A stretch of DNA of 64,000 bases from Gemmatimonadota bacterium (GCA_039586795.1 JBDHJS010000013.1:1-64000), one strand, 5' to 3'; positions 1 through 64,000 are shown, counted from the stretch's first letter. The notes: generated from the sequence alone by a model not told the origin. Made by a program: numbers and translations.

Positions 1-211
1 TCCTCCCCGACAAACTCGACGCCCGCGATGCGCAACCCGGGCTCAGACATCCAGAGAAGAGCCGGAGGCGTTGTCTGACAGAGAAACACCTGATCGGTGC
101 GCGTCAGGAAGGCGAGGGATTCACGACGCGGACTCCAGCGCACGTCGGCCAGGCCAGACCGCGGGTAAAGCCCTTTCGACTCTAGCCACTGCTGAGCCTC
201 CCGATAGACGC

Positions 212-2767
212 TCACTGCTGCGCGTCTCGCTCGTACTTCTCCACCAGCGCTTGGAAGCGAGGGTCGTTCCGAATCGGATCGATTTGCCGATCGAGCACGA
301 TGGACTTGATGGACTCGAGCGACGGCATGGACAAGTAGCGGTCGAACTGCTCGACGGCGGCTTCGACCTCTCCGAATCGCGCGTAGATCGTGGCGAGGTT
401 GCGGACGAAGCCCGGGCCATCGACAGCATCTTCAGAAACCGGTAGCAGCTCCGCCGCGCGTTGCGCCGCCCAAATCGCTTCTTCTTTCAAGCCGATCAGG
501 GAGAAAGTCGTGCTGAGAGAAGCGTAGAGCCGCGGATCTTCAGGTCGCTCTTCAAGCCACGACTCCACCTCGGCGCGCGCCGAGTCGCCCGCCGCCCGCG
601 CCCGGTCGGTTTCACCCAGCCCAGCGTAACACAATCCTGTTAGCAAAGACCGCGGGGCGATGCCTCCCTGCCATTCGAAGTATTCGCGTTCGCTGTGCGA
701 TAAGACGTCAAGCGCCGCAGCGTACTCCCGGTCGAAGTACTCAACGGTCCAACGCAGGACCATGACGGCGCCACCGGGATCGAAGCCCAGTGGAATTGGT
801 TCGAGAAAAGCGCGTAGCGGCCGCGAGTCTCCCATGCCGATGAGCGATACCAGGGTTCTAACCACCGCCACCTCGCCGGCATCGGGCTGAAGCGCGAGGC
901 TCATGTCGAAGTAGCCCTCGGCGTCATCATAGCGACGGAGTGAGAAATACGTCATCCCCATCTCGAATAGCAGGTACGGCTCTCTCGGGCTCAGCTCCAG
1001 CGCGCGCTCGAGGCTCGCCGTCGCCTCTTCCCACTGGCCCTGGCGCTTCTGAGTCAGAGCACGTACCCACAGCAGCCAGGGCGATCCCGGTAGACCCCGC
1101 TCTGCGATCGCCAGCTTCTCCAACGCCACGTCGTGAACGCGGATTACATAGTGGTAGTAGCCGAGCGCGAGCTGTCCCTCGGGCAGGCCAGGGTCGATCT
1201 CGAGTGCCCGGTCGGCCGCTTGCCGGGCCCACCCCAGACGTTCGTCGGATCGATCGAGGCCGTACTCGTAGGCTTCCGCGTGAACGGTCGACAGCCTGGC
1301 GTAGGCCAGAGCGAAGCGAGGATCGAGCGCTATACCCTGCTCTAACATTCTCTGCGCGTTCTCGTAGTTATCCTGGCGGACTCCAGGTCGACCCAGGTAC
1401 TCGAGCGCGCGCAGGTAATAGTCGTAAGCCTCGAAGTCGTCGGTCGGCACCCTTGCAATCTGCCGACGTTCCTCCGGTGTCAGCGTGGCCTGGAGAGCGT
1501 CGGCGATCCGCATCGCGAGATCCCGCTGAACGGCCAGCAGGTTCTCGATGGAAAGCTCCCGGTCGTAAGCTTCGGCAAAGACATGCTCATCGGTTTCGGA
1601 ATCGATGAGCTGGACGTTTATCCGTACTTGCGCTCCGGCTCGCTGCACTCCCCCTTCCAATATGTATCGGGCGTCCAGCTCCTCTCCGATTTGGCGGATG
1701 TTCTTCGGACTGTCACGGTATTCCATCACGGATGTGCGAGCCCTCACGCTCAACCTGCCGATCCTCGACAGACGTGTGAGGATCTCGTCGTGTATGCCGT
1801 CGGTGAAGTACCTGTCGTCTTCTAGCCCGCTCCTGTTCTCGAACGGAAGCACTGCGATGGAGGGATCCCGTCCCGAACCCCGTCCTCCAGTTCCCAGACT
1901 CACGGCGAACCAGCCGGCGACAAGCACTACAGTTGCCGCAGCGGCCGCCCCGGCGATGATCGCCCTCTGCTTGCGAACGACGCGCTGCGTGCGGGCCAAC
2001 GCGCTTCGCAGGCTCGCCGCCTTCTGCCAGCGGTCCTCCGGCTCCCACTCGAGCGCCCGGCGAAGCGGTGCCGCCAGTTCCCCGGGCACATCAGACCAGT
2101 CCGCATTTTCGCCCAGTGACGCGATCGACCACCTTCGGCCCGTCAGCGCTTCGCAGATCAACATTCCGGCCGCGAAGACGTCGGTCGCGGGAGTGACATC
2201 TTCACCGAGGAGCTGCTCCGGTGGCATGTATCGAGGTGTCCCGATACGCTCGCCGGGTGCGGTGAGGCCTTCTTCGGATGGGTCGCTCGGCTTCGCGATA
2301 CCGAAGTCCGCGAGCAACGCGCGGTCGTCGACAAGAAAGATGTTGCTGGGTTTGACATCGCGATGAACGATGCCCCGCTCGTGCGCCGCCTCCAGCGCGG
2401 CGAGCAGGTCGTCTGCTAGCTTCAGCGCCTCTTCTTTGGGCATCGCGCCACTCTCGAGCCGCCGCTTCAGCGTATCGCCCTCCACGTATTCCATGACGTA
2501 ATAGCTGAGGCCATCAGCGTCTCCTGCGGCGTGCACCGGCACAATGTTGGGATGACTCAGCTTGGCGAGTATGCGGGCTTCGCGTAGAAACCGGTCGGAA
2601 GCGTCGGAGCTGATGAGATCCGGCTTGAGTACTTTGATCGCGACATTGCGATCGAGCTTCGGATCGCGCGCCAGGAAGACCGTGCCCATCCCTCCGCTCG
2701 CCAGCTCGCGCTCCACCTCGTACTGAGGCGCGAGGGCGTTACGCAGGCGCTCAAGTAGAGGCGGCAT
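212..2767 (-). CDS. Membrane Hanks-type Ser/Thr kinase with TolB-N-like and TPR domains
   Basis: Motifs LASGGMGTVF, VAIK, HRDVKPSN, DFGIA, GTPRYMPPEQ; one TM helix; SIAVLPFENRS (TolB-N-like); TPRs. Start reassigned to ATG 2767 (MPPLLERL). Confidence 0.92.
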   Translation of the reverse strand: MPPLLERLRNALAPQYEVERELASGGMGTVFLARDPKLDRNVAIKVLKPDLISSDASDRFLREARILAKLSHPNIVPVHAAGDADGLSYYVMEYVEGDTLKRRLESGAMPKEEALKLADDLLAALEAAHERGIVHRDVKPSNIFLVDDRALLADFGIAKPSDPSEEGLTAPGERIGTPRYMPPEQLLGEDVTPATDVFAAGMLICEALTGRRWSIASLGENADWSDVPGELAAPLRRALEWEPEDRWQKAASLRSALARTQRVVRKQRAIIAGAAAAATVVLVAGWFAVSLGTGGRGSGRDPSIAVLPFENRSGLEDDRYFTDGIHDEILTRLSRIGRLSVRARTSVMEYRDSPKNIRQIGEELDARYILEGGVQRAGAQVRINVQLIDSETDEHVFAEAYDRELSIENLLAVQRDLAMRIADALQATLTPEERRQIARVPTDDFEAYDYYLRALEYLGRPGVRQDNYENAQRMLEQGIALDPRFALAYARLSTVHAEAYEYGLDRSDERLGWARQAADRALEIDPGLPEGQLALGYYHYVIRVHDVALEKLAIAERGLPGSPWLLWVRALTQKRQGQWEEATASLERALELSPREPYLLFEMGMTYFSLRRYDDAEGYFDMSLALQPDAGEVAVVRTLVSLIGMGDSRPLRAFLEPIPLGFDPGGAVMVLRWTVEYFDREYAAALDVLSHSEREYFEWQGGIAPRSLLTGLCYAGLGETDRARAAGDSARAEVESWLEERPEDPRLYASLSTTFSLIGLKEEAIWAAQRAAELLPVSEDAVDGPGFVRNLATIYARFGEVEAAVEQFDRYLSMPSLESIKSIVLDRQIDPIRNDPRFQALVEKYERDAQQ

Positions 2768-2805
2768 GGTCGGATGCCTTATTTTGATGAATTCACTGGT
2801 CGGGT

Positions 2806-2856
2806 TGGCTACAAGATGCGGACCATGCAAGTGTCGAGCAATGAGCGACGGTACTC
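2806..2856 (-). promoter_or_regulatory. Conserved promoter module (TTGCTC-17-CATCTT), copy 1
   Basis: 38/51 identical, ungapped, to 16092-16142; both lie just upstream of TolB-N/TPR genes. Confidence 0.6.
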
Positions 2857-3516
2857 CCCCACTGGCCCGTCATTCCACACACGCTCCGCCTCGAACCCGG
2901 CGTCGGACAATACGGCCAGCTCCGCTTCCAACGGCAGGTAGGTATCCTCTTCCGACCACTCTTCGAAGTACTGCCAGGCCCGATCCTCATCGATACCACT
3001 GGCCACCATGTGGTCGGCCCAGTGCCGATAGAGTTGCTCACGCTCTTCATCATCGACCGGCATGTTCACGTCGCTGTTGACGAAGACGCCGCCCGGGCGC
3101 AGCGCGTCGAATAGCCTGCCGAAAAACTCCGACTTCTTCTCGATGGTCGGGATGTGATGAAGGGAGAGCGATGCCCCGAAAGCATCGCACTCCGCAAGGT
3201 GTTCGAAATAGGAGCGCAAGGTGAATCGCACGCGCGCGCTAAACCGCGCCAGTCGTTCTTTCGCCTGGTCCATCATCTCCGGATCGACGTCGAGCAGCTC
3301 CAGCCGCCCGACGCCTGGTCTCTCCAGCAACGCCTCCGATAGCGCGCCCGTCCCCGCGCCCAGGTCGATGACCAGCGCCGGCTCAACCGCGCTCACCGCC
3401 TCGGCCGCAACCCTGAGCATGAACTCGTAGCCAGGAATGAAACGACGGATCGCCACGTCGTATTCGTCGTTGCCAAGCCGAAGATGCTCGCGAGCGCTGT
3501 GCGACACGGCTTCCAT
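2809..3516 (-). CDS. Class I SAM-dependent methyltransferase, C-terminus possibly replaced
   Basis: IDLGAGTG motif I, SLSLHH, LRPGGVFV; the last ~15 codons run through the neighbouring promoter module. Confidence 0.85.
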   Translation of the reverse strand: MEAVSHSAREHLRLGNDEYDVAIRRFIPGYEFMLRVAAEAVSAVEPALVIDLGAGTGALSEALLERPGVGRLELLDVDPEMMDQAKERLARFSARVRFTLRSYFEHLAECDAFGASLSLHHIPTIEKKSEFFGRLFDALRPGGVFVNSDVNMPVDDEEREQLYRHWADHMVASGIDEDRAWQYFEEWSEEDTYLPLEAELAVLSDAGFEAERVWNDGPVGEYRRSLLDTCMVRIL

Positions 3517-3658
3517 CCTGGAGAGCGGGTCGGTTTGCCCAGAGTGATCGAGTGGTAGTATGCTATCCAAGTTCACGCCCTTACATCCCCGCCGCAACTG
3601 GCGCATCGAGCGGCGAAGAGCACCCACTCAGGGCCAGCAATCGCAGAACTTTGACTCC

Positions 3659-4222
3659 ATGACCGCGTTCGAATTCCTTTCGGTGGCGCTCTCCTTCGTG
3701 CTGGGCCTGGCGGTGACGCTGCTGCTGACGTCTTTTCTCGGCGTCTTCCGCCACCGACGAACCACCAGAATAGACTGGCTCCCGCTCATTTGGGCCGTGT
3801 ACGTCCTTGCCTTTCAGTTCCAGTACTGGTGGGCGCTCTGGGAGCTGGCCGCGCTGCCGCGGTGGACCGTCGCCACTTTCGGACTGGTCTTGGGGCTGGC
3901 GGCTCTGCTCTTTCTTGCTGGAGGCCTGGTCCTTCCGACTGGCGTGGGCGAGTATCCCGCGGACCTCGGATCCTACTTCGAAGATGACGGAAAATGGGGC
4001 GTTGTAGCGCTGGCCGCCTACGGCGTGCTGGGTACGTTCGGAAACGTCGCGCTCTTCCATTCGCGCCTCCTGACCACGCTCCACTACCTCATTGCGGCTG
4101 AGACGATACTTGGACTAATCGTATTCTTCGCGAGCGGTCGCCGAACCCGGGTAATCGCCACCCTGCTCTTTGGCATGCTCGTGTGCTTCTCGATCGTCCG
4201 AGCCACCACATTTGCCTACTAG
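3659..4222 (+). CDS. Hypothetical multi-pass membrane protein
   Basis: About six hydrophobic segments; start MTAFEFLSVALS. Confidence 0.75.
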   Translation: MTAFEFLSVALSFVLGLAVTLLLTSFLGVFRHRRTTRIDWLPLIWAVYVLAFQFQYWWALWELAALPRWTVATFGLVLGLAALLFLAGGLVLPTGVGEYPADLGSYFEDDGKWGVVALAAYGVLGTFGNVALFHSRLLTTLHYLIAAETILGLIVFFASGRRTRVIATLLFGMLVCFSIVRATTFAY

Positions 4223-4233
4223 GAAAGAGGAAC

Positions 4234-4800
4234 GTGGGTCTCGCGGACTACTTCCATTCCGTTGCCACCGGACCCAGGCGCCGACGCCAACGCTTGACGC
4301 CACTGGGCCTCCTTGTTTTCGCTACCACCCTGGCCATCGTGATCATCGGTGGCCTTAACACGGATAGTTGGTTGGCCTTGCCCCCACTCCTGCCGGGGAC
4401 CGCCAGCACTATCGCCGGCGCCCTCTTCCTGACAGCTGGTGCATGGCTATGCGGTTGGTGCGTGGTGCGATTTCTCAAGGCGCGTGGAACGCCGGTGCCG
4501 CTCAACCCTCCTGACGAGCTCATCGTAAGTGGGCCGTACGCATTCGTCCGCAATCCGATGCTCAGCGGTGTCTTCGGAGCTCTCTTCGGCCTCGGCCTGC
4601 TGTACCATTCCGTCGGGCTTGCCTTGATCTGGACGCCGGCGTACTCCGTCTTGCACATGATCGAATTGAGATGGGTGGAGGAGCCGGAACTCGAGCAGCG
4701 GTTCGGAGCGGCCTACACGGACTACCGAGCGCGAGTCCCGATGTTCATCCCGCGCCTGCGACGTTATCGTACGCCAGCCGCACCGTCCAAGACGGGTTAG
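4234..4800 (+). CDS. Isoprenylcysteine carboxyl methyltransferase/PEMT-family membrane protein
   Basis: GTPVP, GPYAFVRNPM, EEPELEQRFGAAYTDYRARVP; GAGG RBS before GTG 4234. Confidence 0.85.
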   Translation: MGLADYFHSVATGPRRRRQRLTPLGLLVFATTLAIVIIGGLNTDSWLALPPLLPGTASTIAGALFLTAGAWLCGWCVVRFLKARGTPVPLNPPDELIVSGPYAFVRNPMLSGVFGALFGLGLLYHSVGLALIWTPAYSVLHMIELRWVEEPELEQRFGAAYTDYRARVPMFIPRLRRYRTPAAPSKTG

Positions 4801-4804
4801 AGCT

Positions 4805-6052
4805 GTGGACGAGGTGGGTAGCCTTGATGTGCGGACCAGTTTCATAACGACGCGCATACTTCCGTTCGCCGTCGGGATCATCAGCCTTCCCCTCGCCTAC
4901 TACGTCCGAACCTGGGATAGTCTGTCCACCGTCCGTAGAATCTGCCCGAGATTGTTCTGCGACTTCTCAGATTACTACTATCCCATGGGCGAGGTCATAT
5001 TCCAAACCCATCTTCCCATCGACGGTTATCTCTATTCCCCTTTCATCGCCATTCTGCTGGCGATCTTCCCTCCGCTGGGACTCGACGCTTCGCTTGTTCT
5101 CTGGGGCGTTTTGCAGGTCGTCTTCGTTTCGCTGTATGTTCATGTCTTCCGCCGGCTCGTCCCGGCGGGCCTCACGGTTCAGCTCATTTTCATCACCTTG
5201 GTCCTCACGTCACAGCCCCTGCTGCTGAACCTCATGGGGGGCCAGGTTAGCGTCTTTATTATAGGGGGCATTCTGGGCACGCTCGCCCTCTACGAGCGCG
5301 ATCGCCGCGCTGCCGCCGCCGGCTCCCTAGCCTTCGCGGTGAGCTTCAAGTTCTACCCGATCCTATTCATTGCACCGTTCGCCGCTCGCCGTGATGCGCG
5401 TTTCGTGCTATTCGCTATCGGCGCCTGTATCGCATTCTTGCTCGTCGTGCCCGGCGTTCTCCTGGGTCCCGCCGATACGCTTCGCTTCTACGGTGGGCTG
5501 GTCGACCAGTTCCGCGATTCCGGCTGGGTGGTCACGAACCCTCATTCCCAGTTCCTTCCTCACGTCGTCCTTCGCTTTACCGGTGCTACCGACGCCCAGC
5601 TTCCGCTCCTGCACGTGATCAGCTACGCTGTGGCGGCCGCTAACATGGGACTGGTCTACCTGGTTCAGCGCGGGCGACTGCGCCACGCCGATCTGTGGAG
5701 TATGCAGATCGTCTTCCTGACGATCCCGTTCGTGCTGAAGACATCTTGGACGCACGACTTCGTCTTCTTCTCGTTCACTCAAGCCTTTCTGGCCTGGCAG
5801 CTCATGGAGGCAAAAACGGCGGCGCCGGAGATCGATACGGCACAGGAGCGCCCTCCCGAGCGCTCGACGGTTACGTGGACTCTCCTTATCGCGTCGATCG
5901 TCCTTTCCAACATCGTCTTCTATAATCTGGTCGGAGACTTCACTCGCTACGGCTCACTGAGCTTCCACTTCTGGGCAAACTTGCTCCTGCTGATCGCGAT
6001 ATACGTGGAGGTTCTGCCGCCGGCGCTGCAGAGGCTTCGCGAACCAGTCTGA
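4805..6052 (+). CDS. GT-C membrane glycosyltransferase, GT87/DUF2029-like
   Basis: DFSDYY, YLYSP, GQVS, KFYP, WTHD motifs; many TM helices; start uncertain. Confidence 0.75.
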   Translation: MDEVGSLDVRTSFITTRILPFAVGIISLPLAYYVRTWDSLSTVRRICPRLFCDFSDYYYPMGEVIFQTHLPIDGYLYSPFIAILLAIFPPLGLDASLVLWGVLQVVFVSLYVHVFRRLVPAGLTVQLIFITLVLTSQPLLLNLMGGQVSVFIIGGILGTLALYERDRRAAAAGSLAFAVSFKFYPILFIAPFAARRDARFVLFAIGACIAFLLVVPGVLLGPADTLRFYGGLVDQFRDSGWVVTNPHSQFLPHVVLRFTGATDAQLPLLHVISYAVAAANMGLVYLVQRGRLRHADLWSMQIVFLTIPFVLKTSWTHDFVFFSFTQAFLAWQLMEAKTAAPEIDTAQERPPERSTVTWTLLIASIVLSNIVFYNLVGDFTRYGSLSFHFWANLLLLIAIYVEVLPPALQRLREPV

Positions 6053-6151
6053 GCAGCGCCCCTCTCTAGCGGCGGGCCCGCCTCGTTTAACGAACCTCCC
6101 GAACGCAGCATCTCCACAGAGGGCGCCTAGCGTACGAAAGAGGCATACGAC

Positions 6152-6745
6152 ATGAACATCTATCGATCGGCATGCGTCATCGCACTAACGTTGTCACCCC
6201 TCGGCTGCGGGTTGTTCGGAGATAACGGCGAGTTGAAGACCTACCAGGTCAACCACCACCGCCTCGAGTGCTCGGGCGTCGCAATGACTCTTTGTTTGCT
6301 GGTCCGGGAAAGCGCCACCGAGGATTTCACGTTTATGTACGAGACGCCCCGCGGCTTCGAGTACGAGTGGGGCTACCTGTACGCGATCGAGGTCGAAGAA
6401 CGCGAACTCTCCGAAGTCCCGGCGGATGCATCATCGATCAGCCGAACGCTGCGCGAGGTGATTTCAAAGGAGCGAGTCGAAGCCGGTACTGCGTTTGACA
6501 TGATACTGAGCGCCGCTGAATCGCGGGTTATTCAGCTCTCCCCCAATCTCTACCGCTTTTACAACACAGCCAACTTCGAATGCGCCGACACCGACTGCGA
6601 AGGCCTGGCCGCGGCGATCGCCGACGGCGCCCGCATCCTCTATAGCTTCGAGCACCCAGCGGAGCCGAACGATCCACTGCGCCTCAGCGATTGGAAGCTC
6701 TGCGACGCACAGTTGGTCGGTAGCCAGACCTGCAATGAACCTTAG
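6152..6745 (+). CDS. DUF4377-like lipoprotein
   Basis: Lipobox PLGC; C-x5-CLLVR and GFEYEWGYLY, PADASS motifs. Confidence 0.75.
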   Translation: MNIYRSACVIALTLSPLGCGLFGDNGELKTYQVNHHRLECSGVAMTLCLLVRESATEDFTFMYETPRGFEYEWGYLYAIEVEERELSEVPADASSISRTLREVISKERVEAGTAFDMILSAAESRVIQLSPNLYRFYNTANFECADTDCEGLAAAIADGARILYSFEHPAEPNDPLRLSDWKLCDAQLVGSQTCNEP

Positions 6746-6774
6746 ACCCTGCCGTGAGTCCTGGTCCGACGCAC

Positions 6775-8238
6775 CTAGTTCGAGTGCGTCCGGCCGCGCC
6801 GCTGCGGCCCACCCATGTGCGTCGGCCACGGCGCATCGGTGGCGGGGCCGACCGTGTCACGCACTGCCGCGACGCCGGTTACGGTGGGCGAGTAGACTGT
6901 ACCATCTTCACCTAATACCACACCGAAGTAGGCGGCCGCGTCGATCTGCGTCGCGAAGCGAAGCTCGCCGGCTTCGTTGTAGCTATAGAGCGAGTCGCCG
7001 TGCGTCAGGTATATGACGCCATTCGCGCCCAGAGTGACGGCTCTTCCGAAACTCGCGTCCATATCCCCGACCTCGGCTTCGGGGTCTCCGGCCATATTGA
7101 GTATCCGATAACCGCCCCTGCAATTCGCCATGTAGAGATTCTCCCGACCGATCGTCATGCCGGAATCAACGAAATAGCCGAGCTCGCGACGCCAGATGAC
7201 CTCCCCTGAGGGAGTGAAGGCCGCCGCCGCGCGGTACCTCGCGGCGTAAATCGTACCGTCGGAACTCACAGCCGGCATCCAGTCACGATATCCTGAGTAC
7301 GGCAAACTAGCAGACCACTCTACGACGCCCGTTCGGGTATCGACCGCGAAGATCGAGTCATGTGTGTGAATGGCCACCGCGAGCGTGTCACCGACGAGCA
7401 CCGTCGAACCTTGAAACGTCTTTCTCGGGTCTCCCTCGAACGCACCGATGGGAACCCGCCACTTGAGGCTCCCGTCCGGATGCAGCCCGTACATAGGTGC
7501 GTCAGCCTCCGTGCTCACGAAATAGACCGAGCCATCTTCCGCCACCGCGAGGCTGCCCTCCACCCGGTAGGTCGGGCTGCCCGGTGGACCGTGGTGCTCC
7601 GTGAAGAAAGTCCAACGCCGGGTGCCGTCCGAGTTGAAGGCGAGCACTCCGCCTTCCTGGTCAACGTCCGCTTCGGCGTGTGGAATGTAGATCGTTCCAT
7701 CCGACCCTAGAGCTACGAACCCGCGGTAGTTGGCCTTGAACGTCTCAGAATGCCAGTTGGCGACCCCACCCGGACCGATCGCGATTATCCTGTGGCTCGA
7801 TTCGCCGTCGGACTCGAGCGCGTATACAACGCCTCCGGGACCCAACGTGATCTTGTTCCCGCCGCGGATGGGAGCTTCCCAGATAACCCGACCGACGGAC
7901 TCCGCGACATCCAGGTCTACCGAGACTGAATCTTCTCGATCCTCATACTGAGCATGGAAAACGAATCTCACTCGACCCAAGCGGACAATATGCCGCATCA
8001 TTCGTCCGGGTACGGATCCGATCGTTTCCCCCGTCCACCAGACGGAATCCTCGGGCAATAGACCGACGTCCGTGGCCGTCGCTTCGCCCATGAACAGAAC
8101 CGTATCGCGATCGAACACGCTGTCCGTCGCGAGGGGCGAGACAATGTAAGCTTGCAGCGTGCCTGGTTCAGGCTCGACCATTTCTTCCTCGCAGCCGACC
8201 AGAGCCAACAACACAAGCAACGCGACGAGCAGTCTCAT
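6775..8238 (-). CDS. PQQ-like beta-propeller lipoprotein
   Basis: Lipobox LVGC; repeated DGT/SxxW and PAxxxDGTIY blades. Confidence 0.85.
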   Translation of the reverse strand: MRLLVALLVLLALVGCEEEMVEPEPGTLQAYIVSPLATDSVFDRDTVLFMGEATATDVGLLPEDSVWWTGETIGSVPGRMMRHIVRLGRVRFVFHAQYEDREDSVSVDLDVAESVGRVIWEAPIRGGNKITLGPGGVVYALESDGESSHRIIAIGPGGVANWHSETFKANYRGFVALGSDGTIYIPHAEADVDQEGGVLAFNSDGTRRWTFFTEHHGPPGSPTYRVEGSLAVAEDGSVYFVSTEADAPMYGLHPDGSLKWRVPIGAFEGDPRKTFQGSTVLVGDTLAVAIHTHDSIFAVDTRTGVVEWSASLPYSGYRDWMPAVSSDGTIYAARYRAAAAFTPSGEVIWRRELGYFVDSGMTIGRENLYMANCRGGYRILNMAGDPEAEVGDMDASFGRAVTLGANGVIYLTHGDSLYSYNEAGELRFATQIDAAAYFGVVLGEDGTVYSPTVTGVAAVRDTVGPATDAPWPTHMGGPQRRGRTHSN

Positions 8239-10097
8239 GGCGATCTCGCTCGGCTTGTCCGCTTAGGTCCCGCGTATGACATGGGCCAGGCGGAGTTGAG
8301 CGGTCCGGCGCCGATGTCTAGCGCTTCCACGTAGTCGGCCCAATCGACGAAGACAGCAAGTCCGCTCTCGGTGATGAGGAAACTATCGACAATCCATGCG
8401 AACTTATGTCGCCAGAGCTCGGTGCCGGTCACCGCATCATAGGAAATGGCTTCATCGCGACCGCAGAGAATGATTTGTCCGTTCGCCGCGAGCGCCGGCG
8501 GAGCCCACCAGTTCCAGGTCGGGTCGGCCACCCTCCACAGCTCACTACCGTCGTTGTCGACAGCGGACAGGGTGACCGCACCGGATTCGTAAGCGTAGTA
8601 GACCGTGCCGTCGCCCACGACAATTGCTGTCGGCTCGCCTTCTCCCCCCGCGAAGCGCCACCGTATCGCGCCGTCGTCATCGACGGCGAACAAGGTGTCG
8701 CTATCAGAGAATTCGACTACGACGACGATCGTCGTGTCGTCGGCTATCGCGAGCGATGACGTCGTCCACGCGCCGCTCCAGGGAAGCTTCCATCGCTCCG
8801 CACCGTCGCTAGTAAGCGCAACCAGGGTAGCGCCCCACCAGTCCATGTAGCCGGCGTAGATCGTTCCGTCCCTGCCAACGGCGAGCTGCTCAATGAAGCT
8901 CCAGGCAGTGTCTAGCTGCACACTCCACACAACATCTCCTGAAACAGAGACTCTTCGTAGCCTAGCCCGGTCATCTGTGCCGACGATGGGCACGATCAGC
9001 GAGCCGTCTTCGAGAACCGCAGGGCCGAAGTCCGGGTAGCCTTCAACGTCTGGTGCCATCACCCAGTTCTGGGCTCCCGCCGAGGAGAGACTCAACAGCT
9101 CCTTTTCTCTTCCACTGCCTTCTGCCTCGAGCACTCTGGCTAGGTAGATGTGATCGTTGCTGCCGGTCACGAGAGGTGGCGATCCAGCAGGAGAATCGAC
9201 GGCCCATCGTTGATCTCCATCTTCCGTTAGAGTAACCACCCTTCTCATGACGTTGTCGCTCGAGCCCTGTCGCCACCCATCGTGAAGCACGAGCAGCCCG
9301 CTACTTGTTGAGGAGACGTGACTGAACACATTTTCCCTGCGGCTCGGGAAACGTTTCCGCCACAGCGCCGGCGTGAGCGGATCGTAGGCCACGGTCGAGT
9401 AGCGTGCGGTGTCCGCCGCGCCAGCCGGATCGCTGACGTGAACGGTCAGTTCGTAGAACACATCGAGCGACTCGGGTAGAAAATGGAGCTCGGCGCCTGT
9501 GGCCAATGCGATCAGCGAGTCATTGGTCGTTCTGTACCACTCAAAACCTTCGGTACGGACCGTATCGCCGTCTGGGTCGGAGTAGACAGCGACGAGCCTG
9601 ACCGTGTCGCCGGCCGGAACGCGTCTGAAGTAGTCGTCAGTCAATTCCTCGATGCTGGCCTCGGGGCGCGAATTGGGTCGGGTGATGAAGCGGCGCTCAG
9701 CCACCCCCTCCGCTCCATTTGCGAACCGGGCCACGGCCCGCACAACCTCCAAACCTTCCCCCAGGGGCGAATACAACAGGCTGTCGGCGACGACACTGTC
9801 GCCGCGCGGATGCACAGTCCAGTGAACCGAGAGGGGAGGCTGCGCGGTCCAGTGACCGGTACGCGAAGGAAGTAACGAGGCGACAGAGAGCGTGATCTCA
9901 TCGTAGAGCCGCAGCGTATCGCGGTTCGGACTGGCGACGATCTGGATTGGAACGAGGGCGTCGGGGGCAACCACCTCATCCTTGCAGGATACGGCGCCGA
10001 AGCCACCGATAAGGAGTATCAGTGTTGTCTTATGAAGAAACCGAATGAACTGTCTGGGCCACGGTCGACTACGATGGCCGTTGACAAACAGAGACAT
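8235..10097 (-). CDS. Ig-like plus PQQ-like beta-propeller lipoprotein
   Basis: Lipobox AVSC; SDPDGD Ig-like motif; DGxxxW repeats; ATGA overlap with the next gene; start uncertain. Confidence 0.8.
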   Translation of the reverse strand: MSLFVNGHRSRPWPRQFIRFLHKTTLILLIGGFGAVSCKDEVVAPDALVPIQIVASPNRDTLRLYDEITLSVASLLPSRTGHWTAQPPLSVHWTVHPRGDSVVADSLLYSPLGEGLEVVRAVARFANGAEGVAERRFITRPNSRPEASIEELTDDYFRRVPAGDTVRLVAVYSDPDGDTVRTEGFEWYRTTNDSLIALATGAELHFLPESLDVFYELTVHVSDPAGAADTARYSTVAYDPLTPALWRKRFPSRRENVFSHVSSTSSGLLVLHDGWRQGSSDNVMRRVVTLTEDGDQRWAVDSPAGSPPLVTGSNDHIYLARVLEAEGSGREKELLSLSSAGAQNWVMAPDVEGYPDFGPAVLEDGSLIVPIVGTDDRARLRRVSVSGDVVWSVQLDTAWSFIEQLAVGRDGTIYAGYMDWWGATLVALTSDGAERWKLPWSGAWTTSSLAIADDTTIVVVVEFSDSDTLFAVDDDGAIRWRFAGGEGEPTAIVVGDGTVYYAYESGAVTLSAVDNDGSELWRVADPTWNWWAPPALAANGQIILCGRDEAISYDAVTGTELWRHKFAWIVDSFLITESGLAVFVDWADYVEALDIGAGPLNSAWPMSYAGPKRTSRARSP

Positions 10098-10440
10098 GAA
10101 AGCCGACACACCGCGGGTACGGCGCGTCGGCGGAGCGCTACATATAGACTCCCTGTACAACACGGCTGGTCACTTTCGTGCCTGGCACGTCTTCTCGACT
10201 CAGCCCATCAACCGTTGTTCAATATACAGCCGGCAATCGCAACGAGCTATGACGGCGACTCGAGCTCTCCTAGGCCACCGGCGAACACCAGTAACCTTCG
10301 GCGCGCGTGACGTGTACGGGATAGACCTGCCGTAGCCAGACGGTCCGGTCTCCCGCACGTCCCGTACGTTCCTTAGAATGAAACCCTGAGAACGTACGAT
10401 CACCTTGTCAGGAACAGGACGGCCTGGGGAGGGTCTGGAC

Positions 10441-11196
10441 ATGGCAGGAGTTGAGGGACGGGTGGCGCTCGTCACGGGCGCCGGCCGCGGAATCGGGCGC
10501 GCCACCGCGGAGCTGCTCGCGGAGCGAGGCGCACGCGTGATGGGCGCAGCACGCAGCGAAGGCGAGCTTGCCGCACTGGGTCTCGAGTACGCGGTGGCGG
10601 ACTTGGGCACACCGGAAGGCTGCGCGTTGGCGGTCGCCGAGACCGAGCGGCGGCTGGGGCCTGTCGAGATCCTCGCCTGCAACCATGGCATCGGTTCAGC
10701 CCACGAGCGACTAGTCTGGGAGCAGGATCCCGACATCTGGGACGAAACGATGCGGATCAACCTGGACGGCCCGTTTCACCTCTCCCGGTTGGTGTTGCCG
10801 AGCATGGTCGAGCGCCGCTACGGGCGCCTCGTGTACACCAGCTCCACATCCGGCCTCGTGGCCGAGTACGCTGGCAGCGCGTACACCAGCTCTAAGCACG
10901 GGCTGCTGGGTCTGATGCGCTCGGTGGCCCAGGACGCGGGTCCGTACGGCATCACGTCCAACGCCGTGCTGCCCGGTTGGGTGCGCACCGAGATGGCCGA
11001 GCGATCGGCGCTCGCGGAGGCTGAGGAACGCGGCATAACCACCGAGCAGGTGTGGGCGGAGCGTGCGGCCCTCTACCCGCCGGGCCGCGTCGCCACACCG
11101 CAGGAGGTGGCTGAGACGATCGGCTATCTCGCGTCCGAAGAGTCGAGCGGTGTCAGCGGCGAGGCCATCGTGGTGGCGCTCGGGAGTCTGGCGTAG
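10441..11196 (+). CDS. Short-chain dehydrogenase/reductase
   Basis: TGAGRGIG, YTSSK, PGWVRT; GGAGG upstream. Confidence 0.93.
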   Translation: MAGVEGRVALVTGAGRGIGRATAELLAERGARVMGAARSEGELAALGLEYAVADLGTPEGCALAVAETERRLGPVEILACNHGIGSAHERLVWEQDPDIWDETMRINLDGPFHLSRLVLPSMVERRYGRLVYTSSTSGLVAEYAGSAYTSSKHGLLGLMRSVAQDAGPYGITSNAVLPGWVRTEMAERSALAEAEERGITTEQVWAERAALYPPGRVATPQEVAETIGYLASEESSGVSGEAIVVALGSLA

Positions 11197-11215
11197 GAGC
11201 GGCTCGCGCCTACGA

Positions 11216-11977
11216 CTAGCCGGCTACACCGCCGCCGTCCACCACCAGCGCCTCGCCGGTTACAAACGAGGAGTCGTCGGAGGCCAGAAAGAGAACCGCG
11301 CGGGCGATTTCGTCGGCGGTGCCCATCCGGCCGAGCGGGCGATCCGATCCGCCGGCCACGTAGTCCTCATACTTCATGCCGCGCTTGTCGGCATCGTCCG
11401 CTGCCATCGGCGTTTCGGTGTCACCAGGACAGACGCAGTTGACTCGGATGCCGTCGGGTCCGTGATCGATCGCCATCGCCTTGGCCATGACGACAAGACC
11501 GCCTTTGGCGGCGCAGTAGGCCGCCGCCCGGTCGCCGCCGAGGATCCCCCAGCCCGAGCTGTTGTGAATGATAGATCCGCTGCCGCGCTCGATCATTGAG
11601 GGGAGAGCGTACTTCGACATCAGGAAAGCGCCCTTCAAGCTGGAGTCGATGGTCTCGTCCCACTCCTCCTCCGTGCATTCCGGCACCGTCTTCGGATAGT
11701 AGACTCCGGCGTTGTTGAACAGCACATCGATTTGACCGAACCGCTCCAGTGTACGCTCGACGGCCCGCCGGCACTCGTCCGCGACACGCACATCGCAGCG
11801 GATGAACATCGCCTCACCGCCAGCATCGTTGATGGCCTGTGCGACCTGCTCGCCGCGCTCCCGATTGCGTCCCGTGAGCACGACGGCCGCCCCTTCCCTG
11901 GCAAACAAGTCGGCGGTGGCGCTACCGATGCCCGAGTTTCCGCCCGTGATGAGCGCAACCTTTCCCTGCAATTTCAT
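11216..11977 (-). CDS. Short-chain dehydrogenase/reductase
   Basis: TGGNSGIG, NNAG, YCAAK, VDGG; AGGAGG RBS. Confidence 0.93.
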   Translation of the reverse strand: MKLQGKVALITGGNSGIGSATADLFAREGAAVVLTGRNRERGEQVAQAINDAGGEAMFIRCDVRVADECRRAVERTLERFGQIDVLFNNAGVYYPKTVPECTEEEWDETIDSSLKGAFLMSKYALPSMIERGSGSIIHNSSGWGILGGDRAAAYCAAKGGLVVMAKAMAIDHGPDGIRVNCVCPGDTETPMAADDADKRGMKYEDYVAGGSDRPLGRMGTADEIARAVLFLASDDSSFVTGEALVVDGGGVAG

Positions 11978-12040
11978 CCGGATCGTCCTCCTGCGGTGGT
12001 TTCGTGTCGCTCGACGCGTTGGGCGTCTTGCCGGAATTCT

Positions 12041-12805
12041 CTACTCGTGGGTCCACTGGCTGCACAGACCACCCGTCGTTTCCGCGCCGTCCATCACGTA
12101 AACTTGGCCGGTCGCGAAGCCGGCGTCGTCGGAGGCCAGAAAGGCGAACAACGCCGCGATCTCCTCGGGCCTGGCGTGCCGGCCCAACGGGATCTTGCGA
12201 TTGACAGCATCGAGCATGGCATCACTGTACTCAGCGTGCTGCATCGGCGTCAGCACGTAACCAGGGGAAACTGCGTTGACGCGGACGTCAGGCGCGAGCT
12301 CGAGAGCCATCGCCAGAGTCAGCGCGATCACGCCGCCTTTACTGGCTGAGTAGTCGGCATAGTGCGGGTAGCCGGTGCTGCCGGCCGTGGAGGCGGTGTT
12401 GATTATCACTCCCGAACCTCGTGCGACCATGTGGCGAGCTGCCGCTTGCGCCACCAGGAAGACCCCCTTGAGGTTGACGTCCAGGACCTCGTCCCACTCC
12501 TCCTCCGTGATGTCAAGGAAGTCGTGCCGGATGCTGATCCCCGCATTGTTGATCACCACATCCAGCGCGCCCATGCGCTCGATCGCCTCGTCGACCGCCT
12601 TCTGCACCTGCTTGTGATCCGAGACGTCGGCATCGATCACGCCGCTGAGAGCGGGTAGCTCGCCAGCTACCCGATCGCGCGCCTCGGCGCTGCGGTCGAG
12701 CACGCAGACGGCACACCCCTCCTCCAGGAAGCGGGCCGCCGTGGCCTGCCCGATGCCGCTGGCGCCACCCGTGACCAATACGTTCTTGCCGGACAACCCT
12801 CGCAT
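12041..12805 (-). CDS. Short-chain dehydrogenase/reductase
   Basis: TGGASGIG, NNAG, YSASK, PGYVLT. Confidence 0.93.
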   Translation of the reverse strand: MRGLSGKNVLVTGGASGIGQATAARFLEEGCAVCVLDRSAEARDRVAGELPALSGVIDADVSDHKQVQKAVDEAIERMGALDVVINNAGISIRHDFLDITEEEWDEVLDVNLKGVFLVAQAAARHMVARGSGVIINTASTAGSTGYPHYADYSASKGGVIALTLAMALELAPDVRVNAVSPGYVLTPMQHAEYSDAMLDAVNRKIPLGRHARPEEIAALFAFLASDDAGFATGQVYVMDGAETTGGLCSQWTHE

Positions 12806-12889
12806 CGATGTTCTCCCGTGGATCCCGAACCTATCCCAGGCCAGCTGACGGTGACGTACCCCGACCTGCCTTGCCGAGGCAAGGTGGGA

Positions 12890-14212
12890 TCATACCAGGT
12901 TCGCCACCGCGTCCGTCGCTCTATCTATGTCGTCGAGCGTGTTATAGAAGTGCGGGGAGTAGCGCACGTTGTCTCCCATAATGGCGCAGCCGACATCCTG
13001 ATCGTATAGCGCGTTCAGCGCGTCGCCAGGGTCGAGCCCCGGAACGTGGAAGACGACGACGCCCCAGCTCATCTCGTGCGGGATCGGCGTCACGATCTTC
13101 GCGCCGGCCTGCTTCCGCTGCACGCCTTGCTTGACGGCGTCCGCGAGCTGGCGCGCCCGCGTGATGACACGAAGCGTGCCGATCTGGTTTTGAAACTCCA
13201 CGGCATCGGCCATCGCTGATATGCGGGAATCGTCTCGCTGGCCCAGCGTCTCGAACTTTCGGGCATTGTCCTGTATCCCGTCGCCCCACCCGACGCCGAC
13301 GGACAGCGGCCAGAGATCTCCGATTCGCTCCCTCCGAACGTAGAGGATGCCGACTTCCTTCGGCCCACAGAACCATTTGTGCGAGCTGGCCGTGTAGAAA
13401 TCGCAACCCATCTCGCTTAGCGCGAGGTCGTAGGTACCGAAAGTCTGTGCGCCGTCGACCAGCGTCAGGATCCCTCGCTCGCGGGCCATCGGGCAAAGCT
13501 CCTCGGCGTTGATCCTGACCCCGCTGACGTTCGAAACGTGAGAGAACGCGAGCACCCTGGTATTCGGCGTGAATGCGTCGGTGAATGCTGTGATGAGTTC
13601 TTCAGGGCTCCCGGGGTTCTCGGGCGTCGACACGCGCTTCACCGTGAACCCGTAGCGTTGCGCCCGAACGTCCCAGGCGACGTTCGCCGTCGGGTGGTTC
13701 TGGTCCCAGATCACCACTTCGTCCCCGCGCGTCAGCTGTAGGCCACCGACAACGGTGTTGTTCGCTTCGCTCGTGTTTCGGACCATGGCGATCTCGTCGA
13801 TGCTAGCCCCCACATAGGCCGCAACGGCAGTACGCGCCTCTTCCCGCTGCTCTCCGAATTTCGCTCGGTTCGTGAACGAGGCGTCAGCATCGACGTCCCG
13901 GGTCAGCTCAAACACTCGGTGCTGTACCCGCGTCGGCGACGGGCAAAGATTCGCGGCGTTGAGCATGATCAGGCCGTCCCTGACCGGGAACTGACGCTTC
14001 ACCTCGTTCCAGTACGCTTCATCCCCCGGGTCCGTCGGGTCCGTTCTCGCCGCGATGGCATCGAAGGACTCGCCGCGCCGCTCCGCGTCGGCGCACCCCA
14101 GCAAGGGCAGCGACGCGGTGGCGGCCGCGGCGCCGGCGAACTTCTTCAGGAATGACCTGCGTGGAAGGCCTGATACGTCGTCCGGAAAGTTCAGGATCGT
14201 TTTCGGATACAT
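12890..14212 (-). CDS. Tat-exported class V PLP-dependent enzyme (isopenicillin-N-epimerase-like)
   Basis: PRRSFLK twin-arginine motif then LLGC; DGAQ and SSHKW PLP-lysine motif. Confidence 0.88.
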   Translation of the reverse strand: MYPKTILNFPDDVSGLPRRSFLKKFAGAAAATASLPLLGCADAERRGESFDAIAARTDPTDPGDEAYWNEVKRQFPVRDGLIMLNAANLCPSPTRVQHRVFELTRDVDADASFTNRAKFGEQREEARTAVAAYVGASIDEIAMVRNTSEANNTVVGGLQLTRGDEVVIWDQNHPTANVAWDVRAQRYGFTVKRVSTPENPGSPEELITAFTDAFTPNTRVLAFSHVSNVSGVRINAEELCPMARERGILTLVDGAQTFGTYDLALSEMGCDFYTASSHKWFCGPKEVGILYVRRERIGDLWPLSVGVGWGDGIQDNARKFETLGQRDDSRISAMADAVEFQNQIGTLRVITRARQLADAVKQGVQRKQAGAKIVTPIPHEMSWGVVVFHVPGLDPGDALNALYDQDVGCAIMGDNVRYSPHFYNTLDDIDRATDAVANLV

Positions 14213-14239
14213 GATAACCCTCTACCGCGTGGACCTGAG

Positions 14240-16057
14240 CTAGATCGCGTCCCGCAACCGATCTTCCTCCGCGCGGAGCCAATCGAGCAACTCGCGGAAG
14301 TCGGGATGGTCGCGCAGGTCCTGCAAGAAGTCATCTCGTTCGTAATAGGGCAGGCACGGGAATCCGTTGACGGCAGCCTGGCTCAGCCATTCGACGGCGA
14401 TGTCGTGTTCACCTAGCAGTGCGTAGGCGACACCAACGTTGTATTCGATGTGATGCGCGTGGCCAAATGCGGCCCGGCCCGCCAACGCGATCTGGGCCTT
14501 CTGTTCAGCGGCGCCACCGTCACCCTCTACGGCGTAAGCGATCGCGAGCACACCGTTCAGAACCGGGTCATTCTCTCCGAATTCTCCGGAGCTTGCGGCC
14601 TCAACGAGACGCATGGCTTCATCTGTTCTGCCAAGACGGAGCAACGCCTCTGCCGCATACGGTGAAGCCCAGGTCGGAAGAGGCTCGAAGGCAACGTACG
14701 CACTGTCGAACTCCCCCCTCCACAGCAAGATCAGGCCGCGTCTGAACTGCGCGTACACGCTCAGCGGGTCTAGAGACTGCGCTATCAGCGTCTCCTCCAG
14801 AGCTTCGTCCAGCAGGCCCACGTGACTGTAGATCACCGCGAGGTCGTCGTGGGTGTCGCTCAAGTTCGGATTGAGAGCTATTGCCCGCTTCAGATCTCTT
14901 GCGGACTCGACGTGGAGGAATCCGAACAGGGATGACCACAAAACATCTCCGCGGGCGGCGTAAGCCTCCGCCAGGCCCGGATCCAGAGCGAGCGCTCTCT
15001 CGCTGGCCGCCAGCGCTTTGTGGAGCCATTCCTCAGAGCCCTCGATCGTCGTGCCCTGTTCCTCGTACACACGAGCCAGGACCGCATGCGCCAGAGCGAA
15101 ATCGGGGTCAAGTTCGATGGCCAGCTCTAGGTAGGCCATCGCCGAATCCTGGCTTTGGAGGGTGAGGTGGCGGGAGTAGGCCAGGCCGCGCAGATAAGCG
15201 TCATACGCCTGCTGGCTAGTGGTCAGCCGCTGCTCGATTCGTTCCACTTCGTCCGACGTCAGAGTTGCCTCGAGCGCCTCGGCCACTTTCAAAGCGACTT
15301 CGCTCTGCACACCCAGCAGGTTCTCGACCGTCAGCGGTCGATCGTAGCTTTCGGCCCAAACGTGCTCGTCGCTCCGAGCGTCGACGAGCTGGACGTTGAT
15401 ACGCACCGTCCCGCCCGCCCGCTGCACACCGCCTTCGAGTATGTAGCGGACGTCGAGTTCGTTTCCGATCTGCCGGAGAGTCTTCTGCGTTGCGCGGTAT
15501 TGCATAACCGAGGTGCGGCCTCTCACGCTCAAGCTGCTGATCTTGAAGAGTCGCGTGAGTATCTCGTCGTGCATACCATCGGTGAAGTACTCGTCTTCCT
15601 GAAGCCCACTCCTGTTCTCCAGCGGGAGCACCGCAACAGAGGGGCGCTCCTCGCTGACCGGTGGCGTCCCGCCCGCACCGCCGAGCACGAGCCACGCCGT
15701 CGCCACCACTCCCCAGACGGCCAGCGCAGCCATGAAGCTCAGTCCCGCATTGCGCCAGGTAAGCAGTCGCCGTTTTCGTGCTGCTGAAGAGTCGCCTTCC
15801 TCCACAGGTATGAGCGTTGGATCGGAGACGACCACATCCGGTTCGCCCTCCCGCACGAACGCTGTCGCAACCACGATCGGCAAGCCGACCAGCAACAGCA
15901 GGGCGGCAAACGCAGGGAACCACTGCGGTAGCCCGAGCCCCTCCGTCACCGTCTGTACGACCTCGAACACGAGCCACCCACCGCCGATATAGATCAGCAG
16001 CACCTGCCAGAGGCTGCGTCGATGAATTTCAGTGATCAGCTTCTTCAGACCGGACAT
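14240..16057 (-). CDS. Three-TM membrane protein with TolB-N-like and TPR domains
   Basis: EIHRRSLWQV N-terminus, three TM helices, SVAVLPLENRS domain, TPRs. Confidence 0.88.
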   Translation of the reverse strand: MSGLKKLITEIHRRSLWQVLLIYIGGGWLVFEVVQTVTEGLGLPQWFPAFAALLLLVGLPIVVATAFVREGEPDVVVSDPTLIPVEEGDSSAARKRRLLTWRNAGLSFMAALAVWGVVATAWLVLGGAGGTPPVSEERPSVAVLPLENRSGLQEDEYFTDGMHDEILTRLFKISSLSVRGRTSVMQYRATQKTLRQIGNELDVRYILEGGVQRAGGTVRINVQLVDARSDEHVWAESYDRPLTVENLLGVQSEVALKVAEALEATLTSDEVERIEQRLTTSQQAYDAYLRGLAYSRHLTLQSQDSAMAYLELAIELDPDFALAHAVLARVYEEQGTTIEGSEEWLHKALAASERALALDPGLAEAYAARGDVLWSSLFGFLHVESARDLKRAIALNPNLSDTHDDLAVIYSHVGLLDEALEETLIAQSLDPLSVYAQFRRGLILLWRGEFDSAYVAFEPLPTWASPYAAEALLRLGRTDEAMRLVEAASSGEFGENDPVLNGVLAIAYAVEGDGGAAEQKAQIALAGRAAFGHAHHIEYNVGVAYALLGEHDIAVEWLSQAAVNGFPCLPYYERDDFLQDLRDHPDFRELLDWLRAEEDRLRDAI

Positions 16058-16091
16058 GGGGCTGCATATCTGGTGACAGGATTCTTTCGGC

Positions 16092-16142
16092 TGGCAACAA
16101 GATGCTACTCAGACAAGTACCGAGCAACGAGCGGAGGAACTC
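16092..16142 (-). promoter_or_regulatory. Conserved promoter module (TTGCTC-17-CATCTT), copy 2
   Basis: 38/51 identical to 2806-2856. Confidence 0.6.
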
Positions 16143-16199
16143 GCGTTGAAGGAGCCGCCTGCGTCTGGGTGCGGGAGTCTCTTCCGTTGACCGAATCGA

Positions 16200-18161
16200 C
16201 TAGCGACCCGTTTCGGCTGTGGCGTAGTCCAGATCGAAGGTCGATACGATCAGATAATGGTCAGAGGGAAAACCAGCCGGCCATGTCGATACGATCCGCG
16301 TCGACGTGTTTGTGAGTCCTGCGCCCTTGTAGTAAAACTGGTCGATCCTGTTGCCGCTTCGGTGAGTATGCCCTGGATAGACCGCGACGTCAGGGTGTAG
16401 GCTTCGGAATGCGTCCGTAAATCCGGTGTTCAACAGCGCCAGCGAGGCCGGACTGTCTCCGTTATCCGTATGCGGGACCGCATTGAAGTCGCCGGCAAAC
16501 AAGACCGGAATGCTATCCGACTCCAGGAACCGGGTCTGGTGAAACTCGAACACCGCCGGGAACTGCCGCATGCCGTACCAGTTCGACATCACGTACATGT
16601 CCTGTGTCTCGCTGATCGCTACCTTCGCCGCGAGGTTCATGAACGGTGATTCATCCTGGACATATATCTCTTTGATCGGATAACGACTCAGCACGGAGAT
16701 GTTGGATCCCTGGTTTAGGTAATCCCAGTCAACCGTCGTCGCGAAGTAGAAGCCCAATTCCGCGGCGATGAAGTCGCCTGAAGAATACGTCTCCTGCATC
16801 ATCACTACGTCTGCGCCTTCCCTGCGGAGAATCTCGGCAATCGCGACCCTCGAATCCCAGCCGTGCTCATCTATGGAAAAGTGCTTACCGCCATGCCAGA
16901 TGTTCCAGCAGCCTGCCGTTATTGAGGTGAGCTCCCGTCCGAGTTTGGCTACAGCGGGAACGAAGTGTTCAGAATAGGCTTCCAGCACTTCCTGAGGTGA
17001 GAGCGCACGATCCCATATCGCCAGGTTGTCCATGTCAAACTCGGGCGCGTACAACCTCTCAGCTTCCCCAAATCCTCCTGCGGCGCTCCGATTCACGGTC
17101 ACCTTACCATCCTCGAGAGCGTAGATCTTCATCAGCGGTGCGACTGCCATGAAGTACAACACCTGATGCACCGTGTACGGATTGGACATCAGTGCGTCTT
17201 CCAGTTGCTCGATCGGTTCCCAATCCACCGAATCCATGGCTTCACGAAACTCGAGGCTGTCTGCGCCGAGACGTTGGATCCTTTCAGTCACCTTTTGATC
17301 GAACAAGCGACGGGGATCGACGACCAGATGAACGAACTCATCAGAGTCGATTTCATCCAGGCCAAGCCCATTGAAGGCGTCAACCAGTGCCTGCAGCTGT
17401 ACCGCACCCGTTTCAACGAGCGGGAGAACTGCCGGTTGTGGGCCGGCAGCCGCCCCATCCCACCCAACCACCATCGGATTCGGGTTCCGGAAGTCAAAGC
17501 CATCCGAGTCGCGCACGTTGTATGTAACCTTGTTGTCCCCGTCATAGAACAGACGGATTGTCGACTGTGCGCTGCTGTAGGTCATCGTCAGCTGATGCCA
17601 CCGGCCATCGTTCAGCGGCATATACTTGCCGTTGTCCCGTTCGTAGGTGATTCGCCGCTCCCCGGAACCCAGGTTCCACGCCCAGGTGCCACCCGAGAAG
17701 TAGAACACCCACCCGGGCCGTTTTTGGGAGGCGAGGCTGTTGTCGACAAACTCCTTCTGCGACAGCAGCACAAACCTCCTGTCATCATCCGTCACGGTTC
17801 TCAACCAGAACTGAACGGAGAAGTCCCGGCTGCCATCGAACGGAAGTTCTTGGTTGTCGAAGGTCAGGAATCCCGACTGATCATCATCCCCCAGACTAAG
17901 CGCCAGCCCGTCGAGGCCCCGCCCGAAAGAAACGGGCCCACCAACGATCTCCAAAGGTGAAGTGCCAGTAGCACTGCTCACCGTACCGTCAAAATCAAAT
18001 TGGACGACTGCATCTGATTCGGACTGTGGCTCGGCGGCTTGCATCGTCGCGCCCATTTGGGGAACAACGAGCGAACTTGCGTATAGGTGGAACGACTTGA
18101 CCGCCAAAAGATGGAAGCCACCAGAGAATAGGAGCGCTACTGTCAGTGTCTTACGGCCCAT
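16200..18161 (-). CDS. LamG-like plus endonuclease/exonuclease/phosphatase (EEP) protein, probably secreted
   Basis: DFSVQFW, DGRWHQL, WDRALS (LamG); WNIWHG, MQET, GDFN, RID, SDH (EEP); start uncertain. Confidence 0.82.
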   Translation of the reverse strand: MGRKTLTVALLFSGGFHLLAVKSFHLYASSLVVPQMGATMQAAEPQSESDAVVQFDFDGTVSSATGTSPLEIVGGPVSFGRGLDGLALSLGDDDQSGFLTFDNQELPFDGSRDFSVQFWLRTVTDDDRRFVLLSQKEFVDNSLASQKRPGWVFYFSGGTWAWNLGSGERRITYERDNGKYMPLNDGRWHQLTMTYSSAQSTIRLFYDGDNKVTYNVRDSDGFDFRNPNPMVVGWDGAAAGPQPAVLPLVETGAVQLQALVDAFNGLGLDEIDSDEFVHLVVDPRRLFDQKVTERIQRLGADSLEFREAMDSVDWEPIEQLEDALMSNPYTVHQVLYFMAVAPLMKIYALEDGKVTVNRSAAGGFGEAERLYAPEFDMDNLAIWDRALSPQEVLEAYSEHFVPAVAKLGRELTSITAGCWNIWHGGKHFSIDEHGWDSRVAIAEILRREGADVVMMQETYSSGDFIAAELGFYFATTVDWDYLNQGSNISVLSRYPIKEIYVQDESPFMNLAAKVAISETQDMYVMSNWYGMRQFPAVFEFHQTRFLESDSIPVLFAGDFNAVPHTDNGDSPASLALLNTGFTDAFRSLHPDVAVYPGHTHRSGNRIDQFYYKGAGLTNTSTRIVSTWPAGFPSDHYLIVSTFDLDYATAETGR

Positions 18162-18345
18162 AACCTGGATCCTGGTTCCAAGAACTTTGATCAAACGAAC
18201 GAGGAGTGGTCCTGGGAACCTAGATCTCCGGATCCACTGGGCAACTCGAGTCGACACCGAGGGCATCGTCCTGCGGAAGTTGGACGCGGAGGCGATATCA
18301 CGAAGACCGCCTCCGCATCCCAAGGGCAAGCGCCTGGAGCAGCCT

Positions 18346-19515
18346 CTACTTGATCACCTGGATGCTCCCCGCTTCGATGTCATGAAGCTCCAAACCGGTG
18401 GGCGTGTTCGCACAGGAGAAGAACTCCGCGTCGGCAGGCCACCCGATCGACTGAAGACTGATCTGGTCCGGCGGACCCCATCGCCCTGAACCATTGTCTC
18501 TGACCCTCCAACGAACGGCGTTGTCGGGAGGCTCACTGTACGGCCCAGAGGTCGCATATCCCCCGATCCAGGCCTCATCCCCTACAATGGTGATGCAGGT
18601 GACCACGCCGCGACTCGCTATGGTCCCCTCCGCATCGTCCCGATTCACGCGCACCCACGTACCATCAACCATCCCGTTTGCGTGCCGGCGCGCCGAGAAG
18701 CTGAATGTACGCCAGCCGTCGGGCTCTGGATACGTAAACGACCCGCTGCCCGCCACGGACTCGATGACGCGGCCCGGATTGCTCACCCTCGTCCGCTTGA
18801 TGCGGAACTTGCCGTGCTGGTGGTTGGTGAACGTTCGTCCGTGCGGCCTGAACGTGTTCTCGAGTTCCCAGCCATCGCGTTCAACCGACTCGTAGTAGTT
18901 GGCACGCATCTGTATGGAGGCACTGCGCTCGCGGTCATCGACCACCGCAAACGTGACAACCCCGTAATCCTTGGAGTGGAAATCTGCCAGCACCGAGAAA
19001 TCAATACCTACTTCGAACTCGCCGTGCAGAATACTGTTCTGGGTGTTGAAGCCGGCGGCGCGGCGAATCTCACCGTCCTCGACGCCCTCCGCGATGTGGA
19101 TCACGACTTCTTCGTCTTGGCACGCTTTCTCGATTCCCCACCAATTGCATTCCTCTCCTTCTCCCCACCAAAGCGGGCCGATCGTCTTGCCCGCAAAATC
19201 GTCGGACAGTTCGCCGCCATCGATATCGCCCGAGGCATAGAAGTTGTCGAAACTGGCGTCGAAGGAAGGGTAGTTGAGCCAGTTGGAGGCGACCAGCACG
19301 ACTCGTAGATCCTGCTCGAGATACGCCGCATTCCACCAGCCGTGCTCGATCCAATCACTTCCGTCCCAATAGTACGTGGTGATAATCCAGGACTCGTTTC
19401 CGATGGCGTCGATGTTCGGGGTGACCGATGTGGGCCCGGACACCGGGTCTTCCTGATTGCACGCCACCACTAGAGCTAGGGCGAGTAGTACAGAGACAAC
19501 GGGTACTCTACGCAT
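18346..19515 (-). CDS. Hypothetical beta-rich lipoprotein
   Basis: Lipobox VVAC after a hydrophobic stretch; AGGAG RBS. Confidence 0.75.
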   Translation of the reverse strand: MRRVPVVSVLLALALVVACNQEDPVSGPTSVTPNIDAIGNESWIITTYYWDGSDWIEHGWWNAAYLEQDLRVVLVASNWLNYPSFDASFDNFYASGDIDGGELSDDFAGKTIGPLWWGEGEECNWWGIEKACQDEEVVIHIAEGVEDGEIRRAAGFNTQNSILHGEFEVGIDFSVLADFHSKDYGVVTFAVVDDRERSASIQMRANYYESVERDGWELENTFRPHGRTFTNHQHGKFRIKRTRVSNPGRVIESVAGSGSFTYPEPDGWRTFSFSARRHANGMVDGTWVRVNRDDAEGTIASRGVVTCITIVGDEAWIGGYATSGPYSEPPDNAVRWRVRDNGSGRWGPPDQISLQSIGWPADAEFFSCANTPTGLELHDIEAGSIQVIK

Positions 19516-19941
19516 TTGACAGCGCTCCTGCCGATAGCACCCAGGAGTCATGGTGCTCTTTGCTCGGCCTTAGTTACAGAGTCTCAAACAATCCCGACAC
19601 GACCGCCCTTACTCTCGGAGGCGGAGCGCGATCCCAGACCGCGTATCCCTTGAATTCTTGGACATGAAAAGAAGAACAACTACTGGAGTGCGGACCCAAC
19701 CAGAATCTGCGGAAGCCACCTACAGCCGATACTACCAAAAGAGATCCTCTGTCTGTCAGCGAAACGATCGTGCCGACTATCGTGCTTTCAGAAGAGTCTA
19801 CTCAAATATCGCTGAAAGTGATTGAAGGTAGTGTGAAGTTGTGAGAGGTCAATCGATCGGTACCCGAAGAACCCTACCAATAATCGCTATTCGTTTTCCG
19901 TGTGAGACCCCCAACCGCGACGGCAACGGAAGACCTGCTCA

Positions 19942-20766
19942 TCAGATAGCGACCCTAAACAGACCGCGAAGGGCGAACGCGGCGATCATGGTCAAGATGA
20001 AGAAGACGACGAGCCAGTGCGTCTCCCAACCGAATAAGCTCACCTCGGCTTCAGGATATCCGACCGCGATCGACTCGATTGGGCCAGGCGGAAGCGGCGG
20101 TTCGACGGGATAGAGTACCTGGCTGAGCAGCCCTCCGGATGGACGAACCACAGACCGTCGTACGACGGAGTTTGACACCTGCACGGACTTATCTAGCTCC
20201 GCGTCGCCCAGCCGGATGCTAAGCCGGTAGGTCCCCGGCCGCTGAGCACGGATGCGCCAGTCCGCTTCGTTGAGCGAGGGAATCCAGAGAAGCGGAGTCT
20301 CGACCGTGACGTCCGAGGGAGCATCGAGCTCGAGAGGCGGCGACTCTCCGGCCGTCCGGTCGGCATTCAACTTGACGGTGACGATCGCTTCGCTTCCCAC
20401 CTCCAGGCCCTGGTATCCGTAGCGGTACTGCAGCTGAACGATGACAAGCAGAAGAGGGATGCTCATCCAAAGCAACGGGACCAGCGTTAGCCGCATGTAG
20501 CGGAGGCTATGCCGGACGATCCCCATCTGGGCACTCAGCATGGTCCTCGGGTCGTCGCTAAAGAGCCGAATCTCGAAGATCCCGGCGTGCATCTGACGCT
20601 TGGCGGCAGCGAGCGCTTTCTGATCCGATGTGGCTTTGAAGATGAGGAGCACTGCAACTGCCGTGATGACGGACATCACAGTCAGGCCCACGACGGGCGG
20701 GAGATCGCGAAAGGGATAGAGCAGCACGTCGAACGTGCCGCTAACCAGAGCATTCAGGATACTCAT
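19942..20766 (-). CDS. Membrane protein resembling EMC3/TMCO1/DUF106 (Oxa1 superfamily), with an inserted beta domain
   Basis: Amphipathic helix, TM1, helical hairpin, TM2 (PLLWMSIPLLLV), beta-rich insert, TM3 (GWETHWLVVFFILTMIAAFALR). The CDS is solid; the family call is by eye. Confidence 0.6.
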   Translation of the reverse strand: MSILNALVSGTFDVLLYPFRDLPPVVGLTVMSVITAVAVLLIFKATSDQKALAAAKRQMHAGIFEIRLFSDDPRTMLSAQMGIVRHSLRYMRLTLVPLLWMSIPLLLVIVQLQYRYGYQGLEVGSEAIVTVKLNADRTAGESPPLELDAPSDVTVETPLLWIPSLNEADWRIRAQRPGTYRLSIRLGDAELDKSVQVSNSVVRRSVVRPSGGLLSQVLYPVEPPLPPGPIESIAVGYPEAEVSLFGWETHWLVVFFILTMIAAFALRGLFRVAI

Positions 20767-20785
20767 TCAGGCTATCCTCGGAACG

Positions 20786-20977
20786 TCAGGATATGTACCC
20801 CAATCCTTGGAGGCGCTTTCTGATCTCCTCCTCGGAGTCGGCCTCCTCGAGATGCGCCAGCTCCTTCTCTAGGGCGTGAGTGATGAACTCCTCGACCGAC
20901 GAGTATCCGGCTATGTCCGCGTAGCGCTTGACTCTCGTCAAGAGATTCTTGTCTAGCTTGACCTTCGACCCGAACAT
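20786..20977 (-). CDS. 63-aa ribbon-helix-helix (CopG-like) protein with C-terminal RLxxLGY tail
   Basis: AGGAGG RBS; beta-helix-GYSSVEEF-helix pattern; ends EEEIRKRLQGLGYIS. Confidence 0.8.
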   Translation of the reverse strand: MFGSKVKLDKNLLTRVKRYADIAGYSSVEEFITHALEKELAHLEEADSEEEIRKRLQGLGYIS

Positions 20978-20994
20978 CGTACTACCTCCTAGTC

Positions 20995-23010
20995 TTATCT
21001 ACTTTCCGCGGCAGGAGATTCATCTTCACGGGGGAAGCCCTCGATCCCAAACTCTGCGAGCACCGCCGCGGCCATTTCTCTAAGTGACTCAACCTCCAGG
21101 CGAAGCGGGCGGTTCGTGAACAGCACACCGGGCACTGCCTCATGGTCGATCTCATGGCCCGCGCTCCACTTGCTCACGTTGTCGTAGAACAATCCGTGGG
21201 GGATCCTTCCAACGGCCGACTCATCGGAGCTGCGAAACCCTGCGGCGTAACCAACGATCATGTCCGGACCGATTCCGCGATGTACGGTATCCCTGTAAAC
21301 GCGATCACGATGGTAGACTTTGGCTATGGCCGGCTCACCGGTCTGCGGATCGGTGACCCTTAAAAGACGTCTTGAGATCTCATCGATGATCAGGGTCCGC
21401 TGCTCTCGCGGCACGATGCCAAACCGTTCACGACCCCTCAGGTTGATGTACAGGCCGTTGAGACCCAAAGCATAGGCCTGGGTGCGCGACCAGTCGACGT
21501 TGGCAAAGAACTCCGACTCGCCCTGCCGCGACGGATCTTTGAGCACCAGGTAGCCGTTCTCCTCGAGCCACGTGTTCAGGTTGAACGCGCGCCGCCAGGA
21601 GACGAAGCCGTGGTCCGACATCACGATGAGCGTGGTGTTGTCATCGATGTGCTCCAATGTCTCGCCGACGATCTCGTCTGCCTCGATATAGAGGTCTACG
21701 ATCTCACCTCGATAAGGGCCATCAACGATGGGGTCGTGGGCGGGATGAGTAGAGTCCATGGCGCTCCACATCACATGCGAGACCATATCGAGATGCCCGA
21801 AGTAGTAGAAGAGCAATCCACCCTCGAAGCGCTCCAGAAGAAAGTCGTATTGTTTCCGATTCTCTGCGGCTACCATCGCGGCCTGGGCAAGAAACTCGTC
21901 ATCGTCGAAGACGCCTGCGGTGAGCGCCCGAGTGTCCTCCGCCATTCCCTGGGTGTAGTAGCGTCCGGTGGCCGATGCTAGCTCGGCCGCAAAGTCGGGA
22001 GGACTCGAGATGGGCATCGCCGGGTCCAGCGGGTCCAGGTTGATCGGCGTGACGTAAAGTTGAAACTCGGGCCGGACCTGCTTGAGGTAGAAACGGCACG
22101 TACCAACCAGGCTCTTCACAAAGATCATCAGCTCGTAGTCGACCGTCAGCCACTCGCTCCACTCGCCTTCCTGAAGAACGACCTCCTGTTCACCCAGTAC
22201 GATCTTGGCTACGGGCCTGGTGGGATCGATGTAGACCGTGAAGTCGGCTTCCAGGTTACTCGATTCGGCCAAAAAGGGATGCGCGGGACCTCGGAGGCTT
22301 CCGTTGAATACGTGATCGATGACTTCCGCTTCGTAGACGGCGCCGCCGCCGGCGATCGTCGCAGTTATCCGCTCCGGAGCGGTGGTGAAGAACGAGAACG
22401 TGCCATAGGTCCCCAGGATGTCCGGCGTACCCATTCCGCTCAGCTCGCGGCTGGCCGATCCGGATGGCGGAAAGTTGGCCGGCATGCGAACGATAGCGGT
22501 GGGGACACCGTGGTCCTCCAGCACCTCCCAAAACGGTGTGCCGTAGCGCAGCAGCTGAACGCCGCCGCCGGACAGCGGGAACTGCCAGCGGCCCAGCTTG
22601 ATGGTTCTGCCCGGCCCCTCCGTCCTCGAGGTCGACAGGTACGGTACCATCGTCGCCGGGTCCCGGTGCATGAAGTCGAATATGCCGTGGCCGCCCGCAT
22701 CGAGACCCGTGATGAATTCCGACCATGCCACCGGGCTCTGCGGAGGAATCGAGGTCCGCAGCGCTCCGAAGCGACCATCACGGGCGAGCTGCATCAGGTT
22801 GGGTAACCGACCCTCGGACATCAGCCGCTCGGTAAGACTGTAGTCCATCCCGTCGAAACCGAGCACGATCACGCGTTTCTCTACAACAGAGGCGTCGTTC
22901 CCACAGCTCGTGCTGGCAGCGAGAACGAAGAGCATCAGGAGGCCGACCGAACGGGCACTCGCCCACCGGCGGGGAGCCGAGATCAACTCGGGACCGTACC
23001 TGCTCTTCAC
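20995..23010 (-). CDS. Alkaline phosphatase superfamily (type I phosphodiesterase/NPP-like) lipoprotein, paralog B
   Basis: GFDG, TSIPPQSPVAW, DMVSH, SDHG, SAGH; lipobox-like STSC; GTG start in a GTGA overlap with a GGAGG RBS. Confidence 0.88.
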   Translation of the reverse strand: MKSRYGPELISAPRRWASARSVGLLMLFVLAASTSCGNDASVVEKRVIVLGFDGMDYSLTERLMSEGRLPNLMQLARDGRFGALRTSIPPQSPVAWSEFITGLDAGGHGIFDFMHRDPATMVPYLSTSRTEGPGRTIKLGRWQFPLSGGGVQLLRYGTPFWEVLEDHGVPTAIVRMPANFPPSGSASRELSGMGTPDILGTYGTFSFFTTAPERITATIAGGGAVYEAEVIDHVFNGSLRGPAHPFLAESSNLEADFTVYIDPTRPVAKIVLGEQEVVLQEGEWSEWLTVDYELMIFVKSLVGTCRFYLKQVRPEFQLYVTPINLDPLDPAMPISSPPDFAAELASATGRYYTQGMAEDTRALTAGVFDDDEFLAQAAMVAAENRKQYDFLLERFEGGLLFYYFGHLDMVSHVMWSAMDSTHPAHDPIVDGPYRGEIVDLYIEADEIVGETLEHIDDNTTLIVMSDHGFVSWRRAFNLNTWLEENGYLVLKDPSRQGESEFFANVDWSRTQAYALGLNGLYINLRGRERFGIVPREQRTLIIDEISRRLLRVTDPQTGEPAIAKVYHRDRVYRDTVHRGIGPDMIVGYAAGFRSSDESAVGRIPHGLFYDNVSKWSAGHEIDHEAVPGVLFTNRPLRLEVESLREMAAAVLAEFGIEGFPREDESPAAESR

Positions 23011-25148
23011 CGCGCACCCTCCGCTGAGGACGCAGAGGAAGCTCCGACCTTCCCTGTATCGTGAAATAGCGTGCTTCCATCCATGTATCCCGGCGGCTCG
23101 ACTCCGAACAGCCAGAGCGCGGTCGGCGCGATGTCGACCAACGCCGGGTCGGCTCGGTGGGTGGGCCGATTGCAGAACAAGACGCCCGGGACCAGGCGCG
23201 GATCGATACAATGATCTCCGCTCCAGGGCTTGCGATTGTCTTCGAAGATGGGACCCGCAATCACTCCTGTCGCTCCATCCCAAGAAGTCCGGTAGCCGGC
23301 GTTGTATCCCATCAACATGTCGGGCGCATCCTTCACGTACGGTCCTTTGTACAGCTCATCCGTCGCAAACACCTCGCGGATGGCGACGTCGCCAGTCTCC
23401 GCATCCACGAGGCCGCTGAGTTTGTCGATCAGTTCAGTCTTGAGCGACATGGCTGCGTCGCCCGGCTCCACAATCCCTTCAGCCTCTCGACCCTTCAGGT
23501 TGAGATAGAGACCGGTCAGACCCAGAGCGTAGGCCCGTGTCTTCGACCAGTCCACATCGCGAAGCCAGTCGGACCTTCCGTCGGTTCCGTCTTTGAGCGT
23601 GAGATAGCCGTTGGCGAGCAGCCAGCTGTTCAGGTTCACGCCGCGCCTAAACGAGCTGAAACCATGGTCGGACAACACCATGAGAACGTCACCGTCTTTC
23701 AACGCGCTCATGGCCCGTCCAACGATGGCATCGTTGTGTACGTAAAGCTTCTCTATAGCATCGCGATGTGCTGACTCGGTCTGCCCACCGTTGGCCGGGT
23801 GATCGGCTTCGAGGTAACGCCAGAACATGTGTTGGATCCGATCGGTGGCATCGAACACACAGGCCAGCATTCCCCGGCGCAGCTTATCCAGAGCGGTGAA
23901 GAACATCTCTTCCCGCTCCTTGTCTATATCGTAAGTGAGTTCAAGGAACGATTCGTCGCCGATGACGCCCTCGTTCAGGGCCCAGGTGTCCTCGGCGAGG
24001 CCCGTTGTAGCGTACTTGCCGAGCTTCTTCGCCAAATAGATGGCATAGTAATGCGGGTGCGAGATCGGCATCGCCGGCTTTTCGGGATCGATGTTGATCG
24101 GCGTCATGTAAAGCGAAAAATGCTCGCCCATCTCGGTGACCATCATCCGGCAGATCCCGCGTATCTTGACGCCCGGCGCAGCGCGGAAGCCAACGTTAAC
24201 CCAATCGCTCAGAACCCCGGTCTGTAGCACGAGCCGGGTCCCGTCGAGCGACAGTCGAACGAGGTTGGCGCCGCGGTCTAGTTCAATCTCGAGAGGTACC
24301 TCGAGCGGCGGATCACCATCGATGAAGGGGTTCGCCGGACCCTGCACGACCGTTGCGGCACGATCGCCGTTCATCTCGAGCTCCACCCGGGTGCCGCCCT
24401 CCTTGAAACGCGCTTCGGAACGCCGGGTGGTGTACAGCCTGAACGTGCCTTGTGTACCGAGAAGATCGGGCACCGACATGGCGCTCAGCTGGGCCCCATA
24501 AAAACGGTCCGGCGGGAACGTTATGGGCACTCGGAGGATCGTGCTCCATATGTTGCGTTCGCCAAGGATCGACCAGAAGGGTTTTGATTTTCTCAGCAGG
24601 CGCAGTTCCGGGCTTTTGAGAGGAACGCGGAAACGGCCCAATCTCAGAAATCGATCGACCTTGCCGACCCGCGTAGATGAGAGGATCGGAAGATAGGTCC
24701 GCCGATCGCGGTCGAGGAAGTCGAAGATGTTGTGCTTGGCCGGATGAGTTCCAGTGCTGAACGAGGACCAAGCCACAGGCGACACCGACGGATAGGTCGT
24801 GGCGAGTCGGTGATAGCATCCCATCTCGGCGAGGCGCCGGAAGTTGGGCAGCTTTCCCTCTTCCAAGAAACGATCGGTGAGTTTCGGATCCTGGCCGTCG
24901 AAACCGAGCACGATCAGCCGTTTGATCCTCGGGCGTGCCCGGCGTACGCGGCGGAGCGCGCGCCACACCATGCGAAACGGCCAAAGAAGCATCGAGACAA
25001 CGGCCATGAGGCCCGTCACGAATACGACCAGAAACGAGGTGACGAAGACGAAGCCGGCGCCCGGACCGACATAGGCGGCCGCCGGGCTGGGCGTGGCGAG
25101 CAGCAGCACCAGAGCGAGGGTTGCCGCTGCCAGACAGCGGCGCTTCAG
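23007..25148 (-). CDS. Alkaline phosphatase superfamily (type I phosphodiesterase/NPP-like) membrane-anchored protein, paralog A
   Basis: GFDG, TTYPSVSPVAW, DRIQH, SDHG, SGDH; signal peptide AAA/YVGPGAG then a TM helix. Start uncertain (CTG 25148 or TTG 25187). Confidence 0.85.
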   Translation of the reverse strand: MKRRCLAAATLALVLLLATPSPAAAYVGPGAGFVFVTSFLVVFVTGLMAVVSMLLWPFRMVWRALRRVRRARPRIKRLIVLGFDGQDPKLTDRFLEEGKLPNFRRLAEMGCYHRLATTYPSVSPVAWSSFSTGTHPAKHNIFDFLDRDRRTYLPILSSTRVGKVDRFLRLGRFRVPLKSPELRLLRKSKPFWSILGERNIWSTILRVPITFPPDRFYGAQLSAMSVPDLLGTQGTFRLYTTRRSEARFKEGGTRVELEMNGDRAATVVQGPANPFIDGDPPLEVPLEIELDRGANLVRLSLDGTRLVLQTGVLSDWVNVGFRAAPGVKIRGICRMMVTEMGEHFSLYMTPINIDPEKPAMPISHPHYYAIYLAKKLGKYATTGLAEDTWALNEGVIGDESFLELTYDIDKEREEMFFTALDKLRRGMLACVFDATDRIQHMFWRYLEADHPANGGQTESAHRDAIEKLYVHNDAIVGRAMSALKDGDVLMVLSDHGFSSFRRGVNLNSWLLANGYLTLKDGTDGRSDWLRDVDWSKTRAYALGLTGLYLNLKGREAEGIVEPGDAAMSLKTELIDKLSGLVDAETGDVAIREVFATDELYKGPYVKDAPDMLMGYNAGYRTSWDGATGVIAGPIFEDNRKPWSGDHCIDPRLVPGVLFCNRPTHRADPALVDIAPTALWLFGVEPPGYMDGSTLFHDTGKVGASSASSAEGAR

Positions 25149-25202
25149 CTTATCTTCTACCGCTGACCGGCTATGCGACCCTGCCAACCAGAGAGCGTTA
25201 TC

Positions 25203-25814
25203 GTGGCCTCTTCGCTCCTTCGATTCTTCAGGCGTGTTAGATACGGAAAGCCGATCATCGTCGTTTCCGGCCTCCCACGCTCCGGCACGTCGCTGATGAT
25301 GCAGATGCTCGAAGCCGGCGGGATAGAGATCGTGACCGATCGCGTCAGGACAGCCGATGAGAGCAATCCTCAAGGGTATTACGAGTTGGAGGCGGTCAAG
25401 GAGCTCGATAAAGGGACCCACCCGTTCTGGCTCAAAGATGCCAGAGGTAAAGCAGTCAAGATCATCGCGTTTCTCATAAACTACCTGCCGGAGACCTTCA
25501 GCTACAAGGTCATTTTCATGCATCGAGACATAGACGAAGTGCTCGCCTCCCAGACCAAGATGCTAGCACTGCGCGGCGAGCCCTCAGACACCGACGACGC
25601 ACGCATGCGTGAACTCTTCGAGGGTCACCTCGCCAGGACCAAGCGTCTGCTCACAAGCCGTGCTTGTTTCGAGGTCCTCGACATCAGCTACAATGAGATC
25701 CTCGAAAACGCCTCCGAGCATGCGGGGCGCGTCGATCGCTTCTTAGATGCGCAGCTCGACGTCGAACGCATGGCCGCGGTCGTGAACCCCGATTTGTACC
25801 GGAGCCGTCGCTGA
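25203..25814 (+). CDS. PAPS-dependent sulfotransferase family protein
   Basis: GLPRSGTS 5'-PSB loop, NPQGYYE, MHRD..EVLAS; likely GTG start at 25203. Confidence 0.85.
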   Translation: MASSLLRFFRRVRYGKPIIVVSGLPRSGTSLMMQMLEAGGIEIVTDRVRTADESNPQGYYELEAVKELDKGTHPFWLKDARGKAVKIIAFLINYLPETFSYKVIFMHRDIDEVLASQTKMLALRGEPSDTDDARMRELFEGHLARTKRLLTSRACFEVLDISYNEILENASEHAGRVDRFLDAQLDVERMAAVVNPDLYRSRR

Positions 25815-25817
25815 TCT

Positions 25818-28247
25818 TCACTGAATGTATCCCAACGACCGCAGTGTCTCGAGTTGCGCGGGCGTTAGACTCACCTCACCACCTGGCGTGAAGAGCTGCG
25901 CCAATACCTGGTGCGCCTCGAACTGCGCCTCGAGGAACTCGGTGTACCTCTCCACCAGGTCGGGCCGCTCCTCGTGCAGGCTGTGCCAGCAATCGGGATC
26001 GTTCCACAGGTCGCAGATCAGCAGTGGCGCGGGTCGGCCCTCCGGACGAATGCGGGGACGAGGCGCCGGAGGATGCCCGATAAGCAGCGACGCTCCCCAG
26101 CGGCCGTCGATCACCTCGATGAAACCGCTGAGCTCACCGGTCTGCGGGTCCGCGTAAAACTGGTCCAAGATCACCGGCCGAGGTTCCCAGCCTTCCTCGC
26201 CCAGAAGCAAGGGCGCCAGCGACTGGCCCTGCATGACCTCGGGCATCGGCAGTCCGGCGAGGTCCAGGATCGTGGGCAACATGTCGATCATCGACACCGG
26301 CTGTCTGAAGCGCTGGCCACCCGCGATGCGATCCGGCCACACGATGATCAGCGGAATACGGCTCACCGAGCTTCTCAATATCGGGCCCCAGTGAGGCGAG
26401 AACGGGTCGCGGAGGAGCGCGGACCATTGGCTATGATCGGAGGCGACGACGAGCACCGTGTGCTCCCACTCGCCTGCGGCCTTCAGCCGTTCCACCAGTT
26501 GCCCAATCTGGTGATCCTGGTGCGCCATCGTCTCGTCGTAGAGGCGGCGTCGGGCTTCGAAGTACGCGATCGGACTGATGCCGGTCTCAGCGAAGGCAGT
26601 TGAGTCCGGGTCGGCGGCCCACCAGACGCCGCCTGTCTCTTGTAGCTGGCGCTCCCACGCGTAGTAGCGCTCCCGCAACTCGGGACTGATGAAGAGGCCG
26701 GCGAAGGGCGTCGCCGGTCTCCACGGCCAGTGCACGTCGGTGGTCTGGAAGTGCACCCAGTAGGGCTCAGCTGGGTAAGTCTCGCGCCATCTCCAGAAGG
26801 ACCCGTGAAGGAAGACCGAGGAAACCGAATTGTTGTCGCTCCGGAACCAGGGCAATCCCGACCAGCTTTCACGCAGGGCATCAACCCCTCGATGGAGGCT
26901 GCTCATCATGCCGGCAAAAGGGTTGGCGGTGAACACCGCCGTCTGGTAGCCGTCCGCATGTAGGTATTGGGCCATCGTCACTGCCTGTTCGGGCAGCGGA
27001 TCGGCGTTGGTCCTGTAACCACCCAGCACGCTGTGCTGCAGTGAGGTCATGAACGAAGGCGTCGAGACCTTTGTCCAGCTGGAATTGCTGTAGGCATGCT
27101 CGAACACCGCTCCTTCGGCTGCCAGACGCTCCAGGTTCGGAGTCGTTCGACGGTTGTATCCGTAGACGCTCATGAGATCCGCCGCAGCGCCGTCGATGAT
27201 GTAGAAGACGACGTTGGGCTTGTCAGTGGTTCGCGCGCCGCTGAGAGTCGGTGCGGCCCAAAGGGCCACGGTGCCGGCGCGCTCCGCGTCTGCCTCCAGT
27301 GTCAGCGTCACAGTCTGTCCCGCCAGGTGGGACAGATCCACCGAGCGCTGCGCCCAGCGGTTCGGGTCGGCATAGGTCTCCGCCAACAGGGTCTCGGCCT
27401 CGCGACCTTTCCGCTGCGCGGTGATCGCGAACGTCACCGGCGCATTGCCCCGCAGCACCCCCAGGCCGAGATCGAGGCGTCCTGCTTCGGGCACCTTCAC
27501 CTGGTAGTCGAGCCGCCCTGGCGTATGGGTGTAGAGGGTCCGACGATGGGCATTGTCGCGCTCCTCCATCCGCAACCCGGCGCGACTCCCCGCGAACTCG
27601 GCCTCCCGCGCTATCACACGCACCGACAGAATGTCGAGCGTCACTTCTTCCACGTCCGGCTGGCTGTTGAACCAGATAGCCAGCTGGGTCCAGGTCCCTT
27701 CCCACCTCCCAACTCTGGGCGCGTCTAGAGACAGCCGGTACGTCTGGACCGTGCCATCGGTCACGAGGCGCGACCACTCACCGCGGCTCTGAAAAGGGAG
27801 GACGCCAAGCACCGGGTCTTCTTCAGTGTAGTTGAATCCCAAGCCTATGGCGTTCATCCGATCGCGCGTGCGGGCGCGAATCTCTACGTACGCCCAGTCC
27901 TCCAGCGCCCAGTCCGGCAGATCGACATAGATGGCGCCGATCAAGCGGGGGCCGTCGGCACGGTGTTCTGCGGTTAGGGGCAGAGCCAGAGCGTCGTCAG
28001 TTTGAACAGGCTCGACGGACCCCAACTGTGCCCCGATCGGTCTGGCTGGCCTCCAGTCCGGCTGCGGTTCATCGAAGCGCCAAGCCACCTGGGGAATGCC
28101 CGCGGGAACTTCGGAGCCCACGACGGTGGCGGCGGCGAGATGGTCTTCAAGGTGCAGAGGCCGCTGAGCCCGTAGCACCGGAGAGCCGGCGTCGCCGCAT
28201 CCCCCTATGAGGATCAAGCCAAGGAACAGTACTCTAAAGCGGAACAT
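25818..28247 (-). CDS. Sulfatase-like hydrolase/transferase lipoprotein (Thr nucleophile, no FGly motif)
   Basis: Lipobox IGGC; KPNVV..ID, YGYNRRTTPNL, SWTKVS, DVH, SDH; ends LRSLGYIQ. Confidence 0.88.
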   Translation of the reverse strand: MFRFRVLFLGLILIGGCGDAGSPVLRAQRPLHLEDHLAAATVVGSEVPAGIPQVAWRFDEPQPDWRPARPIGAQLGSVEPVQTDDALALPLTAEHRADGPRLIGAIYVDLPDWALEDWAYVEIRARTRDRMNAIGLGFNYTEEDPVLGVLPFQSRGEWSRLVTDGTVQTYRLSLDAPRVGRWEGTWTQLAIWFNSQPDVEEVTLDILSVRVIAREAEFAGSRAGLRMEERDNAHRRTLYTHTPGRLDYQVKVPEAGRLDLGLGVLRGNAPVTFAITAQRKGREAETLLAETYADPNRWAQRSVDLSHLAGQTVTLTLEADAERAGTVALWAAPTLSGARTTDKPNVVFYIIDGAAADLMSVYGYNRRTTPNLERLAAEGAVFEHAYSNSSWTKVSTPSFMTSLQHSVLGGYRTNADPLPEQAVTMAQYLHADGYQTAVFTANPFAGMMSSLHRGVDALRESWSGLPWFRSDNNSVSSVFLHGSFWRWRETYPAEPYWVHFQTTDVHWPWRPATPFAGLFISPELRERYYAWERQLQETGGVWWAADPDSTAFAETGISPIAYFEARRRLYDETMAHQDHQIGQLVERLKAAGEWEHTVLVVASDHSQWSALLRDPFSPHWGPILRSSVSRIPLIIVWPDRIAGGQRFRQPVSMIDMLPTILDLAGLPMPEVMQGQSLAPLLLGEEGWEPRPVILDQFYADPQTGELSGFIEVIDGRWGASLLIGHPPAPRPRIRPEGRPAPLLICDLWNDPDCWHSLHEERPDLVERYTEFLEAQFEAHQVLAQLFTPGGEVSLTPAQLETLRSLGYIQ

Positions 28248-28254
28248 TGCCACC

Positions 28255-29772
28255 TCACCCCATGAACAAGTTCTTCGTAGCGAAGTCCGGATCGCTCGTG
28301 AGATTCACGCCGAGCTTCCTAAGTCCGGCCTCATCGCCGGGCGTCGGCATGTGGGTCATGTGAACTTCGCAACCGCGCAGCTCCCTGAGTCCTTCCAGGG
28401 CGGCCTTGGCAGACGGGTTCGACGCGGTGCTCACGGCGAGGGCGATGAGTGCCTCTTCGGCGTCGAGGCTAACGCGTTTGCCGCTCAACACCTCCGTCTT
28501 CAGGTGCCCCAACGATTCGATGACCGACGCAGGCAAAAGGTGCTCGTCCTCGGATATGCCGGCGAGCCGCTTCGCCGCGTTTAACACGAGGCCGGCCGCC
28601 GCGTGCATCAACGGAGAGTTGCAGCCGGTCACCACCGACCCGTCCGGTAGCTCAACGGCTGCGCCGCAGTAGATACCGTCGTTGCCCCTGCCCGTGTGCT
28701 TGGCGCGCTGCGCTGCATCGCGCGCCGGTCCCACGACCTGACGGCTTTCAGGGCTTATCCCGAGATCGTTCATGAGCAGCTCGATCCGCTGCACCGAGTC
28801 GCGATCGACGAGCCCCATGGCGTGTTCGCACGCGTACCGGAAGTACCGGCGCACCACTTCCCCCTTGGCCGCTTCCTGCACGGCTACATCGTCCACGATC
28901 CCGAAACTCGCCCGGTTCACGCCCATGTCGGTGGGTGAGCGGTAGAACGAGTCTCCGCCGGTGATCCGCTCGAGAATTCGTCTGAGCAACGGGAACGCGT
29001 CGATGTCACGGTTGTAGTTCACCGCCCGCTCGTCGTGCGCCTCTAAGTGAAAGTGATCGAGCTGGTTCACGTCCTTGAGCTCGGCGGTCGCCGCCTCGTA
29101 GGCCACGTTCACCGGGTGCTTGAGCGGCAGATTCCAGATGGGGAACGTCTCGAACTTGGCGTAACCCGAGGCCAACCCGCGGTGGTGATCGTGGTACAGC
29201 TGGGATAGGCAGGTGGCGAGCTTCCCGCTACCGGGCCCGGGGCCAGTCACCACGACGATCGGCTTGTCCGTCTCGATGTACGAGTTGGCGCCATAGCCCC
29301 TGTCGCTCACGATGACGTCCACGTCGGTGGGATACCCGCGCGTGAACCCATGCGTGTAGACGCGGATACCGCGGTTCTCGAGCCGCTGCTTGAACGCGGC
29401 GGCCGCGGGCTGCTCCTCGTACCGGGTGATCACCACGGCACGAACGTGGACACCCCATTCCCCGAGGTCATCAATCAACTTGAGCGCGTCGGCGTCGTAC
29501 GTTATGCCGAAGTCGGCCCGCATCTTCTTCTTCTCGATGTCTCCGGCATAGATGCAGAGGATCACCTCGGCGCGGTCGTTGAGCCCCTGGAGCAACTTGA
29601 TCTTCACGTTTGGGTCGAACCCCGGAAGCACGCGGGCGGCGTGGTAGTCGAACAGCAGCTTGCCGCCGAACTCCAGGTAGAGCTTGTCGCCGAACCGGGC
29701 GACGCGCTCGTTGATCGCGGCTCTCTGTTGCTCGAGGTACTTCTCGTTGTCGAACCCAGCCCGCAGCTGCAT
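28255..29772 (-). CDS. DUF1846 / UPF0371 protein
   Basis: GFDNEKY, KLYLEFGGKL..D.HAARVLPG, GPGSGKLATCLSQLYH, YAKFETFPIWN, SPTDMGVN. Confidence 0.92.
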   Translation of the reverse strand: MQLRAGFDNEKYLEQQRAAINERVARFGDKLYLEFGGKLLFDYHAARVLPGFDPNVKIKLLQGLNDRAEVILCIYAGDIEKKKMRADFGITYDADALKLIDDLGEWGVHVRAVVITRYEEQPAAAAFKQRLENRGIRVYTHGFTRGYPTDVDVIVSDRGYGANSYIETDKPIVVVTGPGPGSGKLATCLSQLYHDHHRGLASGYAKFETFPIWNLPLKHPVNVAYEAATAELKDVNQLDHFHLEAHDERAVNYNRDIDAFPLLRRILERITGGDSFYRSPTDMGVNRASFGIVDDVAVQEAAKGEVVRRYFRYACEHAMGLVDRDSVQRIELLMNDLGISPESRQVVGPARDAAQRAKHTGRGNDGIYCGAAVELPDGSVVTGCNSPLMHAAAGLVLNAAKRLAGISEDEHLLPASVIESLGHLKTEVLSGKRVSLDAEEALIALAVSTASNPSAKAALEGLRELRGCEVHMTHMPTPGDEAGLRKLGVNLTSDPDFATKNLFMG

Positions 29773-29965
29773 CTAGGATCCTCCCAGGGTTACTCTGTCG
29801 GAAGTGCCCCCACACGGTACTCGGCAGCGCGCCCCGCGGCAACGTGCCCCAGCCCTCACTGCGCTCTAGAGAAGCGATGCAACAGTAAGCTCTTGGCCCA
29901 CCCTAGACAGAACAATGTGATGTGGAAGAACGAGAAGGAGACGCCCCAGCAGTACAGAAAACCTG

Positions 29966-30049
29966 GGTGGAATCGCGTTGAAGGCGCCGCAAGGCGCCTG
30001 CATACTGAACATCGCGCCGCCAGGCGCGGTGTGACTCTCCACCACCGAC
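29966..30049 (+). repeat. ~85-bp dispersed element with hairpin, copy 1
   Basis: Collinear with 33426-33511 (30/40 and 25/27 identical blocks); partial copy at 16133-16159. Confidence 0.75.
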
Positions 30050-30088
30050 TTCGCGCTATGACACAGAAGAGCCCCGCGGCAATGCAGG

Positions 30089-30136
30089 GCCCGAGTTTCC
30101 GCCAGTGATCAGCGCAACTTTGCCTTCCAGTTTCAT
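30089..30136 (-). pseudogene. 16-codon 5' remnant of an SDR gene
   Basis: Encodes MKLEGKVALITGGNSG versus MKLQGKVALITGGNSG of 11216-11977; the RBS and upstream region are also homologous. Confidence 0.8.
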
Positions 30137-30352
30137 CCGGATGCCCCTCCTCGGCGGTTTTGTATCACTAGCTTACGGTTGCGGCACTAGCCGGGTTTCG
30201 ATGGATTGGCGGCGCGCTAGCCATTGCCTTGAACCAGTTGTAGTATGCGATCGTTGGAACCTCAAGAACATGTTTTGTCTCCCGGCCTTGGGCTGCCAAA
30301 GCTGCAAAGTGCAGCATCAGGTGGCTGTTAACAGGCACAAAACGGAGGTGTG

Positions 30353-31474
30353 ATGCGCTTACCGTGCGCGGTTCGGTCTATCGCTCCCGCCGTCGCCCTG
30401 ATGGCGGCCAGCATCCTGGTGGGTTGCAGCAGCCACGTCGGCCCGGCCGATCGCGACGACATCGCCGCCTGGATGGCGTTCTACGATGTTCCGGGCGTGA
30501 GCGTCGCGGTGATCCGGGAGCTCGCTATCGACTACGTAGAGGTCCACGGCGTGAAGAGCAGAGAGACGCAGGAGCCGGTGACGGAGCACACGTTGTTCCA
30601 GGCCGCGTCACTAACAAAGGGTGTGTCCGCGGTCGGGGTGGTTCGCCTCGCGCAGGAAGGAATCGTTTCGCTGGACCGCGGCGTCAACGACTACCTCACC
30701 TCGTGGCAGGTGCCCAACAACGAGTTCCAGGCGACGGAGAAAGTCACACTGCTGCGACTGCTCAGCCACACGGCTGGGACCACGGTGTCCGGGTTCCGCG
30801 GCTACCGCTACGACGAGCCTCTGCCGACGCTGATCCAGATCCTGAACGGCGAAACGCCCGCCAACTCGCCCCCTGTCGTGGTCGAACGGGTGCCCGGCAG
30901 CGAGTTCAGCTACTCGGGAGGCGGGTATGAGATAGCGGACCAAGCGGTCCGAGACGTCACGGGGACCACGTTCCCGGATCTCATCGGGGATCGGGTGCTC
31001 GCGCCCATCGGCATGACGCACAGCACCTACGAGCAGCCGCTGCCCGCGTCGTGGCGCGACTCCGCGGCCTCAGGGTACTACGCGGACGGGACCCCCGTCC
31101 CCTGGGGTCACCATATCTACCCCGAGACTGCCGCTGCGGCGCTGTGGACTACTCCCTCCGACTACGCCCGCTTCCTAATCGAGCTTCAGCTGTCCCTACG
31201 CGGGGAGTCCAACCGGGTGCTCACCCAGGAGAATACTCAAATGCTCCTGACCGAGGTCAAGAACTCCTACGCCCTGGGATTCGGCCTGCGGTCTCTGCAC
31301 GGGCAGACGTATATCTGGCACGCCGGGGCCAACGATGGGTTTCGGGGCGGCATGCTGGCGCACCCGACCCTCGGATACGGCTTGGTCGTCCTGACCAATA
31401 GCGACCGCGGGAACGAACTGACCGAAGCGGTGATCGAGCTGATTGGGAAGCAGGAAGGGTGGCCCGGGTACTAG
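30353..31474 (+). CDS. Serine hydrolase, beta-lactamase/AmpC-like family lipoprotein
   Basis: Lipobox LVGC; FQAASLTK (SxxK), LLSHTAG, YSG, HAG; GGAGG RBS. Confidence 0.92.
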   Translation: MRLPCAVRSIAPAVALMAASILVGCSSHVGPADRDDIAAWMAFYDVPGVSVAVIRELAIDYVEVHGVKSRETQEPVTEHTLFQAASLTKGVSAVGVVRLAQEGIVSLDRGVNDYLTSWQVPNNEFQATEKVTLLRLLSHTAGTTVSGFRGYRYDEPLPTLIQILNGETPANSPPVVVERVPGSEFSYSGGGYEIADQAVRDVTGTTFPDLIGDRVLAPIGMTHSTYEQPLPASWRDSAASGYYADGTPVPWGHHIYPETAAAALWTTPSDYARFLIELQLSLRGESNRVLTQENTQMLLTEVKNSYALGFGLRSLHGQTYIWHAGANDGFRGGMLAHPTLGYGLVVLTNSDRGNELTEAVIELIGKQEGWPGY

Positions 31475-31556
31475 CTTCTTCGAGGTGGCCCTTCTCGTCT
31501 GTGAACAGTGCTGAACAAGAAAAGCCCACTAACCACTGCGGGCTGGGGTTTCCTTC

Positions 31557-31603
31557 AATGGGCCTGGGTGGACTCGAACCACTGACCTCACGCTTATCAG
31601 GCG
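31557..31603 (-). repeat. att-like duplicate of the tRNA-Ile 3' half
   Basis: 46/47 identical to 33597-33643; lacks the tRNA 5' half. Confidence 0.92.
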
Positions 31604-31906
31604 CGGCGGATCCCCCCCCAAAGCCCGACACCATACCGGAACTCCAGAGCAGACTGCGCGATTTGTCCGACATCGCTCACCTGATTCCGACCTGAGTCCG
31701 GAATCAATCGACACCACAATCGACGCCATGCGCGATCAGCCTGAAGGTGTTCGGCGTATTCGATTTCCCGGCCGTTGGCTGCAAGGGATGCGATGCACAA
31801 TCGCAGGAACCTTGCAGCTCAAGGAGTGGTTGGCTAGCGCAGAAGGGACCTCTTGCTCGGCGAGGTACTGATCCTCAGAAACCAACGGAAAGTGAGGTGT
31901 TGATAT

Positions 31907-33352
31907 ATGACCAGACGACTTCGACTTGTCCTGGTAATGGTCTCCGGCTGTCTTGTTCTGGGCCCACAACCGGCCATGGGGCAGGACAAGCCAAATATCG
32001 TCCTCGTGTTCATGGACAACTTTGGATGGGGCGAGCCGGGGTTTAACGGAGGCGGTGTCACGCGAGGTGCGGCGACGCCGCGCCTCGACAGACTGGCCGA
32101 TGAGGGACTTCGCTTGACTAACTTTAACGTCGAAGTGCAATGCACACCCTCTCGGTCGGCGCTGATGACGGGCCGTTACGCGATTCGCAGCGGGAACGCC
32201 ACGGTCCCCCTCGGCGAGGGTGTCTACGGCCTGGTGCAGTGGGAAGTGACGATGGCCGAAATGCTGTCTGAGGCAGGGTACGCGACAGGCATGTTCGGAA
32301 AGTGGCATCTCGGGCGGACCGAGGGCCGTTTTCCTACTGACCAGGGATTCGACGAATGGTATGGAGTACCGAACTCGACCGATGAGGCTGTCTATTCTTC
32401 ATTGCCCGGCTTTTCCGAGAGCGGCGTCGCCGAAACGTACGTGATGGACGCGCGGAAGGGCGGGGCACCGACCAAAGTGCGCCCCTACAACCTGGACTAC
32501 CGTCCGCTGATCGATCGCGACCTAACCGACAGGGCAGTTGATTTCATGCGGCGTCAGGTTGAAGCCGGTAAGCCGTTCTTCCTGTACCTGCCCTATACCG
32601 CGACGCACTTCCCGACGCTTCCGCATCCCGACTTCGTGGGGCGTTCAGGTAACGGTTTGTGGGCCGACCTGCTCATGCAGATCGACAGTTACACCGGCGA
32701 GTTACTGGATGCGATTGACGAACTGAGCGTTGCAGAGAACACCATCTTCGTCTTTACCGCGGACAATGGGCCAGAAGCTTCAGACTTCGAGAGCACGAAC
32801 CTGACCGTCGAGACGGCGGTCCACGGGTCGGCCGGTCCATGGCGGGGCACGCTCTTCACGGGGTTCGAAGGTGCGCTACGTGTCCCGTTTGTGGTTCGCT
32901 GGCCGGGGCGTATTGCCGCCGGCGGCTCCAGCGACGAGATCGTCCACGCCATGGATCTCTTTCCGACCTTCGCAACCATAGCGGGAGGCACCGTACCAGA
33001 CGATCGTCCTATCGACGGCCAGGACATGACCGCCTTTCTCTTCGGTGATGAGGAGAAGTCAGGTCGCGAGGGCTTCGTCGTCTACATGGGCACCGAGATC
33101 TTCGGCGTGAAGTGGCGTAACTGGAAGCTGCACTTCAAGGAGCAGGACGCGTGGTCGGATGAACTGCGCACCTACACGATGCCCCGCGTGTACAACCTCC
33201 TGAGCGATCCCCAGGAGCGTGACAACGTGATCTTTCCAAACACCTGGGTGCCCAAGGCGGCGCTCGGCCAACTGGAAGACCACGTCGCATCGCTGAAGGC
33301 GTATCCACCGATCCCCTCTGGCGCGCCGGATCCGTATGAACCGCCGAAGTGA
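31907..33352 (+). CDS. Secreted formylglycine-dependent arylsulfatase (family S1)
   Basis: Signal peptide, KPNIV, CTPSRSALMTGRY, GKWHLG, ADNG. Confidence 0.95.
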   Translation: MTRRLRLVLVMVSGCLVLGPQPAMGQDKPNIVLVFMDNFGWGEPGFNGGGVTRGAATPRLDRLADEGLRLTNFNVEVQCTPSRSALMTGRYAIRSGNATVPLGEGVYGLVQWEVTMAEMLSEAGYATGMFGKWHLGRTEGRFPTDQGFDEWYGVPNSTDEAVYSSLPGFSESGVAETYVMDARKGGAPTKVRPYNLDYRPLIDRDLTDRAVDFMRRQVEAGKPFFLYLPYTATHFPTLPHPDFVGRSGNGLWADLLMQIDSYTGELLDAIDELSVAENTIFVFTADNGPEASDFESTNLTVETAVHGSAGPWRGTLFTGFEGALRVPFVVRWPGRIAAGGSSDEIVHAMDLFPTFATIAGGTVPDDRPIDGQDMTAFLFGDEEKSGREGFVVYMGTEIFGVKWRNWKLHFKEQDAWSDELRTYTMPRVYNLLSDPQERDNVIFPNTWVPKAALGQLEDHVASLKAYPPIPSGAPDPYEPPK

Positions 33353-33425
33353 CTTCGACGTTTCCTGCCCGGGCGTGCTATCGAGGTCGTGGCAGGATCT
33401 AGAACGCAGGATGCAGGTGGGCCCC

Positions 33426-33511
33426 GGCGGACTCGCGTTTGAGGAGCCGCCAGCCACCTTCGTACACTCACACCGCGCGTCTTGGGCGCGGTGTGAGTCT
33501 CCACGACCGAC
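33426..33511 (+). repeat. ~85-bp dispersed element with a perfect 13-bp hairpin, copy 2
   Basis: Stem 33466-33478/33486-33498; homologous to 29966-30049. Confidence 0.75.
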
Positions 33512-33598
33512 CTTACCTCTTTCGTGGGAAGTCTGTATTTCAGGAGGGATGAAGAAGAGACACCATCTACCGCTCAGTGCTCACCGCATACCGATGAA

Positions 33599-33672
<74 letters not shown>

Positions 33673-33681
33673 CGGACCTTC

Positions 33682-33710
33682 ACGCTACCGGCCGGTCAAC
33701 GCCCGGTCAA
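33682..33710 (-). promoter_or_regulatory. Likely sigma70 promoter of tRNA-Ile
   Basis: TTGACC-17-TAGCGT ending 9 nt before the tRNA. Confidence 0.55.
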
Positions 33711-33754
33711 TAGCTGGGCCTGCAATATACCAAGCCGTGCCGCGCTTTCCAGCC

Positions 33755-35143
33755 TCACCAGCCGAGTCGCTGGAGCAGCAGGGTCGTCTCTTCCGGAGTC
33801 AGGTAGCGCAGCGGCCGGCCGGGGTGGTCGGCCAGCTCCCAAACGGCGGCCGCGGCGGCGGCGGCCATGCCGCGGATCGCGTTGAGCTCGATCTTGTCAT
33901 AGGTATCGGCGGCGTTGTGGTACCAGCGGGGCGAGTCGTCGGGCAGCGACGACTGCACGTAGATGGTGGGGACGCCCTCTAACAGGAAGGGCTGGTGGTC
34001 GCTGCCGGGGCCGCCGCCGTGGTTCACCTCGGCGCCGACGCCCAGGTCGCGCAGCCGGGTCTCGGTGGCCAACCGGGCGAACAGCGTGTCCGCTTCGTCG
34101 TGGCCGGTCGCGCCGTAGCCCAAAGGCGCGCCCACCATGTCCAGGTTCATCATGGCGACGGCGTTCATCAACTCGTTCGCATGCATGCCCACGTAGTAGC
34201 GCGAGCCCAGTAGACCCAACTCCTCGCCGGCGAAGAGCACGACGCGGATCGTGCGCCGCGGCCGTCGCCCGGCCTGAGTGAGCGCTTTCACCGCCGCCAT
34301 CGTCGACAATACGCCGGTCCCGTTGTCGATAGCACCGTCGCCGATGTCCCAGGAGTCGAGGTGGGCGCCGAGGATGAACACCTCGTGCCCCACTGACGGA
34401 TCGCTCCCCTTCAGCTCGCCGATGACGTTGAGGACGGTTCCCACCCGAGTCTCCGCCTCGACCCGCATCTCGAGGATCACCGGACCGCCGCCGGCGAGCT
34501 GCCGACGCAGCCAGAGTCCGTCTTCACGGGACAGCTCGAGCACCGGCAATGGCGCCGGTGGATTCGGCCAGGGCGCGACACGCGCCTGGGGCAGGCGACC
34601 CGGTTGGAAGGTGACGCGCATGAGAGCTACTGCGCCCTCATCGACGGCGCGCTGGATCAGACTGGGATCGATGGCGTCGGTCAGCCACGCCGCCCCCCTC
34701 ACCCGATCGCCGAGCGCCGCCACGCTGGCCGAGTCGCCGCGACCGATATCGACCACAGGGACCGAATCGGCGGTGATGCCCGGCGAGTAGCCGTGAGTGA
34801 TGGCGGCGATGGGTCGCAGCCGGGCGACGGCGGGTGTGACGGCGTGCACGAATGTGGCGCCGCGTCGCCAGACGGGGATGCGGACGACCTCGTAATAGAC
34901 GGTGTCCAGCCCGAAACTGCGCAGCCAGCCAGCCGCCCACGCTTCGGCCCGCGTCCCGGACGGCGTGCCCGACAACCGTCCACCGATCGTGTCGATGAGG
35001 CCCGCCGCCATGGCCGGAAGCTCCGGCGCTTCTATGGCGGCGTCGATCACGTCGTGGAGCGCGTTATCGGGCTCCTGCTGCTGAAATCTGAAGCCGGACA
35101 GGGAAATAATGAGGGCAAGAACAGCAGCGGTCCGCGGCGACAA
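33755..35143 (-). CDS. M28 family metallopeptidase with PA-like domain (carboxypeptidase Q-like)
   Basis: GAHLDSWD, GAIDNGTG, GEELGLLGS, NLDM, SDH, YHNAADT; start uncertain (TTG 35143). Confidence 0.9.
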   Translation of the reverse strand: MSPRTAAVLALIISLSGFRFQQQEPDNALHDVIDAAIEAPELPAMAAGLIDTIGGRLSGTPSGTRAEAWAAGWLRSFGLDTVYYEVVRIPVWRRGATFVHAVTPAVARLRPIAAITHGYSPGITADSVPVVDIGRGDSASVAALGDRVRGAAWLTDAIDPSLIQRAVDEGAVALMRVTFQPGRLPQARVAPWPNPPAPLPVLELSREDGLWLRRQLAGGGPVILEMRVEAETRVGTVLNVIGELKGSDPSVGHEVFILGAHLDSWDIGDGAIDNGTGVLSTMAAVKALTQAGRRPRRTIRVVLFAGEELGLLGSRYYVGMHANELMNAVAMMNLDMVGAPLGYGATGHDEADTLFARLATETRLRDLGVGAEVNHGGGPGSDHQPFLLEGVPTIYVQSSLPDDSPRWYHNAADTYDKIELNAIRGMAAAAAAAVWELADHPGRPLRYLTPEETTLLLQRLGW

Positions 35144-35198
35144 AAGACGAGAGGGCCAGGCGGGCCCTCGGCCGGCGCTGCCTACTACCGGATGCTCG

Positions 35199-35450
35199 TC
35201 ACTCCCACTCGGTGCGACGGCGACGACGGGTAGCGACGTCGTCGTATCCTTCTTCGTACTCGTACTCCTGGAACTCGTCAGCCCAATCCTCCTCGTCCTC
35301 CTCCTCCTCACCTTCCTCGAACTCTTCCTCGTCGAGATCGAGACCCTCCTCATCGTACTCGCCGCCGTACTCGTCCAAACTGTAGTCGTCTGCGCTGCGC
35401 GCGCTCAAGAATCCGCCCGGGTCGAGCGACCGATCCTCTAACGAGCTCAT
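35199..35450 (-). CDS. 83-aa highly acidic protein with a poly-Arg C-terminal patch
   Basis: AGGAGG RBS before ATG 35450; D/E/Y-rich body; ends RRRRRTEWE. Confidence 0.7.
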   Translation of the reverse strand: MSSLEDRSLDPGGFLSARSADDYSLDEYGGEYDEEGLDLDEEEFEEGEEEEDEEDWADEFQEYEYEEGYDDVATRRRRRTEWE

Positions 35451-35664
35451 TTTCCTCCTCCTGATAATTCTCCTGGTCTGAGTTTCGTCTTCCGAACGAC
35501 TACACCCCTTGTTCGCTGAATAATAACGGGCGTTTTTTTTGTCAAGCACTTGTTGTTTCGCCGCATCGCCGACCGCCGTTGCCCGCCGGTGGAGTGACGG
35601 AGATATTGAGCGAACAAACCTGCACAAGATCGAAAGGATTGACGGCGGTGATATGTTAGAATCG

Positions 35665-36666
35665 ATGACCCCGCAACATCTGAAGCGATCGGTTCTCGTC
35701 TTTGCGTTGGCCCCCGCCCTGCTGTCGCTGCCGGGGTGCAAGGCCCCCCAGTCGTTCGGTGACCGTCACGCCGTCATCGTCCGCGCCGAGCCCGGACTAT
35801 GGGCCGAGGTCGAGTCGGACGTGCTGGAAGCGCTGGAGCAGACGGTCTTCACCACACGATCGGAGCGGAAGTTCAAGGTGACGTTCATCGGAACGGACGA
35901 TCCGGACTGGGCCAGTCTCCGCCTGTGGCAGCAGATCCTCCTGATCGGTTCCACCGACGACCCGATCGTCGCGGAAACCGTGAATTCCGACGTCGTGGCG
36001 CCGGCGCTCGTCCAGACAACAGAATTGTGGGCGCGGGCCCAGACCGTAACGGTCCTCTACCTACCTCAGGACAGTCAGGCCGAAGCCGTCCGCGAGCTAT
36101 TGCCCGGACTGTACGACACGCTGGCGGAGCAGTACGAGGAGTGGGTGATCGAGCGCATGTTCGTTACCGGCGTCAATGACTCGCTGAGCTCCGCCCTGGC
36201 CGAGTTGGGGTTCACGCTCCAGGTGCCCAACGTCTACATGGTCAGCCGGGATGAATCGGTGATCCGCCTGGGCAATCCGTACCGTCAGGGCGACACTGAC
36301 CTGCTGCGCTCGCTGCTCATCACCTGGGAAGACGGCGCACGGGACCTGACGCCGGACGAACTGCGCAGTTGGCGTGCGACGATCGGCGAGTCACGGTACA
36401 CGACACCGCAAGAAATCCAGGAAGACGGTTTCCGCTACGCCGAGATCGAGGTGGACGGACGACCGGGTCTGGAGATCCGCGGCGTGTGGAAGGATCGCGA
36501 CGAGATACCGGCGGCGGGACCGTTCATCACCCGGGCAATTCCCTGCCGCAATCAAGCACGGACCTACTACATAGACGCGTGGCTGTTCGCACCCTCGGTA
36601 GACAAGTACCCGTATGTGCGGCAGCTCGAGATACTTCTCGACTCTTTTAGATGCGTTGGGAATTAG
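35665..36666 (+). CDS. DUF4837-like lipoprotein
   Basis: Lipobox LPGC; WARAQ, EIRGVW, AGPFIT, KYPYVRQLE. Confidence 0.75.
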   Translation: MTPQHLKRSVLVFALAPALLSLPGCKAPQSFGDRHAVIVRAEPGLWAEVESDVLEALEQTVFTTRSERKFKVTFIGTDDPDWASLRLWQQILLIGSTDDPIVAETVNSDVVAPALVQTTELWARAQTVTVLYLPQDSQAEAVRELLPGLYDTLAEQYEEWVIERMFVTGVNDSLSSALAELGFTLQVPNVYMVSRDESVIRLGNPYRQGDTDLLRSLLITWEDGARDLTPDELRSWRATIGESRYTTPQEIQEDGFRYAEIEVDGRPGLEIRGVWKDRDEIPAAGPFITRAIPCRNQARTYYIDAWLFAPSVDKYPYVRQLEILLDSFRCVGN

Positions 36667-36690
36667 GGCAGTCCTCACAACAACATAGAC

Positions 36691-39600
36691 ATGTCATTCG
36701 TCCACCTTCACTGTCATAGTGAATTCTCGCTGCTCGATGGCGCGAACAAGATCGACTCGCTGATCAATCGCACCATCGAGCTGGGCATGCCCGCCGTCGC
36801 GCTCACCGACCACGGCAACCTGCACGGCGCCTGGCGCTTCCACGAAACAGCTACCGCAAAAGGGATCAAGCCGATTATCGGCTGTGAAGCGTACGTAGCG
36901 TTCGGTGATCACCGCTCGAAGGAGAAGCCGGCGAACGCGCCGTCGGACTACGCCCACCTGGTTTTGCTGGCCCGCGATCTGGAAGGCTACCACAACCTGG
37001 TGAAGATGGTCTCCATCGGTCAGATGGAGGGCTTCTATCGCCGGCCGCGCATCGATCACAAGGTGCTGGAGGAGCACGCGAAGGGGATCGTTTGCCTGTC
37101 CGCCTGCATGTCCGGCGAGCTAGCGCAGCACCTGAAGCTGGAGCAGTACGACAAGGCGAAGGCGGCGGCGGAATGGCACGCGAGGCTGTTCGGCGACGGG
37201 AACTACTGGCTTGAGGTGCAGAACCACGGGATACCGGGCCAGGCCGAGGTTAACGACGGCATCCAACAGCTGGCCGGCGAGCTGGGGCTGCCGGTGCTGG
37301 CGACCAACGATGCCCACTACCTGCGGCGCGAGGATGCCGATGCCCACGACATCCTGCTCTGCATCGGCACGGGCAAGGACCGTGACGACCCGAAGCGACT
37401 GCGTTTCTACGGCCAGGAGAGCTACTTCAAGTCGGCCGACGAGATGCGGGAGAAATTCCCCAACCAGCCGGAACTCATCGACAACACGCTGGCCGTGGCC
37501 GAGCTGTGCAACATCGAGTTCGAGAAGAAGGTCTACCTGCCGGAGTTCCCGCGGCCGGAGGACTACGACTCGGAGGACGCGCAGCTTCGGGAGCTAGCGC
37601 TGAAGGGCGCCAAGGAACGCTACGGCAACCCGCTGCCCGACGAGGTTCAGCAGCGGCTGGACTTCGAGATCGATGTCGTCACCCGCACTGGTTACAGCGG
37701 CTACTTCCTAATCGTTTGGGACTTCATCCGCGCGGCCCGCGAGCGCGGCGTACCGGTGGGCCCTGGCCGAGGCTCCGCAGCCGGCTCGCTGGTCGCTTAC
37801 GCGCTTCGTATCACCGATATCGATCCGTTGCGCTTCGGATTGCTGTTCGAGCGCTTCCTGAACCCGGAACGCATCTCGATGCCGGACATCGATGTCGACT
37901 TCTGCTACGAGCGCCGCGGCGAGGTGATCGACTACGTGCGGGACAAGTACGGCTCTGACTCGGTAGGCCAGATCGTGACGTTCGGAACCATGCAGTCCCG
38001 GGCGGTGATCCGCGATGTAGGCCGCACGTTGGGCTTCACGCCGGCGGAGACGGACCGGGTGGCGAAGCTGATCCCGAACGCGCCGGGCTATTCCCTCTCC
38101 GTCGAAGAAGCGGTGGACAAAGTCGAGGAGTTGAAGCAGCTGTACGAGGAAGAGCCGCGCTACATGGAGCTGCTCGACTACGCGGCGACGCTGGAGGGTC
38201 TGTCGCGACACACATCGGTTCACGCGGCGGGCGTGGTGATCGCGCCGGGCCCGTTGGCCGACTACGTGCCGGTGATGACGGCACCGACCCGCGGCTCCGC
38301 CACCGACTCGGAGAACGGCGAGCTGGTCATCACACAGTACGACATGGTGAGCCTGGAAAAGGCGGGGATGCTAAAGTTCGACTTCCTCGGCCTGAAGACG
38401 CTCACCGTGATCAGCGATGCCGCGGAGGCGATTAAGGAACGACACGGCGTCGACATCGATTGGGACGAACAGGACCTCGACGATCCCGAGGTCTACGAGA
38501 TGCTGGCCAGCGGCGCGACGGCCGGCGTGTTCCAGTTCGAATCGTCGCTGGCCACCGACAAGCTGCGCGCCATGCGCTGCGACCGCTTCGACGACCTGAT
38601 CGCCGTCAACGCGCTCATCCGGCCTGGCCCCCTCGACTCCGGGATGACCGACGTCTACATCCGGCGCAAGCGGGGCGTCGAACCCGTCGCCTATCCGCAC
38701 GAGACGCTGGCCGGCGTGCTGGAGAACACCTACGGCGTGATCACCTACCAGGAGCAGGTGATGCGCGCCGCGAACGAGATGGCGGGCTTCAGCCTGGCGG
38801 AAGCCGACGTGCTCCGCAAAGCAGTCGGCAAGAAGGACGAAGTGCTAATCCGCCAGGAACTGGACCGCTTTATCGGCCGCTCGCAGGAGCGTGGCGTCAG
38901 CAAGCGGGACGCCGAGCACATCGCCTCGTTGCTGGAGACGTTCGGCCGCTACGGCTTCAACAAGGCCCACGCCGCCGCCTACGCCGTGCTCTCCTACCGG
39001 ACAGCCTGGCTCAAGCGTCACTACCCGGCGGAGTTCATGGCGGCGCTCTTGTCGTCAGAGATCGGCAACACCGACAAGGTAGTGGGCTACATCAACGTCT
39101 GCCGTTCCCTCGACCTCGAGGTGCTGGCGCCGCACGTGAACGAGTCGGGCTACAAGTTCACCGTGGTGAGCGATAAGAGCCTGCGCTTCGGGCTGGGTGC
39201 GATACGCGGCGTCGGTCGCTCCGCCATCGACTCGATCCGGTCGACACGACGGAAAGAAGGTTCCTTCGAATCGTTGTTCGATTTCTGCAGCCGCGTCGAC
39301 CTACGACTCAACAACAAGCGGGTGATCGAAGCGCTGATCGGCGCCGGCGCGCTGGACGGACTCGGCGTGCGAGCGGCGATGGCGGAAGGGCTGGAAGCGA
39401 CGCTCCGCGAAGCGCAACTCCAACAGCGCGAACGAGAGACCGGCCAGCACAGCCTGTTCGGTGGCGACGAGAGCCCGATCATGAAGACCGAGCCGGTGCT
39501 GCCCAACCTTCCTGAGTGGACGGAAGAGGAGAAGCTGGCGCGAGAGAAGGAGCTGGTCGGATTCTTCGTGTCGGGCCACCCGCTGGACGAACACCGTGAC

Positions 39601-40179
39601 CTGGTCGACCTGTGGGCGGAGACCACGAACACCAGCACGATCTCAGATCACAGGGACAAGAAGGTTGAGGTCGCTTGCGTCGTCACCGAGATCAGTCGCC
39701 GTATCTCGCGCAAGGACGGTTCGGAGTGGGCGCGGATCGTGTTCGAGGACTACCACGGCACGGCCGTAGCGCTCGCCTTTCGCGACGTGTGGGCGAAGAA
39801 TCGCGAAACGTTGGAGCCGGGCGTGCCCGTGCTGTTGCGAGGCAGCGTTTCCGGTCGCGAGCGCGACGAAGGGGACCCGCCGGTCTTCCTCGATGGAGTA
39901 GAGCCGCTGGCGTCGCTGTACGAGAGCGGGCGCGTTGCGGTTTGCCTGGATATCGCGGGGTCGGACGACGTCGAGAGCGGGAGACTGGAGAAAGCGATCA
40001 AGGTCGTGAAGGGTCATCCGGGTCCGACGCCTCTGCGGGTGCTGTTGCGAAACGGCGGAGAGGAACCATCGGTGTTGCGGTCGAGGATGTTGAAGGTGGT
40101 GCCGGCACCGGAGGTTTTGGCTGAGTTGCGGGATGTGCTGGGCAAGGAGAGGGTGAGGTTGGTTGAGGTGAAGGTCTAG
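36691..40179 (+). CDS. dnaE: DNA polymerase III alpha subunit
   Basis: FVHLHCHSEFSLLDG PHP domain, GRGSAAGS, MPDIDVDF, KFDFLGL, YGFNKAH. Confidence 0.98.
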   Translation: MSFVHLHCHSEFSLLDGANKIDSLINRTIELGMPAVALTDHGNLHGAWRFHETATAKGIKPIIGCEAYVAFGDHRSKEKPANAPSDYAHLVLLARDLEGYHNLVKMVSIGQMEGFYRRPRIDHKVLEEHAKGIVCLSACMSGELAQHLKLEQYDKAKAAAEWHARLFGDGNYWLEVQNHGIPGQAEVNDGIQQLAGELGLPVLATNDAHYLRREDADAHDILLCIGTGKDRDDPKRLRFYGQESYFKSADEMREKFPNQPELIDNTLAVAELCNIEFEKKVYLPEFPRPEDYDSEDAQLRELALKGAKERYGNPLPDEVQQRLDFEIDVVTRTGYSGYFLIVWDFIRAARERGVPVGPGRGSAAGSLVAYALRITDIDPLRFGLLFERFLNPERISMPDIDVDFCYERRGEVIDYVRDKYGSDSVGQIVTFGTMQSRAVIRDVGRTLGFTPAETDRVAKLIPNAPGYSLSVEEAVDKVEELKQLYEEEPRYMELLDYAATLEGLSRHTSVHAAGVVIAPGPLADYVPVMTAPTRGSATDSENGELVITQYDMVSLEKAGMLKFDFLGLKTLTVISDAAEAIKERHGVDIDWDEQDLDDPEVYEMLASGATAGVFQFESSLATDKLRAMRCDRFDDLIAVNALIRPGPLDSGMTDVYIRRKRGVEPVAYPHETLAGVLENTYGVITYQEQVMRAANEMAGFSLAEADVLRKAVGKKDEVLIRQELDRFIGRSQERGVSKRDAEHIASLLETFGRYGFNKAHAAAYAVLSYRTAWLKRHYPAEFMAALLSSEIGNTDKVVGYINVCRSLDLEVLAPHVNESGYKFTVVSDKSLRFGLGAIRGVGRSAIDSIRSTRRKEGSFESLFDFCSRVDLRLNNKRVIEALIGAGALDGLGVRAAMAEGLEATLREAQLQQRERETGQHSLFGGDESPIMKTEPVLPNLPEWTEEEKLAREKELVGFFVSGHPLDEHRDLVDLWAETTNTSTISDHRDKKVEVACVVTEISRRISRKDGSEWARIVFEDYHGTAVALAFRDVWAKNRETLEPGVPVLLRGSVSGRERDEGDPPVFLDGVEPLASLYESGRVAVCLDIAGSDDVESGRLEKAIKVVKGHPGPTPLRVLLRNGGEEPSVLRSRMLKVVPAPEVLAELRDVLGKERVRLVEVKV

Positions 40180-40183
40180 ACGA

Positions 40184-40355
40184 GGCTAATGTTCAACACC
40201 TAATCGTTAATCCTCAAGGCCTAGGGTGAACGTCTCCAATGTCCACACCCAACTCCTAATTTCCAAGAACCTGGATATTGGAGAGTGGATGTGGACATTG
40301 GGGACGTTCCACTTATCACCTTGAGGATCGAGGATTAGTCGGTTGAACATCAGCC
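40184..40355. repeat. 172-bp nested imperfect palindrome, heptamer family A
   Basis: GGCTAATGTTCAAC...GTTGAACATCAGCC with further nested arms; CAACACCTAA core. Confidence 0.8.
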
Positions 40356-40450
40356 GGCCACAGGCCGGCCTCCCCTCTATTGCCGCCGGCCTTATGTGCT
40401 AGATTACCAGACTCCCCTAGGTCAGTGGCGTGAACCTGCTTAGGCGACAA

Positions 40451-41413
40451 ATGGCATCACATCAGGAATTCGAACGCTCCATAGAAGACGTGGTCGCCCA
40501 GATCGGCCACCTGCAGAGCCTTGCCAGCGAGAGGGGCCTGAACGTGGACGAAGAGGTCAAGCGGCTGGAGGCGCGGCTTGACGAGCTGCGGGCCGAGACG
40601 TTCAAGTCGCTCACCGCGATGGAGCGCGTGCAGATCGCTCGCCACGCTCAGCGCCCGCATTCCCTCGACATGATCGAGCGCGTATTCACCGACTGGATCG
40701 AGTTGCACGGCGACCGAGCGTACCGTGACGACCCGGCGGTGGTGTGCGGCTGGGCGCGGCTGGACGGTCGGTCGGTGATGGTGATCGGTCAGCAGAAGGG
40801 CCGCAACACCAAGGAGAACCTGAAGCGCAACTTCGCGATGATGCATCCCGAGGGTTATCGCAAAGCTCTGCGCATGATGCGTCAGGCGGAGAAGTTCGGT
40901 CGCCCGATCATAACGATCATCGACACGCCCGCTGCCTACCCCGGCATCGGCGCCGAGGAGCGCGGGCAGGCGGAAGCGATCGCGCGTAACCTGCTCGAGA
41001 TGTCGCTCATCGAAGTGCCGATCGTCGCCGCGGTGATCGGGGAAGGTGGAAGCGGTGGCGCGCTGGGCCTCTCAGTCGCCAACCGCATCATCATGCTCGA
41101 GTACGCCATCTACTCGGTCATCTCGCCGGAAGGTTGCGCATCGATCCTCTGGAAAGAGAACACTGAGGAAGTTCGCAAGCAGGCCGCCGCCGCTCTCAAG
41201 CTCACGGCGCCCGACCTGTTGGAGCTCGGCGTCATCGACGAGGTGATCCGGGAACCGGAAGGCGGCGCCCACGACGATTGGGACGGCGCGGCCAGGATCC
41301 TTAAAGACGCACTGATCAAGAACCTGGAAGATCTGGACAGACTGCCCACCGAAGAACTACTGCAGGGCCGCTACGAGAAGTACCGGAAGATGGGAGCGTG
41401 GGCGGGTGGCTGA
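40451..41413 (+). CDS. accA: Acetyl-CoA carboxylase carboxyltransferase alpha subunit
   Basis: ELHGDR, PEGYRKALR, GAEERGQAEAIA, GEGGSGGALG, YSVISPEGCA. Confidence 0.97.
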   Translation: MASHQEFERSIEDVVAQIGHLQSLASERGLNVDEEVKRLEARLDELRAETFKSLTAMERVQIARHAQRPHSLDMIERVFTDWIELHGDRAYRDDPAVVCGWARLDGRSVMVIGQQKGRNTKENLKRNFAMMHPEGYRKALRMMRQAEKFGRPIITIIDTPAAYPGIGAEERGQAEAIARNLLEMSLIEVPIVAAVIGEGGSGGALGLSVANRIIMLEYAIYSVISPEGCASILWKENTEEVRKQAAAALKLTAPDLLELGVIDEVIREPEGGAHDDWDGAARILKDALIKNLEDLDRLPTEELLQGRYEKYRKMGAWAGG

Positions 41414-42554
41414 GCATGTCCCGGGCGGCAACGGTCGGGAGCGGAGCGGGGACATCGAACCATCGACCGGCGAACCGAATCGCCCGAGTGATCCCGGTGC
41501 GGATCAGCCGGAAGCCCCGCAAGATGCCGATCGCGAGCTGACTTCAGAAGCAGAACAGTCGACGGAAGCCGGCCCGGGCCCGACGGACGAAGGGACGGCC
41601 GACGCCGACGCCGAATCCTCTGATCAACCCGACGAAGCCGGTAAAGCCGACCCCGAGACGCCCGCCGCGCCGACGCACGGCATCATCAGCAAAGGCCCGG
41701 CACCGCAGCTGCTCGAGATCCGATTCAAGGGAAAGCGACGCGACTTCTACACGGCGCACGTCACGCCGCCGATCCGGGTACGCGAGTACGTGGTCGTCGA
41801 GGCCGACCGTGGGCAGGACCTCGGGGTCGTCACCTCGTTGGGCGACCTGGCGCGGCGTAAGTGCGAGGTCTGCGACGACTGCCAACCGAACAGCCTGCCG
41901 AGCAAGCGGATGCTGCGGCGTGCCGCTCCGGTCGACGTCGAACGGCTCGTCACGTTGCGCGGCGAGGAGGACGACATCCGCAAGTCGGTCCGCGAGATGG
42001 TGGAAGAACAGCGCCTGAAGATGAAGATCAGCGATGCGGAGTGGCAGTGGGACCGCAACAAACTGATCATCTACTTCACCGCCGACAAGCGCGTCGACTT
42101 CCGCGTGTTGGTCCGCAACCTGGCAAAGAAGTACCGCACGCGCATCGAGCTCAAGCAGATCGGCGTTCGCGATGAGGCAAAGCGACTGGACGGCGTTGGT
42201 CGCTGCGGGCGCGAGCTATGCTCGGCCAACTGGCTGCCCGAGCTGAAGCCCGTCACGCTGCAGCTGGCGAAAGACCAGAACCTGTCGCTGAACCCATCCC
42301 AGATCTCGGGAGCCTGCGGCCGTTTGATGTGCTCGTTGCGCTTCGAGCACGACTTCTACGTGCAGGCCCGGAAGCGGTTCCCGAAAGAAGGCCGCCAGGT
42401 CCAGACGTCGGTCGGCCAGGAGACGGTGGTCGCGATCAACTTGTTCGCCAACCGCGTGACGCTGAAGGGCCCGACCGGCGAACTACGGAGCCTGGCCCTG
42501 GAAGAGCTGAAGCAGGAGACGGCGACAACGCGCAGGAGCGCTAGGAAGAACTAG
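41406..42554 (+). CDS. ricT: PSP1 / RicT (YaaT) family Fe-S protein with an acidic N-terminal extension
   Basis: FTADKRVDFR, RIELKQIGVRDEA, GRCGRELC, ISGACGRLMC. Confidence 0.9.
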   Translation: MAEHVPGGNGRERSGDIEPSTGEPNRPSDPGADQPEAPQDADRELTSEAEQSTEAGPGPTDEGTADADAESSDQPDEAGKADPETPAAPTHGIISKGPAPQLLEIRFKGKRRDFYTAHVTPPIRVREYVVVEADRGQDLGVVTSLGDLARRKCEVCDDCQPNSLPSKRMLRRAAPVDVERLVTLRGEEDDIRKSVREMVEEQRLKMKISDAEWQWDRNKLIIYFTADKRVDFRVLVRNLAKKYRTRIELKQIGVRDEAKRLDGVGRCGRELCSANWLPELKPVTLQLAKDQNLSLNPSQISGACGRLMCSLRFEHDFYVQARKRFPKEGRQVQTSVGQETVVAINLFANRVTLKGPTGELRSLALEELKQETATTRRSARKN

Positions 42555-42566
42555 AGGTCCGAGGCC

Positions 42567-44063
42567 TTGCCCAAGTTCTACATCACCACAGCCATCGATT
42601 ATTCCAACGGCGATCCCCACCTGGGGCATTCGTTCGAGAAGATCGGCGCCGACGTCATCGCCCGATACCGGCGCATGGCCGGCGACGATGTCCACTTCGT
42701 GATCGGGATGGACGAGCACTCGCAGACCATTCTGGAGCCGGCCGCTGAGGCGGGACTGACGCCGCAGGCGTGGGTCGATCGGATGGCGGAGACGTTCTCC
42801 AAGGCGTGGGAGCGGCTCGAGATCAGCCACGACGATTTCATCCGCACCACGGAACCGCGTCATGAGAAGGCCGTGATCGACCTGGTCGAGCGGACCAAGG
42901 AGGCCGGCTACATCTACCCGGGCACCTACGAAGGCTACTACTGCGAGCGCTGCGAGACGTTCAAGCAGGAGAAGGATCTGGTCGACGGCCGCTGTCCCGA
43001 ACACCCGGACCTCGAGATCACGTGGACGAAAGAGGATAACTACTTCTTCAAGTTGTCGGCGTTCCGCGACCCGCTGCTCAAGCTGCTCGACGAGCACCCC
43101 GAGTTCGTGCAGCCGGAGATCCGGCGCAACGAGATCCGCAACGTGCTGAAGGAAGGTCTGCAGGACGTCTCGGTGTCGCGCCCACAGCGCGAGTGGGGCA
43201 TTCCCTTCCCCGGCGACCCGGACCACGCGGTCTATGTCTGGTACGACGCGCTGATCAACTACCTGTCGGCCGTCGGCTATCCCGGCGACTATCAGGAATG
43301 GTGGCCGGCGGATGCTCACGTGATCGGCAAGGGCATCACGCGGCACCACTGCATCATCTGGCCGGCGATGCTGATGGCCGCCGGCATTGAGCTGCCCAAA
43401 TCTGTTTGGGCCCACGGCTACATTCACTGGGGCGGCCGCAAGCTATCGAAGTCGGCGGGCGATCAGGTGACGTTGGACAGCGCCATCGAACGCTACGGCA
43501 CCGATCCGCTGCGCTACTACCTGCTGCGCGAAGTGCCGTGGGACAGCGACGGCGACTTCACGTGGCAGCGCTACGACGACATCTACAACGCCGAGTTGGC
43601 GAACGACCTGGGCAACCTGGCGAACCGCGCCCTGTCAATGATCCACAAGTATCGTGGCGCCACGGTCCCGCAGGGACCCGAGACATCCATCGATCGGCGA
43701 GCCAATGACGCGCTGGACGTGTATCGCGACGCGATGGACGGGTTTCTGCTCCATAAGGGCATCGCGGCGGCGATGGATCTGGCGAACGCGGGGAACGGAT
43801 TCATAGAGGAGCAGGCACCGTGGGCGCTGGCCAAGGACGAGTCGAAGGCGGCGGAGCTTGACGCGACGCTGGCGGCATTGGCGCGGACGCTGGGGCGGCT
43901 GGCGATGCTTCTGGTTCCGTTTATGCCGAGCAAGATGAGCGAACTTTGGCAGGCGCTGGGGCAAGGCGATTCGATTTCTGGCCTTGATGCGTATGCGGCG
44001 CTCGATTTTGCCGGCGTGACGGTTGATAAGAGTGCGGTGTTGTTTCCGAAGGCGGAGAAGTAA
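42567..44063 (+). CDS. metG: Methionine--tRNA ligase (short form)
   Basis: FYITTAIDY, HLGH, YVWYDALINY, KLSKS, LANDLGNL; TTG start. Confidence 0.96.
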   Translation: MPKFYITTAIDYSNGDPHLGHSFEKIGADVIARYRRMAGDDVHFVIGMDEHSQTILEPAAEAGLTPQAWVDRMAETFSKAWERLEISHDDFIRTTEPRHEKAVIDLVERTKEAGYIYPGTYEGYYCERCETFKQEKDLVDGRCPEHPDLEITWTKEDNYFFKLSAFRDPLLKLLDEHPEFVQPEIRRNEIRNVLKEGLQDVSVSRPQREWGIPFPGDPDHAVYVWYDALINYLSAVGYPGDYQEWWPADAHVIGKGITRHHCIIWPAMLMAAGIELPKSVWAHGYIHWGGRKLSKSAGDQVTLDSAIERYGTDPLRYYLLREVPWDSDGDFTWQRYDDIYNAELANDLGNLANRALSMIHKYRGATVPQGPETSIDRRANDALDVYRDAMDGFLLHKGIAAAMDLANAGNGFIEEQAPWALAKDESKAAELDATLAALARTLGRLAMLLVPFMPSKMSELWQALGQGDSISGLDAYAALDFAGVTVDKSAVLFPKAEK

Positions 44064-44120
44064 GGGATTGGACTCGGTGCTCAGGATCGGGGTGTTGGGA
44101 ATGCGGATGAGTCTTGAGCC

Positions 44121-45245
44121 ATGAACCTGAGCGTTAGGTGTTGTGGATTAGGTATTGGTCTATTAGCGACAGCCCCCCTCTTTGTCCTCAGCACGGAACC
44201 TTCCCTCGCCCAAGAGCTCACCACTGCGACTGTCCGAATCTGCGCCGGCGGCGACCTACTAATCGGCAACAACCTCGACACCCTCTGGGCCGCCCGCGCT
44301 TCCGACCGCCTCGGGTTTGATATCCCGGCTTTTCCCAACCCCGACTCGCTTCTCGCACCACTGTCACCGCTCATCGCGGACGCCGACATAGTATTACTCA
44401 ACATCGAGGGCGCGATCGGCGAGGGCACGGCACCCAGCAAGTGCCGGCCAGGATCGACCAGTTGTTATGCGTTTCGCCAGCCGCCCTATGTGGCGGAGTC
44501 GATCGGCGGGATAGTCGACGGCGCTTCCGTGGTCGGCAACGTGGCCAATAACCACGCGATGGATGCCGGGCCGGACGGATGGGATGCCACCGTTCGCCAC
44601 CTTCGGGATGCCGGAGTTGATGTGACAGGCACTGACACGCTGGCAACGGTCGTCGTTACGGAGGCCGGCGACACGGTGGCGATCCTCGGCTTCAGCACGT
44701 TCGTCGCCGGGCCCGACGCCCGGGACCTGCGCGGGCTGCGCCGGCACGTCGCCCGGGCGTTCGCCCGCTACGGGCGCGTCATCGTCTCGGTTCACATGGG
44801 CGGCGAAGGGCGCGGCGCGCAGCGGACGAGGGACGCCACGGAACTGTTCCTTGGCGAAGATAGAGGGAACCCGGTGGCGTTCGCGCGGGTGGCAATGGAA
44901 TCCGGTGCTTCGCTGGTCATCGGTCATGGACCGCATGTACTGCGGGCGGCGGAGTGGCGTGGCGATGCGCTGGTCTTTTACTCGCTAGGTAACCTGCTGA
45001 CGTATGGTCCGTTCAACTTTCGGGAGCCAAACGATCGGGGCGGGATCGGGTGCGCGCTCATAGATCGCGCCGGGCGCGTGGTCAGGGCGGAGTTTCGGTC
45101 GACGTATCAGGTACCGCCGGGGCTGGTGTTTCCGGATGGGTCGGGGCGTGGTGCGGTGCTGGTGGACTCGTTGGGTCGGTTGGACTTTCCTGAGACGCGG
45201 GGCGAGGTGGCTCGGGACGGTAGAATCAATCGTGGGTCGCGGTAA
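44121..45245 (+). CDS. CapA/PgsA family metallophosphoesterase
   Basis: GDL, NIEG, ANNHAMD, HMGGE, IGHGPHV, YSLGN. Confidence 0.9.
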   Translation: MNLSVRCCGLGIGLLATAPLFVLSTEPSLAQELTTATVRICAGGDLLIGNNLDTLWAARASDRLGFDIPAFPNPDSLLAPLSPLIADADIVLLNIEGAIGEGTAPSKCRPGSTSCYAFRQPPYVAESIGGIVDGASVVGNVANNHAMDAGPDGWDATVRHLRDAGVDVTGTDTLATVVVTEAGDTVAILGFSTFVAGPDARDLRGLRRHVARAFARYGRVIVSVHMGGEGRGAQRTRDATELFLGEDRGNPVAFARVAMESGASLVIGHGPHVLRAAEWRGDALVFYSLGNLLTYGPFNFREPNDRGGIGCALIDRAGRVVRAEFRSTYQVPPGLVFPDGSGRGAVLVDSLGRLDFPETRGEVARDGRINRGSR

Positions 45246-45262
45246 TCCCCTGTTAACAAATG

Positions 45263-45335
45263 CTCAACACCTAAGACCTAATCCTCAACCCTCAGGGGAA
45301 CCCTGGGAGTTGAGGATTAGGTCTTAGGTGTTGAG
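45263..45335. repeat. Perfect 27-bp inverted repeat, heptamer family A, between convergent genes
   Basis: 45263-45289 is the exact reverse complement of 45309-45335. Confidence 0.9.
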
Positions 45336-45349
45336 GGTTATTAGGCCAG

Positions 45350-46612
45350 CTACTCCTCGGGTTTCCCCTGACCCAGCTTGCTCAGAATATTTACGCCCGT
45401 CGCCGACTCAATCTGCTCCGTCAGCTTGATCACCGCCGAAGGCAACTGATTCGCCGCCGTCGCGACGCCCGTTCCTTCTCCCGAATCGATGATCGTCAGG
45501 CGGTCGACGTCGATGCCGTCCACCGTCTTCGCGATCTCGCGAATGATCTCGGGCAGCATATTGAGGATGAAGATGCGCTCCGCATCGCCGCCGGCGTTCA
45601 GGTAGAGCTTGATCATCTCCTCGAGCACGTAGAGCCGGGCGCGACCGTCCTCGACGATCGTCGCCGCCACACCCTTGGCCAGCTGCTCGGCCGCCTCGCG
45701 CTCGGCGCGGGCGGGCAGCAAAACGTCGGCTTCCAGGCGCCGTTGCTCGAGGGAGATGCGCTCCTGCTGCAGATCCTGCTCGGCGACGACCTTGGACTTC
45801 TCACCGGTGACCGGCGCCGCCAGTTCCTTGGCCAGCGCGTCGGCCTCCAGCTCGGCCGTGCGGATGCGCAGCTCGTTGTTCTTTTCGACGATGGCCAGGT
45901 CCGCAGAGATCTTGGCGACTTCGGCGGCCCGACGCGCCGCCGCCTCGGTCTGCTCGGCCTCGGAGCTGCGCTCGGCCTCGGCGACCCTGGCCTTCTTGAT
46001 GATGTCGGCAGTGCGCTGCCGGCCGATGGAATCCAGGTAGTTCACCTCGTCGGTGACGTTCTGGATCTTCATCGTATCGAGCTCGAGGCCCAGCTTCTGC
46101 ATGTCCTCGTCCGCCTCTTCGATCAACGTTTGGGCGAACTTGAGCCGATCCTCGTTCACTTCCTCGGGCGTCAGCGTCGCGACTATGCCGCGCAGGTTAC
46201 CCTCGAGGGTGTCCTTGGCGATCTGCATGATCTCCTCGAACGGCTTGTCGAGCATGCGCTCGACCGCGTTGTGAGCTACGGGGTCGCGAGCGCTGACCTT
46301 TACGTTGGCGATGCCCGCGACGATCAACGGGATCCCGCCCTTGGAGTACGCGTTGTGTACGGTCACCTCGATGGGCAGCGTCGTCAGGTCGAGGCGCGCC
46401 ACGCGCTCGACGATGGGCACGCGCAGCGTGCGTCCGCCATGCAGCAACCGGTATCCGGCGCGACGACCGTCGGCCGTCAGTCGCTTGCGACCTGTTATGA
46501 CCACCATCTCGTTGGGCTGGCAGATCACGATCAGCGACTTGACCGTATAGACAAGCGCAACCAGGACTCCGAGCCCAACCGACCCCAGTATTAATGCCGT
46601 GTCCGGATTCAT
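45350..46612 (-). CDS. Flotillin / SPFH domain protein
   Basis: N-terminal TM helix, PNE..VITG, LEGNLRG, long Ala/Glu-rich coiled coil. Confidence 0.92.
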   Translation of the reverse strand: MNPDTALILGSVGLGVLVALVYTVKSLIVICQPNEMVVITGRKRLTADGRRAGYRLLHGGRTLRVPIVERVARLDLTTLPIEVTVHNAYSKGGIPLIVAGIANVKVSARDPVAHNAVERMLDKPFEEIMQIAKDTLEGNLRGIVATLTPEEVNEDRLKFAQTLIEEADEDMQKLGLELDTMKIQNVTDEVNYLDSIGRQRTADIIKKARVAEAERSSEAEQTEAAARRAAEVAKISADLAIVEKNNELRIRTAELEADALAKELAAPVTGEKSKVVAEQDLQQERISLEQRRLEADVLLPARAEREAAEQLAKGVAATIVEDGRARLYVLEEMIKLYLNAGGDAERIFILNMLPEIIREIAKTVDGIDVDRLTIIDSGEGTGVATAANQLPSAVIKLTEQIESATGVNILSKLGQGKPEE

Positions 46613-46621
46613 CGTGTTACC

Positions 46622-47311
46622 TCACCTTTCTGCGGGCGGAAGCTCCGGTGTATCGAACGGAATCACCTCCGCTACTCCGTTTTCGATGCGCAGGACGACG
46701 ACCTCGCTCCCGGGATTCAGCGTTCGCGTTACTTCCGGCGCCAGCCGAGCGGTGCAGTACTGCTCCCGGTCGCCGATCAGACAGCTGATGCGTCCCGGCT
46801 GCCCAGGCGCCAGCGCGAGAACCACCGTCGCCGGTCGGCCCTCGATGTCGCGCTCGCTTACCGCGTCGAGCCCAACCTCGCTGCGCCGGATCCAGAGGAA
46901 GACGGCGTGGGTCAACAGCCCCGCTCCACCACCCATCGCCAACGCGAACGCGAAGGTCGAGCCTTCCGGGTTGCCGGACAGCGTCAGGAGAGTGCCTGTT
47001 AGACCGAACCCGGCGAGGAAGAAGATGATGTTGCGCGGCTTGAACAGCCCGAGCACCAGCTCGCCGGCGCCGGCGTGACCCACATCGACATCGTGGTCCA
47101 CGTGCACATGCACATCGACATCCGCACCGGCGACATCAACGCCCGACACATCCACGTCGACGCCGGCAACGTCCACATCCATGCCGGACACATCAGTGTC
47201 CAGGCCGCCGGACATATCGACATCGCTCGCGTCATGGTGCGCGCCGCTCAGCACGGAGAAGAGAAGCAGCCCACCGCCCATAACAGCGGCAAGGATATAG
47301 ACTCCTAGCAT
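46622..47311 (-). CDS. NfeD/YuaF-like membrane protein with Asp/His-rich repeats
   Basis: Three TM helices, C-terminal OB-fold pattern, directly upstream of flotillin. Confidence 0.85.
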   Translation of the reverse strand: MLGVYILAAVMGGGLLLFSVLSGAHHDASDVDMSGGLDTDVSGMDVDVAGVDVDVSGVDVAGADVDVHVHVDHDVDVGHAGAGELVLGLFKPRNIIFFLAGFGLTGTLLTLSGNPEGSTFAFALAMGGGAGLLTHAVFLWIRRSEVGLDAVSERDIEGRPATVVLALAPGQPGRISCLIGDREQYCTARLAPEVTRTLNPGSEVVVLRIENGVAEVIPFDTPELPPAER

Positions 47312-47651
47312 CGGCTTGCCTCCCGGATCGAACTCAGGTGGGGCTGTCTAAACCTGCCGGCGCCTGCGATGCAGCGCAACTCGCGTCCCGCACGTCGTTC
47401 GGAAGTAGAAACAGCCACCCCCTTCCTTACAGATACCCATCATATACGGCTCTTATTCGGGCTTGACCTATCGGCCGGAAGCGGCGGCAAAAACGCAGGC
47501 GGCAAAAATGCCCGATCGATACGAAATAATTACCGATTTCGGCGATTTTCCGGAGACTGACGTTTCCCTGTAACTACATGTTATATAACCATTTAACCTA
47601 TATCGGCCACCCCGGAACAGACCTTGCTGATCTCTGGACCGGCGCGGTGGC

Positions 47652-47681
47652 TTGACAGTCCTGCCGCCTGGCGTTTAACTT
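47652..47681 (+). promoter_or_regulatory. Candidate sigma70 promoter for the M23 gene
   Basis: TTGACA-18-TAACTT. Confidence 0.5.
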
Positions 47682-47821
47682 GGCGCCTGCCCCTCCTCCA
47701 TCGGAAAGGCCGTTTCCCCCCGTGGGCGCTAGCGTGCGTCTAGCCGGGCTAGGAAATGCACTTTTTGTTAACCGGTGGAGAGGGCGCCTCACACCGGGGG
47801 AACTAGAAACCAGAGCCGCGA

Positions 47822-48757
47822 ATGGAACGAGACCGCCTGACGTTCCTGGTGATCACCGACCCGGCACAGCCGGCGCACACGTTGCAGATTACGCATCGTA
47901 TGCTCCAGTTTGTCATCGGGGGTGTCGCCGCATTACTCCTATTCATCTTCGTATCAGCTGGAGCGCTTGTTCTGAAGCTGGGCGACCTGCGTGAGGCGTC
48001 TACGCTGAAGCAAGAGAACCAGCTGTTGGTGACGGACGTACTGCGGATGCAGGAAACGGTTGACCAACTGACCCAGTCGCTAGCGACGATCTCTGATCGG
48101 GATCGTCGCTTTCGTTTGCTAGCCGGCCTGCCGGAGATCGATCCGGAGGTCCGCCAGGTGGGTATCGGCGGCCCGGGAACGCCTTCGGCCGAGAGCGAGC
48201 CGCTGCTGGAGATGGATAGCGAGCTGGGCGGCCAGGTTTACACAACGACGTCGGACCTCAACCGGTTGCTGCGGCAGTCCAACCTGCTGCAGGCGAGCCT
48301 GGTGGAGGCGGCGCGCGCGCTGGACGATCGTCGCGACGAGCTGACGCGAATCCCGTCGATCGACCCGTCGAGCGGTTGGCTGAGTTCGACGTTCAGCCGC
48401 AGCCGCTGGCACCCGTTGCTCAACAAGCGGCGTCCGCACGAGGGGATCGATATCTCGGCGCCGCGGGGCACGCCGGTGGTCGCGACCGCTGACGGCATAG
48501 TAACCTACGCTGCGTGGCGACCCGGCTACGGCTACACGGTCGAGATCGATCACGGCAACGGGATGCGAACACGTTACGCGCACAACCAGAAGGGACTGCG
48601 CGTGGATGTGGGCGACGAGGTCCGTCGCGGCGATACGATTGCGCTGGTGGGTAGCAGCGGCCAGGTGACCGGCCCGCACGTCCACTATGAAGTACTCTTG
48701 AACGGACAGGCCGTGAATCCGGTCAACTACCGACTAAGCGATGTGATTGTGGAGTAG
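47822..48757 (+). CDS. M23 family peptidoglycan endopeptidase
   Basis: TM helix, coiled coil, HEGID, YAH, GPHVHYE. Confidence 0.95.
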   Translation: MERDRLTFLVITDPAQPAHTLQITHRMLQFVIGGVAALLLFIFVSAGALVLKLGDLREASTLKQENQLLVTDVLRMQETVDQLTQSLATISDRDRRFRLLAGLPEIDPEVRQVGIGGPGTPSAESEPLLEMDSELGGQVYTTTSDLNRLLRQSNLLQASLVEAARALDDRRDELTRIPSIDPSSGWLSSTFSRSRWHPLLNKRRPHEGIDISAPRGTPVVATADGIVTYAAWRPGYGYTVEIDHGNGMRTRYAHNQKGLRVDVGDEVRRGDTIALVGSSGQVTGPHVHYEVLLNGQAVNPVNYRLSDVIVE

Positions 48758-48795
48758 GCAGAGCAGGACAGTAGAGAAGAGGGACAGTTTGAGGA

Positions 48796-48826
48796 AGAGC
48801 GGGCCGTTTTGGTCCGCTCTCTCTTT
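48796..48826. terminator. Intrinsic terminator between convergent genes
   Basis: AGAGCGGGCC/GGTCCGCTCT stem followed by CTCTTT. Confidence 0.65.
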
Positions 48827-48860
48827 ATGTAGTGGATCTATGTAGGGGGGCGATCCTTCT

Positions 48861-49907
48861 TCAATGTTCACCTCCGACTAATACCTTCTCGCCCTCTACC
48901 TTCACGACATACGTCCTCACCGCCACCCGCACCGGCCCACCCATCGGCTCTCCAGTCCGCACATCGAATTGTCCTCCATGCCAAGGACAGTTAAGCGTGC
49001 AACCATCGACCGATCCCTCACTCAGCGAGGCGCGCCCATGTGTGCAGCGGTCGCTCACGGCGTAGTAGGTGCCGTCGACGTTGAACAGCGCGATGGCGTC
49101 GGCACCGTTGTACACCCGCTTCGACGAGCCCGGCGCAATCTCGCCCACCTTCGCCGCCACCACAAAGCCTTCCTCGTCGCGCTCCGTCACCCGAGCCTGC
49201 TCGGAAACCGAGGCGCCGCCCAGCGAATCGAGTACGTCCCACAACGACATCTGGATGCAAGTGAAGATCGGCGTATCGCGCAGCGTGTAGGTTGACGCTT
49301 TGCTCTCTCGCAGGTCCATCACCAGGTCGAGGAAGGCGCCGGCATCGTCGCCCTCGAACCCAACCATAAACTCCTGGTCGTCCAGCCCGAACGAGTACGC
49401 CGTGTTGATGCGTATGTCCGGATACTTGCGGCCCACCACAACGTGCTGCGTCATCAGCTCTTGACGCTCGGCGTGCGGCAAGCTGTACCAGGCCCGCGTC
49501 TTCACGAACGGGTAGAGAAACAGATACTTCGAGTCCTGCGGCGCCACCGTGATGCTCTCTTGCTGGTCCAGCTCGGCGGGAAACTCGTACACCGAACGCT
49601 TGGTCATCGCCAGATAGCTGTACGGCGTCGTCAGGTAGGCGCCCAGGCGGGTGGAGAAGATGGCCGTCTCCAACGCCTGCAGCGTCTCCAGATCTTCCGC
49701 CGCCTGCCAGATCATCATGTCGCAGTCGCCCCGCGTGCCGACCGTGCTGTAGGAACGGAGGAGCGACCGGGCCTGGAATCCGCGGATCGTGTCCGCAAGC
49801 TCCACCTTGTGGTCGATCTGCTTGTCGGCGGATAGCCGGCGCCAGGTGGAATCGAGCTTGAAGAACAGGTAGCGGACGAGCTGCCGGGCTTCGCCTTGTT
49901 GGGTCAT
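48861..49907 (-). CDS. Chlorite dismutase/ChdC(HemQ)-family protein fused to a Rieske ferredoxin
   Basis: YPFVKTRAWY, proximal His in MTQH, YSFGLDDQEF; C-terminal CTH...CPWH. Confidence 0.88.
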   Translation of the reverse strand: MTQQGEARQLVRYLFFKLDSTWRRLSADKQIDHKVELADTIRGFQARSLLRSYSTVGTRGDCDMMIWQAAEDLETLQALETAIFSTRLGAYLTTPYSYLAMTKRSVYEFPAELDQQESITVAPQDSKYLFLYPFVKTRAWYSLPHAERQELMTQHVVVGRKYPDIRINTAYSFGLDDQEFMVGFEGDDAGAFLDLVMDLRESKASTYTLRDTPIFTCIQMSLWDVLDSLGGASVSEQARVTERDEEGFVVAAKVGEIAPGSSKRVYNGADAIALFNVDGTYYAVSDRCTHGRASLSEGSVDGCTLNCPWHGGQFDVRTGEPMGGPVRVAVRTYVVKVEGEKVLVGGEH

Positions 49908-49983
49908 TCGGGGACCTCTGTCGTTGGTTTGGGCCATGAAAAGCCCGAATTCTAATCGAGATCGCGCAACCGCGGAAGGTCAG

Positions 49984-50066
49984 CCTGAGCATTGAGCGTT
50001 GAGGATTAATTGATGAGGATTGCCATGAAACTCTCAACACCTAACGCTCAACCCTCAATCATCAGG
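49984..50066. repeat. Imperfect palindrome, heptamer family A
   Basis: TTGAGCG TTGAGGA arm and CTCAACA CCTAACG CTCAACC CTCAATC arm. Confidence 0.75.
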
Positions 50067-50195
50067 TTCCGGTTCTTGGAATGCTCTGGTGGCACGGGAG
50101 GTTCCCCGAGGCGCTGAAACCCCGCTCAGGGAACGCACGTAGTGGAGGATGACTTTCACAGCGGGCAGGCTATTTACTTACAACGGGGCAGAACA

Positions 50196-50432
50196 GTGGG
50201 TAGACTCTTAGTCAACGGCATCACTCTTTACCAGGGTCTGATCATCCTCCGGGCCATCCTCTCCTGGGTCGCCGGCCCGAACACCGAGAACCGGCTAGTC
50301 GAGATACTTCACCAGTTGACGGACCCGGTGCTCAAGCCGGTACGTGAGATGCTTCCCGCTTCCAGCGGGATCGATTTCTCGCCGCTGGTCGTGCTGATCG
50401 GCCTGGAATTGGTAAAGAGGATCTTACTCTGA
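50196..50432 (+). CDS. YggT family membrane protein
   Basis: RAILSWV, LTDPVLKPVR, IDFSPLV. Confidence 0.9.
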   Translation: MGRLLVNGITLYQGLIILRAILSWVAGPNTENRLVEILHQLTDPVLKPVREMLPASSGIDFSPLVVLIGLELVKRILL

Positions 50433-51023
50433 ACCCGAGCTGTCGGCCGGGGGCGGATACGTCCATTCCCACGGCTCGAACGTCTCGAGGGGAACCGCGC
50501 CGATGACCTTGGCCGTCACCAGCTGAGGGAACTCGGCAATGAACTCATTGAAGCGGGCCGCGGCTTCGTTGTACATGCGGCCCGCTTCGATTATCGCCTG
50601 CTCCGTGTCCCGCAGTTGGGACCTGAGCAGCTGATAACCCTGGTCGCTCTCCAGCTGGCTGTAACGGCCCACCGCCGCCAACAGCTCGTCCAGCGCCTGC
50701 GACAGCCGGGCGCTCCATTCCTCCATATCGCCCAGATCGCCGGCCCGCACCGCGCTGACCAGGCTGGCCCGGGCGTCGGCGACCGCCGTCACCGACTCGT
50801 CGCCCACCGACCCGTAGGCCTGGAGCGCCGCCAGCAGGTTGGGTACGAGCTCCGCCCGGCGCCGTAGTTGGACCTCGATCTCCGACCGGGCCCGGATCGC
50901 CGACTCGTCCAGCTCGTGGATCTGCCCATAGCCGCAGCCCGCCAGCAGTGCTGGCAAAGCGAATACCGCCACGGCGAGCCGCCGCGGCTTGCGGCCTACG
51001 AGTTTGTAGCTTATAGCACCCAT
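50424..51023 (-). CDS. LemA family lipoprotein
   Basis: LAGCGY, RRAELVPNL, YNEA...FP. Confidence 0.88.
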   Translation of the reverse strand: MGAISYKLVGRKPRRLAVAVFALPALLAGCGYGQIHELDESAIRARSEIEVQLRRRAELVPNLLAALQAYGSVGDESVTAVADARASLVSAVRAGDLGDMEEWSARLSQALDELLAAVGRYSQLESDQGYQLLRSQLRDTEQAIIEAGRMYNEAAARFNEFIAEFPQLVTAKVIGAVPLETFEPWEWTYPPPADSSGSE

Positions 51024-51173
51024 TCCATCAAGAAGCGCCGGCTGCCTGGAGGGTATCCGCCCGTCCCACAGCGGGCGAAATGGGTCCGGCCTGTGCGGCG
51101 CTTGATAACTCGCGAAATCGTTCCTAGCTTTTTGACGATTCAGCGGGTCAGAACTTTAATTCGGGAGAGCTCA

Positions 51174-51926
51174 ATGAACAAGCATTGGGTCATGTGTCTT
51201 GCCGCCCTGGTGGGGCTGTCGGCATGCCAGAGATCCACCCAACTCGCGGTACGTGCCGTCGCAGAGTCGGGCGACGAGGAGGTTGCCCGGCAGCAGGAGA
51301 TCATCCGGCTCCTGCCCTTCGACCGGGATTCGCTATTCACGGCCCTAGCGGCGCTGGCGACGGAATCGGAGCCGGAGCCGCCCGAGTACCTGGTGGCGCT
51401 GCGCGACTCGGTCTCGGCGGCGCGGCAGTTGTGGACGGACTCGGAAGCGGCTTGGAATGACATGCGTTCCGAGATGCAGACGCTCTCGGAACAAATGAAC
51501 GAGATGAACCGGGCGAGCCGTGAGTACGCCAACGCGTATCGCCGCTTCGACGAGTTGGACCGCCAGATTGGGCGGCTCGAACGGGCGAAAGACAACTTCT
51601 TCGACACGTTCACGGGCCTCCAGGACGCGTACCGGACAAGCGCCGATTCGTTCAACGCAGTGCTCGAGGCGTGGGGTGACCGTGCATTCGAGCGTTACGG
51701 CGAGATAGTCGACAGCATCATCGAGGTGCGCGGCGAAGAGATGGAGGACACGACGGACGCCGGCGGCTGGGCCTACTTCACAGTGCCGAGAGGTACGTGG
51801 TGGGTGTATACGCGGACCACGCTGGTATTCGAGGAGCTCTACTGGAACTACGCGTATGAGTCGGAAGGCGGCGTGGACACGCTCGTCCTGCGCGCTTCCA
51901 ACGCTGAAGTCCGCCCGGTCTTCTAG
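51174..51926 (+). CDS. Hypothetical coiled-coil lipoprotein
   Basis: Lipobox LSAC; GGAG RBS; long helical region then a beta tail. Confidence 0.8.
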   Translation: MNKHWVMCLAALVGLSACQRSTQLAVRAVAESGDEEVARQQEIIRLLPFDRDSLFTALAALATESEPEPPEYLVALRDSVSAARQLWTDSEAAWNDMRSEMQTLSEQMNEMNRASREYANAYRRFDELDRQIGRLERAKDNFFDTFTGLQDAYRTSADSFNAVLEAWGDRAFERYGEIVDSIIEVRGEEMEDTTDAGGWAYFTVPRGTWWVYTRTTLVFEELYWNYAYESEGGVDTLVLRASNAEVRPVF

Positions 51927-51942
51927 TCGCGGGCAGTGAGAA

Positions 51943-51979
51943 AGCGGGGCGGCGCTCTCAAGCGGAGCGCCGCCTCGCT
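51943..51979 (+). terminator. 15-bp GC-rich hairpin upstream of the next gene's RBS
   Basis: AGCGGGGCGGCGCTC/GAGCGCCGCCTCGCT; no U-tract, so the role is uncertain. Confidence 0.45.
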
Positions 51980-51996
51980 CATTAAAGGAGGTCGCC

Positions 51997-54117
51997 ATGA
52001 ACCCTTCAGCACCCGACCTCCGACTGGATATTCACGACGGCCTCGCCACTCTCACATTCGATCGTCCCGACTCCAAGGTCAATCTGCTGACCCGTAGCGC
52101 GATGCTGCGGCTAGAAGAGCTGCTGGGCTCTATCGAGGAAGCCGCCGCGTCCGGAACCGCGCGTGCCCTGCTCGTACGCAGCGGAAAGCCGAACACGTTT
52201 ATCGCAGGTGCCGACATCGATGAGCTGGGCGCGATCAAGACCGCCGAGCAGGCGATCGAGATGGCCCGGCGCGGTGACGACATCTTCAACCGACTCGAGG
52301 GCCTCCCGATACCGACGCTGACAGCGATAGACGGCGCCTGCGCCGGCGGCGGCACCGAGCTTATTCTGTCGTGCGATCATCGCATCGCCAGCGACTCCAG
52401 CAAAACCAAGATCGGTCTCCCCGAGACGCGACTCGGTATTATGCCGGGGCTAGGGGGCACCGTACGCCTCCCGCGTCTGGTCGGTCTACAGGCTGCCCTC
52501 GACATGATCCTATCGGCGAGGTTTGTTAGCGCCGAGCATGCGCTGCGGATTGGGCTCGTCGACAAGGTCATTCCAGTTGCAGAGTTCGAGGATCAGACGG
52601 CGGAGATCGCGGCGGCGCTGGCCCGCGGCGATTCCCCACTACGCCGCCGACGCCCATCCCTGTTGCGCCGCTTCATCGACGGGCCCATCGGTCGACCGCT
52701 GGTCAAACGGATGACACGCAAAGCCGTCCTCAAGCGCACGCGCGGACACTACCCGGCGATACCGGCGGCGCTCGATGCAGTCGTCGACGGCCTGGCGATG
52801 ACGGCGGAAGTGGCGCTGGAGAGAGAAGCGGTGACGTTCGGTCAGCTGACGGTGACGCCCGAATGCAAGAGCCTGATCTTCGTCTATCGGATCACCGAGG
52901 CCGCTCGCAAGATCGCGCCGCAAGGCAAGGCACGGGAGGTGAAGCGGGCGGCGGTCGTCGGCGCCGGGGTGATGGGCGCCGGGATCGCCGAACTGTTCGC
53001 CTACCAGACGATACCGGTGCGCGTCGTCGACATCGACGAAGAACGCGTAACAGCCGGCATCGCAAGAGCGAGGGAGTTGCTCGAGAAGGCCAGAAAGAAG
53101 TCCCGGTGGACGGATGACGAGTTGAAGTCGCGGATCGATTGCCTGGAAGGCGCTATCGAGTTCGACGGCTTCGAAACAACAGACGCGGTCGTCGAGGCCG
53201 TTCTCGAGCGTATGGAAGTCAAGCGTGACTTGTTCGCAAAGCTCGAAGAACGCGTCACGCCCACAGCGCTTCTCGCCACGAACACGTCGGCGCTTTCCAT
53301 CTCGCGGTTGCAGGAAGGTATGTCCCAGCCCGGTCGGGTCTGCGGCCTCCACTTCTTCAACCCGCCGTACCGGATGCCGCTGGTCGAGATCGTGCGCGGA
53401 TCGAAGACAACCAACGATGCGCTGGCGACAGCGTTTCAGTTGGCCACGCGCCTGGGCAAGACGCCGGTGATCGTGAGGGACGCTCCCGGTTTTGTCGTCA
53501 ACCGCACCCTGGCCGCCTACCTGACCGAGGCCGGGTTCCTGCTCCAGGAGGGGGTGCCGGTGAAACGTCTGGACCGGATCATGACGCGATTCGGGATGCC
53601 GGTGGGCCCGCTACGCCTGCTGGACGAGATCGGCCTCGATGTCGTTTCCGAGGTGAGCCGTACGATGCGGGAGGGTTTCGGCGATCGCTTCGCCACGGCG
53701 CCGATCATGGAAGACGTGCTGGCTACCGGGCTGACGGGGCGAAAGAGCGGCGAAGGCTTCTACGTCTACAAGAACGGAAAGGCGCGGGGTGTCAGCGCCG
53801 GGATCGAGGAGATCTGCCGCGCGGTGGCCGGCGATGATCCGCCTGACGAACGGGAAGCGGAGGAGCGCATGGTGTTCGCCATGATCAACGAGGCGGCCCG
53901 CATCCTGGACGGCGGCATCGTCGACTCTCCGGAGTCGCTGGATGTCGCCATGATCATGGGCACCGGCTTTCCGCCGTTCCGCGGCGGCCTCCTCCGCTAC
54001 GCCGACGCCGTGGGGCTTTCGACGGTGTTCGAGCGCCTCCGCACCTTCGCCGCCACGGCCGAACGACTCGAGCCCGCCCGCGCCCTGCTGGCGCGTCAGG
54101 CATTCTACGTCGCCTAG
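51997..54117 (+). CDS. Fatty-acid oxidation complex alpha subunit (enoyl-CoA hydratase + 3-hydroxyacyl-CoA dehydrogenase), FadJ/FadB-like
   Basis: FIAGADI, GLPETRLG, GAGVMG, TNTSAL, HFFNP, PGFVVNR, GFPPFRGG. Confidence 0.95.
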   Translation: MNPSAPDLRLDIHDGLATLTFDRPDSKVNLLTRSAMLRLEELLGSIEEAAASGTARALLVRSGKPNTFIAGADIDELGAIKTAEQAIEMARRGDDIFNRLEGLPIPTLTAIDGACAGGGTELILSCDHRIASDSSKTKIGLPETRLGIMPGLGGTVRLPRLVGLQAALDMILSARFVSAEHALRIGLVDKVIPVAEFEDQTAEIAAALARGDSPLRRRRPSLLRRFIDGPIGRPLVKRMTRKAVLKRTRGHYPAIPAALDAVVDGLAMTAEVALEREAVTFGQLTVTPECKSLIFVYRITEAARKIAPQGKAREVKRAAVVGAGVMGAGIAELFAYQTIPVRVVDIDEERVTAGIARARELLEKARKKSRWTDDELKSRIDCLEGAIEFDGFETTDAVVEAVLERMEVKRDLFAKLEERVTPTALLATNTSALSISRLQEGMSQPGRVCGLHFFNPPYRMPLVEIVRGSKTTNDALATAFQLATRLGKTPVIVRDAPGFVVNRTLAAYLTEAGFLLQEGVPVKRLDRIMTRFGMPVGPLRLLDEIGLDVVSEVSRTMREGFGDRFATAPIMEDVLATGLTGRKSGEGFYVYKNGKARGVSAGIEEICRAVAGDDPPDEREAEERMVFAMINEAARILDGGIVDSPESLDVAMIMGTGFPPFRGGLLRYADAVGLSTVFERLRTFAATAERLEPARALLARQAFYVA

Positions 54118-54120
54118 CCG

Positions 54121-54648
54121 ATGCGCAAGATCGAGCTCCACTATCGCCGGCCGCCCGACCGACTCGATATCTTCGTACAGGAACTGGTCGTCGACCGCCC
54201 CGACGTGAAGATCACGTTGCATGAAAACACGCCGCTCAGCGAGCCGCTCTACGTCGGCCGGACGCGAATCTACGAGCCGGGCGCGCCCCTCGTCTGGTTC
54301 GTCTTCCCCCATGCCTGGCACGATGTCGGCCGCTTCCACCTGAGAGACGGCACGTTTACCGGCTACTACATCAACCTGATCACGCCCGTCACCATCGAGG
54401 ACGATGTCTGGTCCATGTTCGATCTTTGCCTCGACATATGGGTCAATCCCGACGGCACCCACCAGATACTGGATCGCGATGAGTTTGATGAAGCGGTCGA
54501 TCGCCGTTGGATAGACCGCGGAACGGCATCTAGGGCACGCTCAGAACTCGATGCCGTGATCGGTGAGCTCGTCACGGGACGCTGGCCGCGGGGTGAGGTG
54601 GCGGAGTTCGATTTGGGTCGGGTGAGGACTTTGGCTTTGGGTGGGTAA
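54121..54648 (+). CDS. DUF402 protein
   Basis: GYYINLITP, DLCLDIWV, LDRDEFDEA. Confidence 0.88.
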   Translation: MRKIELHYRRPPDRLDIFVQELVVDRPDVKITLHENTPLSEPLYVGRTRIYEPGAPLVWFVFPHAWHDVGRFHLRDGTFTGYYINLITPVTIEDDVWSMFDLCLDIWVNPDGTHQILDRDEFDEAVDRRWIDRGTASRARSELDAVIGELVTGRWPRGEVAEFDLGRVRTLALGG

Positions 54649-54651
54649 CTG

Positions 54652-54720
54652 CACTATTTCGACAGCCGACAACGACTCGACGCGCGCAGGAAGTCGAAGA
54701 TAGAACGTCGAAAGATCAGT
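54652..54720. repeat. Short palindrome, heptamer family B
   Basis: ACTATTTCGACAGC is the reverse complement of 62334-62347; CGAC units about 7 nt apart. Confidence 0.55.
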
Positions 54721-54757
54721 CCCTTGCGCGGCACACATTTCCTAGCTAAACGAACAT

Positions 54758-55360
54758 ATGTTCCTGCGCACACTCATACTAACCGCACTAGTCACAACGC
54801 CGGCAACAGCCCAGGACTACCGAACCCTGGGCCCGCCAGACGCCCGCGTAGAGCTGACGGTGTACTCGGATTTCGAGTGCCCCTACTGCCGCAACTTCGC
54901 GCTGGCCGCCCAGCCGGCAATCATCGCCGAATTCGTCCATACCGGTCGCATCCGCATTCGCTTCGTCCACTTCCCGCTCGCCGCGATTCATCGCAACTCA
55001 GTCACGGCGGCAAAGGCGGCGCATTGCGCCGGTCAGGCCGGCCGATTCTGGTCGTACCATGACTACATCTTCGTTCGGCAGCCCGAGTGGTCGGGTGAAG
55101 ATCTGGCGCCGCCGGAGCTCTGGGTCCGTTTCGCCGACAACCTGGGGATCGATACCGGGCCGTTCAGAGAATGCCTGGCAGCGCCCGAAACGCATGCCGC
55201 CGTGGAAGAGGATCTACGACAGGCGCTGGGCGCCGGTGCCACCGGCACGCCGACGGTGGTGATCAACGGTGAAGCGGTAGCGGGAATCTCGTCGTATGAG
55301 AGTTTGAGGCACGAGATACTGGATGCCATCGAACGGGCCGGCGGAGGAGACGACCGGTGA
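54758..55360 (+). CDS. DsbA/thioredoxin_4 family oxidoreductase
   Basis: Signal peptide, SDFECPYC, GTPT. Confidence 0.92.
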   Translation: MFLRTLILTALVTTPATAQDYRTLGPPDARVELTVYSDFECPYCRNFALAAQPAIIAEFVHTGRIRIRFVHFPLAAIHRNSVTAAKAAHCAGQAGRFWSYHDYIFVRQPEWSGEDLAPPELWVRFADNLGIDTGPFRECLAAPETHAAVEEDLRQALGAGATGTPTVVINGEAVAGISSYESLRHEILDAIERAGGGDDR

Positions 55361-56358
55361 GCGCCGAGACCGTGTTGATCCTGGGCCTGCTGGCCACCGC
55401 GGCAGCGATCGGTCTGAGCCTCTACGCGGCGCTGGCGATCCCCGGCGCCCTCGCGTACCTGGGGCTCATCACGCTGCCGCAGAATCTGAGCGGCCTCTCC
55501 TCACCGCTCATCTGGCTCACGCTGCTCGGCCTGCTCGGTATCGAGCTGGCGTCCTGCCACTTCCGGCTGACCGACCTAGTGTGGAACGTGATCCATACCG
55601 TCGCGCGACCGCTCGCCGCGCTGCTCTTCGCGTCCGCTGCTCTCGCCGCGGCTCCGCGTCAGCTGCAGTGGTGGGGCGCACTCGCCGCCACTGTCGTCGC
55701 CCTCGTGGTCCACATGTCCGTTCTCGCGGTGAGAACCGCCCGACGCACCGCCGGTCCGAGCCCTGCGGCTCGCGGCTTTACGGGCATTCAGTTCAGCGTC
55801 GCCGCCGTAGTCTCGACACTGGCCTGGACGGCGCCGCCCTTCGCGGCCAGCATCGCCGCCACCCTGGTGCTCGCACCGCTACCCTGGTCGCCACGTCTCT
55901 GGGGCTCGGCGTCGATGGCGCTGTCCGCGTTCTTCCACACCGTCATCCGCCCGGATCGGCTTCATCGCTGGGAGACCGGGACCGGCAAGATATCCCAGCG
56001 CCTTCGCCGGGAAGTCGAGGCCGAATTTGGCCGCGACTTCGACACCGTCCGATCGGCTCCGGTGACCCTCGCCCGCCTGGGACCTAGCTGGCCTTATGTC
56101 CGGGGACGGCTGCTGATCGCCTCACGCCGGACGCCGCTCTTCATGCACCGCCGCGGCTTTCGGTCGGACCTGATACCGCTGTTGCCAGCTCCCGGTCATC
56201 TGGACCACGGCGTCCTGATCGAGACCCTCGACCTGGACGCCCCCGTTCCGTACGCCCTCTGCCTCGGCCCGAACGCCCCATCCGGCCCCGCCATACTGGC
56301 AGCGATCCAATCTGCTCCAGAGCCGGAAGCTGTGGAACAACAGGACGATACGGGGTAG
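55357..56358 (+). CDS. DUF4126-like membrane protein with a C-terminal extension
   Basis: GLSLYA, D.VWN.IHT..RP pattern; GTGA overlap. Confidence 0.65.
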   Translation: MSAETVLILGLLATAAAIGLSLYAALAIPGALAYLGLITLPQNLSGLSSPLIWLTLLGLLGIELASCHFRLTDLVWNVIHTVARPLAALLFASAALAAAPRQLQWWGALAATVVALVVHMSVLAVRTARRTAGPSPAARGFTGIQFSVAAVVSTLAWTAPPFAASIAATLVLAPLPWSPRLWGSASMALSAFFHTVIRPDRLHRWETGTGKISQRLRREVEAEFGRDFDTVRSAPVTLARLGPSWPYVRGRLLIASRRTPLFMHRRGFRSDLIPLLPAPGHLDHGVLIETLDLDAPVPYALCLGPNAPSGPAILAAIQSAPEPEAVEQQDDTG

Positions 56359-56420
56359 AAACATTTGTAGTCAACGCAATTAACTGTAGTTCTTGCTACC
56401 AGTTCGCCCTCTGTTCGGGG

Positions 56421-56449
56421 TTTACGGGAAAACGGGTTTCGTATATAAT
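56421..56449 (+). promoter_or_regulatory. sigma70 promoter upstream of the sigma factor gene
   Basis: TTTACG-17-TATAAT. Confidence 0.7.
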
Positions 56450-56557
56450 AGGCAGTCTTGCATAGCTACTCTTTCTGGTCGTCCGTTACCGCCGCTGGGA
56501 GCATTTGGGGCGGGCTGGTTGGCGTGAGCACCGGCGCCCGGGCGGCGTTTTATGTCG

Positions 56558-56588
56558 GCGAGAGCGGATACCGGCTCTCGCTTTTCTT
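56558..56588 (+). terminator. Terminator-like hairpin inside the sigma factor 5' leader
   Basis: GCGAGAGC/GCTCTCGC stem plus TTTTCTT, 40 nt before the ATG. Confidence 0.65.
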
Positions 56589-56628
56589 GTCTAAAGTTCA
56601 TCGTTCCTAGAGTCGCAGCGGAGAGCGC

Positions 56629-57489
56629 ATGTACTTCAGCTCCAAGGCCTTAGACTCCTTCGACCAGTATCTCCACGACGTCGAGAAATACCCCCTCATC
56701 GAGGATGCCGCGACCGAGCGTGAAATCGCGCGCAAAGCCAGAGCTGGCGATCGCCGGTCGGCTGAGCGGCTGGTCACGGCGAACCTGCGGTTCGTGATCT
56801 CTTACGTGAAGAAGTATCAGGGACGCGGACTGAACCTCGCCGAGCTGGTCTGCATCGGCAACGAGGGACTGTTGAAGGCGGTCAAGAAATTCGACCCCGA
56901 CAAGGGCGTCAAGTTCATCTCGTACGCGGTGTGGTGGATCCGTCAGACGGTATTGCAGGCGCTGGCCGAGCAGACGCGATCGGTGCGGATTCCACTGAAC
57001 CAGAACTCGAACCTCGTGAAGCTGTCGCGGACCGAGACGGCGCTGACGCAGCAGCTGGGGCGCACGCCGACGGACCGTGAGATCGCCGACCGGATGGGCG
57101 AGCCGGTACAGACGATTCGAGCGCTGCGGCGTGTAGCGTCGGCCGAGCTCAGCCTCGACGCGCCGCTCGACCGGACGGACCGGGACAGCGCCTCGTTCGG
57201 CGAGCGTTTTTCGGGTCTCGAGGACGAAGATATCCAGGACGAGGTCGAGCATCAGGCGCGGCGTCATTTCTTGCAGGAGATGTTCCGGAAGTACCTGACG
57301 GAGCGCGAACGCAAGATCCTGGTTCTTTACTACGGACTCGATGATGGCGAAGAGATGACTCTCGAGGAGATCGGCTCTTTGCTTGGCGTTACTCGTGAGA
57401 GGATCCGTCAAATCCGAAACCGTGCTTTTGAGAAACTTCGTCAGTCGCCTGATGGGACGGCGCTGGAAGGATTCTGGGCGCCATCTTGA
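56629..57489 (+). CDS. RpoD/SigA-family sigma factor lacking region 1.1
   Basis: ANLRFV, GNEGLLKAVKKFD, KFISYAVWWIRQ, TLEEIG..LGVTRERIRQI. Confidence 0.95.
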   Translation: MYFSSKALDSFDQYLHDVEKYPLIEDAATEREIARKARAGDRRSAERLVTANLRFVISYVKKYQGRGLNLAELVCIGNEGLLKAVKKFDPDKGVKFISYAVWWIRQTVLQALAEQTRSVRIPLNQNSNLVKLSRTETALTQQLGRTPTDREIADRMGEPVQTIRALRRVASAELSLDAPLDRTDRDSASFGERFSGLEDEDIQDEVEHQARRHFLQEMFRKYLTERERKILVLYYGLDDGEEMTLEEIGSLLGVTRERIRQIRNRAFEKLRQSPDGTALEGFWAPS

Positions 57490-57505
57490 TTTCCTTCCTA
57501 TAAGG

Positions 57506-57537
57506 AAAAAAGGCGAGGCTCTTAGCCTCGCCTTTTT
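57506..57537. terminator. Bidirectional intrinsic terminator
   Basis: AAAAAA GGCGAGGCT ctt AGCCTCGCC TTTTT. Confidence 0.9.
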
Positions 57538-57542
57538 ACATC

Positions 57543-57723
57543 TGGACAGCCGACAGCCGACAGCCGCCGCTCGACGGTCGCATCCTGTTCGGCGACCGAC
57601 GTCCGACGCCCGATGTTCGCGTTCGACGTTCGAGGGCGTTGAACTACGTGCGTCGGGCGTCGGGAGTTGGTCGGCGAGAGGTTTACGTAGCCGTCGTGCG
57701 TCGGTTACTGGCTGTCGGCTGTC
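57543..57723. repeat. ~180-bp palindrome, heptamer family B
   Basis: (GACAGCC)3 ... (GGCTGTC)2; collinear with 62175-62347. Confidence 0.8.
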
Positions 57724-58169
57724 GTCGCTATTCCCGACGATCCCGACTTTCTCGATTTCACGATTCCCACCAGCGCCAGCACAAAAATCGCCACGATGAC
57801 AATCTGGCTGATCACGCACCATTGGCATATGGCGCGTATCCAGAAGATCTCGGCGTAGGTGAGATAGAGCGTGAATACGACGGCCACGCCCGACAGGATG
57901 GCCAGCAGTTTGTCGGGTCGGACATCGTCTAGCCAGCGCGGTTGAAGGCCGGCGATGGCGATGGCGAATAGGGCGATGTAGCCCGCTGCCCCTATACCCG
58001 ACACGGGCATCCCGAGAAACATCGCGTAGGGCGACGCGTTGACCGCATCGCAACCCTGCGTCACGGTGCAGCTCAGGCTGCCGATGTAGCCCAGCTTGGC
58101 CAGCAACAGATAGACGGAATCGAGAAGACCCAGAAGGGCGAGAACCGCTATGGCCCGCCGTCTGTTCAC
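57705..58169 (-). CDS. Vitamin K epoxide reductase (VKOR) family protein
   Basis: Loop Cys pair CTVTQGC, active-site CQWC, four TM helices. Confidence 0.93.
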   Translation of the reverse strand: MNRRRAIAVLALLGLLDSVYLLLAKLGYIGSLSCTVTQGCDAVNASPYAMFLGMPVSGIGAAGYIALFAIAIAGLQPRWLDDVRPDKLLAILSGVAVVFTLYLTYAEIFWIRAICQWCVISQIVIVAIFVLALVGIVKSRKSGSSGIATTADSQ

Positions 58170-58849
58170 TGCTTCGCCAGCTCCTCCTCGACAACCGCCG
58201 ACATTCCGTCGTAGCTCATCGCGCCGACCACCACTCGGCCGTTGATGAAGAAGGTCGGCGTCTGGTTGAGACCCAGCTGGCGAGCACGTGTCTGACTGGC
58301 GAGCACGATCTCACGGTACTTGTCCGAGTCGATGCAGTCTATCAAGGTGCGTCCATCTATCCCGAGCCCGTCGGCGTACTGCCGGATCTTCCGCTCCGGA
58401 TTTCGATCGGTACCCCACTCGCGCATCCGACTGAACAGTACCTTCTGCATGGCCCAGAACGCGTTCTGGTCTCCAGCACAGCGCGCCGCCACCGCGCCGA
58501 GCTCCGACGCGCCCGGGTGAAGCGGAAAATCGTAGAATACGAAACGCGCCTTCCCAGTGTCGACGTAGTCGGAGAAGATCTGCGGCAGCGTGAGCGTTGC
58601 CACCATCCCGCAGGCCGGGCACTGGTAGTCCGCATACTCCTCGATCAAAACCGGAGCATCCTCCTGACCACGGAACACACCGACGTCGGCGGAGACGAGA
58701 TCGGCACCCGTGAGATCGGGCGGCGTGAAGTCCACCGCGCCGGCCTCCGCCCCGCGCTGGTTATTCATCACTACATATGCGATCAGCCCTCCGCCGGCGA
58801 TCAGGATCACCGCGAGCATGCCATAGAATTTCGACTGCGAGTTTGCCAT
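58166..58849 (-). CDS. Membrane-anchored DsbA/thioredoxin_4 protein
   Basis: N-terminal TM helix, ADYQCPAC, QTPTF; overlaps VKOR (GTGA). Confidence 0.92.
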   Translation of the reverse strand: MANSQSKFYGMLAVILIAGGGLIAYVVMNNQRGAEAGAVDFTPPDLTGADLVSADVGVFRGQEDAPVLIEEYADYQCPACGMVATLTLPQIFSDYVDTGKARFVFYDFPLHPGASELGAVAARCAGDQNAFWAMQKVLFSRMREWGTDRNPERKIRQYADGLGIDGRTLIDCIDSDKYREIVLASQTRARQLGLNQTPTFFINGRVVVGAMSYDGMSAVVEEELAKQ

Positions 58850-58896
58850 TCAAATACCTCTTTTCGCCCTCCGCTGGGTCACTCCAATTGGTCTCC

Positions 58897-60405
58897 CTAT
58901 TCGAACTGAATCACGTCACTAAGCTGACCGGTCACAACCAGGTAAGCTAATCCTATCACGATTACCGCCAAGATGAAGATCAGCGCGATCTTGACCGGCC
59001 GCGGCAGAAATCGCCGACGCTCGCCGCCCAGTCGAGTGAGCTTCGGCAAGAAAGCGTCCTGCCATACGCCCACAATCTCCCGACTCAGGCCCGCCCATCC
59101 CGTCGCATACGCCTGGTCGAGCTCGCGGAGCCTCTCCTGCCAGACGCCGTAGGCCGCCTGCAGCTCGGCGCGACCTTTCTCGGCCGCTCCCTCCAGATCG
59201 CCGGCCGATTTGGTCACCTGGCTCAACGTTGCCTCCACGGAACCTACACCGCGCGTCAATCGTTGGCGTAGCCCCGCAAGCTCCTTCTCCGAAGGCATGA
59301 AACGCTTGCGCGCTTTGCGCCAGGGGATGCGTCGATTGGCCGCCACACGCCGGATCTGGCGCTCGAAGGCACGGACGGTGGCGTCGGAAACCGTCGCAAC
59401 GTTCTCGAGCACAGCTTCCCACAGCGTTCGCCCGTCAAGCGCCTGGGCTGCCGATTTCAGGTCCGCCGCAGTCGCGGCTTCGCGCTTCGCCTTCAGCAAA
59501 GCGGCCTCGTAGATGTTGCGCAGGTCGCGCAAGTGCTCCTCGAGGAAACCGACGGGCAGCACCGACGACATCTGTAGCCTGTCGATGGTGGCGCCCAGCG
59601 GGCGGTCCGAGCCGCTGCCCACAGCGCCCAGGGAAGCCTCGAATTCCGGTATGGAGAACCGGCGCTTCAGGTCGGTGGTCGCGGCTACCTCCGGGGCCGG
59701 GCGCGAAAGCTCGGGCGCTGGAGCTTCCGCTTCGACCGCGGGCGGCGGCGCCGCGTCAGGCACGGGCGCAGGCTCCCCCTCGGCCTGAGGCTTCGTCTTC
59801 AGCGGCCCCTCCTCGGCGGAAACACCCAGCAGGCCGCTGGAGTACCGCGTGGCAAGTCCACGAATCGTCTGGATCTGTGCGTCGGTCAGGTAGAGAAACT
59901 CGAGCTGCGTGGCGCCGCTGCCAACTCGCAGCAGTCGTCCGAACTTCGCCTGGGTCATATCGACCTTGGTGATGCGGTCCCACGGGATCCGGAAGTGGCG
60001 GCCGCCGCGCTCGAAGACGTGGAGCGCCTGGTCGGTAACGACGGCCAGCGCCATTCCCTTGAACCGCTCCATCTCCACCAGACCCGACATGGCGACGGGT
60101 GTGGCGAAGACCACCCGCTCACCTTCCAGCGCCTCGCGATCGGACAGCGCCAGGTGGTCTAGCTTGGCCCGGTTACGAAGCTCGGCGGCCAGCGACGCCA
60201 GATCTTCATGCACGCCTCGCAGCGCCAACGCGACTTGCGTGCCCATCACAAGAAGGATCGAACCGCGCAACGCAACGCCCAGTAATGTCGAGTAAGGGAC
60301 TTGCTGTTTGTTGATGTAGAGCCCTTCCTGGGCCGCCAGCACTCGAGCGCCCCGCTCCGAGCCCATCCCCTCGATTACGACGTCAAACGTGCCCTCGTAG
60401 CTCAT
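58897..60405 (-). CDS. Hypothetical tail-anchored protein (PH-like N-terminus, Pro-rich linker, helical domain)
   Basis: 502-aa ORF, ATGA overlap with the HAD gene, single C-terminal TM helix after RRRFLPR. Confidence 0.75.
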   Translation of the reverse strand: MSYEGTFDVVIEGMGSERGARVLAAQEGLYINKQQVPYSTLLGVALRGSILLVMGTQVALALRGVHEDLASLAAELRNRAKLDHLALSDREALEGERVVFATPVAMSGLVEMERFKGMALAVVTDQALHVFERGGRHFRIPWDRITKVDMTQAKFGRLLRVGSGATQLEFLYLTDAQIQTIRGLATRYSSGLLGVSAEEGPLKTKPQAEGEPAPVPDAAPPPAVEAEAPAPELSRPAPEVAATTDLKRRFSIPEFEASLGAVGSGSDRPLGATIDRLQMSSVLPVGFLEEHLRDLRNIYEAALLKAKREAATAADLKSAAQALDGRTLWEAVLENVATVSDATVRAFERQIRRVAANRRIPWRKARKRFMPSEKELAGLRQRLTRGVGSVEATLSQVTKSAGDLEGAAEKGRAELQAAYGVWQERLRELDQAYATGWAGLSREIVGVWQDAFLPKLTRLGGERRRFLPRPVKIALIFILAVIVIGLAYLVVTGQLSDVIQFE

Positions 60406-61142
60406 CGGCCACCGCCGTTCCCCGCCGCATCAGCCCCTGATAGGCCGAGCATGCTGTCGACCACCGCCTCGGCGTCGCTGAAGTCGGCGAACACCACGTC
60501 GGCTCCCGCCTCCTCCAGCTCCGCAATCGTGTGCCGGCCCGTTGCCACCGCCAACGCTCTCGCATCGACCGCCCGGGCGCATGCCACGTCTTCTGGCGTG
60601 TCTCCGACGACGACCACCGATCTGCCGTCCAGCTCACCCATGTGATACCGCAGGCGCTCCATCGCGGCGCGTGCCACGCCAGCCCGATTCTCCGAGTCTG
60701 ACCCGAATCCGCCAAATGAGAAACTCGATGCCATCCCCGCCGCTTCTAGCTTGAGTCTCGCGCCCTCCTCGATATTCCCGGTCAGCAGCCCGAGGACCAC
60801 ATCAGAGCGGCTTTCGAGCTGGGCCAGGACATCACGCACACCGGGCAGAACCTCGATCCGATCCTCCCGGCGTCGAACCTCCAGCTCGCTCTGCAGACGC
60901 TGCAAGTAGAGTTGCCAGACGGCCGGCATCCGCTCCCGGATGGCGGGCGCTTCCAATCCGGCGCCGCCCATCAGCTCCAAAACGATCTGCGGGTCCGTCT
61001 TTCCATGGAAACTGTAGTCTTCCGGGTTGCCGATCGTCCCGTAGACCGCCTCGAGCGCCGCGTGCAAAGCGACGCGCCCCGCCCCATCGGTGAGCAGCAG
61101 GGTACCGTCGATGTCGAACAATATCGGGTGATTTGGGGCCAA
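60402..61142 (-). CDS. HAD family hydrolase
   Basis: FDIDGTLL, LLTGN, VGDTPED. Confidence 0.93.
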   Translation of the reverse strand: MAPNHPILFDIDGTLLLTDGAGRVALHAALEAVYGTIGNPEDYSFHGKTDPQIVLELMGGAGLEAPAIRERMPAVWQLYLQRLQSELEVRRREDRIEVLPGVRDVLAQLESRSDVVLGLLTGNIEEGARLKLEAAGMASSFSFGGFGSDSENRAGVARAAMERLRYHMGELDGRSVVVVGDTPEDVACARAVDARALAVATGRHTIAELEEAGADVVFADFSDAEAVVDSMLGLSGADAAGNGGGR

Positions 61143-61226
61143 ACGCCCTCCGCGCGAGTCCGCCTCCCTGGCCAGTTACCTGTACTGAACCTATTAATCT
61201 GGTCCCGTATGGGGCAGATCGCCACC

Positions 61227-62162
61227 CTACGCCGGCGCGACGGCCCTCAGGATCGCTCGAGCCAGCACCGCCTCTGCGACCAGACCGATCCGCAGCAGCT
61301 CTATCGGCGAAACCTCGCCGGGCTCCGGGCCCGTCGAGCAGGCGAAGACCAGGTCGCCATCGAACTTGCTGTTGGCCGGTGACAGGTGACGCACCATTGC
61401 GTTCATGGCGTTCCGGGCCACGGCCTGAAGATCGGTGCGTGTCAGCGGGTAGTCGGTGGCCACGACGGCGAGCGTCGTGTTCGTTCCGGGCTGCGGCTGG
61501 AAGCGTGGTGGTGCTCCGTGCTCCACTAGGTAGCGCGCCGAGTCGATGAACTCACCGGCTTCGTCCCGGGCGCCGGCGATGATGTTTCCTCGCCCGTCGG
61601 TGACGTCGCCGAACGCGTTGACCACAGCGAGTGCGGCCACGGTATGCGCGTCGAGCTCCATGGCGTGGCTGCCGATGCCGCCCGGCATGGCGCGTTCACC
61701 GCCCAGCAGTTTCCCCACCATGGCTCCGGCGCCAACCCCAACCCTTCCCTCGACGATAGGCTCGCCGCTCGCCGCATCGCACGCCGCCCGACCCATGGCT
61801 GCATCCGGCCTCACATCGGCGCGACCGGTTCCCAAATCGAAGATCACCGCGCTGGGAACGATGGCCACGGTACCGGCGTCGGTCTTGAAGCCACCGCCGC
61901 GCTCCTCGAGCCAGCTCATAACGCCGTCCGCCGCCGCCAGCCCGTAGGCCGAGCCTCCGGTCAGAAGCAAGCCATCGACCTGTGAGACGATGTGATTCGG
62001 AGAAAGCGTACCGAACTGGCGAGTGCCTGCGGCGAAGCCGCGAATGTCCACCGCCGCCCGGAAGGGACCGAGCACAACGGTGCAACCGGTGGCGGCCGCC
62101 TGATCATCGGCGTGGCCGACCTTAATACCGCGAACGGCGGTCAACGTGTGATTAGCGGACAT
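61227..62162 (-). CDS. P1/S58 family peptidase (DmpA-like)
   Basis: GIKVGH, TGCTV, GGSAYGL, NTT autoprocessing site, DGD. Confidence 0.92.
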   Translation of the reverse strand: MSANHTLTAVRGIKVGHADDQAAATGCTVVLGPFRAAVDIRGFAAGTRQFGTLSPNHIVSQVDGLLLTGGSAYGLAAADGVMSWLEERGGGFKTDAGTVAIVPSAVIFDLGTGRADVRPDAAMGRAACDAASGEPIVEGRVGVGAGAMVGKLLGGERAMPGGIGSHAMELDAHTVAALAVVNAFGDVTDGRGNIIAGARDEAGEFIDSARYLVEHGAPPRFQPQPGTNTTLAVVATDYPLTRTDLQAVARNAMNAMVRHLSPANSKFDGDLVFACSTGPEPGEVSPIELLRIGLVAEAVLARAILRAVAPA

Positions 62163-62174
62163 TTCATGTCATTT

Positions 62175-62347
62175 TGGACAGCCGACAGCCGATAGCCGCG
62201 TATCGACACTCGAGTCCTGCTGGGCGACCGACGCTCGACTCACGACGTTCGAGCCCGACGCTCGCGCGCGTCGGACATCGGGCGTCGAACGCCGAATAGT
62301 CCTCGAACGTCGATACGCGGCTGTCGGCTGTCCGCTGTCGAAATAGT
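62175..62347. repeat. ~170-bp palindrome, heptamer family B
   Basis: 62177-62207 pairs with 62309-62339; the first 25 nt match 57543-57567 at 24/25. Confidence 0.82.
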
Positions 62348-62394
62348 CCGTTCGTCGAGCGCCGCCCAACGAACGTCGGATGTCGAATGTCGAA

Positions 62395-63867
62395 TCAGCC
62401 TTGATCTGGAGCCGGCATTTTATCCATATCGGAAGTATACGAAAAGACCTTGTTGCGCCCCGCGGCTTTGGCGCGATAAAGCGCCTGGTCCGCCCGGTCG
62501 ATGATATCCTCCGGCGTAACGATGCCGGCTTCGGGAAAGCCGGCTACGCCGCCACTCACCGTCAGGCGCAGCGAGCCGCCGCGCAGATCGAACTCGCGTC
62601 GGCTGACGCCTTTGCGGATGCGCTCGGCCAATTGGTGGGTACCGTGCGCACTGGTCTCCGGCAATACCAGCAGGAATTCGTCACCGCCGTAACGACCGAC
62701 GAAGTCGGCCGTACGCAGCGAGCGCCGTAGCACTTCTCCGATCGAGCGGAGCGCCGCGTCGCCCGTTGTGTGTCCGTGCGTGTCGTTCAGCCGCTTGAAG
62801 TCATCGATGTCGAACATGACAAGACCCAGGAGTCGCTTGTAACGTGCCGCGCGTTCCAGCTCGTTCTCCATCCGCTCCATCAGGTAGCGGCGTGACAGGC
62901 AACCTGTAAGCTCGTCCGTCTTCGCCAGGATCTCGAGTTGTTCCTGGTGCGAGAGAACGTTCTCGAACATCGCCGCCCGGTTGAGCGCCCTGACGGCACC
63001 CTGAGCGATCGCCGAGGTGAGACGCACCGATTCTTCATCGAGTTGCTGCTCATCCGGGCTCGAGCGCAGGAAGAAGACTCCGTTACGGCCCTGGTCGAAG
63101 TTGAACGGGATGGCGACGATCGACTGGATATCGATATCGATCCGCTCGTTCTCCCAGAGCGGTCGAATCTGCTCGAACAGCGCCGAGCCCTTGAGGTTCT
63201 TCACCAGCACGGGAGCTCCCGTCTCTACCGCCTGGCGGATCTCGGGATAGCGCGTGAGATCGATGGAGAGGGAGCTGATGCTTGGGTCATCGTGAGCGGC
63301 CACCACCGTGCCGCGCTCACCGTCGTCCTCGATCAGAATCATCGAGCAGCGTCGAATATTGAACAGCCGGGAAACGCGGCGGACGAGGATATCGTAGATC
63401 TCCTCGCTCGATAGACTGGCGGTGACGTCGCGGACAACTTCGAGAACGATGCCACTGGTGTCGGCTTCGCGACGCGCCGACTGAACCAGTCGACCGCGCT
63501 CGATGTGCGAGCTGATCCGAGCGACGAGCTCGCTCAGCGCGAACGGTTTGCGGATGTAATCCGCTACGCCGGCACGGATTGCGGCCGCCGCCTGCTCCCC
63601 CTGCGACTGCGATGAAGTGAAGATGATCGGAACGTCCCGCGAGCCGACGCGGTGTCGCACGTGCTTGACGATCTCGAGCGGCGCGATCTCCGTGATCGAT
63701 TCGTCGACGAGCAACAGGTCGGGATGCTGGCTGGCGACGTAGCTGAGCAGCGTCGACCCGTCGCTGATGCTGCGCACGGAATATCCGGCTGCCTCTAGCG
63801 CCTCGTCGAGCCCCGCCAGCTCTTCGGCCCCATCGCGGCCGATCAGAATGAAGCCTCGGTCGTTCAT
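62395..63867 (-). CDS. REC-GAF-GGDEF diguanylate cyclase
   Basis: REC (DLLLVD, DYIRKP), GAF-like middle region, DIDDFK, RTAD I-site, GGDEF; ATG 63867 in an ATGA overlap. Confidence 0.93.
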   Translation of the reverse strand: MNDRGFILIGRDGAEELAGLDEALEAAGYSVRSISDGSTLLSYVASQHPDLLLVDESITEIAPLEIVKHVRHRVGSRDVPIIFTSSQSQGEQAAAAIRAGVADYIRKPFALSELVARISSHIERGRLVQSARREADTSGIVLEVVRDVTASLSSEEIYDILVRRVSRLFNIRRCSMILIEDDGERGTVVAAHDDPSISSLSIDLTRYPEIRQAVETGAPVLVKNLKGSALFEQIRPLWENERIDIDIQSIVAIPFNFDQGRNGVFFLRSSPDEQQLDEESVRLTSAIAQGAVRALNRAAMFENVLSHQEQLEILAKTDELTGCLSRRYLMERMENELERAARYKRLLGLVMFDIDDFKRLNDTHGHTTGDAALRSIGEVLRRSLRTADFVGRYGGDEFLLVLPETSAHGTHQLAERIRKGVSRREFDLRGGSLRLTVSGGVAGFPEAGIVTPEDIIDRADQALYRAKAAGRNKVFSYTSDMDKMPAPDQG

Positions 63868-64000
63868 TCGGTTGAGGTGTCCGCGTTGCCGTATTGCACT
63901 ACCCACTCTCCCCAGGCCGCCGGGTCGACGTTGCCACCTGAAATCACCGCGACACTCGGCACGTGGGGCCCGGGCAGCGATCCGCTCATCGCCACCGCGA
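63864..64000 (-). CDS. 3' end of a threonine/serine dehydratase-family PLP enzyme (partial)
   Basis: Reads ...VAVISGGNVD...TSTE*, with the stop overlapping the cyclase ATG; absent from the ORF track. Confidence 0.75.
   Translation of the reverse strand, partial: AVAMSGSLPGPHVPSVAVISGGNVDPAAWGEWVVQYGNADTSTE

Follow-up and report, generated by a model that had tools for sequence, protein, structure and literature searches.

A conserved five-gene bacterial cassette that may relay sulfo groups across the membrane on tyrosine

PAPS synthesis is cytoplasmic; our literature search found no described bacterial route that carries activated sulfate to the periplasm. Arylsulfate sulfotransferases (ASSTs) use aryl sulfates as donors. 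In the MBOAT-SGNH shuttles, DltB/DltX/DltD among them, the cargo of an activated cytoplasmic donor crosses on the invariant Tyr of a membrane-bound peptide, either part of a larger protein or a separate micro-protein depending on the system, and then passes to the Ser of an outer enzyme. PatA/PatB and OatA are Tyr acyl shuttles of this kind (PMC12148441). In the caprazamycin pair Cpz8/Cpz4, sulfation proceeds in two steps: the phenolic sulfate formed by a PAPS sulfotransferase serves as donor to a second transferase that does not depend on PAPS (PMC4257720). For most PAPS-independent aryl sulfotransferases, the physiological role is described as poorly understood (PMC13426309). The sulfatase-fold proteins Agl30 (membrane-associated) and Agl31 (soluble) of Halobacterium salinarum have been shown genetically to be glycan sulfotransferases (PMC11980604).

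The locus considered here lies in a 64,000-nucleotide stretch of DNA from a Gemmatimonadota bacterium (the window) and comprises a sulfotransferase (ST), two AP-superfamily enzymes (A and B), a small protein (mini), a membrane protein (M), and a sulfatase-fold protein (SL), as listed in Table 1. No description of the system was found in the literature, and the five-gene relay that we propose is likely undescribed. The MBOAT-SGNH shuttles differ from it in their acyl cargo, in their MBOAT/AT3 and SGNH folds (absent from the six genes of the locus), and in a Tyr that is C-terminal or in a loop rather than N-terminal; by analogy, the cassette appears to work like these shuttles but is not a member of them. 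Cpz8/Cpz4 differs in its diffusible pyrone shuttle, with no membrane crossing implied. Its second enzyme, an ASST, is missing from the window's genome (G000) and is present in a stand-alone sister system.

Table 1. Coordinates of the features in the window
Feature	Position	Strand	Description
M	19942..20766	-	274-aa Oxa1/DUF106-like membrane protein; MJ0480 profile match
mini	20786..20977	-	63 aa, RHH-like, cytoplasmic, C-terminal GLGY; Tyr61 codon 20795-20797
B	20995..23010	-	671-aa NPP-type AP-superfamily enzyme; PF01663 E 5e-33
A	23007..25148	-	B paralogue; start CTG 25148 or TTG 25187
Tyr carrier module of A	24918..25073	-	YVGPGAG, TM helix, basic cluster; Tyr codon 25071-25073
ST	25203..25814	+	PAPS-dependent sulfotransferase, cytoplasmic; PF13469 E 2e-11
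SL	25818..28253	-	811-aa sulfatase-fold lipoprotein; PF00884 E 7e-36; alternative ATG start 28247

The preliminary description had read this region as an operon of A, B, mini, and M, with ST divergent from it and SL converging on ST. All six ORFs lie where it had placed them and every spacing agrees: A and B overlap by GTGA, 17 bp separate the B stop from the mini start and 19 bp the mini stop from the M start, and the ST and SL stops converge with 3 bp between. ATG is absent near the signal peptide of A, leaving the two in-frame candidates in Table 1; measured from the CTG to the GTG of ST, the divergent gap is ∼55 bp.

Co-occurrence was assessed in the best 80 genome loci of 578 relatives of A, where the neighbours of A were B in 77, ST in 70, mini in 68, M in 66, and SL in 21. 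If only loci with room are counted, B, mini, and M are together in 61 of 62 and ST is present in 66 of 71, being absent from the other five. The preliminary description had let its proposal stand or fall on such co-occurrence, and this has held up for five of the genes; ST, A, B, mini, and M form a conserved cassette, whereas SL, at only 21 of the 80 loci, is ruled out as a core member and is a variable client. PAPS-synthesis genes adjoin 22 of these best 80 loci, and the recurrent neighbours include no glycosyltransferases. The cassette is retained in many uncultured bacteria. Within the window's phylum (121 genomes), ST, M, and mini were found in 2 genomes, the same ones for all three. The sulfatase at 31907 was considered as a further part of the system and ruled out (formylglycine motif CTPSR, no LGY tail, 3 of 80 loci).

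A and B are paralogous (40% identical) and score 100.5 and 115.6 bits, respectively, with the Phosphodiest profile (cut-off 23). Their metal ligands (GxDG, DxxxH, SDHG, and a distal His) are intact and a Ser/Thr nucleophile motif is present: Ser92 of B aligns with the NPP Thr, which we take to be the nucleophile of those enzymes, and A likewise has a Ser nucleophile. As had been noted before, the formylglycine motif C/S-x-P-x-R is missing at the catalytic position of A, B, and SL; the single match in B is at residue 11, inside the signal peptide. Xanthomonas NPP and phosphonoacetate hydrolase (PDB 2gsn and 1ei6) resemble A and B in the two-metal motifs, with Ser at the Thr nucleophile position, but the match reaches only E 3e-4, and A and B are ∼630 aa with large insertions and are assigned to opposite faces. 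A phmmer search of the PDB with A gave no match at E≤0.01. In a quick tree that raised long-branch warnings for its tailed outgroups, A and B group with tail-less relatives in a clade of their own.

The order in A is signal peptide, Tyr tail, one TM helix, basic cluster, and a predicted cytoplasmic catalytic domain, whose active site is conserved better than anything else in the cassette. B, without an LGY tail, is a predicted periplasmic lipoprotein (Cys36; lipobox-like motif in 55 of 66). The two catalytic domains are thus predicted to lie on opposite membrane faces, which the earlier reading had overlooked together with the N-terminal Tyr of A. Mature A begins with Y[IV]GPGAG, invariant in 76/76 homologues and carried on a membrane helix; in the window, YVGPGAG comes immediately after an AxA cleavage site. 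An AxA-like site is found in 73 of 74, and the net charge past the helix is +4 to +11. The Tyr helix pairs with M: among 141 genomes of the Acidobacteriota phylum, 43 have M and 42 the helix, all 42 being shared, and 98 have neither. A short Tyr-helix ORF in genome G637 was rejected as a new architecture, as it is a truncated A inside a normal cassette.

M has the topology TM, helical hairpin, TM, Ig-like outer domain, TM (AF2 model, pLDDT 94.8), and its profile matches the archaeal Oxa1-family protein MJ0480 (PDB 5c8j) over positions 10-121 with E 2.3e-10. Pfam gave no match for M, one homologue reaching PF01956 at E 0.003, below the cut-off, and Foldseek with M gave Ig-like matches only, none at E≤0.001. 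The profile match indicates that M is homologous to MJ0480 over the N-terminal TM-hairpin-TM core, which is common to MJ0480/Ylp1 and EMC3/TMCO1/GET1 of the Oxa1 superfamily; insertase or scramblase activity is only putative. M is unlike these relatives in being bacterial, in its Ig-like outer domain, and in being associated with a single Tyr helix instead of serving general biogenesis. A predicted complex of B, M, the N-terminal 52 residues of A, and 2 Zn scored 0.00 with the controls not folded, a score that weighs neither for nor against the complex.

The Tyr helix of A also occurs as a separate micro-protein, in which the N-terminal Tyr is the sole invariant polar residue. There are 15 such loci (13 in 401 genomes of the Pseudomonadota phylum and 2 on plasmids), and in all 15 a PAPS-type sulfotransferase and an ASST lie beside it. 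PF14269 is above the cut-off in 13/13 of the genome loci, yet in only 23 of the 401 genomes (Fisher p 3e-20, overstated by kinship). An M-like gene is present in 5 of the 15 (HHalign 97.6%, E 2.6e-12); the other 10 have a 120-135-aa membrane protein or domain instead, and two attempts with HHalign did not link their short 3-TM proteins to M (0.3%). The M-profile search of the 401 genomes is insensitive, having returned three matches (the third, in G289, partial at E 1e-4) while overlooking two M-like genes evident in their local neighbourhoods. The stand-alone set consists of ST, membrane protein, Tyr helix, and ASST. As G000 (97.8% complete) has no PF14269 match, B and SL would fill the ASST slot there. 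No ASST was recovered from cassette loci by tblastn, an insensitive test, as Pfam puts ASST genes beside the G125 cassette.

These loci bear on whether the carrier might be a lipid or small aromatic compound that A loads, M scrambles, and B unloads, the Tyr motifs being structural. YidC has been described as a lipid scramblase (PMC11997395), and in variant loci M is replaced by an LPG_synthase_TM protein or by UbiA with a polyprenyl synthase. However, genes for making a carrier do not recur around the cassette, and a micro-protein of the stand-alone kind, beside ASSTs, would go unexplained; we regard such a carrier as improbable.

The PAPS-binding loop PRSGTS, reported earlier for ST, is present: within SGLPRSGTS, R96 and S104 are invariant in 40 sequences (PF13469 above cut-off) and are presumably the 3'-phosphate-binding Arg and Ser. 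The top PDB matches are to TPST2 (E 3e-4), covering almost only the PSB loop. Fusions include ST-A, M-ST, APS kinase-ST-LGY, and ST-sulfatase-like-LGY, and ST is also fused to a small membrane domain; Sat-CysC and CysQ genes are elsewhere in the genome. Judging from these sequences, a sulfo rather than a phospho cargo is favoured because of the fusions of ST to A, M, and APS kinase, the PAPS genes near the cassette, and the ASST of the sister system. Phospho transfer by A and B (e.g., of phosphoglycerol or phosphoethanolamine), with ST in the locus for some other reason, would accord with NPP phosphodiesterases as their closest solved relatives and with the weak similarity of SL to EptA, LtaS, and YejM models, far under cut-off. 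Relatives of A and B in G005 and G014 adjoin UbiA, polyprenyl synthase, and radical SAM genes, with no sulfur genes in the fetched stretch, and Y[IL]DPGTG micro-proteins, related to the Tyr helix, lie near other envelope genes. Against this stand the same fusions, PAPS genes, and ASST link, as well as the joint presence of ST, M, and mini in two genomes of the phylum, and we consider phospho transfer very unlikely.

An invariant LGY Tyr terminates mini, SL, the ST fusions, and the archaeal Agl30 and Agl31. In mini the tail is conserved in 66 of 66 homologues. SL has a Thr nucleophile (SWTKVS) and a C-terminal LRSLGYIQ (Tyr809 codon 25827-25829); two SL paralogues are on contig C83. Among 126 complete relatives of SL, collected with a tail-less profile, the Tyr tail is found in 103 and absent in 22, with Phe or Trp in none. 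Within G000 it is carried by 3/3 SL-type ORFs versus 0/13 other sulfatase-fold ORFs. A separate set of 120 true sulfatases has no tails, a weak control with sequences 78-100% identical. AP-TPR-ST fusions have L..LGY directly after the AP domain in 72 of 76, and the other 4 keep [LM]GY. Agl30 and Agl31 end in LGYL/LGYT, as read from primers in the source (PMC11980604); they share with SL, a lipoprotein, the sulfatase fold and the C-terminal LGY, the latter being our criterion, not that of the authors, and applied to the tails only.

Might A and B instead be ordinary nucleotide phosphodiesterases or sulfatases, with mini an autoregulating RHH protein and M inserting A? In favour, automatic annotation names mini CopG-like, mini has weak RHH support (NikR E 0.98; atlas lead 0.86, with RHH_1 on 27% of members), and M is an insertase homologue. 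Against it, no 6- or 7-mer that could mark an operator is enriched over shuffled sequence in the 59 intergenic regions between ST and A. The absence of the formylglycine motif also speaks against this, and a dedicated insertase for one helix and the invariant terminal Tyr would be left unexplained; we give it very little credence, less than any other reading.

A more serious contender, although still unlikely, keeps the export on the membrane Tyr but wires it differently: ST sulfates the N-terminal Tyr of A directly, as the stand-alone system would, with LGY an unmodified docking helix and the catalytic domain of A and mini in a side role (carrier reset, PAP removal, or scaffold). L..LGY may indeed be a docking helix, because it also terminates some APS kinases and Sat-CysC enzymes, which need no shuttle; the stand-alone system manages with its four components, and ST can be fused to M or to a small membrane domain. 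Yet across 103 tails and 76 fusions Phe or Trp never takes the place of the LGY Tyr, the active site of A is so well conserved, and in each of the 9 loci examined for long A/B relatives without a tail, a neighbour carries one.

That the cassette exports a sulfo group on tyrosine, in some order, we consider probable. An earlier inference, of a relay of an activated sulfo group from the cytoplasm to an extracytoplasmic acceptor, fits all of the results. We lean, if only slightly, toward the order PAPS, ST, mini Tyr, A, membrane Tyr via M, B, SL Tyr, and envelope glycan. From family knowledge, Sat-CysC would make PAPS and CysQ remove PAP. ST would sulfate Tyr61 in the LGY tail of mini, and cytoplasmic A would take the sulfo group on its Ser and load its own mature N-terminal Tyr. 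In what is the least supported step, the Oxa1-type groove of M might then give the Tyr-Gly-Pro-Gly tail access to both membrane faces; we know of no Oxa1-family protein that moves a tail back and forth. Periplasmic B would run the reaction of A in reverse, from membrane Tyr to the LGY tail of a client, which would explain the paralogy of A and B, their lack of tails, and the tailed partners on their own side. By analogy with Agl30/Agl31, SL would move the group from tail to Thr to acceptor, and SL-type periplasmic sulfatase-fold transferases are predicted to sulfate envelope glycans.

Several points count against this relay. The mature N-terminal Tyr of A should be on the outer face, A and B carry a two-metal NPP site typical of phosphodiesterases, and serine O-sulfate is chemically sluggish. 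In the stand-alone system neither A nor mini would be required for ST to load the membrane Tyr, leaving the need of the cassette for both unexplained. The 10 stand-alone loci without a link to M, the ST-less loci, the tail-less SL relatives, the LGY tails of APS kinases and Sat-CysC enzymes, the want of glycosyltransferases among recurrent neighbours, and the G005 and G014 loci, free of sulfur genes in the fetched stretch, also weigh against it.

More tentatively, we suggest a widespread, modular bacterial system of sulfo-export across the membrane in which a PAPS-sulfated N-terminal Tyr is swung through an Oxa1-family gate, the periplasmic end being either an ASST, with the Tyr as its natural donor, or an NPP-type enzyme charging the LGY arms of misannotated "sulfatase-like" transferases, a very large class that would include Agl30/Agl31. 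This would propose a protein donor for one ASST subfamily, make sulfotransferases of many LGY-tailed "sulfatase-like" proteins, suggest a sulfate source for Agl30/Agl31, and assign to an Oxa1-family protein a function other than protein biogenesis. It would apply to ∼30% of the sampled Acidobacteriota-phylum genomes. The three-gene stand-alone operon (micro-protein, ST, and ASST) sits on plasmids of cultured, harmless bacteria of sea and soil, Tateyamaria omphalii and Paracoccus saliphilus.

The six genes of the preliminary description, together with their spacings and motifs, were all borne out when the open reading frames (ORFs) of the window were read. The labels used here come from that description or from the present analysis: ST is a PAPS-dependent sulfotransferase, A and B are paralogous NPP-type enzymes of the AP superfamily (40% identical), mini is a 63-aa protein ending in LGY, M is an Oxa1/DUF106-like membrane protein, and SL is a sulfatase-like lipoprotein; the first five form the cassette. 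A and B pass the Pfam cut-off of Phosphodiest, ST that of Sulfotransfer_3, and SL that of Sulfatase; M and mini are assigned to no family in Pfam or NCBIfam. Individual NPP and sulfotransferase residues presumably have the catalytic roles known from their families. When A was used as the query, the closest relatives bearing names were Gemmatimonadota.

The cassette is real and widespread. We kept the best 80 of 578 relatives of A as genome loci, and among these A is accompanied by B in 77/80, ST in 70/80, mini in 68/80, M in 66/80, and SL in 21/80. Where the contig leaves room, B, mini, and M occur together in 61 of 62 of these loci and ST in 66 of 71. Gene order is unchanged in 80 metagenome loci fetched with M, 76 of which have mini. 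Among 121 genomes of the window's phylum (unpublished G052 included), M, ST, and a full mini are confined to the same two genomes, and seven more give weak mini matches at E<=0.05, most of which cover just the tail region. In 141 Acidobacteriota genomes, M is found in 43 and the Tyr helix of A in 42 (unpublished G574 counted in both), with all 42 in common and 98 genomes having neither; genome counts include kin and so are not independent.

We favor a sulfo over a phospho group as the one transferred. The best 120 of 1183 longer ST homologues include 76 AP-TPR-ST fusions, a class assigned by a motif test, and other fusion partners of ST are A, M (P0045), APS kinase (P0078, P0086), and a sulfatase-like domain (P0114). 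Of the 80 genome loci, 22 contain PAPS-synthesis genes and 16 contain CysQ-like genes; the window's own genome, G000, carries a fused ATP sulfurylase-APS kinase adjoining a CysQ-like gene (contig C50). Other fusions of the ST family are with methyltransferases and with proteins that JGI names ADP-heptose:LPS heptosyltransferase (P0003-P0008, P0015-P0020).

The sidedness of A, B, and M was predicted from motifs and hydropathy. A starts with a signal peptide, an AxA-like site (73/74), Y[IV]GPGAG (76/76), and then one hydrophobic helix; net charge between helix and catalytic domain is +4 to +11, and a 55-residue spacing is constant in 73/74. Applying the well-established positive-inside rule to this basic stretch places the catalytic domain, by prediction, in the cytoplasm and the tyrosine, as mature N-terminus, on the outer face. 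Two ST-A fusions (P0017, P0066) retain Y[IV]GPGAG, consistent with a cytoplasmic location of A. A lipobox-like motif is present in 55/66 B sequences, and M matches MJ0480 (E 2.3e-10), with a confidently predicted fold of helices and an Ig-like domain.

The Tyr helix also occurs as a stand-alone micro-protein. Searching short proteins with the first 52 mature residues of A gave 79 matches, many of them fragments of A and about two dozen apparently complete; in 23 aligned short proteins Y, G, P, G, G, and one later P are invariant. Seventeen of 401 Pseudomonadota genomes have matches; in 14 the match is strong, to a stand-alone protein in 13 and to a fusion with A in one, and in the others it is weak. 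We examined 15 stand-alone loci (all 13 genomic and 2 of 3 plasmid matches): in every one the tyrosine directly follows the cleavage site and the micro-protein adjoins a PAPS-type sulfotransferase and an arylsulfate sulfotransferase (ASST), the ASST lying at 4.3 kb in one locus. PF14269 was above cut-off in 13/13 genomic loci; PF13469 passed in all five loci scanned, and the sulfotransferase of the remaining loci was identified by BLAST. Across the 401 genomes PF14269 occurs in 23 (unpublished G508 included), among them all 14 with a strong match; none of the three unpublished genomes is sole support for a claim. A PF14269 search of G000 found no ASST.

Because ASSTs use aryl sulfates as donors and accept tyrosine peptides, according to PMC13426309, a membrane-bound tyrosine located between a PAPS enzyme in the cytoplasm and an ASST on the outside would most simply be an aryl-sulfate carrier. 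Between micro-protein and sulfotransferase sits a membrane gene, which is M-like in 5/15 loci (three match the M profile directly; the five-member profile compares with M at 97.6%). In the other ten the membrane part is a 120-135-aa three-helix protein or an ST-fused domain, for which profile comparison gave no link to M. Related micro-proteins with AYAY[IL]DPGTG behind a signal peptide (L204, L206, L207) have different envelope-type neighbors, judged by eye to encode a membrane protein and proteins like a methyltransferase and a nucleotidyltransferase; these micro-proteins may form a sister family of carriers that serves other groups.

LGY closes 66 of 66 minis. Only 7 of 88,484 stop-to-stop ORFs in G000 end in L..LGY, namely mini, SL, two SL paralogues, and three unrelated ones; of its 16 sulfatase-fold ORFs, 3/3 of SL type have the tail and 0/13 others do (10 of the 13 with the FGly motif). 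A tail-less SL profile yielded 150 relatives, from which 24 incomplete ones were removed; the remaining 126 comprise 103 with a Tyr tail, 22 without a tail, and one spurious His match, with Phe or Trp in none. AP-TPR-ST fusions carry L..LGY directly behind the AP domain in 72/76 and [LM]GY in the other four. Primers in PMC11980604 show that Agl30, Agl31, and VNG1063H end in LGY, and deletion and heterologous expression reported there demonstrate sulfation of an N-glycan by Agl30 and Agl31. The SL paralogues on contig C83 of G000 are likely further clients. Sat-CysC enzymes adjoining the cassette also have L..LGY ends (L005, L028, L030, L059, L060, L137, L146), and the C-terminal helix of APS kinase may be the origin of the LGY arm.

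As the best explanation we propose a relay in which tyrosines carry sulfo groups outward, and such export we consider probable. From PAPS, ST would load the tyrosine of mini, which would pass the group to the serine of A and thence to A's N-terminal tyrosine; via M it would reach the serine of B, then the tyrosine and the threonine of SL, and finally, on the envelope, an acceptor that is most likely a glycan. The genes, motifs, co-occurrence, fusions, and donor-synthesis genes behind this scheme are observed and its topology is predicted; each transfer step we infer. The order was chosen mainly because of the symmetry of A and B, with a tail-less paralogue on each predicted face, a tailed partner on the same side, and one Tyr helix between; for this exact order we would claim slightly better than an even chance. 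Weak points of the relay include the need for an outer-face tyrosine to reach a cytoplasmic site, the sluggish chemistry of serine sulfate, and the occurrence of LGY on APS kinases.

A and B group with long enzymes that lack the tail (support 99, quick tree). In fifteen further genomes of the window's phylum an enzyme of this kind is present and ST, M, and mini are absent; a tailed neighbor is present in 9/9 examined loci. At five variant loci (L179-L181, L184, L185; G098, G093, G021, G089, G058) a long A/B-type enzyme, predicted to be cytoplasmic and with a Thr nucleophile, adjoins a 487-aa tailed AP enzyme (4/5) or a tailed APS kinase, alongside membrane-anchored tail-less sulfatase-like genes. 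Their genomes contain no ST of the cassette family and PAPS genes are present at 3/5, a further weak point of the relay; here PAPS may be the direct donor for the long enzyme. Another weak point is posed by two loci (L183, L186; G014, G005) where a Tat-exported long enzyme lies amid UbiA, polyprenyl synthase, radical SAM, and a membrane AP protein, with no sulfur gene seen in the fetched stretch; the setting looks like a lipid pathway. The membrane AP protein of G014 has LGY motifs at each end. L182 and L187 (G006, G009) combine a secreted long enzyme, a cytoplasmic tailed AP enzyme, and a tailed membrane sulfatase-like gene, with a flippase-like LPG_synthase_TM protein where M would be.

The relay would work like the PatA/PatB tyrosine shuttle and the two-step sulfation by Cpz8/Cpz4, as described in PMC12148441 and PMC4257720, but the MBOAT and SGNH parts of the former and the ASST of the latter are without counterpart here. 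The cassette is undescribed in the literature searched, and no description of the relay was found in open-access literature, subscription journals lying mostly outside this coverage. If the relay holds, it is a categorically new system.

Features located by coordinates in the window and in related sequences
Feature	Sequence	Position	Detail
LamG + endonuclease/exonuclease/phosphatase protein	window	16200-18329	left of cassette; GC 0.57 vs about 0.63
Start candidates of A	window	CTG 25148 or TTG 25187	no ATG around signal peptide
DUF1846 gene	window	28255-29772	stops 1 bp short of SL's GTG
True sulfatase gene	window	31907	FGly motif
tRNA-Ile(GAT), two copies, one shorter	window	31559-31626; 33599-33672	either side of true sulfatase gene
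SL paralogues, tandem pair	G000, C83 (L085)	4852-9871	51-53% identical, LGY-tailed; C83 also carries 59% paralogue of true sulfatase
Shortened A, 279 aa	G637, L226	10683-11522	cassette still has B and M
Two ASST-family genes	G125 (Pseudomonadota), C22	13779-16201	immediately upstream of full cassette

Given the 1-bp gap, SL may be co-transcribed with the DUF1846 gene. The region of the true sulfatase between the two tRNA-Ile(GAT) copies may be an island whose attachment site is duplicated.
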